From Candidatus Micrarchaeota archaeon (GTDB taxonomy: Archaea > Micrarchaeota > Micrarchaeia > Norongarragalinales > UBA97): a DNA stretch of 39,256 bases. A program made the position numbers and the translations under genes. The notes beneath the pieces are model-generated. The model had not been told where the DNA came from and did no database searches. It saw only the letters and a list, made by a program, of their open reading frames with translations. Positions 1 through 39,256 of the stretch are shown here, piece by piece (the stretch's first letter is position 1; every line of letters starts with the position of its first letter). The stretch spans positions 1-39,256 of the forward strand of contig JAJXUZ010000002.1 of assembly GCA_021782355.1 (NCBI GenBank). Reading direction: 5' to 3'.

Positions 1-1995
1 AAGGGAAGTGAATTAGTAAACAGCGTATTCACTGAATTTCGAGCAGATTCTTCAGGAAACCTTACTCCTCTAGAAATGAAAGTAATTGATGTTGGTTGGG
101 GATTTGAAAGACTTCTTTGGTATTATAGTGGAGCTGCTAGTGTGTATGATGCAACATTTTGGCCAGAAATGGAATATATGCGTGGCAAATCGCAACTAGA
201 ACTTCCACAGCAACTTTTTGATAGTTATTCGCGCCTTGCTGCAAAGCTGGACGTTGAAACAGTGCACAATTTACGCGATGAAAAATTAAAAATTGCAAAA
301 GAATTAAGCATCGATTTAGTAGAGTTGGAAAAAACCATTGCACCGATGCAAGCTCTCTATGCAATTGCCGACCATTCAAGAAGTTTATTATTTGCAATCA
401 GTGATGGTGCATTACCTTCAAATAATGCAGGTGGATACAATCTAAGAGTTCTTGCACGAAGAGCATTTTCATTCTTAGACCAATATCCCTTTGACTTCTC
501 CTTATTTGATATTATGGAACTTCATAGTCGAGACCTTAAAGGACTTTATCCACAATTATCGGAAAACTTAGATGATGTTCAGCAAATAATAGAAGAAGAA
601 AAGAAAAAGTATTCAACTAGTAAAATCTCTTCAATTAAAACTGCCCAGGCAATAATTGCAAAAGGAAAGCCATTACAAACAAAAGATTTGTTTTCCTTGT
701 ATGAAAGTCACGGGGTAACTCCGGAAACACTTGAACAGGCAGCTGCCCAATTAAACTCTACTATACAAATTCCAAGTGACTATTATCGATTGCTTACTGA
801 AAAGCACATTATGGAAAAGCACCAAGCGAAAACCAGTCCATTAGATATTTCTGGTCTTCAAGCTACCAAAGCAATTTATTACGAACAACCTTACTTGCAA
901 GAATGTTTTGCCAAAGTAATTCGAGTTGACGGCAATAAGGTGATTTTGGATCAAACCATTTTCTACCCAGAAGGTGGTGGACAAATTTACGATACTGGAA
1001 CGATTGGTGCAATTAATGTAACAAAAGTTGAAAAAATTTCCGGAGTAATTATTCATTATGTTGAAAATTCTCAATCAATTCAAGAAGGTTCAACTGTTAA
1101 ACTAAAAATTGACTGGCAAAGAAGACATTCGATTATGCGCCATCATTCTGCTACGCACGTAATGATTCAAACTTCAAAAAGAATTTTAGGAAACCACGTT
1201 TGGCAATGTGGAAGTCATAAAGAAGAAAACGATGCTCACGTTGATATTACTCACTTTAAGAAATTAACAAAAGAGCAGATTGAAGAAATCGAAAATGCTG
1301 CAAATCTGTTAATCTGGCAGGCCCGACCAATAATAATGCAAGAAATGCCTAGGGGGGAAGCTGAAAAGAAATTCGGTTTTCGACTCTATCAGGGTGGCGG
1401 AGCAATTGGAAAATTGTTACGGATAGTAGAAATCTCTGGTTATGATGTACAAGCTTGCGGTGGAGTTCACGTTAAAAATACAAGTGAAATCGGAGTAATT
1501 AGAATCATCGGAGTGGATAACGTTCAAGATGGCGTAGTGAGACTTCGTTATCAAGCAGGAGCAATGGCGCTTGCCGGTATGCATCAACAGGATGAAATTA
1601 TAGATAAGACTGTATCTGGACTATCAACTTCGTTGTCTGCATTGCCCACTACCACTCAACGTTTGTTTGAAGATTGGAAATCCGCCAACAAAGAATCTGA
1701 CCGTTTAACCGAATTACTTGCTAAATCAATGACTGAAAATTTAATAGCCAATCAAAAAGATTTTCCAAACAAGACAATTAATTGTGGCAAATTAAATCAA
1801 TCAGAAAAATTTGTGGAAAAATTAGTTTTAACTGTTGCGTCTAACGAAGGATACTGTGCAGTTGCATCAAACGAGCAAGGTTTTGTGGCCTGTGCTTGCA
1901 ACGAAAAAAGTCAAGAATCCGCCAATCAACTATTGGAAAAAACCGGAGCAAAAGGCGGAGGAACTAAGAAATTTGCAAGAGGAAAACTTGAGTAA
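1..1995 (+). CDS. alaS: Alanyl-tRNA synthetase, C-terminal ~2/3 (5' end lies upstream of the window)
   Basis: The frame is open from nt 1, with no stop before the ATG at 76 used by the ORF track. Editing-domain metal motifs HSATH and CGGVH are present. The C-terminal GGGTKKFARG tail is typical of the AlaRS DHHA1-like end. Confidence 0.9.
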   Translation, partial: KGSELVNSVFTEFRADSSGNLTPLEMKVIDVGWGFERLLWYYSGAASVYDATFWPEMEYMRGKSQLELPQQLFDSYSRLAAKLDVETVHNLRDEKLKIAKELSIDLVELEKTIAPMQALYAIADHSRSLLFAISDGALPSNNAGGYNLRVLARRAFSFLDQYPFDFSLFDIMELHSRDLKGLYPQLSENLDDVQQIIEEEKKKYSTSKISSIKTAQAIIAKGKPLQTKDLFSLYESHGVTPETLEQAAAQLNSTIQIPSDYYRLLTEKHIMEKHQAKTSPLDISGLQATKAIYYEQPYLQECFAKVIRVDGNKVILDQTIFYPEGGGQIYDTGTIGAINVTKVEKISGVIIHYVENSQSIQEGSTVKLKIDWQRRHSIMRHHSATHVMIQTSKRILGNHVWQCGSHKEENDAHVDITHFKKLTKEQIEEIENAANLLIWQARPIIMQEMPRGEAEKKFGFRLYQGGGAIGKLLRIVEISGYDVQACGGVHVKNTSEIGVIRIIGVDNVQDGVVRLRYQAGAMALAGMHQQDEIIDKTVSGLSTSLSALPTTTQRLFEDWKSANKESDRLTELLAKSMTENLIANQKDFPNKTINCGKLNQSEKFVEKLVLTVASNEGYCAVASNEQGFVACACNEKSQESANQLLEKTGAKGGGTKKFARGKLE

Positions 1996-2018
1996 TTTTT
2001 TCTTGCAAATTTTATTTT

Positions 2019-2348
2019 TTATCTTTTAATTGTCGCATCTTCATTCATAACAAATTTTACAATTAGAAAGACTACGAGTGCGATAATAATGAAGTTAATT
2101 ATTTGTGAAATCAAATCGCCAATTAAAAACTTAAAAGGTCCAATTTCTAAAATTGCCGTTTGCCAACTTCCACCCGGAATAATCACGGTGACAATAGGCA
2201 TAATTGTATCATTAGTAAGTCCGGTGACTAATTTAGTTGCAGCCGAGCCAATTACAAACGCTACTGCAAGTCCGATTACTTGATATTTTTTCAAAAAATC
2301 TAAAAATTCAGCTGTGAAACTCATTTTTTGTTGTGTTATTTCGTCCAT
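2019..2348 (-). CDS. mscL: Large-conductance mechanosensitive channel MscL
   Basis: FLDFLKKYQVIGLAVAFVIGSAATKLVTGLTNDTIMPIV matches the MscL TM1 signature, and a second TM follows. I place the start at the ATG at 2348 (MDEIT...), 5 nt after the uppP stop. The track start at 2384 would overlap uppP. Confidence 0.8.
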   Translation of the reverse strand: MDEITQQKMSFTAEFLDFLKKYQVIGLAVAFVIGSAATKLVTGLTNDTIMPIVTVIIPGGSWQTAILEIGPFKFLIGDLISQIINFIIIALVVFLIVKFVMNEDATIKR

Positions 2349-2352
2349 ATTT

Positions 2353-3189
2353 TTACCCCACTTTAAAGAACAATGAAATTGCAAACGGAATCATTGACAA
2401 AATGCCGATTGCCGCCAAAAAGTAGTATGGCTTAACTTTACTTGCAAGTTTTGTTAATACATCCATAGTTAGGAACGAGAACAGTGCAGAAATTATAATT
2501 CCTAAAATAGCAAACGAGATTGAAATTCCTGCAAATCCGCTTACAAAGTAATAAGCAACTATTGCAGCGAAAATCATCGGAGCACTCATCATAAAGCTGA
2601 ATTTCATTGCTTTATCCGGTTCAATTCCTTGTGCAAGTAATGCACTTTGGGTAATTCCGCTTCGACTAATTCCGGGTATTACTGCAAATCCCTGAGCAAT
2701 TCCAGTAATTATTGACGAAACAATCCCGATTTCTTTCCATTGAGAATGTTCTTTTTTATTGGCAAAGTACGTGATGATTGCCATCACTACTAAAAGCAAA
2801 CCTGCTGCAAATAATAACGGTGCACCATTTACCTTTGAAAAAATCTTTTTAGTAAGTAAATAAAGAGGAAGAGCAACGATTACCGTTGCAATTAATGAAA
2901 TTACTAAAAATCCACTTTGTTTTTCTGTTTGATTGTTCCAGTTATTTATAATTCCGTTTGGATTTTTCAAACTAATTATAGCATCAAAGTATTCTTGCCG
3001 ATATCTGACTATTGCAGCAAGTAAATCTCCTATGTGCAAAATAAGTGCAAATGCAATTGCTGTTGCAAAAGAAATACCAAAAAAGTAATTTGCGACAATT
3101 AAAACTTGGGTCTTGCTGCTTATTGGAATCCAGGCAGTAATTCCCTGAACAACAGAAAGCACAAATGTAGAGATTATGTCCATTGTCAT
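2353..3189 (-). CDS. uppP: Undecaprenyl/polyprenyl-diphosphatase (BacA/UppP family)
   Basis: Polytopic membrane protein with the family motifs SSKTQ (N-terminal) and PGISRSGIT. Confidence 0.85.
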   Translation of the reverse strand: MTMDIISTFVLSVVQGITAWIPISSKTQVLIVANYFFGISFATAIAFALILHIGDLLAAIVRYRQEYFDAIISLKNPNGIINNWNNQTEKQSGFLVISLIATVIVALPLYLLTKKIFSKVNGAPLLFAAGLLLVVMAIITYFANKKEHSQWKEIGIVSSIITGIAQGFAVIPGISRSGITQSALLAQGIEPDKAMKFSFMMSAPMIFAAIVAYYFVSGFAGISISFAILGIIISALFSFLTMDVLTKLASKVKPYYFLAAIGILSMIPFAISLFFKVG

Positions 3190-3320
3190 AATTTGATATT
3201 CATATTTTTCCTTTTAATTGTATTAGTTGACTTATTTACTTAAAATCTTAGTTTTTTTTCAAATAGTTATAAGCAGAACTTAAAAAACTCCGAATCAGTA
3301 AACTTATTGTGAAATAACTT

Positions 3321-4667
3321 ATGAAGGAAGCACCAAACAATTCAATTCAAAAAAATGCATTAGTGATTATTGGGGTAACTGGGGATTTATCTACTAAAAA
3401 ATTATTTCCGGCAATTTGGCACGGCCATCAAACAGGTAGGTTTGAAAAAGTAAAAGTAGTTGGTGTGGGCAGAAGGGATTGGAGTCCTGAAGATTTCAAT
3501 AAATTTGCAGAAAATTCCTGTCAACCTCAAGACCCAACCTCATCCACTTGGAAAAAATTCTGTTCAGGTTTAACTTATGTCAAATCCGATTTTATCAATG
3601 AGGATTTAAGTCCTCTTTCAAAAGTATTGCAAGATTGCAAGGGGATTATTTATTTTCTTGCCACTCCTCCAGAAGCATTTCCTATTCTAGCCGAAAAACT
3701 TTCAAAAATTAAAGTTAAAGGTTTCAAACGTTTAGTGGTTGAAAAACCATTTGGCAAGGATTTGCATACTGCTGAAAAACTTAATACTCAAACCAAAATT
3801 TACTTTAAAGATCAAGTTTATCGAATTGATCATTATCTTGGAAAAGGAATGGTCAGAAATCTTCAAACATTACGATACTCAAACGAAGTATTCCGAAATA
3901 TTTGGAATAAAGACAACATTGAAAGTGTAAACATCATTCAATCTGAAAAAACAGGAGTGGAAACAAGAACAGAATATTATGATCAAACCGGAGCAATTAG
4001 AGATATGATTCAATCTCATTTGCTACAATTACTGGCTTTAGTTGCAATGAATGAAACTTCAAATACTAAAAATTCATTCCTATTAAAATCACAAACTCTT
4101 TTGAAACTAAAAAAACCAGATTCCTCTGATGTTGTAATCGGTCAGTATGCTTCCTATGAAAAAGATGTAGGGCATTCTTCAACTACAGAATCTTTTGCTT
4201 CTATTCGTGCATTTCTAAATATTCCCGAATGGAAAGATGTTCCGTTTTATTTACAAACTGGAAAAAAATTAGATGAAAACTTTGCCAAAATAGTCATAAA
4301 ATTCAAGAAGACAAAGTTCAATCCACTTGCACCTGCAAACTCTCTAGAAATAATGTTATCTCCTGAAGAACGAGTGAAATTTACCTTCAATTTGCACGAC
4401 CACGATTTAAACACATTAAAACCATTCTCGATGGAATACTGTATGTCTTGTGAATTTCGACCGAACACACCTACTGCTTATGAGAAATTAATTTTAGATG
4501 CATTAAATGGGGATAAATCTCTTTATGCAAGTTGGGCTGAAATTCGTGCAAGTTGGAAATATGCTGATAAACTATTGGAAGCTTCAAAAGCAAACAAACT
4601 GTTTATTTATCAAAACGGGTCAAAAGGACCACTTGAACAAGTAGAGAAACTTCATATCGAAGCTTAG
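3321..4667 (+). CDS. zwf: Glucose-6-phosphate 1-dehydrogenase (canonical Zwf type)
   Basis: N-terminal dinucleotide fold IIGVTGDLSTKKLFPAIW, the EKPFG motif, and the active-site signature RIDHYLGKG. Confidence 0.9.
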   Translation: MKEAPNNSIQKNALVIIGVTGDLSTKKLFPAIWHGHQTGRFEKVKVVGVGRRDWSPEDFNKFAENSCQPQDPTSSTWKKFCSGLTYVKSDFINEDLSPLSKVLQDCKGIIYFLATPPEAFPILAEKLSKIKVKGFKRLVVEKPFGKDLHTAEKLNTQTKIYFKDQVYRIDHYLGKGMVRNLQTLRYSNEVFRNIWNKDNIESVNIIQSEKTGVETRTEYYDQTGAIRDMIQSHLLQLLALVAMNETSNTKNSFLLKSQTLLKLKKPDSSDVVIGQYASYEKDVGHSSTTESFASIRAFLNIPEWKDVPFYLQTGKKLDENFAKIVIKFKKTKFNPLAPANSLEIMLSPEERVKFTFNLHDHDLNTLKPFSMEYCMSCEFRPNTPTAYEKLILDALNGDKSLYASWAEIRASWKYADKLLEASKANKLFIYQNGSKGPLEQVEKLHIEA

Positions 4668-4747
4668 TTATCTAGTTGTTTTGTTTGGTAAACACACTTG
4701 TGTTTAACTTTTATATTTAATTCACACATTCTAATTCTTAGATTAAG

Positions 4748-5053
4748 ATGCCAACTTCATTTGAACAATCAGTTTTCAATTCTGTTCTTAAAATCCCCAA
4801 AGGTAAAGTTTCCACCTACGTTCAAGTTGCAAAAACAATCGGTAAACTCAAAGCCTGCAGAGCAGTTGGAAATGCATTAAACAAGAGTCCCGGAATGCCA
4901 TTTTGCCCCTGTCATCGAGTAGTTCGTTCAAATGGGCAAATTGGGGGATTTAAATTTGGCGGAACTAAAGCTAAAATTAAATTACTCGAATCCGAAGGAG
5001 TAAAAATAATTGATGGAAAAGTGGATTCAAATTATTTTTATACTTCTAAATAA
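4748..5053 (+). CDS. ogt: Methylated-DNA--protein-cysteine methyltransferase, single-domain form
   Basis: PCHRVV active-site cysteine motif preceded by a helix-turn-helix (VSTYVQVAKTIG...RAVGNAL). Only the C-terminal MGMT domain is present (101 aa). Confidence 0.85.
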   Translation: MPTSFEQSVFNSVLKIPKGKVSTYVQVAKTIGKLKACRAVGNALNKSPGMPFCPCHRVVRSNGQIGGFKFGGTKAKIKLLESEGVKIIDGKVDSNYFYTSK

Positions 5054-5113
5054 TCTTCAGCAAATTTTAAAATAAATTGAAAATTACTCTGATTTATAAA
5101 TAAGAAAATTAAA

Positions 5114-5262
5114 GTGCCGAGGGCGAGACTTGAACTCGCGACCTCCAGATCGCCCAGATTGCTTAAGACCTTGAGTGAGAATCTTTCAATCGTATGAGTC
5201 TGGCGCTCTAACCGGCTGAGCTTTCGATACCTTAATGAAATAAATCTTTAAGGTTACCTCGG
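5114..5262 (-). tRNA. tRNA-Met/Ile2 (anticodon CAT) with two introns (about 33 nt after position 9, about 42 nt at 37/38)
   Basis: Hand-folded from the reverse complement: GCCGAGG-TA-[33 nt]-GCTC AGCCGGTTA GAGC-G-CCAGA CTCATA-[42 nt]-A TCTGG-AGGTC-GCGAG TTCAAGT CTCGC-CCTCGGC-A. The mature length is 74 nt and all four stems pair. An extra GCCGAGG copy at 5265-5271 makes the exact 5' end ambiguous. CCA is not encoded. Confidence 0.75.
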
Positions 5263-5409
5263 CTTCCTCGGCATCAAATTTCAATTCGTTTTCTTAATAA
5301 TTTAGGTAAAGGCATTAACAAATAAATGTTATTTTAAAGGTTATTTTATAAAAATCACCTATCAATCAATTATTTAAAATAAGTTAAACATTAATTTTTG
5401 TTTAAATAA

Positions 5410-6423
5410 ATGAATCCCATAATATTTGATTTTACAAATTCTGCTTCTATTGCTATTTTAGTTATTACTCTGTTTAGTTTTGCATATTTTTCCTATCTAT
5501 TCAAATGGAAGTTAAATTCAATATTAAGTCAACTCTTGATTTCAATTATTCTTAGTGCAACCGTATGGTTAATTCGCACTGACTTAACTTACAATCCTTT
5601 AGTATTATTCAGTGCAATGTTAATTTCTGTAACACTTGCATTGAATTTAGTAAGTTGGAATTTTATGCCTTTATTTGCAGTTAGTTTACCAATTTATTTG
5701 GCAATATTTCTATATGATAATCTCCAATCAAATCTTATCGCATTAAGTTTAAGCATTTCAATTATTTTGTGGGCAATTTCAATAAGTTTGAAACTATTAG
5801 CAAATCCATTTGTAAAATACCCTCTTATTAAAAGAACTAACAGTTTACCTCTAAGTTATTCTAAAAGCAATGAAACTGCCAGACAGCTTTTTCATATATT
5901 TTTAGGATTTTTTGTTTTAGCTATTTATTTGTTTTTTGGAAAATTCATATTAATTTCTGTATTATTTGTCGGTTTACTATTTGGAATCTTTCTCTTTAAT
6001 TTAAAGAATAATAAGGGTTCAATTTACTTTTTTGAATTATTTCTGTCAACATTTTCAAGACCGGGTGAAGTGGCCGGAATGGGTTCGTTAACTTATTTAT
6101 TAGGTGTAATTTTTTCATTAACCTCCATATCTAATATTCAATATGCCTTAGCGGTAGTTTTGATTTTAGCTGTTGGAGATGGTTTTTCAACTTTAATTGG
6201 AAGAAAATTCGGGAAGAATAAGATTTTTTATAATGAAAAGAAAACTTTTGAAGGATTATTCAGTTTTGTAATATTTTCAATTATTATGACTTACTTCTTA
6301 ATTGGAAGTTCTTCAATTTTATTATCAATTATTCTTGGTATTGTGGAAACCTTGCCAATTGCAAATATCGATGATAATTTAACAATTCCAATAGCCGGAT
6401 TTTTAATGAGCTTATTTGTTTAA
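5410..6423 (+). CDS. Polytopic membrane protein with a C-terminal polyprenol (dolichol/phytol) kinase-like cytidylyltransferase-family domain
   Basis: The C-terminal half carries AVGDGFSTLIGRKFGKNK...KKTFEGLFSF...IDDNLTIP, which resembles the CTP-dependent dolichol/phytol kinase family. It lacks the PGHGG motif of CdsA. The N-terminal ~160 aa are multi-TM with no motif I recognise. Confidence 0.55.
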   Translation: MNPIIFDFTNSASIAILVITLFSFAYFSYLFKWKLNSILSQLLISIILSATVWLIRTDLTYNPLVLFSAMLISVTLALNLVSWNFMPLFAVSLPIYLAIFLYDNLQSNLIALSLSISIILWAISISLKLLANPFVKYPLIKRTNSLPLSYSKSNETARQLFHIFLGFFVLAIYLFFGKFILISVLFVGLLFGIFLFNLKNNKGSIYFFELFLSTFSRPGEVAGMGSLTYLLGVIFSLTSISNIQYALAVVLILAVGDGFSTLIGRKFGKNKIFYNEKKTFEGLFSFVIFSIIMTYFLIGSSSILLSIILGIVETLPIANIDDNLTIPIAGFLMSLFV

Positions 6424-6508
6424 TCTTTATATTATGTAAATCTTAAACGAAAGTGTGTTTGAATAACTTGCAAAAAATAATCAAACCATTTCCGAGTGAA
6501 AATCAAAA

Positions 6509-7165
6509 ATGACAAATAAAGGTAAATTCATTGTTTTTGAAGGAATTGATGCAAGTGGAAAGGGTACACAATCAAATCTTCTTTGTGAGCGTTTTGATGA
6601 GTTAAAAATAAATTATATTTATACTCGCGAACCATTAATGGAAATATCATCTATTAGTCGTTTAATTAATGGAGTTGCCGATTTAACTGCAAAATATAAT
6701 GGATTAACTCCTCAAAATTCTAAAAAGTTTAAGTTAGCTCCTCAAACAATGTCGTTACTTTTTGCTGCTGACCGAGCAGAACACGTTCAAAAAATAATAA
6801 TCCCAACTCTTGAAAAAGGAATCAATGTAGTTTGTGATAGGTATTATGCATCTTCATTGGCATATCAGGGAGCACTTGATAATGTGGATGAAGATTGGAT
6901 TTTGCAAATAAATCGTTTTTGTATTCAACCAGACATAGTGTTTTTGCTCGATATAGACCCAAACAAATCATTGAACCGAATTAAAGGGGAAAAAGACAGA
7001 AGACACGCTGAATTTGAAGAACTATCAAAACAAATTCTTGTCCGAGATAAATATCTTAAATTAAGTAAACAATTTAAAAATTGGAAAATAATTAATGCTG
7101 ATGATAATAAAGAATCAATATTTCAAAAGATAATTGCCGAACTTAAACCCCTAATTAATTGTTAA
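6509..7165 (+). CDS. tmk: Thymidylate kinase
   Basis: P-loop FIVFEGIDASGKGTQ, the DR(Y) motif region CDRYYASSLAYQG, and a lid region. Size is typical. Confidence 0.9.
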   Translation: MTNKGKFIVFEGIDASGKGTQSNLLCERFDELKINYIYTREPLMEISSISRLINGVADLTAKYNGLTPQNSKKFKLAPQTMSLLFAADRAEHVQKIIIPTLEKGINVVCDRYYASSLAYQGALDNVDEDWILQINRFCIQPDIVFLLDIDPNKSLNRIKGEKDRRHAEFEELSKQILVRDKYLKLSKQFKNWKIINADDNKESIFQKIIAELKPLINC

Positions 7166-7232
7166 ATTTCCCCCTAACCGAAGGGGATAAAAACAAGCTT
7201 GATGCCTAAAAAATTAAGCAGATTATTCTAAA

Positions 7233-7339
7233 GCTCCAATCGTCTAGTCCGGTCAAGGACAGCGGCCTTTCGAGTTAATAATTCAAACAATTATTGACGA
7301 AGCCAGCCGCTAACACGGGTCCAAATCCCGTTTGGAGCA
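7233..7339 (+). tRNA. tRNA-Glu (anticodon TTC) with a 32-nt canonical 37/38 intron
   Basis: GCTCCAA-TC-GTCT AGTCCGGTCAA GGAC-A-GCGGC CTTTCG-[7273-7304]-A GCCGC-TAAC-ACGGG TCCAAAT CCCGT-TTGGAGC-A. The mature length is 75 nt. Confidence 0.85.
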
Positions 7340-7571
7340 CTTTTAATTTATTCAAATTCTTTCTCTACTTAACTGTTATCCGAGACATCGAATTGTTACA
7401 TTTCAATTAAGTGAAAGCTATGTACTTTAAACTCAAGAATCTTTTGTTTCAAGGGTAACTTATACTCTTTCTTAACAATTTTTTAGTTGTGTCGAATAAT
7501 TTGATTTTTGAACTCTAATGCCAAGTTTCTTTAATTAGTAATTCAATCTACTGTTTTAACTGTTTTTTAAT

Positions 7572-8360
7572 TTGATGAATTTTATGGAAAAAGAATACTG
7601 CCTTGTTACTGGTGCGTCTAGTGGTCTCGGTCTAGAATTCTGTAAAATATTGGCCGAAAAGAACAAGAATATAGTTATGATTGCACGAAATCCAGAACAA
7701 TTAAAAAAAGCAAGCGAGTATATCAAAACAAATTATGAAATAAAAGTTATTTCTATTTCTGCAGATTTGTCAAATAGTTCAAATGTTATTAAAATCTACG
7801 AACAATTAAAGAAAGAAAATATTTTTGTTTCAGTTTTAATCAACAATGCAGGTATAGGTACATTCGGAAATCTCTTTGAAACTGATTGGAAAGAAGAATC
7901 CTGTATTATAGATTTAAATGCAAAATCATTAGTTTTGTTCTGTAAACTATTTGGCAAAGAAATGAAAGAAAAAAATCAAGGAAAGATTCTAAATGTCGCT
8001 TCAATGGCTTCATTTCTTCCTGATAAAAAAATGGCAGTATACAATGCTTCTAAATCTTTTGTTTTATCCTTTACTTACTCCTTATTTGCAGAATTAAACG
8101 GAAGTAATGTTACTGTAACTGCATTATGTCCGGGACCAGTAAATACCAATTTCATTTCCAGGGCTAAAATTAACGGAGCCAAAGTATTCAACAAAGACAA
8201 TCTTGCAGACTCAGCTAAAATTGCACAGTTAGGAATTGATGCCATGGAAAATGGAAAATTAGTAGAAATTCCCGGAATTAGAAATTGGTTGATAATAAAA
8301 ATTCAAAAAATTCTTCCTATTAAATTGGTGAATAAAATCTATTCAAAAATTAACTACTGA
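7572..8360 (+). CDS. Short-chain dehydrogenase/reductase (SDR)
   Basis: TGASSGLG cofactor motif, NNAG, and the catalytic YNASK. The start could be the ATG at 7575 or 7584 instead of the TTG at 7572. Confidence 0.85.
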   Translation: MMNFMEKEYCLVTGASSGLGLEFCKILAEKNKNIVMIARNPEQLKKASEYIKTNYEIKVISISADLSNSSNVIKIYEQLKKENIFVSVLINNAGIGTFGNLFETDWKEESCIIDLNAKSLVLFCKLFGKEMKEKNQGKILNVASMASFLPDKKMAVYNASKSFVLSFTYSLFAELNGSNVTVTALCPGPVNTNFISRAKINGAKVFNKDNLADSAKIAQLGIDAMENGKLVEIPGIRNWLIIKIQKILPIKLVNKIYSKINY

Positions 8361-8406
8361 CTTTCAATTATTCAAATCTAATTAAATTTAAACTTTTTCT
8401 ATAATC

Positions 8407-9501
8407 GTGAGAACAACGGACAAATCCCACCTATCAATTATGATTGCAAGTGCAGCAATGGCTGCTTCGGCAATATTTATTCCAATATTTGCTCTAGAAA
8501 AAGGAATCAATTACTTTGGAATCGGGTTAATTCAATCAAGTTTAGCTCTTGGTTCTATTCTATCTTACTATATTTTTGGAGTATTAAGCGATAGAACCGG
8601 AGAGAGAATTAAATATGTAAAATTTGGCTATTTTGTCACATCAATAGCAGTTGCAAGTCAACTGGCAATGAATAGTTTGTTATCATTTATAATTATTCAA
8701 TTTTTAGTAGGTGTTTCAGCTGGTATCTATGCGTTTCCTTTGTTTTCAATTGCTGCAAACTTAAAGAATTATAAAAAAGAAGTAAGTCTTCTTTCAGCTT
8801 ATACTGCCCTTGGAAGTTTTCTAGGTTATGTGTTAGCCACATTCCTAACATCGATTTGGATGTTGTTTGTTCTTTCAACAATACTTTTAATGATTGCTTT
8901 TTATCTGTCCCTAAGTATTCCAGATGTTATAACTGCGAAAAAGAATGTTGATTTAGTTCCTACTACCTTACTTAAAAAAGAAAAATTCGTTTTTCTAACT
9001 AATTTTCTTCGTCATATTGGTGCAAACTTTTTCTGGGCGGTGCTTACTATTTATCTACTTGGTTTGGGTGCAAGTAAATCTTGGATTGCCTTAATTTCCG
9101 CAGTTAATCCTTTAGGTCAATTTTTCTTTATGAGAATAGAAGGTGAAATGGTTGCTAATAATTATGTAAATGAAAAAAGACTAATTTTTCTTGGTACCAG
9201 TAGTGCAACTTTAGTTTTCATATTCTACTTAATTATTCCAAATATTTGGTTTACTCTACCAATTGCACTTTTAACTTCATTTGCTTGGAGTGGTTTAAGT
9301 ATAGGTTCCAATTTGTTATTGACTTCAAGAAATCCAGAAAAAGCATCCGCAGGTGGACTGCTCGGTTCAATTTTAGGTTTTTCAAGAGTTGTCGGTCTTG
9401 CAATTGGTGGATTAGTTGCTCAAGTATTCGGATTAGATGCCACCTTGATTTTAGCAATTGTATTTTGCTTTATTTCAACATTAACTTCGTTTCTAATCTG
9501 A
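8407..9501 (+). CDS. MFS-type transporter (substrate unknown)
   Basis: About 10-12 hydrophobic helices and an MFS-like loop GVLSDRTGERIK between TM2 and TM3. The GTG start is uncertain; the first in-frame ATG is at 8440. Confidence 0.65.
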   Translation: MRTTDKSHLSIMIASAAMAASAIFIPIFALEKGINYFGIGLIQSSLALGSILSYYIFGVLSDRTGERIKYVKFGYFVTSIAVASQLAMNSLLSFIIIQFLVGVSAGIYAFPLFSIAANLKNYKKEVSLLSAYTALGSFLGYVLATFLTSIWMLFVLSTILLMIAFYLSLSIPDVITAKKNVDLVPTTLLKKEKFVFLTNFLRHIGANFFWAVLTIYLLGLGASKSWIALISAVNPLGQFFFMRIEGEMVANNYVNEKRLIFLGTSSATLVFIFYLIIPNIWFTLPIALLTSFAWSGLSIGSNLLLTSRNPEKASAGGLLGSILGFSRVVGLAIGGLVAQVFGLDATLILAIVFCFISTLTSFLI

Positions 9502-9598
9502 AAATTCTTTTTTAATATTTCTCTCCAGTTAAAAGCAAACTTAATAACTTGCCAAAGATTTGTTATACTAATTACAATTATATTGAAGGGGGAAATAA

Positions 9599-10510
9599 AT
9601 GAAAATCGGAATTATCGGTTTAGGGAAAATGGGCGGATTGCTTGCTCTCAATTTAATTGATAAGAAAATTAATGTGGTAGGTTATAATCGCAGTCCTCAG
9701 GATACTAAACTCCTAGCAAAAAAAGGTCTTATCCCCTCCTATTCTTATTCTGAATTTATAGAGAAGTTAGATTCAACAAAAATAATTTGGCTAATGGTTC
9801 CAGCCGGTCAAGCAGTTGATTCCGTAATTGATGATTTATTGCCTTATTTGAAAAAAGGAGATTATGTTATTGATGGAGGAAATTCCAATTATCTTGACTC
9901 AATTAGAAGATATTCAATGCTAAAGAAAAAGTCAATTAATTTCATCGATTGCGGCACAAGCGGTGGTTTAGAGGGTGCAAGGAACGGTGCTTGCTTAACA
10001 ATTGGTGGAGATTATTCTTCCTTTAAAAAGTTAGAATTTCTTTTCAAATCAGCTGCTTCTAAAAACGGTTATTTATATTGTGGAAAAAGTGGTGCAGGAC
10101 ATTATGTGAAAACAGTACATAATGGAATCGAGTATGCTATGTTGGAAGCATATGCAGAAGGATTTGAAATTCTTTCAAAATCAGATTATGGATTTGATTT
10201 GTCTAAAATTTCAGACACCTGGTCTTCAAGTTCAGTAATTAGGTCCTGGTTGACTGAACTTGCAACAAGGGCATTCAAAAAAGATCCTAAACTTTCAAAA
10301 ATTTCTCCTATCGTTGGTGGAGGAGAAACTGGACTTTGGACTATTGACCAAGCCAAAGCCCTCAAACTATCCGCTCCAATCATTCAGCTATCGATTGATA
10401 GAAGAAAGAAAACAAGTGAAACAAAACCATTTTCTGGTCGTGTGATAAATGCATTAAGGCACGAATTCGGTGGACATCCAGTCGATATAGTTTCTAAAAA
10501 TAAGAAGTGA
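9599..10510 (+). CDS. gnd: 6-phosphogluconate dehydrogenase, short (about 300 aa) decarboxylating type
   Basis: N-terminal Rossmann motif IGLGKMGG, DGGNS, and the GHYVKTVHNGIEYAMLEAYAEG core typical of Gnd/YqeC-type enzymes. A GGGGGA SD-like element lies 7 nt upstream of the ATG. Confidence 0.85.
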   Translation: MKIGIIGLGKMGGLLALNLIDKKINVVGYNRSPQDTKLLAKKGLIPSYSYSEFIEKLDSTKIIWLMVPAGQAVDSVIDDLLPYLKKGDYVIDGGNSNYLDSIRRYSMLKKKSINFIDCGTSGGLEGARNGACLTIGGDYSSFKKLEFLFKSAASKNGYLYCGKSGAGHYVKTVHNGIEYAMLEAYAEGFEILSKSDYGFDLSKISDTWSSSSVIRSWLTELATRAFKKDPKLSKISPIVGGGETGLWTIDQAKALKLSAPIIQLSIDRRKKTSETKPFSGRVINALRHEFGGHPVDIVSKNKK

Positions 10511-11163
10511 AAATTACGATGTTCAAAATAAGTAAAATAATCGACATTTCTTTGCCTTTACAAGAGAATATGGTAATTTATCCTGGCAATCCTGAGTTTT
10601 CATTGGAGTTTATAAAAAAAATTCCAGAATTTACTTCAACCGTTTCAAAACTATCTATAGGAAGTCATAGCGGAACACACGTAGATGCACCCAAGCACGT
10701 TGATGAAAATGGTAAACCAATTAGTTTTACTGATATTTCAAAATTAATCGGTCCTGCAATTGTAATTGATTGTACTGAAGTTGATTTCGGCAATGGAATA
10801 ACTAAGGAAATTTTACAAACAAAGCCGATTAAACCCAATATGATAATTTTACTTAAAACTAAGAATTCAAAAAGAGGTTATTCAACCTTTTACTCCGATT
10901 TCATCTTTGTAGATTCTACCGGTGCCGATTATTTATTAGAAAAAAAAGTTCGTTCAATCGGTGTGGATTATTTAGGAATACAAAAATATCATTCCGGAAA
11001 TAACATTGTTCATAAAGCATTTTTAGATAAAGAAATCCCAATTATAGAGGGATTAAATTTATCTGCAGCAAGTCAGGGCACTTATTTTCTGAGTTGTTTA
11101 CCATTAAATGTTATTAATGCCGAGGCATCAATGGCAAGAGCAGTATTAATTGAAGGTGGGTAA
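10507..11163 (+). CDS. Putative cyclase-family metal hydrolase (kynurenine formamidase-like)
   Basis: HSGTHVDAPKH signature of the putative-cyclase/arylformamidase family. The GTG start overlaps the gnd stop by 4 nt; an alternative ATG is at 10519. Confidence 0.7.
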   Translation: MKITMFKISKIIDISLPLQENMVIYPGNPEFSLEFIKKIPEFTSTVSKLSIGSHSGTHVDAPKHVDENGKPISFTDISKLIGPAIVIDCTEVDFGNGITKEILQTKPIKPNMIILLKTKNSKRGYSTFYSDFIFVDSTGADYLLEKKVRSIGVDYLGIQKYHSGNNIVHKAFLDKEIPIIEGLNLSAASQGTYFLSCLPLNVINAEASMARAVLIEGG

Positions 11164-11243
11164 TTTTAAGTAGCTAAAACAACATCGAAGAAGTTTTGCC
11201 AAATTATATAAGATTTGTCCAAAATCAATTCTAATTAATTCAT

Positions 11244-12962
11244 ATGAGTAATTCAAAAACTTATCTTATCACCAGTGCTTTACCTTACGTTAATGGCGTA
11301 AAACATATTGGAAATGTAGCTGGTAGCTTATTGCCCGCAGATGTTTTTGCTCGTTATCAAAGATTAAACGGCTCAAAAGTAGTATTTGTCTGTGGTACTG
11401 ATGATCACGGAACTACAACCGAAATTGCAGCACTCAAAGAAGGAATAAGTTCAAAAGAATATAGTGACAAATATCACGAAATTCAAAGAGAGATTTATTC
11501 AAAATGGAATTTGTCATTTGACATATTTTCCAGGACTTCTTCAATTGAAAACCATCACACTACTTGTGAAATGTTTCAATTAATGTATTCAAATGGTTTG
11601 ATAAGTCAATCTTCTTTGAAGATTCCTTATTGTTTAGTAGACCAGAGATTCATTGCAGACCGTTACATTGAAGGTACCTGTCCAAACTGCTCGTTTGATG
11701 GAGCACGAGGAGACCAATGTGAAAAATGTGGAAAATTACTAGACCCAATTGATTTGATTAAACCTCGTTGTAATATTTGTAAAAAAGATAAGATTGAATT
11801 TAGGGAAAGCAAACACTTGTTTTTAGATTTGTTCAAACTTTCTGATAAATTAAAGGAATGGTTGACAAAACAAACTGATTGGCCAGTTAATGCAAGAAAT
11901 TTTGCTCTTCAATGGATTGAAGGCGGACTTAAACCAAGATGCATTACTAGGGATTTAGATTGGGGAGTAAAAGTTCCTCTTGCTGGTTTTGAAAATAAGG
12001 TGTTTTATGTTTGGTTTGATGCACCAATTGGTTATATCTCGTTTACTAAGCAATGGGCGTTAAAAGATTCAAATAACAGGAACTGGCAAGAATTTTGGAA
12101 AAACGACCAAGCACAAATTATCCATTTTATAGGAAAAGATAACATTGCCTTTCATAGCGTAATTTGGCCCGCAATGATTATGGCAAGCGGTTATTGCAAC
12201 TTACCAACAAGAGTTCAAGCCTATGAGTTCTTGAATTTAGAAGGAAAGAAGTTTTCAACAAGTAGAAATTGGGGAATTGATGCAAAAGAAGCACTCGATT
12301 GGTTCGATGCTGATTATTGGCGATACTATTTGATTTCAATTTTACCCGAAAGGTCGGATGCTAACTTTTCTTGGAAAGAGTTTCAATCAGCTGCGAACAG
12401 TGATTTAGCCGATGTTTATGGTAATTTAATTCATCGTTGCTTAACTTTTACACACTCTAAGTTTGGCGGATTGGTGCCCAAACCAACCGAACAATCGCAA
12501 TGGACAGAAAATCAAATAAAATTCTATGAACAATTTCAAATTACTTGCAAAAATGTAAAGGAATTAATGAATAATTACAAACTTCAAGAAGCCCTTAGAG
12601 TAATTATGGACTTTGCACGACAAGCAAACAAATTCTTTTCCGACTCCGCTCCTTGGAAACTTGAGTGTGATTCCAATATTGCAAACGATGCTTCAACTAC
12701 AATTTTTCTTACTGTAAATGCTTGCCGTTCAATAGCTCTTTTACTTTATCCTTTTGTTCCTTCTAGTAGCATTAAGGCATTCAAATACCTTAACGGACAA
12801 AACATTGAACTTTGCAGTATTGATGAATCTGCCAGTTTAATGGTAGAAAGCGGAACTAAAATAGCTGAAAAAGAAGTATTAACCCCACTATTTACCAAGA
12901 TTCTTGATGAAAAAATAGAAATGTATTCTACCTTGGTAAGTTCAAGAAGTAAATCAATTTAA
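11244..12962 (+). CDS. metG: Methionyl-tRNA synthetase (no C-terminal tRNA-binding appendix)
   Basis: ALPYVNGVKHIGN (HIGH-class motif), the zinc knuckles CPNC...CEKCG, and KFSTSR (KMSKS equivalent). Confidence 0.95.
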   Translation: MSNSKTYLITSALPYVNGVKHIGNVAGSLLPADVFARYQRLNGSKVVFVCGTDDHGTTTEIAALKEGISSKEYSDKYHEIQREIYSKWNLSFDIFSRTSSIENHHTTCEMFQLMYSNGLISQSSLKIPYCLVDQRFIADRYIEGTCPNCSFDGARGDQCEKCGKLLDPIDLIKPRCNICKKDKIEFRESKHLFLDLFKLSDKLKEWLTKQTDWPVNARNFALQWIEGGLKPRCITRDLDWGVKVPLAGFENKVFYVWFDAPIGYISFTKQWALKDSNNRNWQEFWKNDQAQIIHFIGKDNIAFHSVIWPAMIMASGYCNLPTRVQAYEFLNLEGKKFSTSRNWGIDAKEALDWFDADYWRYYLISILPERSDANFSWKEFQSAANSDLADVYGNLIHRCLTFTHSKFGGLVPKPTEQSQWTENQIKFYEQFQITCKNVKELMNNYKLQEALRVIMDFARQANKFFSDSAPWKLECDSNIANDASTTIFLTVNACRSIALLLYPFVPSSSIKAFKYLNGQNIELCSIDESASLMVESGTKIAEKEVLTPLFTKILDEKIEMYSTLVSSRSKSI

Positions 12963-13257
12963 CTAAAGTACAAATCTTCAGATGTCCTTTTGCCAAATCT
13001 AAAAATCCTATCAGTTAAACAAAATAGTTTTAATCTATTGTTATCTTGTATTAGCTAAAAGATAATTGGATATTAATATCAAGTTAAGAAGAAGTGAAAA
13101 AGTTCTAAATAAGTAAAAATTATAAATTTAGGCAATTTTTTGAAAGTTTTAATAGCTTATATTTTAATTTAAAAATTACCAATTAAGAATTTTACATCAT
13201 ACGCTCTTCATACTTAAAATACATTTCTGAAAATTATCAATCGAGGTGGAATGAATT

Positions 13258-14892
13258 ATGCAACAACAAGGGGGACAACAAATGTACCTTCCAGAAGGTT
13301 CAAGTAGAACTTTGGGTAGAGATGCACAAAGAACTAACATAGCAGTAGCTTATGCGGTTGCAACCGCTGTTAAAAGTACTTTAGGTCCACGAGGAATGGA
13401 CAAAATGATGGTTTCTGATATGGGCGATATCGTCATTACTAACGATGGTGCAACTATCTTAGAAGAAATGAACATCGAGCATCCAGCAGGAAAGATGATG
13501 GTAGAAATCGCAAAAACTCAAGACGAAGAAGTTGGCGACGGAACCACCACTGCAGTTGTTTTAGGTGGAGAATTACTAAAAAATTCAATTTCTTTATTAG
13601 ACCAAGATGTTCACGCATCTACTATAATTGCCGGTTACAAGAACGCAAGTTCAAAATGTATGGAAATTCTTGCAGAAGTAAGCGAACCAATTACCATTGA
13701 AGACAAAAAATCATTACAAAAGATTGCTGCAATTTCAATGGGCTCAAAAACTGTGGGCGCAGGAAGCAATAAGGATTCATTAGCAGAATTAGTAGTTCAA
13801 GCAGTTACTCAAGTAGCTGAAAAACGAGATGGCGCAGTTTACATCGACAAAGATTACATTAAACTTGAAAAGAAACAAGGTGGCGATGTATTACAAACCG
13901 CAGTAATTAACGGAGTATTAGTGGATAAAGAAGTTGTTCATCCAGGAATGCCAAAAAGAATTGAAAACGCCAAAGTTGCATTAGTAGATACTGCTCTTGA
14001 AATTGAAAAAACTGAAACTGACGCACGAATCAGTATTACAAGTCCAGATCAAATGTCCGCTTTCTTAAACCAAGAAGAAAGTATGTTGAAGGAAATGGCA
14101 GACAAAGTAACTTCAAGTGGAGCAAATGTCCTATTCACTCAAAAAGGAGTGGACGAAGTAGCTCAACATTATCTTGCTAAAAAAGGAATTTTAGTGGCAA
14201 GAAGAGTCAAAAAGAGTGATATGGAAAAATTGGTCAGAGCAACTGGTGCAAAAATCGTCACCACTTTAGATGACCTTACCGCAAAAGATTTAGGTTTTGC
14301 AGGTTTGGTTGAAGAAAGAAAAGTTGCCGGTGAACATATGATTTTTGTAGAAAAATGCAAAGATCCAAAAAGTGTCACTATTTTAGTAAGAGGCGCAACC
14401 CAACACGTCGTTGATGAAGGAGAACGTGCATTAACCGATGCAATTGGTGCAGTTATTTCTGCAATCGAAGACGGAAAATATGTTTCAGGTGGCGGAAGCA
14501 CTGAAATGGAATTGGCTATGCGATTAAGAAAATATGCTGTTGAAGTTGGTGGAAGAGAGCAATTGGCAATTAATGCATTTGCAGAAGCTCTCGAAGTTAT
14601 TCCAAGAACTTTAGCCGAAAGTGCTGGAATGGATTCAATTGATACTTTAGTTGAATTAAGAAGCAAACACGAAAAGAAAAATGTAAACTTAGGTATAGAT
14701 GTCTATACTAGCAAGATTGCAGACACCAAGCAAAACGGCGTAATCGAACCAATGAAAGTTAAAAAACAAGCAATCCAATCCGCATCAGAAGTTACTGAAA
14801 TGATATTGAGAATTGACGATATCATTGCAAGTAAAGGACGACCATCTCCAGACAAGATGGGCGGTGCACCCGGTATGGGTGAAATGGATTAA
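13258..14892 (+). CDS. ths: Thermosome subunit (group II chaperonin)
   Basis: [24 protein letters not shown] and a [10 protein letters not shown] tail. A strong SD (GAGGTGGA) lies 7 nt upstream. Confidence 0.95.
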
Positions 14893-14907
14893 AGTTCCTA
14901 AAAATTT

Positions 14908-14933
14908 ATCCGGCCATTAAGTTTTGGCCGGAT
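14908..14933. terminator. Hairpin between the convergent ths and pgi genes, possibly a bidirectional terminator
   Basis: ATCCGGCCA-ttaagttt-TGGCCGGAT gives a perfect 9-bp stem. It is followed by TCTTATTTTTTTTTA on the + strand and preceded by an A-run (a T-run for the - strand). Confidence 0.5.
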
Positions 14934-14945
14934 TCTTATTTTTTT

Positions 14946-16313
14946 TTATTTCTTTTGTAAAATAGTTTTTGTCTGATTCTTATATAGTTCAACAGCTGGT
15001 TGGTCAAAAGGATTAACGTTCATTAAATGGCCAAGCATAATTATTTGAATCATTTGAAGTTGCATTAAAAATCCTAAATTTTCTTCATTTAATTCTTGTA
15101 GTTCTATTGTAACAAATGGAATATGGGACTCTTTCATTGCATTTTTAGTACCATTCAAAATTGCATCCATAAGTTGTACAATCGACTTGTTTGAAACATT
15201 AGGTACAATTTCTTCAATTTCATTATCTTTTTTTAGTATTATTTTTTCCTTCTGTTTTACCGAAATAATTGCAAAAAGTTTGTCTTTGGGTCCACCAAAA
15301 TATAATTGTCCGATAGAATGTAAATCAGTTGACCCAATTGAAACAGTGGGAGTCATTCCAGCATTCAATTTTACATTACCAGAGGCACTAAATTGTTTTC
15401 CTATACTTTCTGCCATTAATTGTCTGTGCCATTTGCCCAATGCCTCTAAACTTGTATCAAAAATAAATTCATCTAAGATTTTCTTTCCCATTCGATTTTG
15501 AAGATGATAAATCGAAGCCAATTTGACAGCGGGATTATTTAATCCATAATTATTGGTGCAAATTTCAACTGCCTTTCTTGCACCTTTAAGTAATTGACTA
15601 CAATCTACCTCTGCCCATAATAAAGGAAACAATCCAACGTTTGAAAAAACAGAGTATCTTCCTCCCACTTTTTTCGGAATATTTAGTATTGAATATTTTC
15701 TATTTAATGCAAGTTTTTCAAGTGGAGATGATTTATCTGTTGTAATTACTACGTATTCTGGATTTTTAGAAACATAGTTCCTAAATTTCTCTAAAAAGAA
15801 CATTAGATTTGCTATTGTTTCTGTAGTAGAACCGGATTTGGATATTCCGTTGAAAATAACTTTCTCCTTCGCTTTCAATTTAGTTTCAATTATTCGTGCT
15901 ATTTCAATTAATTTATTTTGGTCAACTGTATCGGCAAATAAAACCAACTTCTTTTTTGATTCAATATTTTTTAGAAGACCGAATTTTCCTTCAAGTACTG
16001 CCATTGTACCTAAATTCGAACCACCAATTCCTATCAAAACCAAAGTTGTTGCATCATTAAGTTTATTTGAGAGTTTTTTAGATTCGTTCAAACAATCATT
16101 ATTGTAACTGAGAACCACTGATGCATAATCAGAAGAGTAATCTTGTTTTTTGAAAGTTTCCTTTATTTTGTTAACAATTGGATTTAGTTTTGCACATTCT
16201 TGAGATATTCGTTGAGTTGTAACATTAGAACTATCCGTGCCAATTGAAAGTTGCTGAAAATTAAAATTAGTATTATCTGCTTTGTTTAGTGGTTTCATTA
16301 AAGAAGAAATCAA
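14946..16313 (-). CDS. pgi: Glucose-6-phosphate isomerase
   Basis: GIGGSNLG and SKSGSTTET motifs of the PGI/SIS family, with size appropriate for the short PGI type. Confidence 0.85.
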   Translation of the reverse strand: MISSLMKPLNKADNTNFNFQQLSIGTDSSNVTTQRISQECAKLNPIVNKIKETFKKQDYSSDYASVVLSYNNDCLNESKKLSNKLNDATTLVLIGIGGSNLGTMAVLEGKFGLLKNIESKKKLVLFADTVDQNKLIEIARIIETKLKAKEKVIFNGISKSGSTTETIANLMFFLEKFRNYVSKNPEYVVITTDKSSPLEKLALNRKYSILNIPKKVGGRYSVFSNVGLFPLLWAEVDCSQLLKGARKAVEICTNNYGLNNPAVKLASIYHLQNRMGKKILDEFIFDTSLEALGKWHRQLMAESIGKQFSASGNVKLNAGMTPTVSIGSTDLHSIGQLYFGGPKDKLFAIISVKQKEKIILKKDNEIEEIVPNVSNKSIVQLMDAILNGTKNAMKESHIPFVTIELQELNEENLGFLMQLQMIQIIMLGHLMNVNPFDQPAVELYKNQTKTILQKK

Positions 16314-16356
16314 GTCAAAGAATATTAAACTTATTTTGAATCATTTTAACTAACAA

Positions 16357-16914
16357 ATGAAAAATATTGTCTACGCAATTCACGGGTTTAGAGGTAGAGC
16401 AGAAGGCGGTTGGAGACCTTGGCTTAAACAAACCCTTCAAACAAACGAAGTTGAAGTCCATTTACTTCAAATGCCAAATCCTAACGCTCCAATTCAAAGC
16501 GAATGGTTAGAAGAATTAACTTTACAATTCGGTCAGCCCCAAACTAACAAATTTTTAATTGGTCATAGTTTAGGTGCAACTACCATTCTAAGATTTCTAG
16601 AAAAAGAACAATTTTCCACTCCAATTGGCGGGGCAGTATTGGTCGCCGGACCCACTCTTTATCCTAGAATTGTAGATGTAAAATCCTTTTTTACAAAGCC
16701 ATTTGATTGGAAAATGATTAATTCCAATTGTAAGAAAATAATTGGATTATACTCTACTAACGACCCCCTAGTAAGTATTGCTAATGCTAAGGAGTTAGAA
16801 AACAATCTAAATTGTAAATTAAAAATAGTTGACGGGTATGGTCATTTTAGTGGAGAAGAAGGCCATACTAACTTACCAATTGCAATTGAACTTCTTAACG
16901 AAATTATGGATTAA
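16357..16914 (+). CDS. Alpha/beta serine hydrolase, YdeN/RBBP9-like
   Basis: About 185 aa with an IHGFRG start, the nucleophile elbow GHSLG and a C-terminal GHF motif. This layout is typical of the small YdeN-type serine hydrolases. Confidence 0.65.
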   Translation: MKNIVYAIHGFRGRAEGGWRPWLKQTLQTNEVEVHLLQMPNPNAPIQSEWLEELTLQFGQPQTNKFLIGHSLGATTILRFLEKEQFSTPIGGAVLVAGPTLYPRIVDVKSFFTKPFDWKMINSNCKKIIGLYSTNDPLVSIANAKELENNLNCKLKIVDGYGHFSGEEGHTNLPIAIELLNEIMD

Positions 16915-16921
16915 ATCTAAG

Positions 16922-17016
16922 CGGGCCCGGTGGGATTCGAACCCACGACATCCTGCTCTCTTCTTGTTGAAAACAACTAGAAGGCAGGCGCTCTGTCCAG
17001 ACTGAGCTACGGGCCC
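16922..17016 (-). tRNA. tRNA-Arg (anticodon TCT) with a 20-nt canonical 37/38 intron
   Basis: Reverse complement: GGGCCCG-TA-GCTC AGTCTGGACA GAGC-G-CCTGC CTTCTA-[GTTGTTTTCAACAAGAAGAG]-A GCAGG-ATGTC-GTGGG TTCGAAT CCCAC-CGGGCCC-G. The mature length is 75 nt. Confidence 0.85.
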
Positions 17017-17075
17017 TTTAATTAAAATGGCTTTATATCATTTAACAAACATAAAATTAATATCTTTGAACAAGA

Positions 17076-17192
17076 GGGGCTGTGGGGTAGTCTGGCATCC
17101 TGTCAGCTTCGGGAGCTGGCGACCTGCGTTCGAAATGATTTTCTAATATTTATTTAGTTTTATTAGGCTTCAAGAAAATCGCAGCAGCCCCA
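17076..17192 (+). tRNA. tRNA-Pro (anticodon CGG) with a 44-nt non-canonical intron inside the T-loop (about position 59/60)
   Basis: GGGGCTG-TG-GGGT AGTCTGGCA TCCT-G-TCAGC TTCGGGA GCTGG-CGAC-CTGCG TTCGAA-[44 nt]-T CGCAG-CAGCCCC-A. The intron ends pair as GATTTTCT/AGAAAATC (8 bp) across the junctions. The mature length is 73 nt. Confidence 0.75.
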
Positions 17193-17304
17193 TTGTTTTT
17201 ATATTAATCTATGACATCATAAACATTATATATATACGATTGATAACTTTTTTCTAATCATTTTAATCCTTTAAATGTTAATGTCCAAACAGGTGTAAAA
17301 AACT

Positions 17305-18627
17305 ATGAAAAAAATAATTTCTTCAATTATTCTATTAGTAACTGCGCTTTCAATTTTTTCTTTTGTAGGTGCCGATGTAATGATGCCGGTAGGAGTGCCA
17401 GCAAATTCATTAGGTTCGCAAGGTATGATGCATTCAAACGGTTCAATGGGTATTTATGCAACCGGCGTGTTGCACGCTCCTCTTCCCGGTTCGTTACCAA
17501 CTAGTCAATTTTCTAACGGAAGCATAAACAGTTCATATGGAGAGTTTCAAGGAGAAATCAGACCTTATTTAGTACCAATGATGCAAGGCGTCCTTAACAG
17601 AGAAATGGAAATATCTCAAAGAGAAATGTCATTACACGCAAGAATTTCTGAAGATTTCAATCAACAAGCATCGTTAAATTCAAGATTAATGTCATTTAGA
17701 CAAATGGGTGCAGACTCATTAAATTCAACAGGAAGAGAAGAATATTCTCAAGTAGTTTTTGATTCAATGCAAGCATTTTTCGATCAAGCATATTCTACTG
17801 CATTATCTTATTCAAATAGTTCCGATTCAGTAATTGCAGCAAATGCCACAAATCTTATGCAAGTAATTGTTGCTGAAAATAGCTCAATAACTGTAAACTC
17901 GACCGGTCAAGAAAAAATGGATGCATTTGAAAACGTCACTGTTGCAGTCCAACAATTCAAACAAAATATTCGAGACTATGAATTACAAGTAAGATTAGGT
18001 TCAGCATTAAACGATTCTTATAATCAAGTAATCAACTTCCAAAAAGCATTAAGTGCATTAAGCCAAGCTGGATTTAATGTAACCAATGCTCAAGTTTCAG
18101 CAAATTATCTTTTAGCAGATATTCAATATGCTCAAAACTTGTCAACTTCATCAAACTCTTCAGTAAGAGTAAGTCAAGGATTCTTATTCGCAATTAAACT
18201 TGGCTTAGATTATGAAAAACAAGCTTTAGTTCAAGCAGTATCGAATTCAGTTGTAACCCCAATTCCAACATTCTTAACCGAGTCCCCATCTACTTTAGAA
18301 AGTTCATTTAATGTAGTTGGTTCAGTTGAATCAGCATTTTCGAAAGATATGTCAAATATAATGACCGAACAAATGAATATTGAAGATTCAATGATGAATT
18401 CAAACGTTACTGAAGATAACTCATCCTCAGCTTTAAGTGATGTTTCAAATTCAGACAATTCAACCATTTCAGATAATGGAAATTCAACTGATAATATGAA
18501 TTCATCCGCTTCGGACAATTCCTCAGTTGATGCAAACTTAACTTCAAACGACTCTGTAAGTTCAACCGATTCAAACAGTTCAATTAACGTAAATATTTCA
18601 ACATTAACAAACTCATCCGACAATTAA
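17305..18627 (+). CDS. Secreted, predicted helical N/Q/S-rich protein with an acidic S/N/D low-complexity tail; paralog of the 24959-26497 product
   Basis: N-terminal signal-like segment MKKIISSIILLVTALSIFSFVGA and an AGGTG SD upstream. No catalytic motif recognised. It shares repeat-unit motifs with the 512-aa protein: LMQVIVAENSSITV vs LMNQVISDANSSIVQ, and VSANYLLADIQYAQNLS vs VSVSNYQTDYQSTQSELS. Confidence 0.8.
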   Translation: MKKIISSIILLVTALSIFSFVGADVMMPVGVPANSLGSQGMMHSNGSMGIYATGVLHAPLPGSLPTSQFSNGSINSSYGEFQGEIRPYLVPMMQGVLNREMEISQREMSLHARISEDFNQQASLNSRLMSFRQMGADSLNSTGREEYSQVVFDSMQAFFDQAYSTALSYSNSSDSVIAANATNLMQVIVAENSSITVNSTGQEKMDAFENVTVAVQQFKQNIRDYELQVRLGSALNDSYNQVINFQKALSALSQAGFNVTNAQVSANYLLADIQYAQNLSTSSNSSVRVSQGFLFAIKLGLDYEKQALVQAVSNSVVTPIPTFLTESPSTLESSFNVVGSVESAFSKDMSNIMTEQMNIEDSMMNSNVTEDNSSSALSDVSNSDNSTISDNGNSTDNMNSSASDNSSVDANLTSNDSVSSTDSNSSINVNISTLTNSSDN

Positions 18628-18639
18628 ATTACATAAATA

Positions 18640-18966
18640 ATGGAGAAACCGAACGAAATGAATTTTAATAAAATTTTTCTAGTTGCATTCGCATTTGTTA
18701 CACTTTCAGTAGTTGCTTGCGGATGCCTTAGTAGTTCACCAAACACACAAACAAACACTCAAGTTGGCAATGTTGTAACTACTACTCTTGCCACCAATCA
18801 ACCACAAGTAAATTCAAGTGCAAATTTGACAGTTAATCAAACTGTTGCTCAAACCTTAAATTCATTAAACAATGCATCAGCAAATGTGAATTCAGTCTAT
18901 AATGGAGTAAACGATTCAAATCTTACTGCTCCAAACTTGACTGCTTCAGACTTTAATGTTAGTTAA
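18640..18966 (+). CDS. Small secreted/lipobox-like protein (T/N/S-rich)
   Basis: Hydrophobic leader ending in VVAC-GC, which is lipobox-like. The likely true start is the ATG at 18658 (MNFNKIF...), which has a GGAGA SD 11 nt upstream. It begins 13-31 nt after the preceding gene. Confidence 0.65.
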   Translation: MEKPNEMNFNKIFLVAFAFVTLSVVACGCLSSSPNTQTNTQVGNVVTTTLATNQPQVNSSANLTVNQTVAQTLNSLNNASANVNSVYNGVNDSNLTAPNLTASDFNVS

Positions 18967-19071
18967 ATTCTGTTTTAGTTTTTTTTTGCTTGGTGGCTAT
19001 GGGGGCAATTAAATAGTGTTTGCCTCCTTCAAATCCTTAACTACTATTTTAAACTATTTTAATGGATTTAC

Positions 19072-19144
19072 AGCCCCGTAGTGTAGTGGTCAAGCACGAT
19101 AGGCTCTGGACCTGTAAACGACGGTTCGAATCCGGCCGGGGCTA
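19072..19144 (+). tRNA. tRNA-Gln (anticodon CTG), intron-less
   Basis: AGCCCCG-TA-GTGT AGTGGTCAA GCAC-G-ATAGG CTCTGGA CCTGT-AAAC-GACGG TTCGAAT CCGGC-CGGGGCT-A. Length is 73 nt, with an A1-U72 pair as in archaeal tRNA-Gln. There is one A-G mismatch in the T-stem. Confidence 0.8.
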
Positions 19145-19221
19145 TTATCTTCTTATCTTCATTTCAATTTGTATTCGCGATTTACCTTAAAGATTATTAA
19201 AACCATTGTTCTAATTCTAAA

Positions 19222-22200
19222 ATGATTTATCACATTAAATTTCTAAATAATTTAAAATTATTTTTACTTTTTTTTGTATTGTTTTTTGCAAGTGCCAGTG
19301 CACTTTTTATTAGTCAAAACGCAAGTAATGTATTTTCAAATGGAGCATTTAATTTAACAACTACAAATTATTCTCAAAGTGTTTATGCTCTTTATAATTC
19401 CACTTCATTGACTTACGATGGAAATGGAACTTATTACGGTCCAATGGTGAATTTGTATAATTATACTGGGATGAGCGAGCAGTATTTTCTTAATTCAGTA
19501 TATTGGAATTGGTACGAACCAACTTCTTCATATGTTAATTCAATTACCAATGTAACCTCATTTGTTATAACTCTAAATAATAGTCAAACAACTTCTACTC
19601 CTGCATATTTCCAACAATTATTAACTATCAACAGTTCACAATTTTCAAATTACATAAATGCTAATTGGAGTAATGTTGTATTTTCTACCGGACCACTAGA
19701 TACCGGATTAAACATAACTGCTTGGATTGAATCTGGTAACACGAACACATCTACTTCAACTTATGTTTGGATAGCTGACCCTTATTCAATTGGAGCTTCA
19801 TCAAATCAAACAATTTATATGAACTTTGTAAATTACTCGGTTTTAAGTTCAAACGGACCTACCGGTGAAGCACCCAACCTTTCTCCTTCTTATGGCCAGT
19901 ATGATGATGGAGCTTTAATTTTCTTAAATTACTTTAATTTTAACGGAACCACCATACCTTCTGGAGTATCAGTTGCTTCAGATGCATCAAACGGCACAAT
20001 AGTTTTTAATAATTCAGCAAAAGTTGAAGCAAATAATACCGATGGAACTAACGGAGAATTTCTTTTCATAAATAATACTTATTCTCCTTCTTCTTACATT
20101 ATAGATTCTTTTTTTGAGAATGGAAGTGAAAACACCAACGACAAACTTAATGGATGGGACGAAGTAATTCCAACAAATCAATCAGGTTGGTGGGGTTGGC
20201 CAAAAGGAGTAACTTCTGGTTTTCACAATCAACCCGAAACTGTAACAATATTAAACACTAGTGCAACAACCTATCAAACTTATCAATCTTCAAACGGAGT
20301 AAATCAAGTTATTTCACCTACTGTGGTAAGTACAGATTGGTTCTCACCGACTACCACCTCGGCAATTTTCAATTATTCAATATTTGCAAATTCTTCTACT
20401 GATATTCCTCCAATGATTAATTCTTATCCCGTATTGGGTTATACTAGTAATGGTGCATTTGTTACATTAAGTTGGGCAAGAATGCGTTTAACTCCTCCAA
20501 ATAATGTAATGCCGTTTGTAACCGTATCAACCAATCCAATGAATTCAATTTATGCATCTCTTATTTTGGACTTACCACTTGAAAACGATTTTAGAGATAT
20601 TTCTACCAATAATGTTACTGTAACTCCAAGTTCACCATCTCCTTCATTTCAATCAAATTGTCAAATAGGAAGTTGTGCGACATTTAACGGAGTAAACGAG
20701 TCCCTCTCATTACCTGTTGGTTTTCTGAATAATGATTTACAATTTACTATCTCGATGTGGGTTAAAACCAATTCCTCAGCATTTTCAAATACTCTTGGTG
20801 ATTTTCCAACTTTCTTTGGATTAACTAACGCGGGTTTTGGTACTGGTAGTTTACAATTAGGAATTAACAATAGTTATCTGACAGTTTCAAGTGGATTAAT
20901 GCCCCGCATTAGTTTTTATTATCAAACTAATTCATATCTTGCCGATAATAATTGGCATCAAGTTTTATTTGTTGATAATGGTTCTAATTATAGTTTATAT
21001 TTAGACAATAATCTATCAACCACATTTATTTCAAACATTACCTTTAATTCTAGTACATTTGGTCCATACCTTGGTGCTGATGATAATTTAGGTACTGCTT
21101 CATATTTCTATAATGGTTCAATTGATGAAGTTCATGTTTGGAACCAAGCATTAAATTCAACTGAAATATCTGCACTTTATACGTCTGAAGGTCAAGGTCA
21201 CTTTATTCATAATTTTACTAATGTTACAATTTCTGTAAGGGTAAAACCAGATACGTTTAATGAATCCGGACTTATAGGTTGGTGGGATTTAGGTAATTCA
21301 CTAGCAAATGAAACTGTTTCAAATGAAAGCTTAGATTTAAGCGGTTATAACAATCCATTGTTATTTTATAACTCGCCATCTGTTTCAACAAATGGAATCA
21401 TAGGGAATTCTTTAGAATTCAACGGAACCAATTATTTAGAACCAGAAAAAAACATCAATTTCAATCCATCAATTTCAAACTTTACAATATTGGTATGGGT
21501 TAATCCAAACTCAAGCGGTACTATTCTTTCCAGTCTCGATAATTCGGGCACAGGAGTAACCTATCTTGGAATAGATAATTCGTCTATTTGTGGTGCAGGA
21601 ACAGCGTTTTATACTTCATTAAACGGAACCCCGCTTTGTACTGATTATAACATTACTCCAAATCAATGGTATCAATTAGGTGTTGAAAGAAATGGAAATA
21701 ATATCTTTTTAATTATTAACGGTACGTTTGAGAATATTAGTACTACCACTCCTTCAAGTGATTTAGGTAACTTTATCATTGGTGAAAACAAAACTTTCGG
21801 GCAGGGATTTTCAGGTTATTTAAGCGATTTGATGATTTTTAACCGAAGTCTAAATACTTCATACATCTATCCATTTTATCATAATGGAAATCCAACTAGT
21901 TTGGGTGGTTTAGAATCAAACTGGACAAACTGGACAAAAATAAATTCAGGTCAGAACTTAACCTTAAATGATACTGGATTAGTTCAATATCAAGCTACTT
22001 TTAGAAGTATAAATTCAAATTATTCGGCATTTTTGGATAACGTTTCATTTCAATTTAATTTACTACCTAATCAAACTTATCAAATGCCGATTTATGTTTT
22101 AAATCGTCAATCAACTGCAACAGGTAATAACTATCAACAATTAATTCAATTGAATTTTTCACAATTTACTCCATATCTTAATTCAAATTATGGCAATATC

Positions 22201-24324
22201 CGATTTTGTTTGGATACAAACTGTTCGATTTTATTAAATTCTTGGCTTGAAAATCCCGGTTCAATAAATCAAAACGCAACTATTTGGGTAAATCTTACCG
22301 ATGGTATTAATGGAAATAGTTTTTACCCGATTTACTTTACCATTTTCAATCCGCAATTAAACTTTGATGGTTATTATTGGGGAGAAGCACCCGACTTAAC
22401 CAATCCTTATGGAATTTATGATAATGGTCAAAACGTGTTTGTAAATTATGGCGGAGGCGGAAATAACGTTTGGAATGAATTCTCTTTTGAAGGTGGAAGT
22501 TGGGATTATAATAATGGATATCTGGAGCAAACCTTATCCAGCGGTTCTTATACCGGTGGTCCTGCAGCTTACATCACTTCTACTCAATATGCCGCTAATG
22601 GTAGTTATGTATTGACAGAATCGTTTAATTATAGTGATGCATCAAATGCGAGAGTAGGAATAATTGCTGATGGTACGTATACTGGCAATGATATGTATGC
22701 ATATCGATTTATTGGTGAAACCCACGCAAATTCAAACGGATTTGTAAGTTTTCTTAATGATGAAGTAGCTTGGGTAGCAAATGGAAATTATACCGGTTCT
22801 TCATTAAACACTCCTTATACTCTTAACGTATCAGATAATGGTGGAATTTGGAGTTCTAATCTGTATGCTGGAAGTGATAACGAAACTTCCACTTCAATTG
22901 CCAATTTAACTAATGTTAATTATTCTAGTCCTAACGGGATGTCCGCTACCACTGGTTATGTGGGAATAAGTGCAGCTTATATGGCTAATTCAGTTACTCC
23001 CGTATCTGCAATTCCAATTAATGTAAATTGGTTTTATGTAAGGTTGCTTGCGCCAAATGATACTATGCCTTATCAAGCAGTTAATGTTACTTCATTATCC
23101 ACATCATTAATATCTCCAACTAGTGGCAATGCAAGTGCTTATGGCCAATCTACGAACTTAGTCTTTTCAGTATCTACTCCGGAATTCAACCTAGTCAATG
23201 CATCGCTTTACACAAACTTTACAAATGGTTGGTCAATAAACCAAACAATTTACAATGTGACATTAAATTCAGCTGTTCAAAATCTTAGTTATAATTTCTC
23301 AAACCTTCCTGTTGGCACTTATGTTTGGAACGTATTTGTAAATGATGGCAATTCTTCCACTTGGGCAAATAATGGAAATTATACCTTTACTATAAGTTCC
23401 TCCAATTCAAATTCTACTACTGCTCAAATCAATGGTGTTCCTCAACCACCTTATTGGTATGACCCTTCGTTATACCCACTTTATCCTTCTAATACCCAAG
23501 CACCAGGTGTAGTAACTACTACCACCTTAGTTCCTGTTGCTCCACAAGTTCAAAGTTACACTGGAATAAGCAATATTACTGATTTTGTAAACATTGGATA
23601 CAGTAGAAACTTTAATTATCAATCGTACTTTTCTCCAAATGATACTGGCACACTTAATATTTTAATTTCTGGAAATGGCTCTAAATTAATTGCATTAGAT
23701 AATTCTACTTTGGAAGTAAGTAGTGATGGTGGTTATTCACAAATCAATTACACTATCTTTACGAATAGTCAAACTTTACCCGGTTTATATGTTGCAAACC
23801 TTTCTATTATGAATGTAAAAGGTCGGTTAATTAATTCAATTCCAGTTTACATTGACGTTTTACTTGCTCAACAAAAGTTAATGGATATTTCATTAACTAC
23901 TTTAAGTTCTACTATTAAATCATATTCACCAATTAGCTATTCGCTTGATTTGAAAAATGTCGGACAACAAAGTAAATATGACGTTGATATTCTATTGACT
24001 CTATTAGATTCCAACGGAAATACTGTCCAATCTCAGCAATACACCGTGTCAATGATTAGTGAACTAAATCTTACCAATGAATTTAATATTACAAAAGCAA
24101 TTTCAGATGGAACTTATCAATTAATTGCAAATGCAAGTTATTTCGACCCAGCAACCTCGCAATTCAGATATGCAGAGTCGTCAGTTCAACTTAACAAGCT
24201 AACTCCAAGCAATTTCCTTCTTTCAGAGAATTTTGTAGTTGGTTTGATTATAATCCTTGTAGTGTGTTTAGCAATAGTATTCCGGCCAAAAGACAAAAAA
24301 ATTAAACAGAAACATTTAAATTAG
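19222..24324 (+). CDS. Giant (1700 aa) membrane-anchored surface protein: signal/TM, [DUF2341-like + jelly-roll-like module], 2x LamG (Laminin_G_3-like), a second [DUF2341-like + jelly-roll-like module], Ig-like, CARDB-like, C-terminal TM anchor
   Basis: Uninterrupted 5.1-kb ORF. DUF2341-like stretches are YFQQLLTINSSQFSNYINANWSNVVF...ITAWIES...YVWIAD and NYQQLIQLNFSQFTPYLNSNYGNIRF...NSWLEN...IWVNL. LamG hallmarks are FTISMWVK...WHQVLFV...GSIDEVHVWNQALNSTEISALY and FTILVWVN...WYQLGVE...GYLSDLMIFNRSLN. The C-terminal anchor is FVVGLIIILVVCLAIVF followed by RPKDKKIKQKH. I count about 90 N-x-S/T sequons by hand. An A/T-rich TATA-like element lies about 27 nt upstream and there is no SD, so the mRNA is possibly leaderless. 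Confidence 0.9.
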   Translation: MIYHIKFLNNLKLFLLFFVLFFASASALFISQNASNVFSNGAFNLTTTNYSQSVYALYNSTSLTYDGNGTYYGPMVNLYNYTGMSEQYFLNSVYWNWYEPTSSYVNSITNVTSFVITLNNSQTTSTPAYFQQLLTINSSQFSNYINANWSNVVFSTGPLDTGLNITAWIESGNTNTSTSTYVWIADPYSIGASSNQTIYMNFVNYSVLSSNGPTGEAPNLSPSYGQYDDGALIFLNYFNFNGTTIPSGVSVASDASNGTIVFNNSAKVEANNTDGTNGEFLFINNTYSPSSYIIDSFFENGSENTNDKLNGWDEVIPTNQSGWWGWPKGVTSGFHNQPETVTILNTSATTYQTYQSSNGVNQVISPTVVSTDWFSPTTTSAIFNYSIFANSSTDIPPMINSYPVLGYTSNGAFVTLSWARMRLTPPNNVMPFVTVSTNPMNSIYASLILDLPLENDFRDISTNNVTVTPSSPSPSFQSNCQIGSCATFNGVNESLSLPVGFLNNDLQFTISMWVKTNSSAFSNTLGDFPTFFGLTNAGFGTGSLQLGINNSYLTVSSGLMPRISFYYQTNSYLADNNWHQVLFVDNGSNYSLYLDNNLSTTFISNITFNSSTFGPYLGADDNLGTASYFYNGSIDEVHVWNQALNSTEISALYTSEGQGHFIHNFTNVTISVRVKPDTFNESGLIGWWDLGNSLANETVSNESLDLSGYNNPLLFYNSPSVSTNGIIGNSLEFNGTNYLEPEKNINFNPSISNFTILVWVNPNSSGTILSSLDNSGTGVTYLGIDNSSICGAGTAFYTSLNGTPLCTDYNITPNQWYQLGVERNGNNIFLIINGTFENISTTTPSSDLGNFIIGENKTFGQGFSGYLSDLMIFNRSLNTSYIYPFYHNGNPTSLGGLESNWTNWTKINSGQNLTLNDTGLVQYQATFRSINSNYSAFLDNVSFQFNLLPNQTYQMPIYVLNRQSTATGNNYQQLIQLNFSQFTPYLNSNYGNIRFCLDTNCSILLNSWLENPGSINQNATIWVNLTDGINGNSFYPIYFTIFNPQLNFDGYYWGEAPDLTNPYGIYDNGQNVFVNYGGGGNNVWNEFSFEGGSWDYNNGYLEQTLSSGSYTGGPAAYITSTQYAANGSYVLTESFNYSDASNARVGIIADGTYTGNDMYAYRFIGETHANSNGFVSFLNDEVAWVANGNYTGSSLNTPYTLNVSDNGGIWSSNLYAGSDNETSTSIANLTNVNYSSPNGMSATTGYVGISAAYMANSVTPVSAIPINVNWFYVRLLAPNDTMPYQAVNVTSLSTSLISPTSGNASAYGQSTNLVFSVSTPEFNLVNASLYTNFTNGWSINQTIYNVTLNSAVQNLSYNFSNLPVGTYVWNVFVNDGNSSTWANNGNYTFTISSSNSNSTTAQINGVPQPPYWYDPSLYPLYPSNTQAPGVVTTTTLVPVAPQVQSYTGISNITDFVNIGYSRNFNYQSYFSPNDTGTLNILISGNGSKLIALDNSTLEVSSDGGYSQINYTIFTNSQTLPGLYVANLSIMNVKGRLINSIPVYIDVLLAQQKLMDISLTTLSSTIKSYSPISYSLDLKNVGQQSKYDVDILLTLLDSNGNTVQSQQYTVSMISELNLTNEFNITKAISDGTYQLIANASYFDPATSQFRYAESSVQLNKLTPSNFLLSENFVVGLIIILVVCLAIVFRPKDKKIKQKHLN
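19549..20526 (+). repeat. Protein-level module copy 1 inside the giant ORF (aa ~110-435)
   Basis: Collinear motif matches with copy 2: YFQQLL..SQF..Y.N.N..N..F; GEAPNLSPSYGQYDDGALIFLNY vs GEAPDLTNPYGIYDNGQNVFVNY; WARMRLTPPNNVMP vs WFYVRLLAPNDTMP. Confidence 0.65.
22069..23076 (+). repeat. Protein-level module copy 2 inside the giant ORF (aa ~950-1285)
   Basis: See copy 1. The order of the three anchor motifs and the spacing (about 325-335 aa) are the same. Confidence 0.65.
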
Positions 24325-24399
24325 CAAAAACATTAGTAAAACCTAAACTGTGAACTTATAATAGTAAAACAAACAAATTCATTAGGTGAAATTAAAAAC

Positions 24400-24948
24400 T
24401 TGACAAAATCGTTGCTTAAAATTTCTGCTATTTTGCTTACTGGATTTTTATTATTTGGTTGTTTAGGTTCTTCGTCTTCTACTGGTACAAATAATCAAGT
24501 ATCAAATTCAAATGTCCCAACAACAACTTTATCTGTAATACAAAATACCAATACTTCTTCAAGTAATTCGAGTATTTTTTATTCGAATGTTTTAGTAATC
24601 GATAGCCTTACCCAAGAGCCCGTAATTGGGGCATTGTTAACTTACAATGATTCAGTTTTAGGAACTCAAACAATTTATTCTCAATCTGATGGTTCAGCAA
24701 TTTTACCAATGTCAACTTCAACAGAACAAGTTTCAATTAGTGATTCAGGTTATACCACCCACGTTCAGCAAGTTAGTACATCAAATACTACTATTTTCTT
24801 AACCGAATCATCGTTAAACGACCCATCAATATCCGTTAACGGAAGCAATCAAACTTCAATAAATGATTTAATTGTTGGAAATGATAGTTCGACAAATTAC
24901 TCAAGCGGAGTAAGCGGAATTTCTTCTTCCGACCTTAATACAACTTAA
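24400..24948 (+). CDS. Small lipobox-like secreted protein with a beta-rich CarboxypepD_reg/PEGA-like core
   Basis: Leader MTKSLLKISAILLTGFLLFG-C (lipobox-like). The core VLVIDSLTQEPVIGALLTYNDSVLGTQTIYSQSDGSAILP...ISDSGYTTHVQ resembles carboxypeptidase-regulatory-like folds. The start is TTG with a GGTGA SD about 11 nt upstream. Confidence 0.65.
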   Translation: MTKSLLKISAILLTGFLLFGCLGSSSSTGTNNQVSNSNVPTTTLSVIQNTNTSSSNSSIFYSNVLVIDSLTQEPVIGALLTYNDSVLGTQTIYSQSDGSAILPMSTSTEQVSISDSGYTTHVQQVSTSNTTIFLTESSLNDPSISVNGSNQTSINDLIVGNDSSTNYSSGVSGISSSDLNTT

Positions 24949-24958
24949 GTTTAGAAAT

Positions 24959-26497
24959 TTGGTGATAATGGCGATGAACTTTGATTTTAATAAATTTTCA
25001 ACAATATTTTTAGTTTTTATTCTAAGTGCTTCATTTTTAACCGGGCTTACCAATGCCTTACCAACTTCAAGCAATAATGCTCGAATTAGTTACTTAAATT
25101 GTGTAATCAATTACAATGAGGGCTTGCTTAACACTCTTTCAAAAATCGACCCATCCATAGCCTCAATCAACTCAGCATCATTAAACCAACTTTCAAATGA
25201 CCAGAATCAATTAAACACGCTATTAAATTCAAACGATTCTCAAATTAACTCATTCGTAAAAGGTTCATTACAATCTGATTTACAAAATTCTCGTGGTAAT
25301 TTCAAAAGTTCAATTTCACAATTAAGACAATTATTAATTTCAAAATCATTAAATCGCTCCTTGATGAATATGAGTGTATTAAAATCAGATTATGCAACAT
25401 TAATTCAAAGTAGAAATTCTTGTTTTGCTCAAAGCTATTCTCAAGCAGTATCAGACAGAATCAACTACTATCTACAAGTATTAGTTGCCTATCAGTTAAT
25501 CATATCTAATCACACTAGCCAAACTAACAATTTAACCGCAACAACACTTGACCCAACTTTAATGAACCAAGTAATTTCAGATGCAAATAGTTCAATTGTT
25601 CAACCTATGCAAAATGCATTAACGGCCTTGCAGTCAATGAATTCGACTAATGAAAGTGAATATTATTCGATATTAAACGAATATTCGTTATTTGATTCTG
25701 CAAGTTCATCAAACGAAATGAATTATCATTTTCATTCCAGGTTTATTCTAGCTTATTTACAATCAAGAGCAATTCAATTAACTTCTTTAGCAAATTCAGA
25801 TGGAGTTAGTATGGCTCAATATCAAACTGATTTTGATTCTGCAAATTCTACTTTAAATCAAATAGGTAATTTACAATATTCAAAAGGTCAAGAACAGCAA
25901 TTGTATGAACAATTCAGAACAATTCATTCAGATTTGATAAATGTAAGCACTCAAATATTCTTATCAAGGCATTTAACTACGGTATTAACTCAAAGATATT
26001 CTGATTATTCTGCAATTTTAGCAAACTACTCAGCATTAGTTGCTAAATGGTCAAATACCACTGATTCACTTACAAATTCTACATTAAACGTTTCGGCGTT
26101 AACTGAAGTTCTAAATAATGCAAATCAAACAATTTTAATGCCAATTGAAAACGCAATAGTTTCAAACAATACCCAAAGTATGAAATTAGCCTTACAAGAT
26201 TATTGCTTATATGATTCTTGCCAAGCAAATTCAAGTTCAGTTTACAATTTCCATTTAGCAGCACAATTTGCATTAAATACAGTAAATGCACGATATATGC
26301 AGATTCAATCATTAGCACAAGCGAAAAACGTTAGCGTAAGTAATTATCAAACAGATTATCAATCAACTCAAAGTGAATTAAGCAGTATACTGCCAAATTA
26401 TGATGATGCTCAAACTCAAGCAGTTTTATGGTCAGATATTGGCAAAGTTTCTCACGATGAGTTTCAAATTAGATTGGCTTTGAATAAAGCAGCATAA
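24959..26497 (+). CDS. Secreted, predicted helical N/Q/S-rich protein with an internal tandem duplication; paralog of the 17305-18627 product
   Basis: Signal-like segment FSTIFLVFILSASFLTGLTNA. The probable start is the ATG at 24968 or 24974 rather than the TTG at 24959. It lies 10-25 nt after the preceding gene. No catalytic motif recognised. Confidence 0.8.
   Translation: MVIMAMNFDFNKFSTIFLVFILSASFLTGLTNALPTSSNNARISYLNCVINYNEGLLNTLSKIDPSIASINSASLNQLSNDQNQLNTLLNSNDSQINSFVKGSLQSDLQNSRGNFKSSISQLRQLLISKSLNRSLMNMSVLKSDYATLIQSRNSCFAQSYSQAVSDRINYYLQVLVAYQLIISNHTSQTNNLTATTLDPTLMNQVISDANSSIVQPMQNALTALQSMNSTNESEYYSILNEYSLFDSASSSNEMNYHFHSRFILAYLQSRAIQLTSLANSDGVSMAQYQTDFDSANSTLNQIGNLQYSKGQEQQLYEQFRTIHSDLINVSTQIFLSRHLTTVLTQRYSDYSAILANYSALVAKWSNTTDSLTNSTLNVSALTEVLNNANQTILMPIENAIVSNNTQSMKLALQDYCLYDSCQANSSSVYNFHLAAQFALNTVNARYMQIQSLAQAKNVSVSNYQTDYQSTQSELSSILPNYDDAQTQAVLWSDIGKVSHDEFQIRLALNKAA
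25544..25858 (+). repeat. Internal protein repeat, copy A (aa ~196-300 of the 512-aa protein)
   Basis: TLDPTLMNQVISDANSSIVQPMQNAL...EMNYHFHSRFILAYLQSRAIQLTSLA...VSMAQYQTDFDSANSTLN aligns collinearly with copy B. Confidence 0.7.
26081..26398 (+). repeat. Internal protein repeat, copy B (aa ~375-480 of the 512-aa protein)
   Basis: TLNVSALTEVLNNANQTILMPIENAI...SVYNFHLAAQFALNTVNARYMQIQSLA...VSVSNYQTDYQSTQSELS aligns with copy A. Confidence 0.7.
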
Positions 26498-26644
26498 ATT
26501 CGATTAAATTAATTAAATGCTTTAAAGTTTTAAGAATTCATCTTAGGACATAAACAACATTTAAGCATAAAATTTAGAAAAATCAAAATGTTGCTTTAAT
26601 GCAAACCAATATAAATTAGTCATTAAATAAGTATTCTATCAATT

Positions 26645-26914
26645 TTGCTTTTTTGGGGTATATTTTTGGAGTCTACAATTAACACTTCTTTCCACACACT
26701 CGTTCCCGAGCATCAAATCGCTACTGATAGTGAAGTGAAAACTTTACTTGAAACTTTTAAATGCTCTATTGAACAAATTCCCGTAATTTATTCTACTGAT
26801 CCAGCATTGGCCACACTTAACGCAAGAGTGGGAGATGTAATTAAGATTAATCGAATTAGTCCAATTACTGGAAAACCATCGCCATATTTCCGCGTAGTAA
26901 TTGAAGCACCTTAA
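26645..26914 (+). CDS. rpoH: DNA-directed RNA polymerase subunit H (Rpo5)
   Basis: HTLVPEHQI...PVIYSTDPALATLNARVGDVIKINRISPITG...YFRVV is the RpoH/RPB5 C-domain signature. The ORF contains no in-frame ATG, so the start must be the TTG at 26645 or 26663. Confidence 0.85.
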   Translation: MLFWGIFLESTINTSFHTLVPEHQIATDSEVKTLLETFKCSIEQIPVIYSTDPALATLNARVGDVIKINRISPITGKPSPYFRVVIEAP

Positions 26915-27067
26915 CTGTAATTCTTCTTCGATGAAGAAAATTATTAGAGTCTTTAAAGCTGAAAAATCGCAATATCTGTTCCAATTTTTTTAAATTGGAT
27001 TTAAACTTAATCTGTTTTAAATAGCATGGGAATTTTTTCCGTGTTATAAATAGGGGGTCTGTGCAAA

Positions 27068-28537
27068 TTGACATTTTCCGAACTAACTAAAGACTATCTA
27101 AAAAATCACAGTATGGTTGAGCAATTCCTTGAATCATACGATAAGTTCGTAGAAACAGGCTTGCAATCAGTAGTAGAATCCCAAGAAGTAATCGAACCTC
27201 AAATCGAAGGACTTGTTTTAAAGCTTGGTAAAATTCGAGTTGAAAGACCCCGAGTAATTGAAGTTGACGGTTCCTCTCACATTTTATATCCAATGGAAGC
27301 AAGAATTAGAGACCTATCTTATACTGCTCCACTGTATCTTGAAATTACTCCAGTAATTCACGGAAGTGAAAAAAGAAGCGAAGAAGTTTTTATTGGAGAA
27401 TTACCCGTGATGGTAAAAAGTAAATTATGCTACTTAAATGGAAAATCTGAACAAGAATTAGTTGAACTTGGCGAAGATTCAATGGACCCTGGCGGATACT
27501 TCATCATTAATGGAACTGAAAAAACATTAATGACTTTAGAAGATTTGGCTCCCAATCGAATTCTCGTATCCAAAGAAAAAGACGGAAAAGTTGTTCAATC
27601 TAAAATCTTTTCTACCCGATTAGGATTTAGGGGAAGGTGCACTGTTGACCGCGCATCAGATGGAAAATTATCAGTAACTCTCCCATCATATAACAAAGCA
27701 ATTGAATTGTCTTTGGCAATTAAATCACTTGGAATTGATAAGCCAGAAAAGATTATGGAAGCTTTTTCCAATGACCCCGAAATAATTAATGACATTACCT
27801 TAAATCTTGAACTTGACGAAGCTAAAAACAAGAGAGAAGCTCTTGAAATCATCGGAAAGCGTGCCGCTCCCGGTCAACCAACCGAATATCAAGTAAGAAG
27901 AGCTGAAATGCTTTTAGACCGATACTTGCTTCCACATATTGGTTCAGATGAACAAAGCAGATTAGCAAAAGCATTTTTCTTGGCCAGAATGGCAGAGAGA
28001 GCAATTTTAGTAGCTTACAAGAAACGTGCAGTTGATGACAAAGACCACTATTCAAACAAGAGACTAAAAATTACCGGAGAATTAATGGAAGAATTATTCC
28101 GTTATGCATTTGGATTTTTAGTTAAAGATGTAGCTTATCAAATGGAAAGGGCAAATGTTCGAGGAAGAAAAATGTCGATGTTTGCAGTTGTTAGACCTGA
28201 CGCATTAACTGAAAGAATTAGGTATTCAATGGCAACTGGAAACTGGGTGGGCGGACACACTGGCGTATGTCAACCACTTGACCGATATAACTTCATCTCA
28301 GCAATGTCGTTCTTAAGAAGAGTAACCTCTCCTCTTGCTAAAAAACATCCACATTTTAAAGCAAGAGATTTGCACGGCACCCATTATATGAGATTAGATC
28401 CAAACGAAACTCCGGAAGGTCCAAACTGTGGACTTGTAAAAGCACTTAGTGTTTTTGCTCAAGTAACTACTGGATCAAACGAAGAACCAATCGAAACTTC
28501 GCTTAAAAAATTAGGCGTATCGATGAAATTTGATTAA
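27068..28537 (+). CDS. rpoB2: DNA-directed RNA polymerase subunit B'' (N-terminal half of RpoB)
   Basis: Conserved N-terminal RpoB blocks: VEQFLESYDKFV, LSYTAPLYL, GYFIINGTEK, DDKDHYSNKRL and PEGPNCGLVK. The start is TTG. Conservation extends upstream of the first ATG at 27113. Confidence 0.95.
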   Translation: MTFSELTKDYLKNHSMVEQFLESYDKFVETGLQSVVESQEVIEPQIEGLVLKLGKIRVERPRVIEVDGSSHILYPMEARIRDLSYTAPLYLEITPVIHGSEKRSEEVFIGELPVMVKSKLCYLNGKSEQELVELGEDSMDPGGYFIINGTEKTLMTLEDLAPNRILVSKEKDGKVVQSKIFSTRLGFRGRCTVDRASDGKLSVTLPSYNKAIELSLAIKSLGIDKPEKIMEAFSNDPEIINDITLNLELDEAKNKREALEIIGKRAAPGQPTEYQVRRAEMLLDRYLLPHIGSDEQSRLAKAFFLARMAERAILVAYKKRAVDDKDHYSNKRLKITGELMEELFRYAFGFLVKDVAYQMERANVRGRKMSMFAVVRPDALTERIRYSMATGNWVGGHTGVCQPLDRYNFISAMSFLRRVTSPLAKKHPHFKARDLHGTHYMRLDPNETPEGPNCGLVKALSVFAQVTTGSNEEPIETSLKKLGVSMKFD

Positions 28538-28570
28538 AGTTTAAATTCCATTATCAACTCTACTGGTGAT

Positions 28571-30385
28571 TTGCAATTGAAGGCAACTGTATTTCTTAAC
28601 GGAAGATTTGTAGGATTTCATGAAAACGGCGAGCGTTTAGCAAAAGAAATTCGAGAAAAAAGAAGAACCGGAGAACTCCCATATTCAATTAATGTTTCAT
28701 TCTATTCAAAGACCGGAGAAGTTTTCATCAACTCAGATAAGGGAAGACCAGTTAGACCATTAATTGTAGTTAAAAACCAAAAGAGTACTTATACTGAAGC
28801 AATCGAAGAAAAAGTCAAATCAGGTTCAACTCATTGGTTTGAACTTGTTAAAAGCGGAATTATTGAATATTTAGATGCTGAAGAAGAAGAAAACGCATAC
28901 GTTGCAAATTCTCAAAAAGATATTACTGAACGAACCACTCACTTAGAGATTGACCCACTTGGAATTTTGGGTTATGCCTCAGCACAAGTACCATTTCCAG
29001 AATACAATATGGCTCCTCGTGTATTGATGGCAGCACAGCACACCAAGCAATCACTTGGATTATATGCATCTAACTTTAATTTAAGAACCGACACTCGCGC
29101 ACACATTTTATTCTATCCTCAAAAACCAATTGTTCAAACCCGAGCCTATTCAGAACTTGGTTTATCAAATCGTCCAAGTGGAGAAAACTTTGTAGTTGCA
29201 ATTTTGTCTTACAAAGGATTCAATATGAACGATGCCGTTTTTATGAATAAATCCTCAATTGAACGTGGAATGGCAAGAAGCGCCTTCTTAAGATCATACG
29301 CAACCGAAGAGCGAAGATATCCGGGAGGACAAAAAGATAAAATCGAAGTTCCTCAAGAATATGCTCAAGGCTATATGTCCGAAGATGCTTATTCATACTT
29401 AGATGAAGATGGAATTATTAATCCCGAAACTATTGTAAATGGAGATGCAGTTTTAGTTGGTAAGACCAGTCCTCCAAGATTTCTTAAGGAAATTTCAGCA
29501 TTAGATGTTGAAACAGAAAAAAGAAGAGAAAGTTCATTAACAGTAAGAAGCAATGAAAGCGGAATTGTTGATGGAGTTATTATTTCTCAAACAACTAGTG
29601 GAAACCGATTAGTAAAAGTAAGAGTAAGAAACACCTGCATTCCAGAAATCGGAGACAAATTTGCAAGTAGATTCGGACAAAAAGGAGTTATTTCGTTATT
29701 ACTCAATCAAGCAGATATGCCCTTTACTAAAGATGGTATTACTCCTGACTTAATTTTGAATCCTCACGCAATTCCCGGAAGAATGACTGCCGGACATTTA
29801 CTTGAAATGCTTGGTGGAAAAGCAGGAAGTATGGACGGTTCATTAAAAGACGGTACTGCATTTAGCGGTCAAAAACAAGAGGAATTTGAAAAAATCTTAC
29901 TTTCTCAAGGATTAAGACCAACCGGTCAAGAATACTTGTATGATGGGGCAACTGGAAAGAGAATGTTGGCAACCATTTATATGGGAGTTGTTTATTATCA
30001 AAGACTTCACCACTTAGTAAGCTTGAAGATGCACGCAAGGTCAAGAGGACCAGTTCAAATGCTCACTCACCAACCAACTGAAGGTAGAGCAAGAGAAGGT
30101 GGTTTGAGACTTGGTGAAATGGAACGTGACTGTTTTATTGGTTACGGTTCAGCATTGCTACTTCACGAAAGAATGATTGACTCTTCAGATAAAACCACTG
30201 AATTGATTTGTCAAAATTGTGGCGCATTAGGAGTTTTTGATAAAATTAAAAAGACAAAATACTGCCCACTTTGTGAATCAGCAGATGTGGAAGATGTTGA
30301 AATGTCATACGCATTCAAGCTTTTGCTTGATGAAATGAAATCATTACACATCTGGCCAAAAATGAAACTAAAAGAACGTGGTTAG
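28571..30385 (+). CDS. rpoB1: DNA-directed RNA polymerase subunit B' (C-terminal half of RpoB)
   Basis: SRFGQKG, PDLILNPHAIPGRMT, LRLGEMERD and the C-terminal zinc ribbon CQNCG...CPLCES. The start is the TTG at 28571 or 28577. The first in-frame ATG is about 146 codons in, inside conserved sequence. Confidence 0.95.
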   Translation: MQLKATVFLNGRFVGFHENGERLAKEIREKRRTGELPYSINVSFYSKTGEVFINSDKGRPVRPLIVVKNQKSTYTEAIEEKVKSGSTHWFELVKSGIIEYLDAEEEENAYVANSQKDITERTTHLEIDPLGILGYASAQVPFPEYNMAPRVLMAAQHTKQSLGLYASNFNLRTDTRAHILFYPQKPIVQTRAYSELGLSNRPSGENFVVAILSYKGFNMNDAVFMNKSSIERGMARSAFLRSYATEERRYPGGQKDKIEVPQEYAQGYMSEDAYSYLDEDGIINPETIVNGDAVLVGKTSPPRFLKEISALDVETEKRRESSLTVRSNESGIVDGVIISQTTSGNRLVKVRVRNTCIPEIGDKFASRFGQKGVISLLLNQADMPFTKDGITPDLILNPHAIPGRMTAGHLLEMLGGKAGSMDGSLKDGTAFSGQKQEEFEKILLSQGLRPTGQEYLYDGATGKRMLATIYMGVVYYQRLHHLVSLKMHARSRGPVQMLTHQPTEGRAREGGLRLGEMERDCFIGYGSALLLHERMIDSSDKTTELICQNCGALGVFDKIKKTKYCPLCESADVEDVEMSYAFKLLLDEMKSLHIWPKMKLKERG

Positions 30386-30442
30386 TTTTTCAGTTCTTAA
30401 ACATTTAATAAATATAAAATATTAAAGGGCGTGACTTAACAA

Positions 30443-33400
30443 ATGAAAGTAATTGGCTCAATTGAATTTTCAGTATTCTCACCAGAACAAATTAGAAAAA
30501 TGTCTGCTGCTCAAGTCACTGTTCCAGATACTTATGATGAAGATGGCTATCCAATTAACGGTGGTTTAGCCGACCAACGATTAGGAGTAATCGACCCTGG
30601 TCTTAAATGTAAGACTTGCGGTGGAAGAATGAAAAGCTGCTCTGGTCACTTCGGTCATATTGAAATGATTAGGCCAGTAGTTCACGTTGGATTTGCAAAA
30701 AATGTATATTCGTTACTCAAAGCAACTTGCAGAAAGTGTTCTAGACTTTTATCAGAAGACAGCACAATTGATAAAGTTAGAAAATCATCGGATTGCCCCC
30801 ATTGTGGAGAAAAACAAGGAGTAATCAAATTTATCAAACCAACCACTTATTACGAAGATGACAGAAGATTATTACCAAACGAAATTCGCGAAAGATTAGA
30901 ACACATATCAGATGAAGATTTAGTAAGATTAGGCGTAAAGATTAGACCAGAATGGATGGTTCTTACTGTTTTAATGGTTCCTCCAGTAACTGTTCGCCCT
31001 TCAATTACTCTTGAAACTGGTGAAAGGTCAGAAGACGACTTAACTCACAAATTAGTAGATATTTTAAGAATTAATCAAAGACTTGGAGAGAACATTGACG
31101 CTGGTGCTCCTCAATTAATTGTGGAAGATTTGTGGGAACTTTTACAATATCACGTTGCAACTTTCTTTGATAATGAAACTGCAGGAATTCCTCCAGCAAG
31201 ACATCGTTCAGGAAGACAACTTAAAACCTTATTTCAAAGACTTAAAGGAAAAGAAGGAAGATTTAGATACAATCTTTCAGGAAAGCGTGTAAACTTTTCT
31301 GCAAGAACTGTCATTTCTCCAGACCCTACTTTAGGTATTGACGAATTAGGTATTCCTGAATCAATCGCAAAAGAATTAACTGTTCCAGTTCCAGTAGCTG
31401 AGTGGAATTTAGAGCAAGTTAAAAAATTCATTTCTGAAAATACTGCTAAAATAAATTATGTAATTCGCCCAGATGGTAAAAGAAAGAAATTAACTTTAGC
31501 AAACTTATCAGAAATATTAGCTGAAATTACTGCTGGCTATATGATTGAAAGACAATTAATAGACGGAGACACTGTAATTTTCAACAGACAACCATCATTA
31601 CACAAAGTTTCTATGATGGCACATCACGTTAAAGTTCTTCCAGGAAAAACCTTCAGATTCAATGTTGCTGATTGTCAACCATATAATGCAGATTATGATG
31701 GAGACGAAATGAACATTCACGTTCCTCAAAACGAAGAAGCACAAGCAGAAGCTGAAATTTTAATGGGAGTTAAAGAACAAATTCTCGGTCCAAGAAACGG
31801 AGATCCAATTATTACTCCAGAGCTTGACCACGTTTCAGGAATCTATGTATTAACTTTGAAGGATATGGAATTCGACCGCGCAACTGCAAACTATTTTGTT
31901 TCTCAAGCAGGAATAGCTCCACGAGAAGTTAAATCTGAAATAGTAACTGGTAGAGAATTATTCTCCATGCTTTTACCAGAAAATTTGAATTTTCAAACTC
32001 ACAACCGCTCATTTGATAAAAAATGTAAGGATTGTCAAGCTGGAAAATGTGAGTTGCACGATTCAATTGTTTCAATTAAAAAAGGTAAATTACTTTCAGG
32101 ACACGTTGATTCAAGAGTAACCGACCACATTCTTAAAGAAATCTTCAAAGAAAACGGTTCAACCGCTGCTAGAGATTTTCTTGACCAAGTAACTAAACTT
32201 TCAGTAGTTGTAATCACTGCAGAAGGTTTGTCCTTATCATTGTCGGATTATCGATTATCAAGTCAAGCTCAGCAAGAAATCGATTCAATTTATGCTGAAG
32301 GTAAGAAAGAAGTAAGAAAATTAGTTCACAAATACCGAAACGGAAAGCTTGCAAGATACCCAGGAAAGACTCTAAAAGAAACCTTAGAAGAACAAATTAT
32401 GGACAAGCTTGAAGGAGTAAGACACGATTGTTGGGGAATTGTCAAGAAGCATATTAAATTCACCAACTTGAAAGTTGGCGACAAAACCATTAAGTTAAAT
32501 CCAGCAATTCTAATGGCTGATTGTGGAGCAAGAGGTAAACCAATCAATGTAATTCAGATGACTGGTTTAGTTGGTCAACAAGCAGTTCGTGGAAAAAGAA
32601 TGAAAGCCGGTTACAAGAATAGAATTCTCACTCAATATGGAAAAGGAGACTTATCCGATGTTGCAAGAGGTTTTGTAAGAAATCCATTCATTAACGGATT
32701 AACTCCTCAAGAATATTTCTTCCATGCAGCAGGAGGAAGAGATTCTGTAGTTGATAAAGGAGTAAACCCAGCTAAAACTGGTTATATGCAAAGACGACTT
32801 ATCAACGCATTGCAAGATTTAATTGTACAAGAAGATTCAAGTGTAAGAGATGCAGAAGGAAGAGTAGTTCAATTCAAATACGGTGATGATGGACTTTATC
32901 CTTCGGGCGGAAACGTTTCATACGGAGAACCAGTAGGAGTAGTAGCAGCTCAATCAATTGGAGAACCAGGAACTCAAATGACTTTGAGAACCTTCCACTA
33001 TGCTGGAGTAGCTTCATTGGCACAACTTGGTTTTACTCGTTTAGTAGAAATCGTTGATGCAACTAAAACTCCAAAAAGTCCAGTTATGGAAGTATCATTG
33101 AAGAAAGAATATTCCAAGGACTTTGAAAAGGTTAAGAAGATTGCAGCATCAATTGAGCAAGTATCGCTTGAAAACGTTGCAGATATTCGTGAGAACTTTG
33201 ACAGAAAGAGTATCCGAGTAGTATGGGATGAAAAAGCAATTAAAGAACGTGCAATCAAAGAAGAAGAAATCTTAGAGAAAATAAAATTAATTGCACCATA
33301 TGAAAAAACTCAAACCGGAGTAACTGTAAAACCACAAGTAGATTCAATTAAAAACACTCGTAAGATTACTACAAAATTACGAGAAATATTATTGCGTGGA

Positions 33401-33883
33401 GTTCCAGGAATTTCAAGAGCAATTATTATTGAAAAAGATTCAGAATATGTAATTGCAACTGAAGGAACAAACTTAGACGGAATGTTAAAAGTTCCAGAAG
33501 TAGATGCAGCAAGAACCACCACCAATGACATTACTGAAATTCAAAATGTATTGGGAATTGAAGCAGGAAGAAATGCAATAATGAATGAAATTTCAAAAGT
33601 TCTTGACGCACAAGGTCTTAGAGTTGATTTACGCCACATCGGCTTAATTGCAGATGCTATGACTAGTTTGGGTGAAATCAAATCTGTTGGAAGACACGGT
33701 TTGGCTGGAGAAAAAGCATCAGTTCTTGCAAGAGCAGCATTTGAAGAAACTGCAAAACACTTGCTTAGAGCTTGCGTGAAAGGAGAAGAAGATAAGCTTC
33801 GTGGAATTACCGAAAATATTATAATCGGTCAAACCATTCCTTGCGGAACCGGTAAAGTCAAACTCGAAATGGAAATAAATTAA
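30443..33883 (+). CDS. rpoA: DNA-directed RNA polymerase subunit A, with A' and A'' fused in one 1146-aa ORF
   Basis: Zn motifs CKTCGG...CSGHFGH and CRKCS...CPHCG, and the catalytic NADYDGDEMN. The bridge helix GLTPQEYFFHAAGGRDSVVDKG starts at aa ~752. The trigger loop GEPGTQMTLRTFHYAGV starts at aa ~840. The A''-type C-terminus is ...ENIIIGQTIPCGTG. All are in one frame with no stop. Confidence 0.95.
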   Translation: MKVIGSIEFSVFSPEQIRKMSAAQVTVPDTYDEDGYPINGGLADQRLGVIDPGLKCKTCGGRMKSCSGHFGHIEMIRPVVHVGFAKNVYSLLKATCRKCSRLLSEDSTIDKVRKSSDCPHCGEKQGVIKFIKPTTYYEDDRRLLPNEIRERLEHISDEDLVRLGVKIRPEWMVLTVLMVPPVTVRPSITLETGERSEDDLTHKLVDILRINQRLGENIDAGAPQLIVEDLWELLQYHVATFFDNETAGIPPARHRSGRQLKTLFQRLKGKEGRFRYNLSGKRVNFSARTVISPDPTLGIDELGIPESIAKELTVPVPVAEWNLEQVKKFISENTAKINYVIRPDGKRKKLTLANLSEILAEITAGYMIERQLIDGDTVIFNRQPSLHKVSMMAHHVKVLPGKTFRFNVADCQPYNADYDGDEMNIHVPQNEEAQAEAEILMGVKEQILGPRNGDPIITPELDHVSGIYVLTLKDMEFDRATANYFVSQAGIAPREVKSEIVTGRELFSMLLPENLNFQTHNRSFDKKCKDCQAGKCELHDSIVSIKKGKLLSGHVDSRVTDHILKEIFKENGSTAARDFLDQVTKLSVVVITAEGLSLSLSDYRLSSQAQQEIDSIYAEGKKEVRKLVHKYRNGKLARYPGKTLKETLEEQIMDKLEGVRHDCWGIVKKHIKFTNLKVGDKTIKLNPAILMADCGARGKPINVIQMTGLVGQQAVRGKRMKAGYKNRILTQYGKGDLSDVARGFVRNPFINGLTPQEYFFHAAGGRDSVVDKGVNPAKTGYMQRRLINALQDLIVQEDSSVRDAEGRVVQFKYGDDGLYPSGGNVSYGEPVGVVAAQSIGEPGTQMTLRTFHYAGVASLAQLGFTRLVEIVDATKTPKSPVMEVSLKKEYSKDFEKVKKIAASIEQVSLENVADIRENFDRKSIRVVWDEKAIKERAIKEEEILEKIKLIAPYEKTQTGVTVKPQVDSIKNTRKITTKLREILLRGVPGISRAIIIEKDSEYVIATEGTNLDGMLKVPEVDAARTTTNDITEIQNVLGIEAGRNAIMNEISKVLDAQGLRVDLRHIGLIADAMTSLGEIKSVGRHGLAGEKASVLARAAFEETAKHLLRACVKGEEDKLRGITENIIIGQTIPCGTGKVKLEMEIN

Positions 33884-33886
33884 TGA

Positions 33887-33913
33887 GGGGGAATTTTTCC
33901 CCCATTTTTTTTA
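33887..33913 (+). terminator. Hairpin plus T8 tract immediately after rpoA
   Basis: GGGGGAA-ttt-TTCCCCC forms a 7-bp stem and is followed by ATTTTTTTT, starting 4 nt after the rpoA stop. Confidence 0.5.
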
Positions 33914-34106
33914 AAATGGAGGATTTCAAACGTATTGCTTATAAATGTCTCTATTGCAATAATAAGTTGTAATTAACCTCTTTTTCCAAATAAAATAAAA
34001 AGGAAATTCGGGGAGTTGACCGCATATAAAGTTTTGCGGTAGAGAACCAATATAGTTTTGTGTATTTTAAAAATACAATAAGTTTTAAATAAAAATTTAA
34101 TAGTGA

Positions 34107-34415
34107 ATGAATATGGATTTAGCACGTTCAATTAGAATGGCCGTTGATACCGGCAAAGTCGTAATCGGAAGCCAACTTAGCATAAAGCAAGTTTTAACCG
34201 GTTCACCAAAATTAGTGGTAGTTTCAAGCAATTGTCCAACTTCAGTTAAAATGGATTTTGACAATTATTGCAAAAAAGCAAGCGTGCCAATATTAGTTTA
34301 TTCGGGCACCAGTTTGGAATTAGGTACATTGTGCGGAAAACCATTTCCCATTTCCTCAATGGCAATCATTGAACAAGGAAATTCAGATATTCTTTCAAAT
34401 TCACAATCAGAGTAA
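34107..34415 (+). CDS. rpl30e: 50S ribosomal protein L30e
   Basis: IRMAVDTGKVVIGSQLSIKQVLTGSPKLVVVSSNCP...VPILVYSGTSLELGTLCGKPF matches the L30e/L7Ae-fold consensus. The position between rpoA and nusA is canonical. Confidence 0.9.
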   Translation: MNMDLARSIRMAVDTGKVVIGSQLSIKQVLTGSPKLVVVSSNCPTSVKMDFDNYCKKASVPILVYSGTSLELGTLCGKPFPISSMAIIEQGNSDILSNSQSE

Positions 34416-34436
34416 ATAATTACAATGAGGTAATGA

Positions 34437-34856
34437 ATGCTTACACTTTCAAACAACGATTTACAATTGATGAACGTTCTTGAATCAAAAACTGGCGCAA
34501 TGGCCAAAGACGTTATTACCACTGCAGATTCAGTTATTTTTGTTGTTGAAAAAGGTCAAGCAGGCAAAGTGATTGGAAAAAAAGGAGCAACCATAAATGG
34601 TTTGAGCCACTTGCTAAATAAGAAAATTGAAGTGTTTGAAAATTCAGACACAATTGATTCTTTTCTTGCAAGTTTCTTTTCACCTGCAATTATTAAAGAT
34701 TTAAAAAAAAATTCAAATGATGGAAAAACAAATATCACAATTCAAATGGATCCTGCCACCAAGGGCTTAGCAATTGGAAGGCACGGAGACAGAATAAAAA
34801 AAGCAAGAATGATTGCAAAAAGACTTTTTCAAATAGACGAGATAAAAGTGATTTAA
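34437..34856 (+). CDS. nusA: Archaeal NusA-like transcription termination/antitermination protein (two KH domains)
   Basis: Two KH GxxG motifs (VIGKKGATI and AIGRHGDRI), about 139 aa, canonical position. A GAGGT SD lies upstream. Confidence 0.85.
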
Positions 34857-35284
34857 TGGGACGAGGAGAATACGCTGGTAGGACATTATCAAGAAGCAGA
34901 CAGAAGAAACGCTGGCTTAAGAAATGGTGGAAGCGCAAAGCATTAGGATTAAAAGAGAAATTTGATCCTCTTGAAGGAGCACCACAATCAAGCGGTATTG
35001 TAATTAAAAAAGTTGGAATCGAACAAAAGCAGCCACACTCTGGAATTATTAAAGGAGTGGTAGTGCAACTTTTGAAGAGCGGAAAGAAAGTTACTGCTCA
35101 CGTTCCAAAAGATAAAGCAATTACAAAAATTGACGAACACGACGAAGTTACCATTGAAGGTCTTGGCGGAAGTCAACGTGGTCAGATGGGTTCAATTCCA
35201 GGAGTTCGTTATAAGGTAGTTGCAGTTAACAATACTTCATTAGAAGAACTCAGAAAAGGAAGAAAGGAGAAACCCAAGCGTTAA
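34856..35284 (+). CDS. rps12: 30S ribosomal protein S12 (uS12)
   Basis: [15 protein letters not shown]...KVTAHVP...[14 protein letters not shown]...[26 protein letters not shown]. The ATG overlaps the nusA TAA by 1 nt (TAATG). Confidence 0.95.
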
Positions 35285-35298
35285 GTTTGTAGCTTGAA

Positions 35299-35979
35299 GT
35301 GATAATTATGGACGAAGAAAAACAAATGCACAATCAAACATCAGAAGCACAAGGGCAGGTTGCAGAACCGGCCCCAAGTGCAAAACTCTTTGGTAAATAT
35401 ACCTATGACGGAATAGTGGTTAACGATGGTGGATTAGCAAAATACATCAATCTCAAACCATTAGAACTTCCTCATACATTTGCAAGACACGCAAACAAAC
35501 AATTTGCAAAATCAAAAGTTAATTTAGTAGAACGATTGGTTAACAAATTGATGAGGGGAGGAACCGGAGAAAAAATCGGAGGAAGAATCATCCGAACTCA
35601 CGGAAAGCTTCAAGGTAAAAAAGCCAAAGCATTAAAGACTGTCAAAGAAGCATTTGAAATTGCAGAAAAGAAATCCAAGCAAAATCCTCTACAACTTTTA
35701 GTTAAAGCTCTTGAAAACAGCGCACCACGAGAAGAAGTCACCAGAGTAAGATATGGTGGAATTAACTATCAGGTCGCAGTTGATGTTTCAGCCCAACGAA
35801 GATTAGACTTGGCATTGAGAAACATTTCAATTGCTGCAATTATGAGCTCATTTAACAACAAATTAACTTTAGCAGAATCGTTGGCAAATGAAATCACTCT
35901 TGCTGCAAATAACGATCAAAATAGTTATTCGATTAAACGAAAGAACGAAGTTGAAAGAATGTCCAGAAGTGCCCGTTAG
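35299..35979 (+). CDS. rps7: 30S ribosomal protein S7 (uS7)
   Basis: LVERLVNKLMRGG...GKKAKALKTVKEAFEI...NPLQLLVKALENSAPREEVTRVRYGG...VDVSAQRRLDLALRNI. The start may be the ATG at 35308 rather than the GTG at 35299. Confidence 0.95.
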   Translation: MIIMDEEKQMHNQTSEAQGQVAEPAPSAKLFGKYTYDGIVVNDGGLAKYINLKPLELPHTFARHANKQFAKSKVNLVERLVNKLMRGGTGEKIGGRIIRTHGKLQGKKAKALKTVKEAFEIAEKKSKQNPLQLLVKALENSAPREEVTRVRYGGINYQVAVDVSAQRRLDLALRNISIAAIMSSFNNKLTLAESLANEITLAANNDQNSYSIKRKNEVERMSRSAR

Positions 35980-36023
35980 TTTTTCGGGCCTCTTAACTTT
36001 TTAAATTATAATGGGGATTTTAA

Positions 36024-38213
36024 ATGGCACGAAAGGAAGTTGTAGCACAAGATGTAGTTAAACTTATGAAAAGTAGAGACCATATCCGAAATATGGGTAT
36101 AGTCGCTCACGTTGACCACGGTAAAACTACATTGTCAGATTCCTTAGTGGCTGTTGCCGGACTTATTTCAAAAGAGCTTGCAGGAGAACAAAGAGTATTA
36201 GATTACGACCCCCAAGAGCAAGCAAGAGGAATCACTATTAAAGCAGCAAACATCTCGCTTGGTTTTCAATACCAAGGCGAAGATTTTATGATTAATATGA
36301 TTGATACTCCCGGACACGTAGACTTTTCAGGTCACGTTACTCGTGCCATGAGAGCAGTTGACGGAGTAATTTTAGTAGTCGATTCAGTTGAACAAATTAT
36401 GCCTCAAACTGAAACCGTAGTAAGACAGGCATTAAAAGAAAAAGTAAAAATTGTACTCTTTATTAACAAAATTGACCGTTTAATCAACGAACTCAAACTT
36501 GATTCAAACGGAATGCAACAAAGATTTGCAAAAATCATTGCCGGAGTAAACAAATTAATCGACAACTACGCTCCTGAAAATATGAGAGATGAATGGAGAT
36601 TAGGCGTTGACAAAGGAAATGTTGCATTTGGAACTGGTTTTCACAAATGGGCAATTTCCTATCCAGTTATGTTAAGAAACAAAATTGCATTCAAAGATTT
36701 ATATGATTTGTGCAGTGAAGGAAAGCACTCAGAATTAAGACAAAAAGCTCCAATTGAAGACGTTATCTTGGAAATGGTAGTTAAACATCTTCCATCTCCT
36801 CTTGAAGCTCAAAAATACCGTATTCCAGTTATTTGGAAAGGAGACCAAGAATCAGTACATGGCAAAGCAATGCTTACCTGTGACCCAAACGGTCCAGCTT
36901 GTTTTATGATTACTGCAATTGCTATGGATGAACACGCTGGAGAAGTTGCAGTTGGTCGTTTGTATTCAGGTACCGTTAAAAAAGGAACAGAATTATATCT
37001 TGCAAGTAGATATAAAACTGAAAAGCTTCAAGGAGTTTCAATTTATATGGGTCCAGACAGAGTGCTTGTAGATGAAGCAACTGCTGGAAATATCGTTGCT
37101 CTTGTTGGTCTTAAAGATATTTTTGCAGGAGAAACTGCAAGTGAAGGAGAATTAGAGGTTCCTTTTGAAGCTATCAAGCACCACTCCGAACCAGTAGTTA
37201 CCAAGAGTGTAGAAGCAAAGAACCCAAGAGATTTGGTTAAATTAATTGATGTGTTGCAAAAACTTGGAAAAGAAGACCCTACTTTAAGAGTGGAAATTAA
37301 TCACGAAACCGGAGAACACTTAATCTCTGGTATGGGAGAATTACATCTTGAAATTATTGAATATAAGATTGCAAAAGAAAGAGGAGTAGAAATCACCACC
37401 AGTCCTCCAATCGTAGTTTATCACGAAACTATTACCTCTCAAGGACCTGAAATTGAAGGAAAATCTCCTAACAAGCACAACAAATTCAAAATCTTCGTTG
37501 AGCCAATTGAAGAAGGAGTAGTGGAAGCTTTTAGAAACGGAACTATCGATTCAAACACTAAAGGAAAAGATTTAATTGATAAATTAATTACCGCTGGCCT
37601 TAACCGAGACCAAGCAAAGAAGGTTATTAGCGTACACCGCGACAATTTATTCATCGATGCAACTAAGGGAGTTCAATATCTTCAAGATATCAAAGAACTT
37701 ATTACCACTGCATTCGAAGAAGCAATTAATGCAGGTCCATTAGCAAAAGAAAAAGTTGTTGGAGTTAAGGTTGTCTTAACTGATGCAACTATTCACGTTG
37801 ACCCTGCTCACCGCGGTCCAGCTCAAATCTATCCTGCAATTCGAAGACCAATTTATGCTTCTATGCTTCAAGCAAAATGCGTATTACTTGAACCTAAGCA
37901 GAAATTGTTCGTTAATGCTCCTTCAGAATATATGAGTGGAATTATCAGCACCATTCAAGGAAGAAGAGGACAGATATTGGAAATCCAGCAAGAAGGAGAA
38001 GCAGTTTCAATTTCTTCAAAAGTTCCAGTATCTGCAATGTTCGGATTCGCTTCAGATATTCGAGGAGCGTCTCAAGGAAGAGCAGCTTGGTATTATGAAT
38101 ATGCAGGTTACGAGAAACTTCCAGAAGGATTGCAGTCAACTACAATTGCTTCTATTAGAAAGAGAAAGGGAGAGCCCGAAGTTGCTCCAACCTTTAAGGA
38201 CTTTATGGATTAG
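36024..38213 (+). CDS. fusA: Translation elongation factor 2 (aEF-2)
   Basis: GTPase motifs AHVDHGKTT, DTPGHVDF and NKIDR. The diphthamide-loop region is HVDPAHRGPAQI. Length is 729 aa. Confidence 0.95.
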   Translation: MARKEVVAQDVVKLMKSRDHIRNMGIVAHVDHGKTTLSDSLVAVAGLISKELAGEQRVLDYDPQEQARGITIKAANISLGFQYQGEDFMINMIDTPGHVDFSGHVTRAMRAVDGVILVVDSVEQIMPQTETVVRQALKEKVKIVLFINKIDRLINELKLDSNGMQQRFAKIIAGVNKLIDNYAPENMRDEWRLGVDKGNVAFGTGFHKWAISYPVMLRNKIAFKDLYDLCSEGKHSELRQKAPIEDVILEMVVKHLPSPLEAQKYRIPVIWKGDQESVHGKAMLTCDPNGPACFMITAIAMDEHAGEVAVGRLYSGTVKKGTELYLASRYKTEKLQGVSIYMGPDRVLVDEATAGNIVALVGLKDIFAGETASEGELEVPFEAIKHHSEPVVTKSVEAKNPRDLVKLIDVLQKLGKEDPTLRVEINHETGEHLISGMGELHLEIIEYKIAKERGVEITTSPPIVVYHETITSQGPEIEGKSPNKHNKFKIFVEPIEEGVVEAFRNGTIDSNTKGKDLIDKLITAGLNRDQAKKVISVHRDNLFIDATKGVQYLQDIKELITTAFEEAINAGPLAKEKVVGVKVVLTDATIHVDPAHRGPAQIYPAIRRPIYASMLQAKCVLLEPKQKLFVNAPSEYMSGIISTIQGRRGQILEIQQEGEAVSISSKVPVSAMFGFASDIRGASQGRAAWYYEYAGYEKLPEGLQSTTIASIRKRKGEPEVAPTFKDFMD

Positions 38214-38248
38214 TTTCCATAATTTCCTTTTCTTTTTTTATTTTTTAA

Positions 38249-39190
38249 TTAGCGTCTATTCTTCTTCATCATTAGTTTTCTTCTAAGCTGAAACATTGAT
38301 CTTGTTGCAAAAAGTCCAAATAACACATCGGAGGTTAATCCTAAACCTTCTGCTGTATATTTTCTAAATCTATTTTCTAAATTAGGGTTTTGTTTATTGA
38401 AATTAGTTCTATCATCAATTAACTTTTGCCTATATTTTGCCATTTCTTTACTTACAATTTGAGTGTTTTCAGCTCTTTTGTTTGCATAGGGCAAATCATA
38501 TTCTCCAAATCTTCGTAAGTTTTTATACATCAAATAAGTTCCACGAGGACCATCTTTGTAAGTTAAATAAGCATATCTTAAGAATTTCGGGTTTGTTAAT
38601 AATGAATTTTGTCTAGCAGCAGAAAAACTAGAGTAACGAATTTGATTTAGAAAATCTTTTAAATTATTAAACAAAGTAAACGTAGATGCTTTTACATTAT
38701 TCCTTACTGCATTTTCATTAAAGTTTATTATTTGTTGATTGGTAATTTTTGAAACTGGTTCATAGTGTTTTTTTGCAAGCCTTTTCAATTGAATTTGATA
38801 AAATATTTTTTGCCTTTCATTTAGTTTATGTTCATTGATTCTTTTTTGATATACTTGTGGACTCATTATTGTTGTTAAATCAAATAATCTAACTGTCGGG
38901 CTAATTATTTTGTTTTTAATTGCATAAGTTAGTGCAGGTTGAGTAATTTGTCCCAATCCCACGTCAGTTGGCAAGTGTTTTGGATTCATTATTTTGCTTG
39001 GATTAATAAAATTAAATCCCGGTCGATTATAACTTTCTGAACCAAACGTTCCAAAAATATAGGGTTCGTTTATGAATCTAGCTGCATATTTATAGTCAGG
39101 ATTATCTTGATATCTTGAAATTTGAGTTTGAACCAAATTATTTATGAATCTGTCATATTCCGATAAATATTTCGCCATTTCAATCACCAT
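38249..39190 (-). CDS. Hypothetical protein with lytic-transglycosylase (SLT)-like motifs and a basic C-terminal tail
   Basis: Ordered motifs resemble SLT motifs I-III: FGSES (catalytic Glu-Ser), VGLGQITQPALTYA (GLMQ-like) and YAYLTYKDGPRG (AYNAGxG-like). About 100 aa are inserted between motifs II and III. There is no N-terminal signal peptide. The weakly hydrophobic GLGLTSDVLFGLFA is followed by RRKLMMKKNRR. The start could be the ATG at 39178. Confidence 0.45.
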   Translation of the reverse strand: MVIEMAKYLSEYDRFINNLVQTQISRYQDNPDYKYAARFINEPYIFGTFGSESYNRPGFNFINPSKIMNPKHLPTDVGLGQITQPALTYAIKNKIISPTVRLFDLTTIMSPQVYQKRINEHKLNERQKIFYQIQLKRLAKKHYEPVSKITNQQIINFNENAVRNNVKASTFTLFNNLKDFLNQIRYSSFSAARQNSLLTNPKFLRYAYLTYKDGPRGTYLMYKNLRRFGEYDLPYANKRAENTQIVSKEMAKYRQKLIDDRTNFNKQNPNLENRFRKYTAEGLGLTSDVLFGLFATRSMFQLRRKLMMKKNRR

Positions 39191-39207
39191 AAAAAAATAG
39201 TGGTGGA

Positions 39208-39256
39208 TTACTCCACCTTTACGATTCTCACACCATCCACAAGCTCACCCTGGAAG
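39208..39256 (-). CDS. 3' end of an unidentified upstream gene (partial, runs off the window)
   Basis: The reverse strand reads ...FQGELVDGVRIVKVE-stop (TAA at 39210-39208), 17 nt before the start of the next minus-strand gene. It is too short to assign. Confidence 0.3.
   Translation of the reverse strand, partial: FQGELVDGVRIVKVE

What the first reader, a model, noticed from the sequence alone, without database searches (positions are those of the whole stretch)
17305..26497. Near-symmetric five-gene secreted/surface module around a giant adhesin-like protein: candidate undescribed cell-surface or host-contact system
Seen: this is the only non-housekeeping block in the window and every gene is on the + strand. 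The order is a helical secreted protein (440 aa), a small lipobox-like protein (108 aa), tRNA-Gln, a 1700-aa anchored giant, a small lipobox-like protein (182 aa), and a helical secreted protein (512 aa). Each outer helical gene is 10-30 nt from its small partner, so each pair looks translationally or operonically coupled, and the two outer genes are paralogs. All five products have N-terminal hydrophobic export signals, are extremely N/S/T/Q-rich with dense N-x-S/T sequons, and carry no catalytic motif I recognise. No ATPase, pilin-type signal, sortase or secretion-machine gene is present. Inference: this looks like a dedicated extracellular assembly in which the giant DUF2341/LamG/CARDB protein is the displayed element. 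The lipobox proteins could be membrane tethers and the helical paralogs could be stalk, lattice or chaperone-like partners. In a reduced, probably episymbiotic archaeon the assembly is a plausible host-attachment or S-layer-like apparatus. I know of no described system with this gene arrangement.
Basis: partly seen in the sequence, partly recalled or inferred. Interest (0 to 1): 0.78.

Follow-up and report, generated by a model that had tools for sequence, protein, structure and literature searches.

The report
Unlinked surface-protein genes, not one system
The five genes are real exported, sugar-coated surface proteins of a tiny symbiotic archaeon, but they are three separate units that happen to be neighbours rather than one machine; the one useful lead is that one of them belongs to an undescribed, widespread protein family that almost always travels with a small membrane-anchored partner gene.

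Summary
**Observation.** The ORFs, tRNA-Gln, export signals, N/S/T/Q richness, sequon excess and short pair gaps are all confirmed. The window is from a Micrarchaeota (DPANN) genome.

**Claims that fail:**
- The outer genes are not detectable paralogs (BLASTP E 0.17; hhalign probability ≤1%).
- CARDB is not detected.
- The symmetry is superficial.

**The five-gene system fails its own refutation test:**
- Relatives with 68–83% RpoB identity carry no P1, P2, P4 or P5 homolog upstream of rpoH.
- DUF2341 giants related to P3 sit alone among housekeeping genes.
- P5-family genes elsewhere never sit beside a giant.
- tRNA genes and an oligo-T run split the block.

**Best reading.** This is a variable patch of three surface units: P1+P2, P3, and P4+P5.

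**New lead.**
- P5 is a two-repeat member of an unnamed archaeal family with 261 representatives.
- Its AlphaFold model is all-helical (pLDDT 90.6) and has no PDB or BFVD fold match.
- In 23 of 24 loci the family gene is followed directly by a small N-anchored ORF; the background rate is 1 in 1,120.
- The window is the exception.

The parts
16921..17016 (-). Intron-containing tRNA at the left boundary of the block (context, not part of any surface unit).
   Evidence: ARAGORN; Rfam tRNA, 61.5 bits.
17076..17192 (+). Unannotated tRNA-like gene, probably Pro with anticodon CGG. It has a 43-nt insert (17135-17177) in the T-loop and lies directly upstream of P1.
   Evidence: Read from the sequence. 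With the insert removed, the 74-nt RNA folds into a cloverleaf at -35.5 kcal/mol, z = -2.3. ARAGORN and Rfam both missed it.
17305..18627 (+). P1 (440 aa), an orphan secreted protein. Layout: Sec-type signal (MKK...VGA|D), a G/M/S/P-rich linker (aa 24-78), a conserved core (aa 79-345), then an N/S/D-rich tail. It has no cysteines.
   Evidence: ORF. N-terminal hydrophobic segment and 24 sequons. One homolog only, P0004 at 52% identity. No Pfam, NCBIfam, PHROG or PDB match. Unrelated to the P5 family.
18640..18966 (+). P2 (108 aa; the likely start is ATG 18658, giving 102 aa), a small lipobox protein with a T/N/Q-rich tail. It forms an operon-like pair with P1.
   Evidence: PS51257 lipobox match, with the cysteine conserved in the L003 homolog (VVACGC vs VVASGC). 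The gap to P1 is 12 nt here and 2 nt in L003.
18973..18987 (+). T-runs (TTTT, then nine T) immediately after the P2 stop codon. This is probably the archaeal oligo-T terminator that ends the P1-P2 unit.
   Evidence: Sequence read. Terminator function is inferred from the known role of oligo-T tracts in archaeal termination.
19072..19144 (+). tRNA-Gln(CTG), which separates the P1-P2 unit from P3.
   Evidence: ARAGORN; Rfam, 59 bits.
19222..24324 (+). P3 (1700 aa), a giant surface adhesin-type protein. Domain order: Sec signal, DUF2341-type module 1 with a ConA-like region (aa ~116-440), Laminin_G_3 (aa 492-650), Laminin_G_3 (aa ~735-880), DUF2341-type module 2 (aa ~957-1290), unassigned beta-rich and PT-linker region, C-terminal TM (aa 1671-1689) and a short K-rich cytoplasmic tail.
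   Evidence: Pfam. Internal duplication, E 2e-14. Hydropathy and 91 sequons. Only domain-level homologs exist, mostly DUF2341 giants, covering <=28% of the query.
24400..24948 (+). P4 (182 aa), a lipobox protein (LLFGC, Cys21) with an S/T/N-rich linker and a possible small beta-sandwich (weak CarboxypepD_reg-like hit at aa 66-132). It sits immediately upstream of P5.
   Evidence: PS51257 match. Pfam E 0.006, below threshold. No homolog in any locus fetched apart from L004, a contig identical to the window over the P3-P5 region. GGTGA lies upstream of its TTG start.
24968..26497 (+). P5 (509 aa from ATG 24968; the ORF opens at TTG 24959), a secreted all-alpha protein. It is a two-repeat member of an unnamed archaeal family. 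Repeat 2 keeps the family motif YCLYDSC...NFHLAA; repeat 1 has a degenerate copy (YSLFDSA...YHFHSRF).
   Evidence: Profile search found 261 family representatives. Family HMM E 7e-87. AlphaFold2 with the deep alignment gave pLDDT 90.6 and pTM 0.81. No PDB or BFVD fold match. No Pfam or NCBIfam.

Best explanation
The block is a variable patch of cell-surface genes in a Micrarchaeota (DPANN) genome. It sits between a cluster of tRNA genes and the rpoH-rpoB operon and consists of three independently inherited units.

(1) P1+P2: a lineage-restricted secreted protein co-transcribed with a small lipobox protein.

(2) P3: a Sec-exported, C-terminally membrane-anchored, heavily N-glycosylated multi-domain adhesin of the DUF2341/LamG class. 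It probably projects lectin-like domains from the cell to bind glycans or proteins on a host or substrate.

(3) P4+P5: a lipobox protein co-transcribed with a two-repeat member of an unnamed but widespread archaeal family of secreted all-helical, disulfide-containing proteins.

Inferred mechanism for the pairs: the secreted protein has no anchor of its own. It is held at the outer face of the membrane by the small anchored protein encoded next to it, whose S/T/N/P-rich tail acts as a glycosylated stalk.

Shown: the gene structure, export-signal features, domain content, family membership, and the conservation or absence of each adjacency.

Inferred: surface tethering, glycosylation, adhesion, and that P4 replaces the canonical downstream partner of P5.
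For: - Organism and context: archaeal housekeeping genes flank the block, and the best RpoB'' matches are all Micrarchaeota.
- Three units: tRNA genes lie on both sides of P1-P2, with an oligo-T run after P2. Intergenic spacers of 75-80 nt containing TATA-like A/T boxes precede P3 and P4. GGTGA motifs precede P4 and P5.
- P1-P2 is inherited as a pair: L003 carries a P1 homolog (52% identity) followed 2 nt later by a P2 homolog with the conserved lipobox cysteine.
- P3 is a stand-alone type. It has only domain-level homologs, mostly carrying DUF2341, and these sit among tRNA synthetases, ABC transporters and Nop, or next to another giant.
- P5 family: 261 representatives, 213 of them at E <= 1e-10. 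Nearly invariant residues are C45, C152, Y239-C240-L241, C245, G250, N252 and H254. The model is confident.
- Partner rule: in 23 of 24 non-redundant loci the family gene is followed, at a gap of -17 to +12 nt, by a 64-122 aa ORF with a strong N-terminal anchor and an S/T/P/N-rich tail. The background rate is 1 in 1,120 genes.
- Surface and glycoprotein character: hydropathy, a lipobox rule that matched no control protein, and sequon excess.
Against: - No export, lipidation or glycosylation predictor, and no experimental data, were available. Localisation rests on hydropathy and pattern rules.
- The tether model is untested, since no complex prediction was possible.
- P4 differs from the canonical P5-family partner. 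It sits upstream rather than downstream, has a lipobox rather than a plain TM, and is 182 aa rather than ~90 aa. Its pairing with P5 is seen only in this genome (the window and L004, a contig identical to it over P3-P5), so it could be coincidental.
- The nearest genomes available are distant: RpoB'' <= 83% identity and GC 50-57% against 33% here. Co-inheritance of all five genes within the genus therefore could not be examined.
- The closer relatives (L003, L089) are contigs of only 1.6-1.8 kb.
- The P1 search used the word-indexed tool only, so distant P1 relatives may have been missed.
Confidence: 0.6

Rival explanations
1. All five genes encode one dedicated extracellular assembly: P3 is displayed, P2 and P4 are tethers, and P1 and P5 are stalk, lattice or chaperone partners.
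For: All five genes are adjacent, co-oriented and exported, and they share an unusual composition. Each secreted protein is paired with a small anchored one. Five-gene co-inheritance could not be tested at genus level because no close genome was available.
Against: - There is no co-occurrence in any relative.
- DUF2341 giants occur alone.
- The P5 family occurs in 24 other loci without a giant.
- P1 and P5 are not paralogs.
- A tRNA gene and an oligo-T tract interrupt the block.
Confidence: 0.1
2. The P5-family protein is a released, soluble binding or scavenging factor, for example for a lipid, metal or host molecule. On this view the adjacent small anchored protein has a separate role, such as a receptor or an immunity-like partner, rather than acting as a tether.
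For: - The family members examined show no membrane anchor of their own after the signal peptide.
- There is an invariant Tyr/Asn/His cluster next to a disulfide-closed hairpin, which could be a ligand site.
- A few members give weak, scattered Pfam hits to ligand-binding or surface-binding helical domains (TarH, HsbA).
Against: - All those hits are below threshold and occur in <=4 of 109 members.
- There is no fold match to any binding protein.
- Tight translational coupling to an anchored partner in 23 of 24 loci fits a stoichiometric complex better.
- In L001 the helical protein and its partner share a ~40-aa C-terminal T-rich module, which suggests a common location.
Confidence: 0.15
3. 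The block is a horizontally acquired island, or a remnant of an integrated element, inserted at tRNA genes.
For: It is flanked or interrupted by three tRNA genes. It is absent at the equivalent position in relatives, where the region upstream of rpoH is variable.
Against: - No integrase, transposase or other mobile-element gene lies in or beside the block.
- There are no att-like direct repeats of tRNA ends.
- GC content (0.30-0.35) is close to the rest of the window (0.27-0.38).
- The P5-family motif is not found on viral contigs.
- There are no PHROG hits.
Confidence: 0.08

Closest known systems
DUF2341/LamG giant surface proteins of archaea and ultrasmall bacteria (PilY-like adhesins; MJ1470 family)
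   Same: P3 has two DUF2341-type modules and two Laminin_G_3 domains, a signal peptide and very large size. Most of its best database hits carry PF10102. DUF2341 proteins are interpreted as adhesins in archaeal type IV pilus loci (PMC4858521) and as giant host-interaction proteins in Patescibacteria (PMC11809585).
   Different: No pilin, PilB/PilC-type ATPase or prepilin-type signal is present in the window. P3 carries its own C-terminal TM anchor. There is no full-length ortholog, with at most 28% of the query covered.
Unnamed P5 family: a secreted all-alpha protein with the motif YCLFDGCxNGxNFHLAA, followed by a small N-anchored partner gene
   Same: P5 matches the family profile over its full length (E 7e-87 with my HMM) and has the two-repeat architecture seen in other Micrarchaeota members (P0002, P0020, P0021).
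   Different: The window lacks the canonical downstream partner, and its closest relative L089 probably does too. Only 147 nt separate P5 from rpoH. Instead, a larger lipobox protein (P4) lies upstream. Repeat 1 has lost the second cysteine pair.
Two-component archaeal S-layers with a separate membrane stalk (Sulfolobales SlaA/SlaB; cited from my own knowledge and from the discussion in bioRxiv 10.1101/2021.04.28.441871)
   Same: The logic is the same: an exported glycoprotein without its own anchor is encoded next to a membrane-anchored partner. The Micrarchaeota S-layer paper explicitly raises the possibility of an unidentified second, anchoring subunit.
   Different: There is no sequence or fold relationship. 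SlaB is larger and C-terminally anchored. No S-layer domain occurs in any module protein. Lattice formation was not tested.
Micrarchaeota S-layer protein SLP_Mh (bioRxiv 10.1101/2021.04.28.441871)
   Same: Same phylum. Both are exported and glycosylated, with an N-terminal signal or TM of ambiguous type.
   Different: SLP_Mh is ~101 kDa and carries canonical archaeal S-layer domains, according to the paper. None of the five proteins hits such domains.
Giant multi-domain host-interaction proteins of other DPANN archaea
   Same: These are very large secreted or anchored proteins with LamG-type adhesion domains in an obligate episymbiont.
   Different: P3 is much smaller, and no protease or nuclease domain was detected.

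Membership tests
DUF2341/LamG giant surface adhesins (P3) | DUF2341 domain(s) | tested here: met
   The Pfam PF10102 hit is just below the gathering score (20.9 vs 23.4 bits, E 4.9e-4). However, the two modules (aa 116-237 and 957-1076) are homologous to each other at E 2e-14. They also align at 35-48% identity to proteins that carry PF10102.
DUF2341/LamG giant surface adhesins (P3) | LamG / ConA-like lectin domains | tested here: met
   Laminin_G_3 in two copies (aa 492-650 and ~735-880), 94.1 bits in total against a cut-off of 27.6.
DUF2341/LamG giant surface adhesins (P3) | Exported and surface-retained | tested here: inconclusive
   There is an N-terminal hydrophobic segment with an A-S-A motif and a C-terminal TM followed by a K-rich tail. 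No dedicated predictor or experiment was available.
CARDB-domain proteins (claimed for P3) | Pfam CARDB domain | tested here: not met
   No CARDB hit at E <= 1 in the whole protein or in five fragments. There is no PDB sequence hit for aa 1281-1670.
Unnamed P5 family (secreted all-alpha, Cys/His motif) | Full-length profile match | tested here: met
   E 7e-87 against an HMM of 109 members. The family has 261 representatives.
Unnamed P5 family (secreted all-alpha, Cys/His motif) | Motif Y-C-L-[FY]-[DN]-x-C ... N-[FY]-H-L-A-A plus the two upstream cysteines | tested here: met
   Repeat 2 has YCLYDSCQANSSSVYNFHLAA. C45 and C152 are present in repeat 1, but repeat 1's own motif is degenerate.
Unnamed P5 family (secreted all-alpha, Cys/His motif) | Small N-anchored partner gene immediately downstream | tested here: not met
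   It is present in 23 of 24 other loci. In the window, only 147 nt with no ORF lie before rpoH. The closest relative, L089, has a hairpin plus T-run instead.
   BLASTP E 0.17. hhalign probability 0.6% and 1%. The P1 HMM hits only P1 and its L003 homolog across 1.55 Mb of loci.
Lipoproteins (P2, P4) | Lipobox with invariant Cys after an N-terminal h-region (PROSITE PS51257 rule) | tested here: met
   P2 (Cys21/23 from ATG 18658), P4 (Cys21) and the L003 P2 homolog all match; 0 of 23 control proteins do. Actual lipidation cannot be tested here.
Archaeal S-layer proteins | S-layer N/C domains, or DUF1608/TIGR01567-type domains | tested here: not met
   No such Pfam or NCBIfam hit in any of the five proteins.
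Type IV pilus / archaellum-associated adhesin locus | Class III (prepilin) signal peptides, PilB/FlaI ATPase, PilC/FlaJ membrane protein nearby | tested here: not met
   No such domains occur in the 23 neighbouring proteins scanned. The five N-termini are Sec- or lipobox-type by inspection.
Integrated mobile element at a tRNA gene | Integrase plus att direct repeats derived from a tRNA end | tested here: not met
   No integrase was found. There are no tRNA-derived direct repeats. Composition is similar to the flanks.

The most novel reading that the evidence does not exclude
The P5-type helical protein and its small anchored partner may form a previously undescribed two-component surface structure of Micrarchaeota and other archaea. 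It would be built on a fold with no solved relative, and could serve, for example, as the missing membrane stalk or anchor of the S-layer, or as a host-contact or scavenging device. In this lineage the helical protein would have been duplicated internally, lost its canonical partner and been re-paired with a lipoprotein next to a giant adhesin. P1-P2 would then be an analogous cassette that has diverged beyond recognition.
Probability: 0.3. Interest if true: 0.65.

Novelty: new variant of a known kind. Interest (0 to 1): 0.38.

Why it matters
As posed, the finding does not hold: there is no evidence for a five-gene host-attachment machine. What is present is typical of DPANN archaea, namely fast-evolving, glycosylated surface genes that include a DUF2341/LamG giant.

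The value lies in a by-product. An unnamed family with 261 sequence clusters has a confidently predicted all-helical fold and no solved or viral structural relative. It shows near-obligate gene coupling to a small membrane-anchored protein.

DPANN cell surfaces mediate an obligate symbiosis and are poorly understood. The anchoring of the Micrarchaeota S-layer, for example, is an open question in the literature. A conserved secreted-protein/anchor cassette is therefore a concrete, testable candidate. It would also merit a family definition in Pfam or arCOG.

Tried and rejected
- Paralogy of P1 and P5: BLASTP and two profile-profile comparisons were all negative.
- Homology of P2 and P4: only the lipobox and linker align.
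- Pfam, NCBIfam, PHROGs and PDB sequence searches for P1, P2, P4 and P5: nothing significant.
- Pfam scan of all 109 family members: only scattered sub-threshold helical hits.
- First AlphaFold run on P5 with a 2-sequence alignment: poor (pLDDT 59), replaced by the deep-alignment run.
- Foldseek of the good model against PDB and BFVD: no match (best E 0.24 and 0.48). Only the full two-repeat model could be searched, so a single-repeat match cannot be excluded.
- Viral contigs: no family member found.
- Organism names for the family: they showed only 'Micrarchaeota archaeon' for P0020, and the neighbour-protein lookups gave nothing. Breadth beyond Micrarchaeota therefore rests on archaeal-type neighbours only (r-protein S8e by Pfam; L39e/L31e-like and RtcB-like ORFs recognised by eye).
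- L090: its large anchored upstream neighbour looked like a P3 analogue but reads as a Lon-like S16 peptidase (by eye) and is not a P3 homolog.
- L006 and L008: their 514-553 aa anchored proteins near rpoB are homologous to each other but not to P1 or P5.
- Chou-Fasman-type propensities for P1: the method failed its positive control (P5 scored 13% helix), so only the P+G content and amphipathic-periodicity comparisons carry weak weight.
- Bacterial sigma-70 promoter and intrinsic terminator scan: at or below shuffle expectation, and not applicable to archaea.
- att-repeat search: negative.

Full report
**1. What is in the sequence**

- P1 17305-18627 (440 aa)
- P2 18640-18966 (108 aa)
- P3 19222-24324 (1700 aa)
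- P4 24400-24948 (182 aa)
- P5 24959-26497 (512 aa)

All five are on the + strand. tRNA-Gln(CTG) lies at 19072-19144.

The flanks are archaeal housekeeping genes. Upstream are AlaRS, UppP, G6PD, thymidylate kinase, an SDR, an MFS transporter, a 6PGD-like protein, MetRS, thermosome, PGI and a serine hydrolase. Downstream are rpoH, the split rpoB and rpoA'.

A scan of GTDB species representatives with RpoB'' returned Micrarchaeota almost exclusively. The best match was 83% identity. The window therefore comes from a low-GC (33%) DPANN archaeon whose nearest available relatives are distant and have 50-57% GC.

**2. Checking the descriptive claims**

Claims that hold:
- All five products start with a hydrophobic segment, and P3 also ends with a TM helix and a lysine-rich tail.
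- N+S+T+Q content is 39-51%, against 21% in 23 other window proteins.
- N-x-S/T sequons are 6-13 times denser. For P1 and P3 they are about twice what shuffled sequences of the same composition give.
- P2, P4 and the P2 homolog from another sample satisfy the PROSITE PS51257 lipobox rule. None of 23 control proteins does.
- The pair gaps are short. GGTGA motifs precede P4 and the ATG at 24968, which is the likelier P5 start and the one the public gene call uses.

Claims that fail:
- P1 and P5 are not detectable paralogs. BLASTP gives E 0.17. Profile-profile probability is 0.6% with the shallow alignments and 1% against a 109-member P5 alignment. P1 has no cysteine, while four are nearly invariant in the P5 family.
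- CARDB was not found in P3.
- P2 and P4 share only the lipobox and linker.
- 'Helical' is demonstrated only for P5.

**3. The giant (P3)**

Pfam gives two solid Laminin_G_3 domains and a near-threshold DUF2341 hit. A DUF2341-type module occurs twice (aa 116-237 and 957-1076, E 2e-14).

The 5.8-billion-protein search found no full-length relative. It found only other giants, mostly carrying DUF2341, covering at most 28% of P3.

Their genomic settings are informative:
- P0006 lies between an ABC transporter and Nop.
- P0009 lies between small hypothetical genes and ProRS.
- P0007 lies next to a second giant.

None has helical or lipobox neighbours resembling P1, P2, P4 or P5, and tblastn confirms this. 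The literature already treats DUF2341 proteins as adhesins (PMC4858521; PMC11809585). P3 is therefore a new member of a known class.

**4. The synteny test**

I fetched 10 kb upstream of rpoB from relatives and mapped ORFs in eleven of the closest (68-83% RpoB'' identity). Nine of these had 3-10 kb of upstream DNA. None has a P1, P2, P4 or P5 homolog.

The segment upstream of rpoH is simply variable:
- One relative (L007) has an unrelated 1551-aa He_PIG giant there.
- Another (L006) has a 373-aa LamG protein on the opposite strand.
- Others have enzymes.

The only P1 relative in the databases (52% identity, a 1.6-kb contig) is followed 2 nt later by a P2 homolog with the conserved lipobox cysteine. 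P1-P2 is therefore a unit.

Inside the window that unit is bracketed by tRNA genes and ends with an oligo-T run.

**5. The unexpected part: P5 belongs to a real, unnamed family**

- An exhaustive profile search of 1.84 billion cluster representatives found 261 members, 213 of them at E <= 1e-10. About fourteen are two-repeat proteins of 500-570 aa, and most of the rest are single units of ~310 aa.
- Nearly invariant positions are two cysteines in the helices and the motif Y-C-L-F-D-G-C-x-N-G-x-N-F-H-L-A-A.
- No Pfam, NCBIfam, PHROG or PDB sequence match exists for P5 or for the members tested.
- With the deep alignment, AlphaFold2 gives a confident model (pLDDT 90.6, pTM 0.81). It shows two all-alpha repeats with very long helices and a small hairpin at the motif.
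- Foldseek finds nothing in the PDB (best E 0.24, TM <= 0.22) or in BFVD (best E 0.48).
- One member is annotated as from a Micrarchaeota archaeon, and another lies in a Micrarchaeota MAG.
- Other loci carry archaeal-type neighbours: r-protein S8e by Pfam, and L39e/L31e-like and RtcB-like ORFs recognised by eye.

**6. The family's conserved context**

In 23 of 24 non-redundant loci with at least 200 nt of downstream sequence, the family gene is followed by a small ORF. The gap is -17 to +12 nt and the ORF is 64-122 aa. It has a very hydrophobic N-terminal segment and an S/T/P/N-rich tail. Two of these ORFs were missed by the public gene calls.

The same test applied to 1,120 unrelated genes of at least 200 aa in the other archaeal loci is positive once.

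No giant is adjacent in any of these loci, and no P4-like gene lies upstream.

The single exception is the window itself, where 147 nt without an ORF separate P5 from rpoH. Its closest relative (35% identity, L089) shows a hairpin plus T-run instead of a partner. This low-GC two-repeat sublineage therefore seems to have lost the canonical partner.

P4 may substitute for it, since it is a lipobox protein 19 nt upstream. That is an inference: P4 differs from the canonical partner in position, anchor type and size.

**7. How it most likely works**

All five proteins are exported by Sec and glycosylated.

P3 stands on its own C-terminal helix and presents lectin-type domains. This is adhesion, inferred from the domain class.

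P1 and P5 have no anchor after signal cleavage. Near-obligate, translationally coupled pairing with a small anchored protein across a diverse family argues that the small protein holds the helical one at the membrane, with its low-complexity tail acting as a glycosylated stalk. This is inferred and has not been shown. In one locus the helical protein and its partner even share a ~40-aa C-terminal T-rich module.

What the helical protein does once there is open; a coat, a spacer or a ligand binder are all possible.

**8. Rivals**

- The five-gene assembly is disfavoured by sections 3, 4 and 6 above, but it cannot be excluded within the genus.
- A released binding factor is possible but fits the tight coupling less well.
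- An integrated element is disfavoured. There is no integrase, no att repeats, similar GC, and no viral or PHROG signal.

**9. Verdict**

This is an ordinary DPANN surface-gene patch made of three units.

The worthwhile lead is the unnamed helical-protein/anchor cassette. It is new as a family and as a fold, but its function is unknown.

Overall interest is modest (0.38). It would be higher if the cassette proves to be a general Micrarchaeota surface structure.

Noticed in passing
window 17076-17192 (+): There is an unannotated tRNA-like gene, probably Pro with anticodon CGG, carrying a 43-nt insert (17135-17177) in the T-loop. Both ARAGORN and Rfam missed it. With the insert removed, the sequence folds into a cloverleaf. 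A non-canonical intron position of this kind is typical of some archaea.
   Followed up: partly
window 16921-17016 (-), 7233-7339 (+), 5123-5222 (-): Three further tRNA genes are 95-107 nt long, so they presumably contain introns. ARAGORN could not name the first and missed the other two, which only Rfam found.
   Followed up: no
window 3321-4667, 9599-10510, 14946-16313: Glucose-6-phosphate dehydrogenase, a 6-phosphogluconate-dehydrogenase-like protein and phosphoglucose isomerase lie within 13 kb of each other. These look like oxidative pentose-phosphate genes. From my own knowledge that pathway is uncommon in archaea, so it is notable in a reduced DPANN genome.
   Followed up: no
whole window vs L005-L019: The window has 33% GC. 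Its nearest relatives by RpoB'' (68-83% identity) carry GC values of 50-57% in their isolate names. That is a large compositional shift within one lineage.
   Followed up: no
L001 3788-6123: The P5-family protein P0002 and its downstream partner share a near-identical ~40-aa C-terminal T-rich module (...GHVTTIT..TRTTTI.TQEGTRGTSG.NIT). The partner gene is also tandemly duplicated, giving ORFs of 122 and 95 aa.
   Followed up: partly
L117 ~11620-11950 and L118 ~10950-11190: The small N-anchored partner ORFs downstream of the P5-family genes are absent from the public gene calls. In L117 a minus-strand call sits there instead. The cassette would therefore be under-counted in annotation-based surveys.
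   Followed up: partly
L007 1327-5982; L006 7912-9033: In relatives, the position just upstream of rpoH/rpoB holds other, unrelated secreted proteins: a 1551-aa He_PIG giant and a 373-aa LamG protein. This neighbourhood may be a recurrent site for variable surface genes.
   Followed up: partly
L006 3759-5420 (-) and L008 3040-4584 (-): A 514-553 aa protein with an N-terminal signal and a C-terminal anchor is conserved between two relatives (36% identity, E 5e-98), lying 5-6 kb from rpoB. It has no significant Pfam match and no similarity to P1 or P5.
   Followed up: partly
L090 30-1730: A partial protein of at least 566 aa lies directly upstream of a P5-family cassette. It has what reads by eye as a Lon-type (S16) peptidase motif, a helical region and a C-terminal TM.
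   Followed up: no
window 18231-18623 (-): A 130-aa antisense ORF lies inside the low-complexity tail of P1. It is most likely an artefact of the repetitive N/S/D codons and not a gene.
   Followed up: no

Follow-up and report, generated by a model that had tools for sequence, protein, structure and literature searches.

The window analysed here, a 39,256-nucleotide stretch of DNA with a GC content of ~33%, carries genes for split RpoB, RpoA', thermosome, EF-2, L30e, S12 and S7, a set that marks it as archaeal. It also contains a 1700-aa open reading frame that had been picked out earlier from the letters and translations alone (referred to below as the sequence-only reading) and that is real (Table 1). 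The encoded protein would be a type I membrane protein, and its source a DPANN archaeon with low GC that is ARMAN-like (Parvarchaeota/Micrarchaeota-type). Apart from identical copies, no full-length orthologue was found, the best relative covering 23% of the query. A scan of a genome-contig collection with the full protein returned a single match, to a LamG domain in a Caldilineaceae MAG, and sequence searches of the PDB with the whole protein, the module profile and the LamG pair returned none. The proteins of 440 aa and 512 aa on either side are not paralogues (E = 0.17). The 1700-aa protein belongs to a class that is known but uncharacterised, and is ordinary within it; the gene itself is not exceptional.

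Table 1. Positions of the open reading frame and of the regions of its product
Feature	Residues (aa)	Coordinates	Strand	Basis
Open reading frame	1700 aa	19222-24324	+	ATG start
Predicted N-terminal Sec-type signal peptide, MIYHIKFLNNLKLFLLFFVLFFASASA	1-27	19222..19302	+	sequence reading
N-terminal region, fold unassigned	28-99	19303..19518	+	no Pfam/NCBIfam match; 6 sequons
Module A: DUF2341 head, unique variable body, WARMRLTPPNNVMP end	100-441	19519..20544	+	
LamG1, Laminin_G_3	491-650	20692..21171	+	PF13385, E = 5.3e-17, 62.8 bits
LamG2, Laminin_G_3	735-880	21424..21861	+	PF13385, E = 1.3e-15, 58.3 bits
Short connector, fold unassigned	886-939	21877..22038	+	no family match; 5 sequons
Module B: DUF2341 head, body common to P0032/P0002, WFYVRLLAPNDTMP end	940-1293	22039..23100	+	
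Ig-like domain	1294-1395	23101..23406	+	homologous repeats in other large surface proteins
Pro/Thr/Val-rich linker	1396-1450	23407..23571	+	sequence; disordered in model, pLDDT 30-40
Beta-sandwich 1	1452-1547	23575..23862	+	AF2 pLDDT ~90-97
Beta-sandwich 2, membrane-proximal	1554-1659	23881..24198	+	AF2 pLDDT 90-97
C-terminal TM helix, LLSENFVVGLIIILVVCLAIVF	~1666-1687	24217..24282	+	Kyte-Doolittle 3.13 over 18 aa
Basic cytoplasmic tail, RPKDKKIKQKHLN, and stop codon		24283..24324	+	sequence reading

The distal part of the protein is organised around an internal duplication that brackets two LamG domains, an arrangement which the sequence-only reading had proposed and which holds. Comparison of residues 100-440 with 940-1290 by BLASTP gave E = 2e-14, with 36% identity over the first 125 aa, and phmmer aligned the copies collinearly over their full length (15-339 to 955-1290, iE 2e-7). 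The three collinear anchor motifs noted earlier all recur at matching spacing: QQL is located at positions 131/972 of copies A/B, GEAP at 215/1054 and W..R..P at 418/1270, with gaps of 84 versus 82 aa and then 203 versus 216 aa. These motifs are invariant columns of a wider module family. No DNA-level repeat longer than 31 nt was found inside the gene; the duplication is therefore old.

Both domains between the copies exceed the PF13385 gathering score of 27.6 bits, are homologous to each other (E = 2e-7) and have the endings (G.IDEV.VWN and G.LSDL.IFN) that the sequence-only reading had quoted. A match of LamG1 (aa 472-659), and of no other part of the protein, to the Tat-fimbria subunit model TafC (NF052521) was rejected, as it scored 26.4 bits against a cut-off of 410 bits. 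Laminin_G_3 repeats in very large secreted proteins are also seen in a Woesearchaeota protein (P0016) and in a Dojkabacteria protein that combines DUF2341 with LamG (P0015). Unlike the query, these have many more LamG repeats, and what resembles it in them is either LamG or the head of DUF2341 type, with a coverage of 11-28%. LamG-rich giant proteins of DPANN archaea and Patescibacteria are thought to mediate attachment (PMC11809585).

The assignment of the duplicated unit to DUF2341 stands through homology rather than through the Pfam model itself. Against a gathering score of 23.4, PF10102 gave 15.6 bits for module A, 20.7 for module B and 20.9 for the whole protein, so that neither copy reaches the threshold. 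Relatives that do match PF10102, P0002-P0014 among them, show significant homology to the query, and the model is matched at E ≤ 1e-3 by 64 of 72 aligned relatives (best 4.9e-14).

We define the ARMAN-type module family by a DUF2341 head, a variable body and a W.R.R..PPNGVMP end, together ~340 aa. Full-length modules number 143, spread over 129 proteins; in 96 cases no more than 12 aa separate the module end from the protein C-terminus. Both copies in the query show the collinear head, the GEAP.L...Y..YD.G..F..Y motif, the body and the end over ~340 aa, the end of module B being divergent (APNDTMP). They align with positions 2-340 (module A, itself part of the training set) and 3-339 (module B) of the 341-position family profile, and both carry 15 of the 15 invariant residues of a 17-module alignment (A1) in which the two query copies are included. 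Conservation is concentrated at the two edges of the module: heads are on average 54% identical in pairwise comparison and closing strands 58%, versus 23% for the body, whose length in the family ranges from 173 to 264 aa. Among 136 family proteins none has a body related to that of module A (aa 246-420), while the body of module B matches P0032 (4.6e-46) and P0002 (6.1e-44).

Named relatives come from Candidatus Parvarchaeota, Micrarchaeaceae, Acidifodinimicrobium, Marsarchaeota and Rehaiarchaeum. On sequence comparison, the module is the standard unit of hundreds of Parvarchaeota, Micrarchaeota and Marsarchaeota proteins, most of them ~500 aa long and pilin-like at the N-terminus. ARMAN-4 BJBARM4_0839 (P0078) and ARMAN-5 BJBARM5_0529 (P0055), both from Candidatus Parvarchaeota, are of this type: they have the ~340-aa module in common with the query, including the invariant residues N, W.E, W, GEAP, Y.YD.G..F..Y and R...P....P. 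Relatives of the P0078/P0055 type are ~500 aa long, with one module at the extreme C-terminus and a [KR]SQSALEY pilin-like N-terminus, whereas in the query the module is present twice, together with a LamG pair, and the protein stands on an Ig stalk with a TM anchor.

The DUF2341 head is also carried by viruses. In 30 of 30 virus records with a match, almost all from rudiviruses, it matches one conserved protein (E down to 4e-9), which is labelled a structural protein in several records; 25 IMG/VR contigs bear the head as well. The head of module B matches the rudivirus ORF564-type proteins. SIRV2 ORF564 is the head-bearing protein, and it adjoins the tail-fibre gene ORF1070 (PMC7911016). The Rudiviridae structural protein (SIRV2 ORF564 / gp39) is 34-39% identical to the query head over ~125 aa. 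Only the head aligns in this viral protein, which, unlike the query, lacks LamG domains and a TM anchor.

The family context raises the possibility that the protein is a component of a type IV pilus (a tip or base adhesin) and not a free-standing membrane protein. At least 51 of 135 relatives begin with [KR][SAG]-QSALEY and continue with hydrophobic residues, which reads as a pilin-like class III signal motif; these N-termini are assigned by motif reading, being unrecognised by Pfam and NCBIfam at E ≤ 1. DUF2341 proteins occur in archaeal pilus loci: in archaea they have been predicted to act as adhesins at the tip of type IV pili (PMC4858521), and a DUF2341 gene of the Methanococcus maripaludis epd pilus locus was picked up in a transformation screen (PMC10133366). 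Of the relatives of the query, two were looked at in context (P0002 and P0079), and no pilus machinery adjoins either. The query has its head in common with such DUF2341 proteins (PF10102; arCOG03508 / MJ1470-type, M. maripaludis MMJJ_08210) and, like the MJ1470-type proteins, is large, secreted and predicted to have an adhesive surface role (PMC4858521, PMC10133366). It differs from the MJ1470 type in lying outside a pilus locus, in its Sec-type signal and C-terminal TM helix, and in scoring below the Pfam gathering threshold. The putative signal peptide MIYHIKFLNNLKLFLLFFVLFFASASA reads as a Lys-containing n-region, a hydrophobic core and an ASASA c-region. Neither the [KR][SAG]-QSALEY motif of the relatives nor a class III signal as a whole ([KR][GAS] site, Q/E at +5, hydrophobic stretch) was found in the N-terminus of the query, it has a C-terminal TM anchor, and no pilus genes were found in the window. 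We therefore regard a place in the pilus as unlikely for the query, which appears to be secreted by way of its Sec-type N-terminus.

The part predicted to be exported is rich in N-glycosylation sequons. We counted 91, close to the earlier hand count of about 90, versus 47.7 ± 5.6 expected in shuffled sequences (z = 7.8). Their density is 5.35 per 100 aa, versus 0.2-1.5 in the cytoplasmic neighbours, and none falls in the TM helix or the tail. The query is probably heavily N-glycosylated.

A large, sequon-rich and acidic protein (D+E 99 versus K+R 32 in the ectodomain) could also be a lattice-forming S-layer protein or an S-layer stalk subunit, as the sequence-only reading had allowed. A C-terminal TM anchor is likewise present in Sulfolobus SlaB (PMC6098224), and glycosylated S-layers exist in Micrarchaeota (10.1101/2021.04.28.441871). 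SlaB and the SLP_Mh protein of Candidatus Micrarchaeum harzensis are, as the query would be, large glycosylated surface proteins (PMC6098224; 10.1101/2021.04.28.441871). Unlike them, the query has an adhesin-type domain set and lacks conserved orthologues: its best relative reaches the low coverage given above, whereas homologues of the Micrarchaeum S-layer protein occur in 38 of 49 genomes of Micrarchaeota. No S-layer domain was detected in it at E ≤ 1 in Pfam or NCBIfam, including PF05123 and TIGR01564/TIGR01567; domains of the latter types are found in the Micrarchaeum S-layer protein. The modules of the query, moreover, are of a family carried by pilin-like proteins and viruses, in which the bodies are hypervariable. 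An S-layer role is thus improbable, and this part of the earlier interpretation is not supported.

Module B is followed by a stalk. The Ig-like assignment of its first domain is borne out by homologous repeats in other large proteins (for example P0146, E = 8e-15), although the Pfam matches (Y_Y_Y, PKD, Ig_J) are all sub-threshold; the AF2 model of this domain is all-beta and of low confidence. The P/T/V linker is present as previously read. The two beta-rich segments beyond it are confidently modelled as Ig-like sandwiches. Foldseek matched the first to tandem Ig-like arrays (E = 2.5e-8 to 1e-5), and some of its homologues have weak HYDIN/VesB-like Ig matches. The second is the conserved core (LFD..., N.G, DV, Y.I.D..GN, AVET, G.Y) of 87 homologues of the C-terminal region, collected by an exhaustive HMMER search of 1.84e9 representatives. 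It had been called CARDB-like, but CARDB (PF07705) gave no match at E ≤ 1, either with the whole protein or with aa 1544-1663 alone; the similarity seen is Ig-like and at the level of the fold, and the CARDB label is a guess at that level.

The TM helix and basic tail noticed earlier are both present, and AF2 places a helix at aa 1669-1686, modelled like the sandwiches at pLDDT 90-97. With the polar motif TPSNF in front of them, the ending is tripartite. One explanation is that it forms a novel archaeosortase-type signal, a likeness that the sequence-only reading had noted; the TM helix would then be cleaved off and the protein become lipid-anchored. The query does have a TM helix followed by a basic tail, the general layout of archaeosortase substrates (PMC6098224), and ArtA substrates with PGF-CTERM, such as the S-layer glycoprotein of Haloferax volcanii, are, as the query would be, secreted glycoproteins ending in motif, TM helix and basic tail (PMC6098224). 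The query differs from them in lacking PGF or any other known signature: no model of the known archaeosortase signals (PGF-, PEF-, VPXXXP-CTERM etc.) matches before its TM helix, and when its final 50 aa were compared with NCBIfam at E ≤ 10, the one family to come up was an F0F1 ATP synthase subunit (E = 0.15). The TM helix with a K/R tail is kept after the beta-sandwich in 65 of the 87 C-terminal homologues, among which no conserved motif precedes it, and their cytoplasmic tails reach 133 aa; tails that can exceed 50-130 aa suit permanent anchors. No further ORF of the window ends in this way. TPSNF itself recurs in P0130 at a non-membrane C-terminus, and its recurrence therefore looks like chance. 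Finally, the reported archaeosortases come from a subset of the Euryarchaeota (PMC6098224). A sorting signal is accordingly very unlikely, and a plain type I membrane anchor appears the better reading of these sequences.

The fold of the module body is less clear than its frame. In the AF2 model of module B (whole-model mean pLDDT 63.3), block means are 86-93 in the head and 31-72 in the body. Foldseek with this model found nothing significant (best E = 0.14), and an hhalign comparison of the family with LamG came out at a probability of 0.2%, the body having no detectable LamG similarity. Kinship of the body with LamG or ConA is hence unproven, and the jelly-roll proposed at the outset was a fold-level guess to which no significant fold match corresponds. 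That the bodies are enzymes (e.g. ConA-like glycoside hydrolases or lyases) and the query a surface-tethered polysaccharide degrader is highly doubtful: GH16 laminarinases and lectins are among the top Foldseek ranks and LamG domains often accompany glycan-active proteins, but those fold matches are non-significant, Pfam finds no enzyme family in 72 relatives, and the body is the least conserved part of the module, with 0 of 15 invariant alignment columns inside it.

On these data we read the protein, with some confidence, as a multivalent, glycosylated adhesin tethered to the membrane of a DPANN archaeon. The adhesin part of the sequence-only reading is reasonable because of its domain types, LamG together with DUF2341 modules, the latter a predicted pilus adhesin found on pilin-like and rudivirus structural proteins. 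After export by the Sec pathway and probable heavy N-glycosylation, such an adhesin would be retained at the surface by its single C-terminal TM helix and short Lys-rich cytoplasmic tail. The two membrane-proximal Ig-like beta-sandwiches and the Pro/Thr linker would serve as a stalk, on which the distal ~1,300 residues may expose modules A and B and the two LamG domains as four units of a binding type. In each module, the DUF2341 head at one end and the closing strand W.R.R..PPNGVMP at the other would together make a conserved frame that presents a hypervariable, putatively all-beta body of ~200 aa. The proposed ligands of the multivalent adhesin are glycans or surface proteins, be they of another cell (a host archaeon), of a biofilm matrix or of a pilus.

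For the ARMAN-type DPANN archaea, whose way of life is attachment to other archaea, we know of no molecules established as making this contact. A single attachment module would here be used in settings of three kinds, namely pilin-like proteins, a stalk anchored in the membrane, and viruses of archaea. No solved structure related to the module was found by sequence, and a conserved frame surrounds its hypervariable body; the family is therefore a sensible target for structural and binding studies. More speculatively, and with considerable reservation, we suggest that the DUF2341 frame with its hypervariable body may be a swappable recognition cassette of acidophilic DPANN archaea. If so, the cassette would be displayed on pilin-like proteins, on membrane-anchored giants like the query and on viruses, and the query, in which two distinct cassettes accompany the LamG pair, would be a determinant of the host cell that the symbiont attaches to, for example a Thermoplasmatales archaeon.

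The open reading frame at 19222-24324 on the forward strand starts with ATG and encodes a protein of 1700 aa (the giant protein), as the sequence-only reading had it. Its composition is dominated by Asn (13.2%), Ser (12.6%) and Thr (9.5%) and is low in Lys and Arg. About 90 N-glycosylation sequons had been claimed and 91 were counted, compared to 47.7±5.6 in same-composition shuffles (z=7.8). This corresponds to 5.35 sequons per 100 aa versus 0.2-1.5 in the window's cytoplasmic proteins; when all 91 were mapped, none fell in the transmembrane (TM) helix or tail.

The proposed internal duplication was recovered by self-alignment. BLASTP matched aa 100-440 to aa 940-1290 with E=2e-14 and 36% identity over the first 125 residues, and phmmer aligned the copies collinearly from end to end (15-339 to 955-1290, iE 2e-7). 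We refer to them as module A (aa 100-441) and module B (aa 940-1293). Three anchor motifs, claimed to be equally spaced, were found in matching places in both copies (see table), with 84 versus 82 aa between QQL and GEAP and 203 versus 216 aa between GEAP and W..R..P; they are exactly the invariant columns of the module family alignment. The giant gene contains no DNA-level repeat longer than 31 nt, indicating that the duplication is old. Two Laminin_G_3 domains (LamG1 and LamG2) do lie between the copies, both well over the Pfam gathering score and mutually homologous (E=2e-7), and they terminate with G.IDEV.VWNQALN and G.LSDL.IFNRSLN, the type of closing motif previously described for them.

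The modules had been called DUF2341-like. Pfam scores of the two copies (15.6 and 20.7 bits) are under the gathering score of 23.4, while 64 of 72 aligned relatives match PF10102 at E<=1e-3. The homologues settle the predicted DUF2341 membership despite the sub-threshold scores. A full-length search with the giant protein returned only multi-module DUF2341 proteins, with query coverage never above 23-28%. A profile built from 17 modules retrieved at least 351 proteins at E<=1e-5; named relatives belong to Ca. Parvarchaeota (including ARMAN-4 and ARMAN-5), Micrarchaeaceae, Acidifodinimicrobium, Marsarchaeota and Rehaiarchaeum.

Each module of about 340 aa consists of a conserved head (N, W.E, W, GEAP.L...Y.YD.G..F..Y), a hypervariable all-beta body and a conserved closing motif (W.R.RAYPPNGVMPS). 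Mean pairwise identity among 143 modules is 54% for the head, 23% for the body (173-264 aa long) and 58% for the closing strand. None of the 136 family proteins has a body related to that of module A, and that of module B is shared only by P0032 and P0002. Unlike the giant protein, a typical family member is about 450-520 aa long with a single module at its extreme C-terminus; in 96 of 143 cases no more than 12 aa separate the end of the module from that of the protein. Signal peptides of archaeal class III (type IV pilin-like) typically have a basic and then a small residue, followed by Q at +1, E at +5 and a hydrophobic stretch. An N-terminal [KR][SAG]-QSALEYMMTYGWAILI... motif, present in at least 51 of 135 relatives, appears to bear these hallmarks, as a motif reading; searches with the models of Pfam and NCBIfam (E<=1) identified no such signal in these N-termini. 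A minority of relatives (P0067, P0114, P0100, P0103) combine a Sec-type signal with a C-terminal TM anchor, so the topology of the giant protein is not unique in the family. In another relative, P0027 (aa ~370-626), the C-terminal fusion partner of the module is a polytopic membrane domain (about 250 aa) in place of a single TM helix. In P0003 (aa ~520-730) and P0008 (aa ~100-300 and ~1190-1390) a LamG domain is nested within the DUF2341 head, between the SWLESG and WLKL strands, whereas in the giant protein the LamG domains lie between modules.

An AlphaFold2 model based on the 72-sequence alignment shows the head as a confident beta-sandwich (pLDDT 86-93) and the body as all-beta with low to moderate confidence (block means 31-72; whole-model mean 63.3). 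No PDB entry was a significant Foldseek match (best E=0.14); the top places among the non-significant ones went to ConA-like lectins, GH16 glucanases and CBMs, which amounts to a theme, not a result. A profile-profile alignment gave no sign of a relationship to LamG (probability 0.2%), and a sequence search with the family profile (E<=1) retrieved no solved structure. The jelly-roll label given to the module is therefore unproven.

Searched exhaustively with HMMER, 1.84 billion representatives yielded 105 proteins similar to aa 1286-1700 (E<=1e-3), in two classes. The first covers aa ~1290-1400, a repeated Ig-like unit (N.SLYTNF..W ... Y.WNV.C) that further large surface proteins also contain (P0146, for instance, at E=8e-15), in agreement with the Ig-like domain proposed after the second module. 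The second class (87 proteins, aa ~1475-1695) provided the alignment for an AlphaFold2 model, in which the two expected beta-rich segments are well-defined sandwiches (see table). Foldseek matched this model to tandem Ig-like arrays (HYDIN/ASH domains, TEP1 and complement MG domains, RbmA, CEP192) with E=2.5e-8 to 1e-5. No CARDB match was found in the giant protein by Pfam at E<=1, and calling the last segment CARDB-like would be acceptable only in the sense of an Ig-like (E-set-type) sandwich.

The C-terminus had been likened to an archaeosortase-type sorting signal. Its TM helix is borne out by the model, and the final 50 residues (...KLTPSNFLLSENFVVGLIIILVVCLAIVFRPKDKKIKQKHLN) gave no useful NCBIfam match, the single hit being an ATP synthase subunit (E=0.15). 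TM helices followed by K/R-rich tails occur within the last 160 residues of 65 of the 87 homologues of the membrane-proximal domains; these 65 share no common pre-TM motif, and their cytoplasmic tails span 3-133 aa. No other ORF in the window carries an ending of the TPSNF-TM-basic type, and the TPSNF pentapeptide recurs at the soluble C-terminus of the relative P0130 and is thus probably due to chance. Reports of archaeosortases concern a subset of Euryarchaeota (PMC6098224). The arrangement at the C-terminus is consistent with a predicted permanent type I anchor obeying the positive-inside rule and not with a cleaved sorting signal. An S-layer role is unlikely: the Micrarchaeum S-layer protein, which bears PF05123 and TIGR01564/TIGR01567-type domains, has homologues in 38 of 49 Micrarchaeota genomes (10.1101/2021.04.28.441871), whereas the giant protein matches no S-layer model (Pfam, NCBIfam, E<=1) and, besides identical copies in GCA_027356165.1 (DAIEGP010000030.1) and ENA sample ERZ27236853, has no full-length orthologue among 5.8 billion clusters.

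DUF2341 proteins of methanococcal pilus loci were predicted by Makarova et al. to be pilus-tip adhesins (PMC4858521), and a DUF2341 gene of the Methanococcus maripaludis epd pilus locus was recurrently struck in a transformation-defect screen (PMC10133366). The head of module B matches a conserved protein in all 30 matching phage-collection records, nearly all of them rudiviruses (34-39% identity over ~125 aa, E down to 4e-9), annotated in several as 'structural protein'. In SIRV2 this is ORF564 (gp39; NC_004086.1 23785-25488), directly downstream of ORF1070, which encodes the tail-fibre protein that attaches the virion to type IV pili of its host (PMC7911016). The head was also found on 25 IMG/VR contigs. 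A bare 336-aa module without signal peptide, P0123, is recorded at L007 (10001-11011; GCA_021798035.1 JAJZYN010000008.1) and L008. Its contig is virus-like: about 35 small ORFs lie mostly on the same strand, and it encodes a packaging ATPase of the Pox_A32 type (PHROG 2666, E=8e-15). The contig may belong to a virus that infects an ARMAN-like archaeon and attaches by means of the module. As the domain is common to pilin-like proteins, virion proteins and surface giants, it would most simply be an attachment domain.

The window (GC about 33%) would fit the ARMAN-4 and ARMAN-5 genomes, whose GC is about 34%. It is archaeal, since it encodes split RpoB, RpoA', thermosome, EF-2, L30e, NusA-KH, S12 and S7. 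The named relatives of the modules and this GC point to an ARMAN-like DPANN archaeon as the probable host. The two RpoB genes, with RpoA', L30e, NusA-KH, S12, S7 and EF-2 after them, form the conserved archaeal transcription-translation cluster. Four uncharacterised proteins without Pfam match are encoded on either side of the giant gene, on its strand. One (440 aa) is sequon-enriched (24 versus 10.3, z=5.1), two (108 and 182 aa) have lipobox-like N-termini (VVACGC, LLFGC) similar to one another (E=6e-5), and one (512 aa) is internally duplicated (E=1.4e-10). The lengths of three tRNA matches suggest introns. The glucose-6-phosphate and 6-phosphogluconate dehydrogenase genes belong to the oxidative pentose-phosphate route; in complete form, the pathway is reportedly undetected in Micrarchaeota and Parvarchaeota and rare across Archaea (PMC5864196).

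Features of the giant protein (aa) and of the window (nt)
Feature	Position	Strand	Remark
QQL anchor	aa 131 (module A), 972 (module B)
GEAP anchor	aa 215 (module A), 1054 (module B)
W..R..P anchor	aa 418 (module A), 1270 (module B)
LamG1	aa 491-650		Pfam Laminin_G_3, E=5.3e-17
LamG2	aa 735-880		Pfam Laminin_G_3, E=1.3e-15
Beta-sandwich 1	aa 1452-1547		AlphaFold2, pLDDT 90-97
Beta-sandwich 2	aa 1554-1659		AlphaFold2, pLDDT 90-97
C-terminal TM helix	aa 1669-1686		AlphaFold2
Flanking proteins	17305-18627, 18640-18966, 24400-24948, 24959-26497	+	signal-bearing, Asn-rich
tRNA-Gln(CTG)	19072-19144	+	start codon of giant gene 78 bp downstream
Three further tRNA matches	16922-17016 (-), 7233-7339 (+), 5123-5222 (-)		95-107 nt
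Glucose-6-phosphate dehydrogenase, short 6-phosphogluconate dehydrogenase	3321-4667 and 9599-10510	+
Phosphoglucose isomerase	14946-16313	-
RNA polymerase subunit B, two genes	27068-28537 and 28571-30385	+

The observations made from raw sequence were sound, and the architecture and family assignments of the giant protein are established; of the interpretations, the S-layer and sorting-signal ideas are unsupported, and a predicted adhesin, with inferred binding, is reasonable. We infer that the giant protein would be exported via Sec with cleavage of the signal peptide, N-glycosylated at many of its sequons and held at the cell by its C-terminal TM helix. The stalk would consist of two Ig-like sandwiches plus a Pro/Thr linker and carry a distal array of the Ig-like domain, module B, LamG2, LamG1 and module A that would offer several distinct predicted binding surfaces to ligands on a host cell, matrix or pilus. 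By its predicted domains, the giant protein is of a known, uncharacterised kind, the DUF2341/LamG archaeal surface proteins. The module family connects pilin-like proteins, a membrane-anchored giant and archaeal viruses, and none of its members had a sequence match to a solved structure; both points add slightly to the otherwise modest interest of the giant protein.
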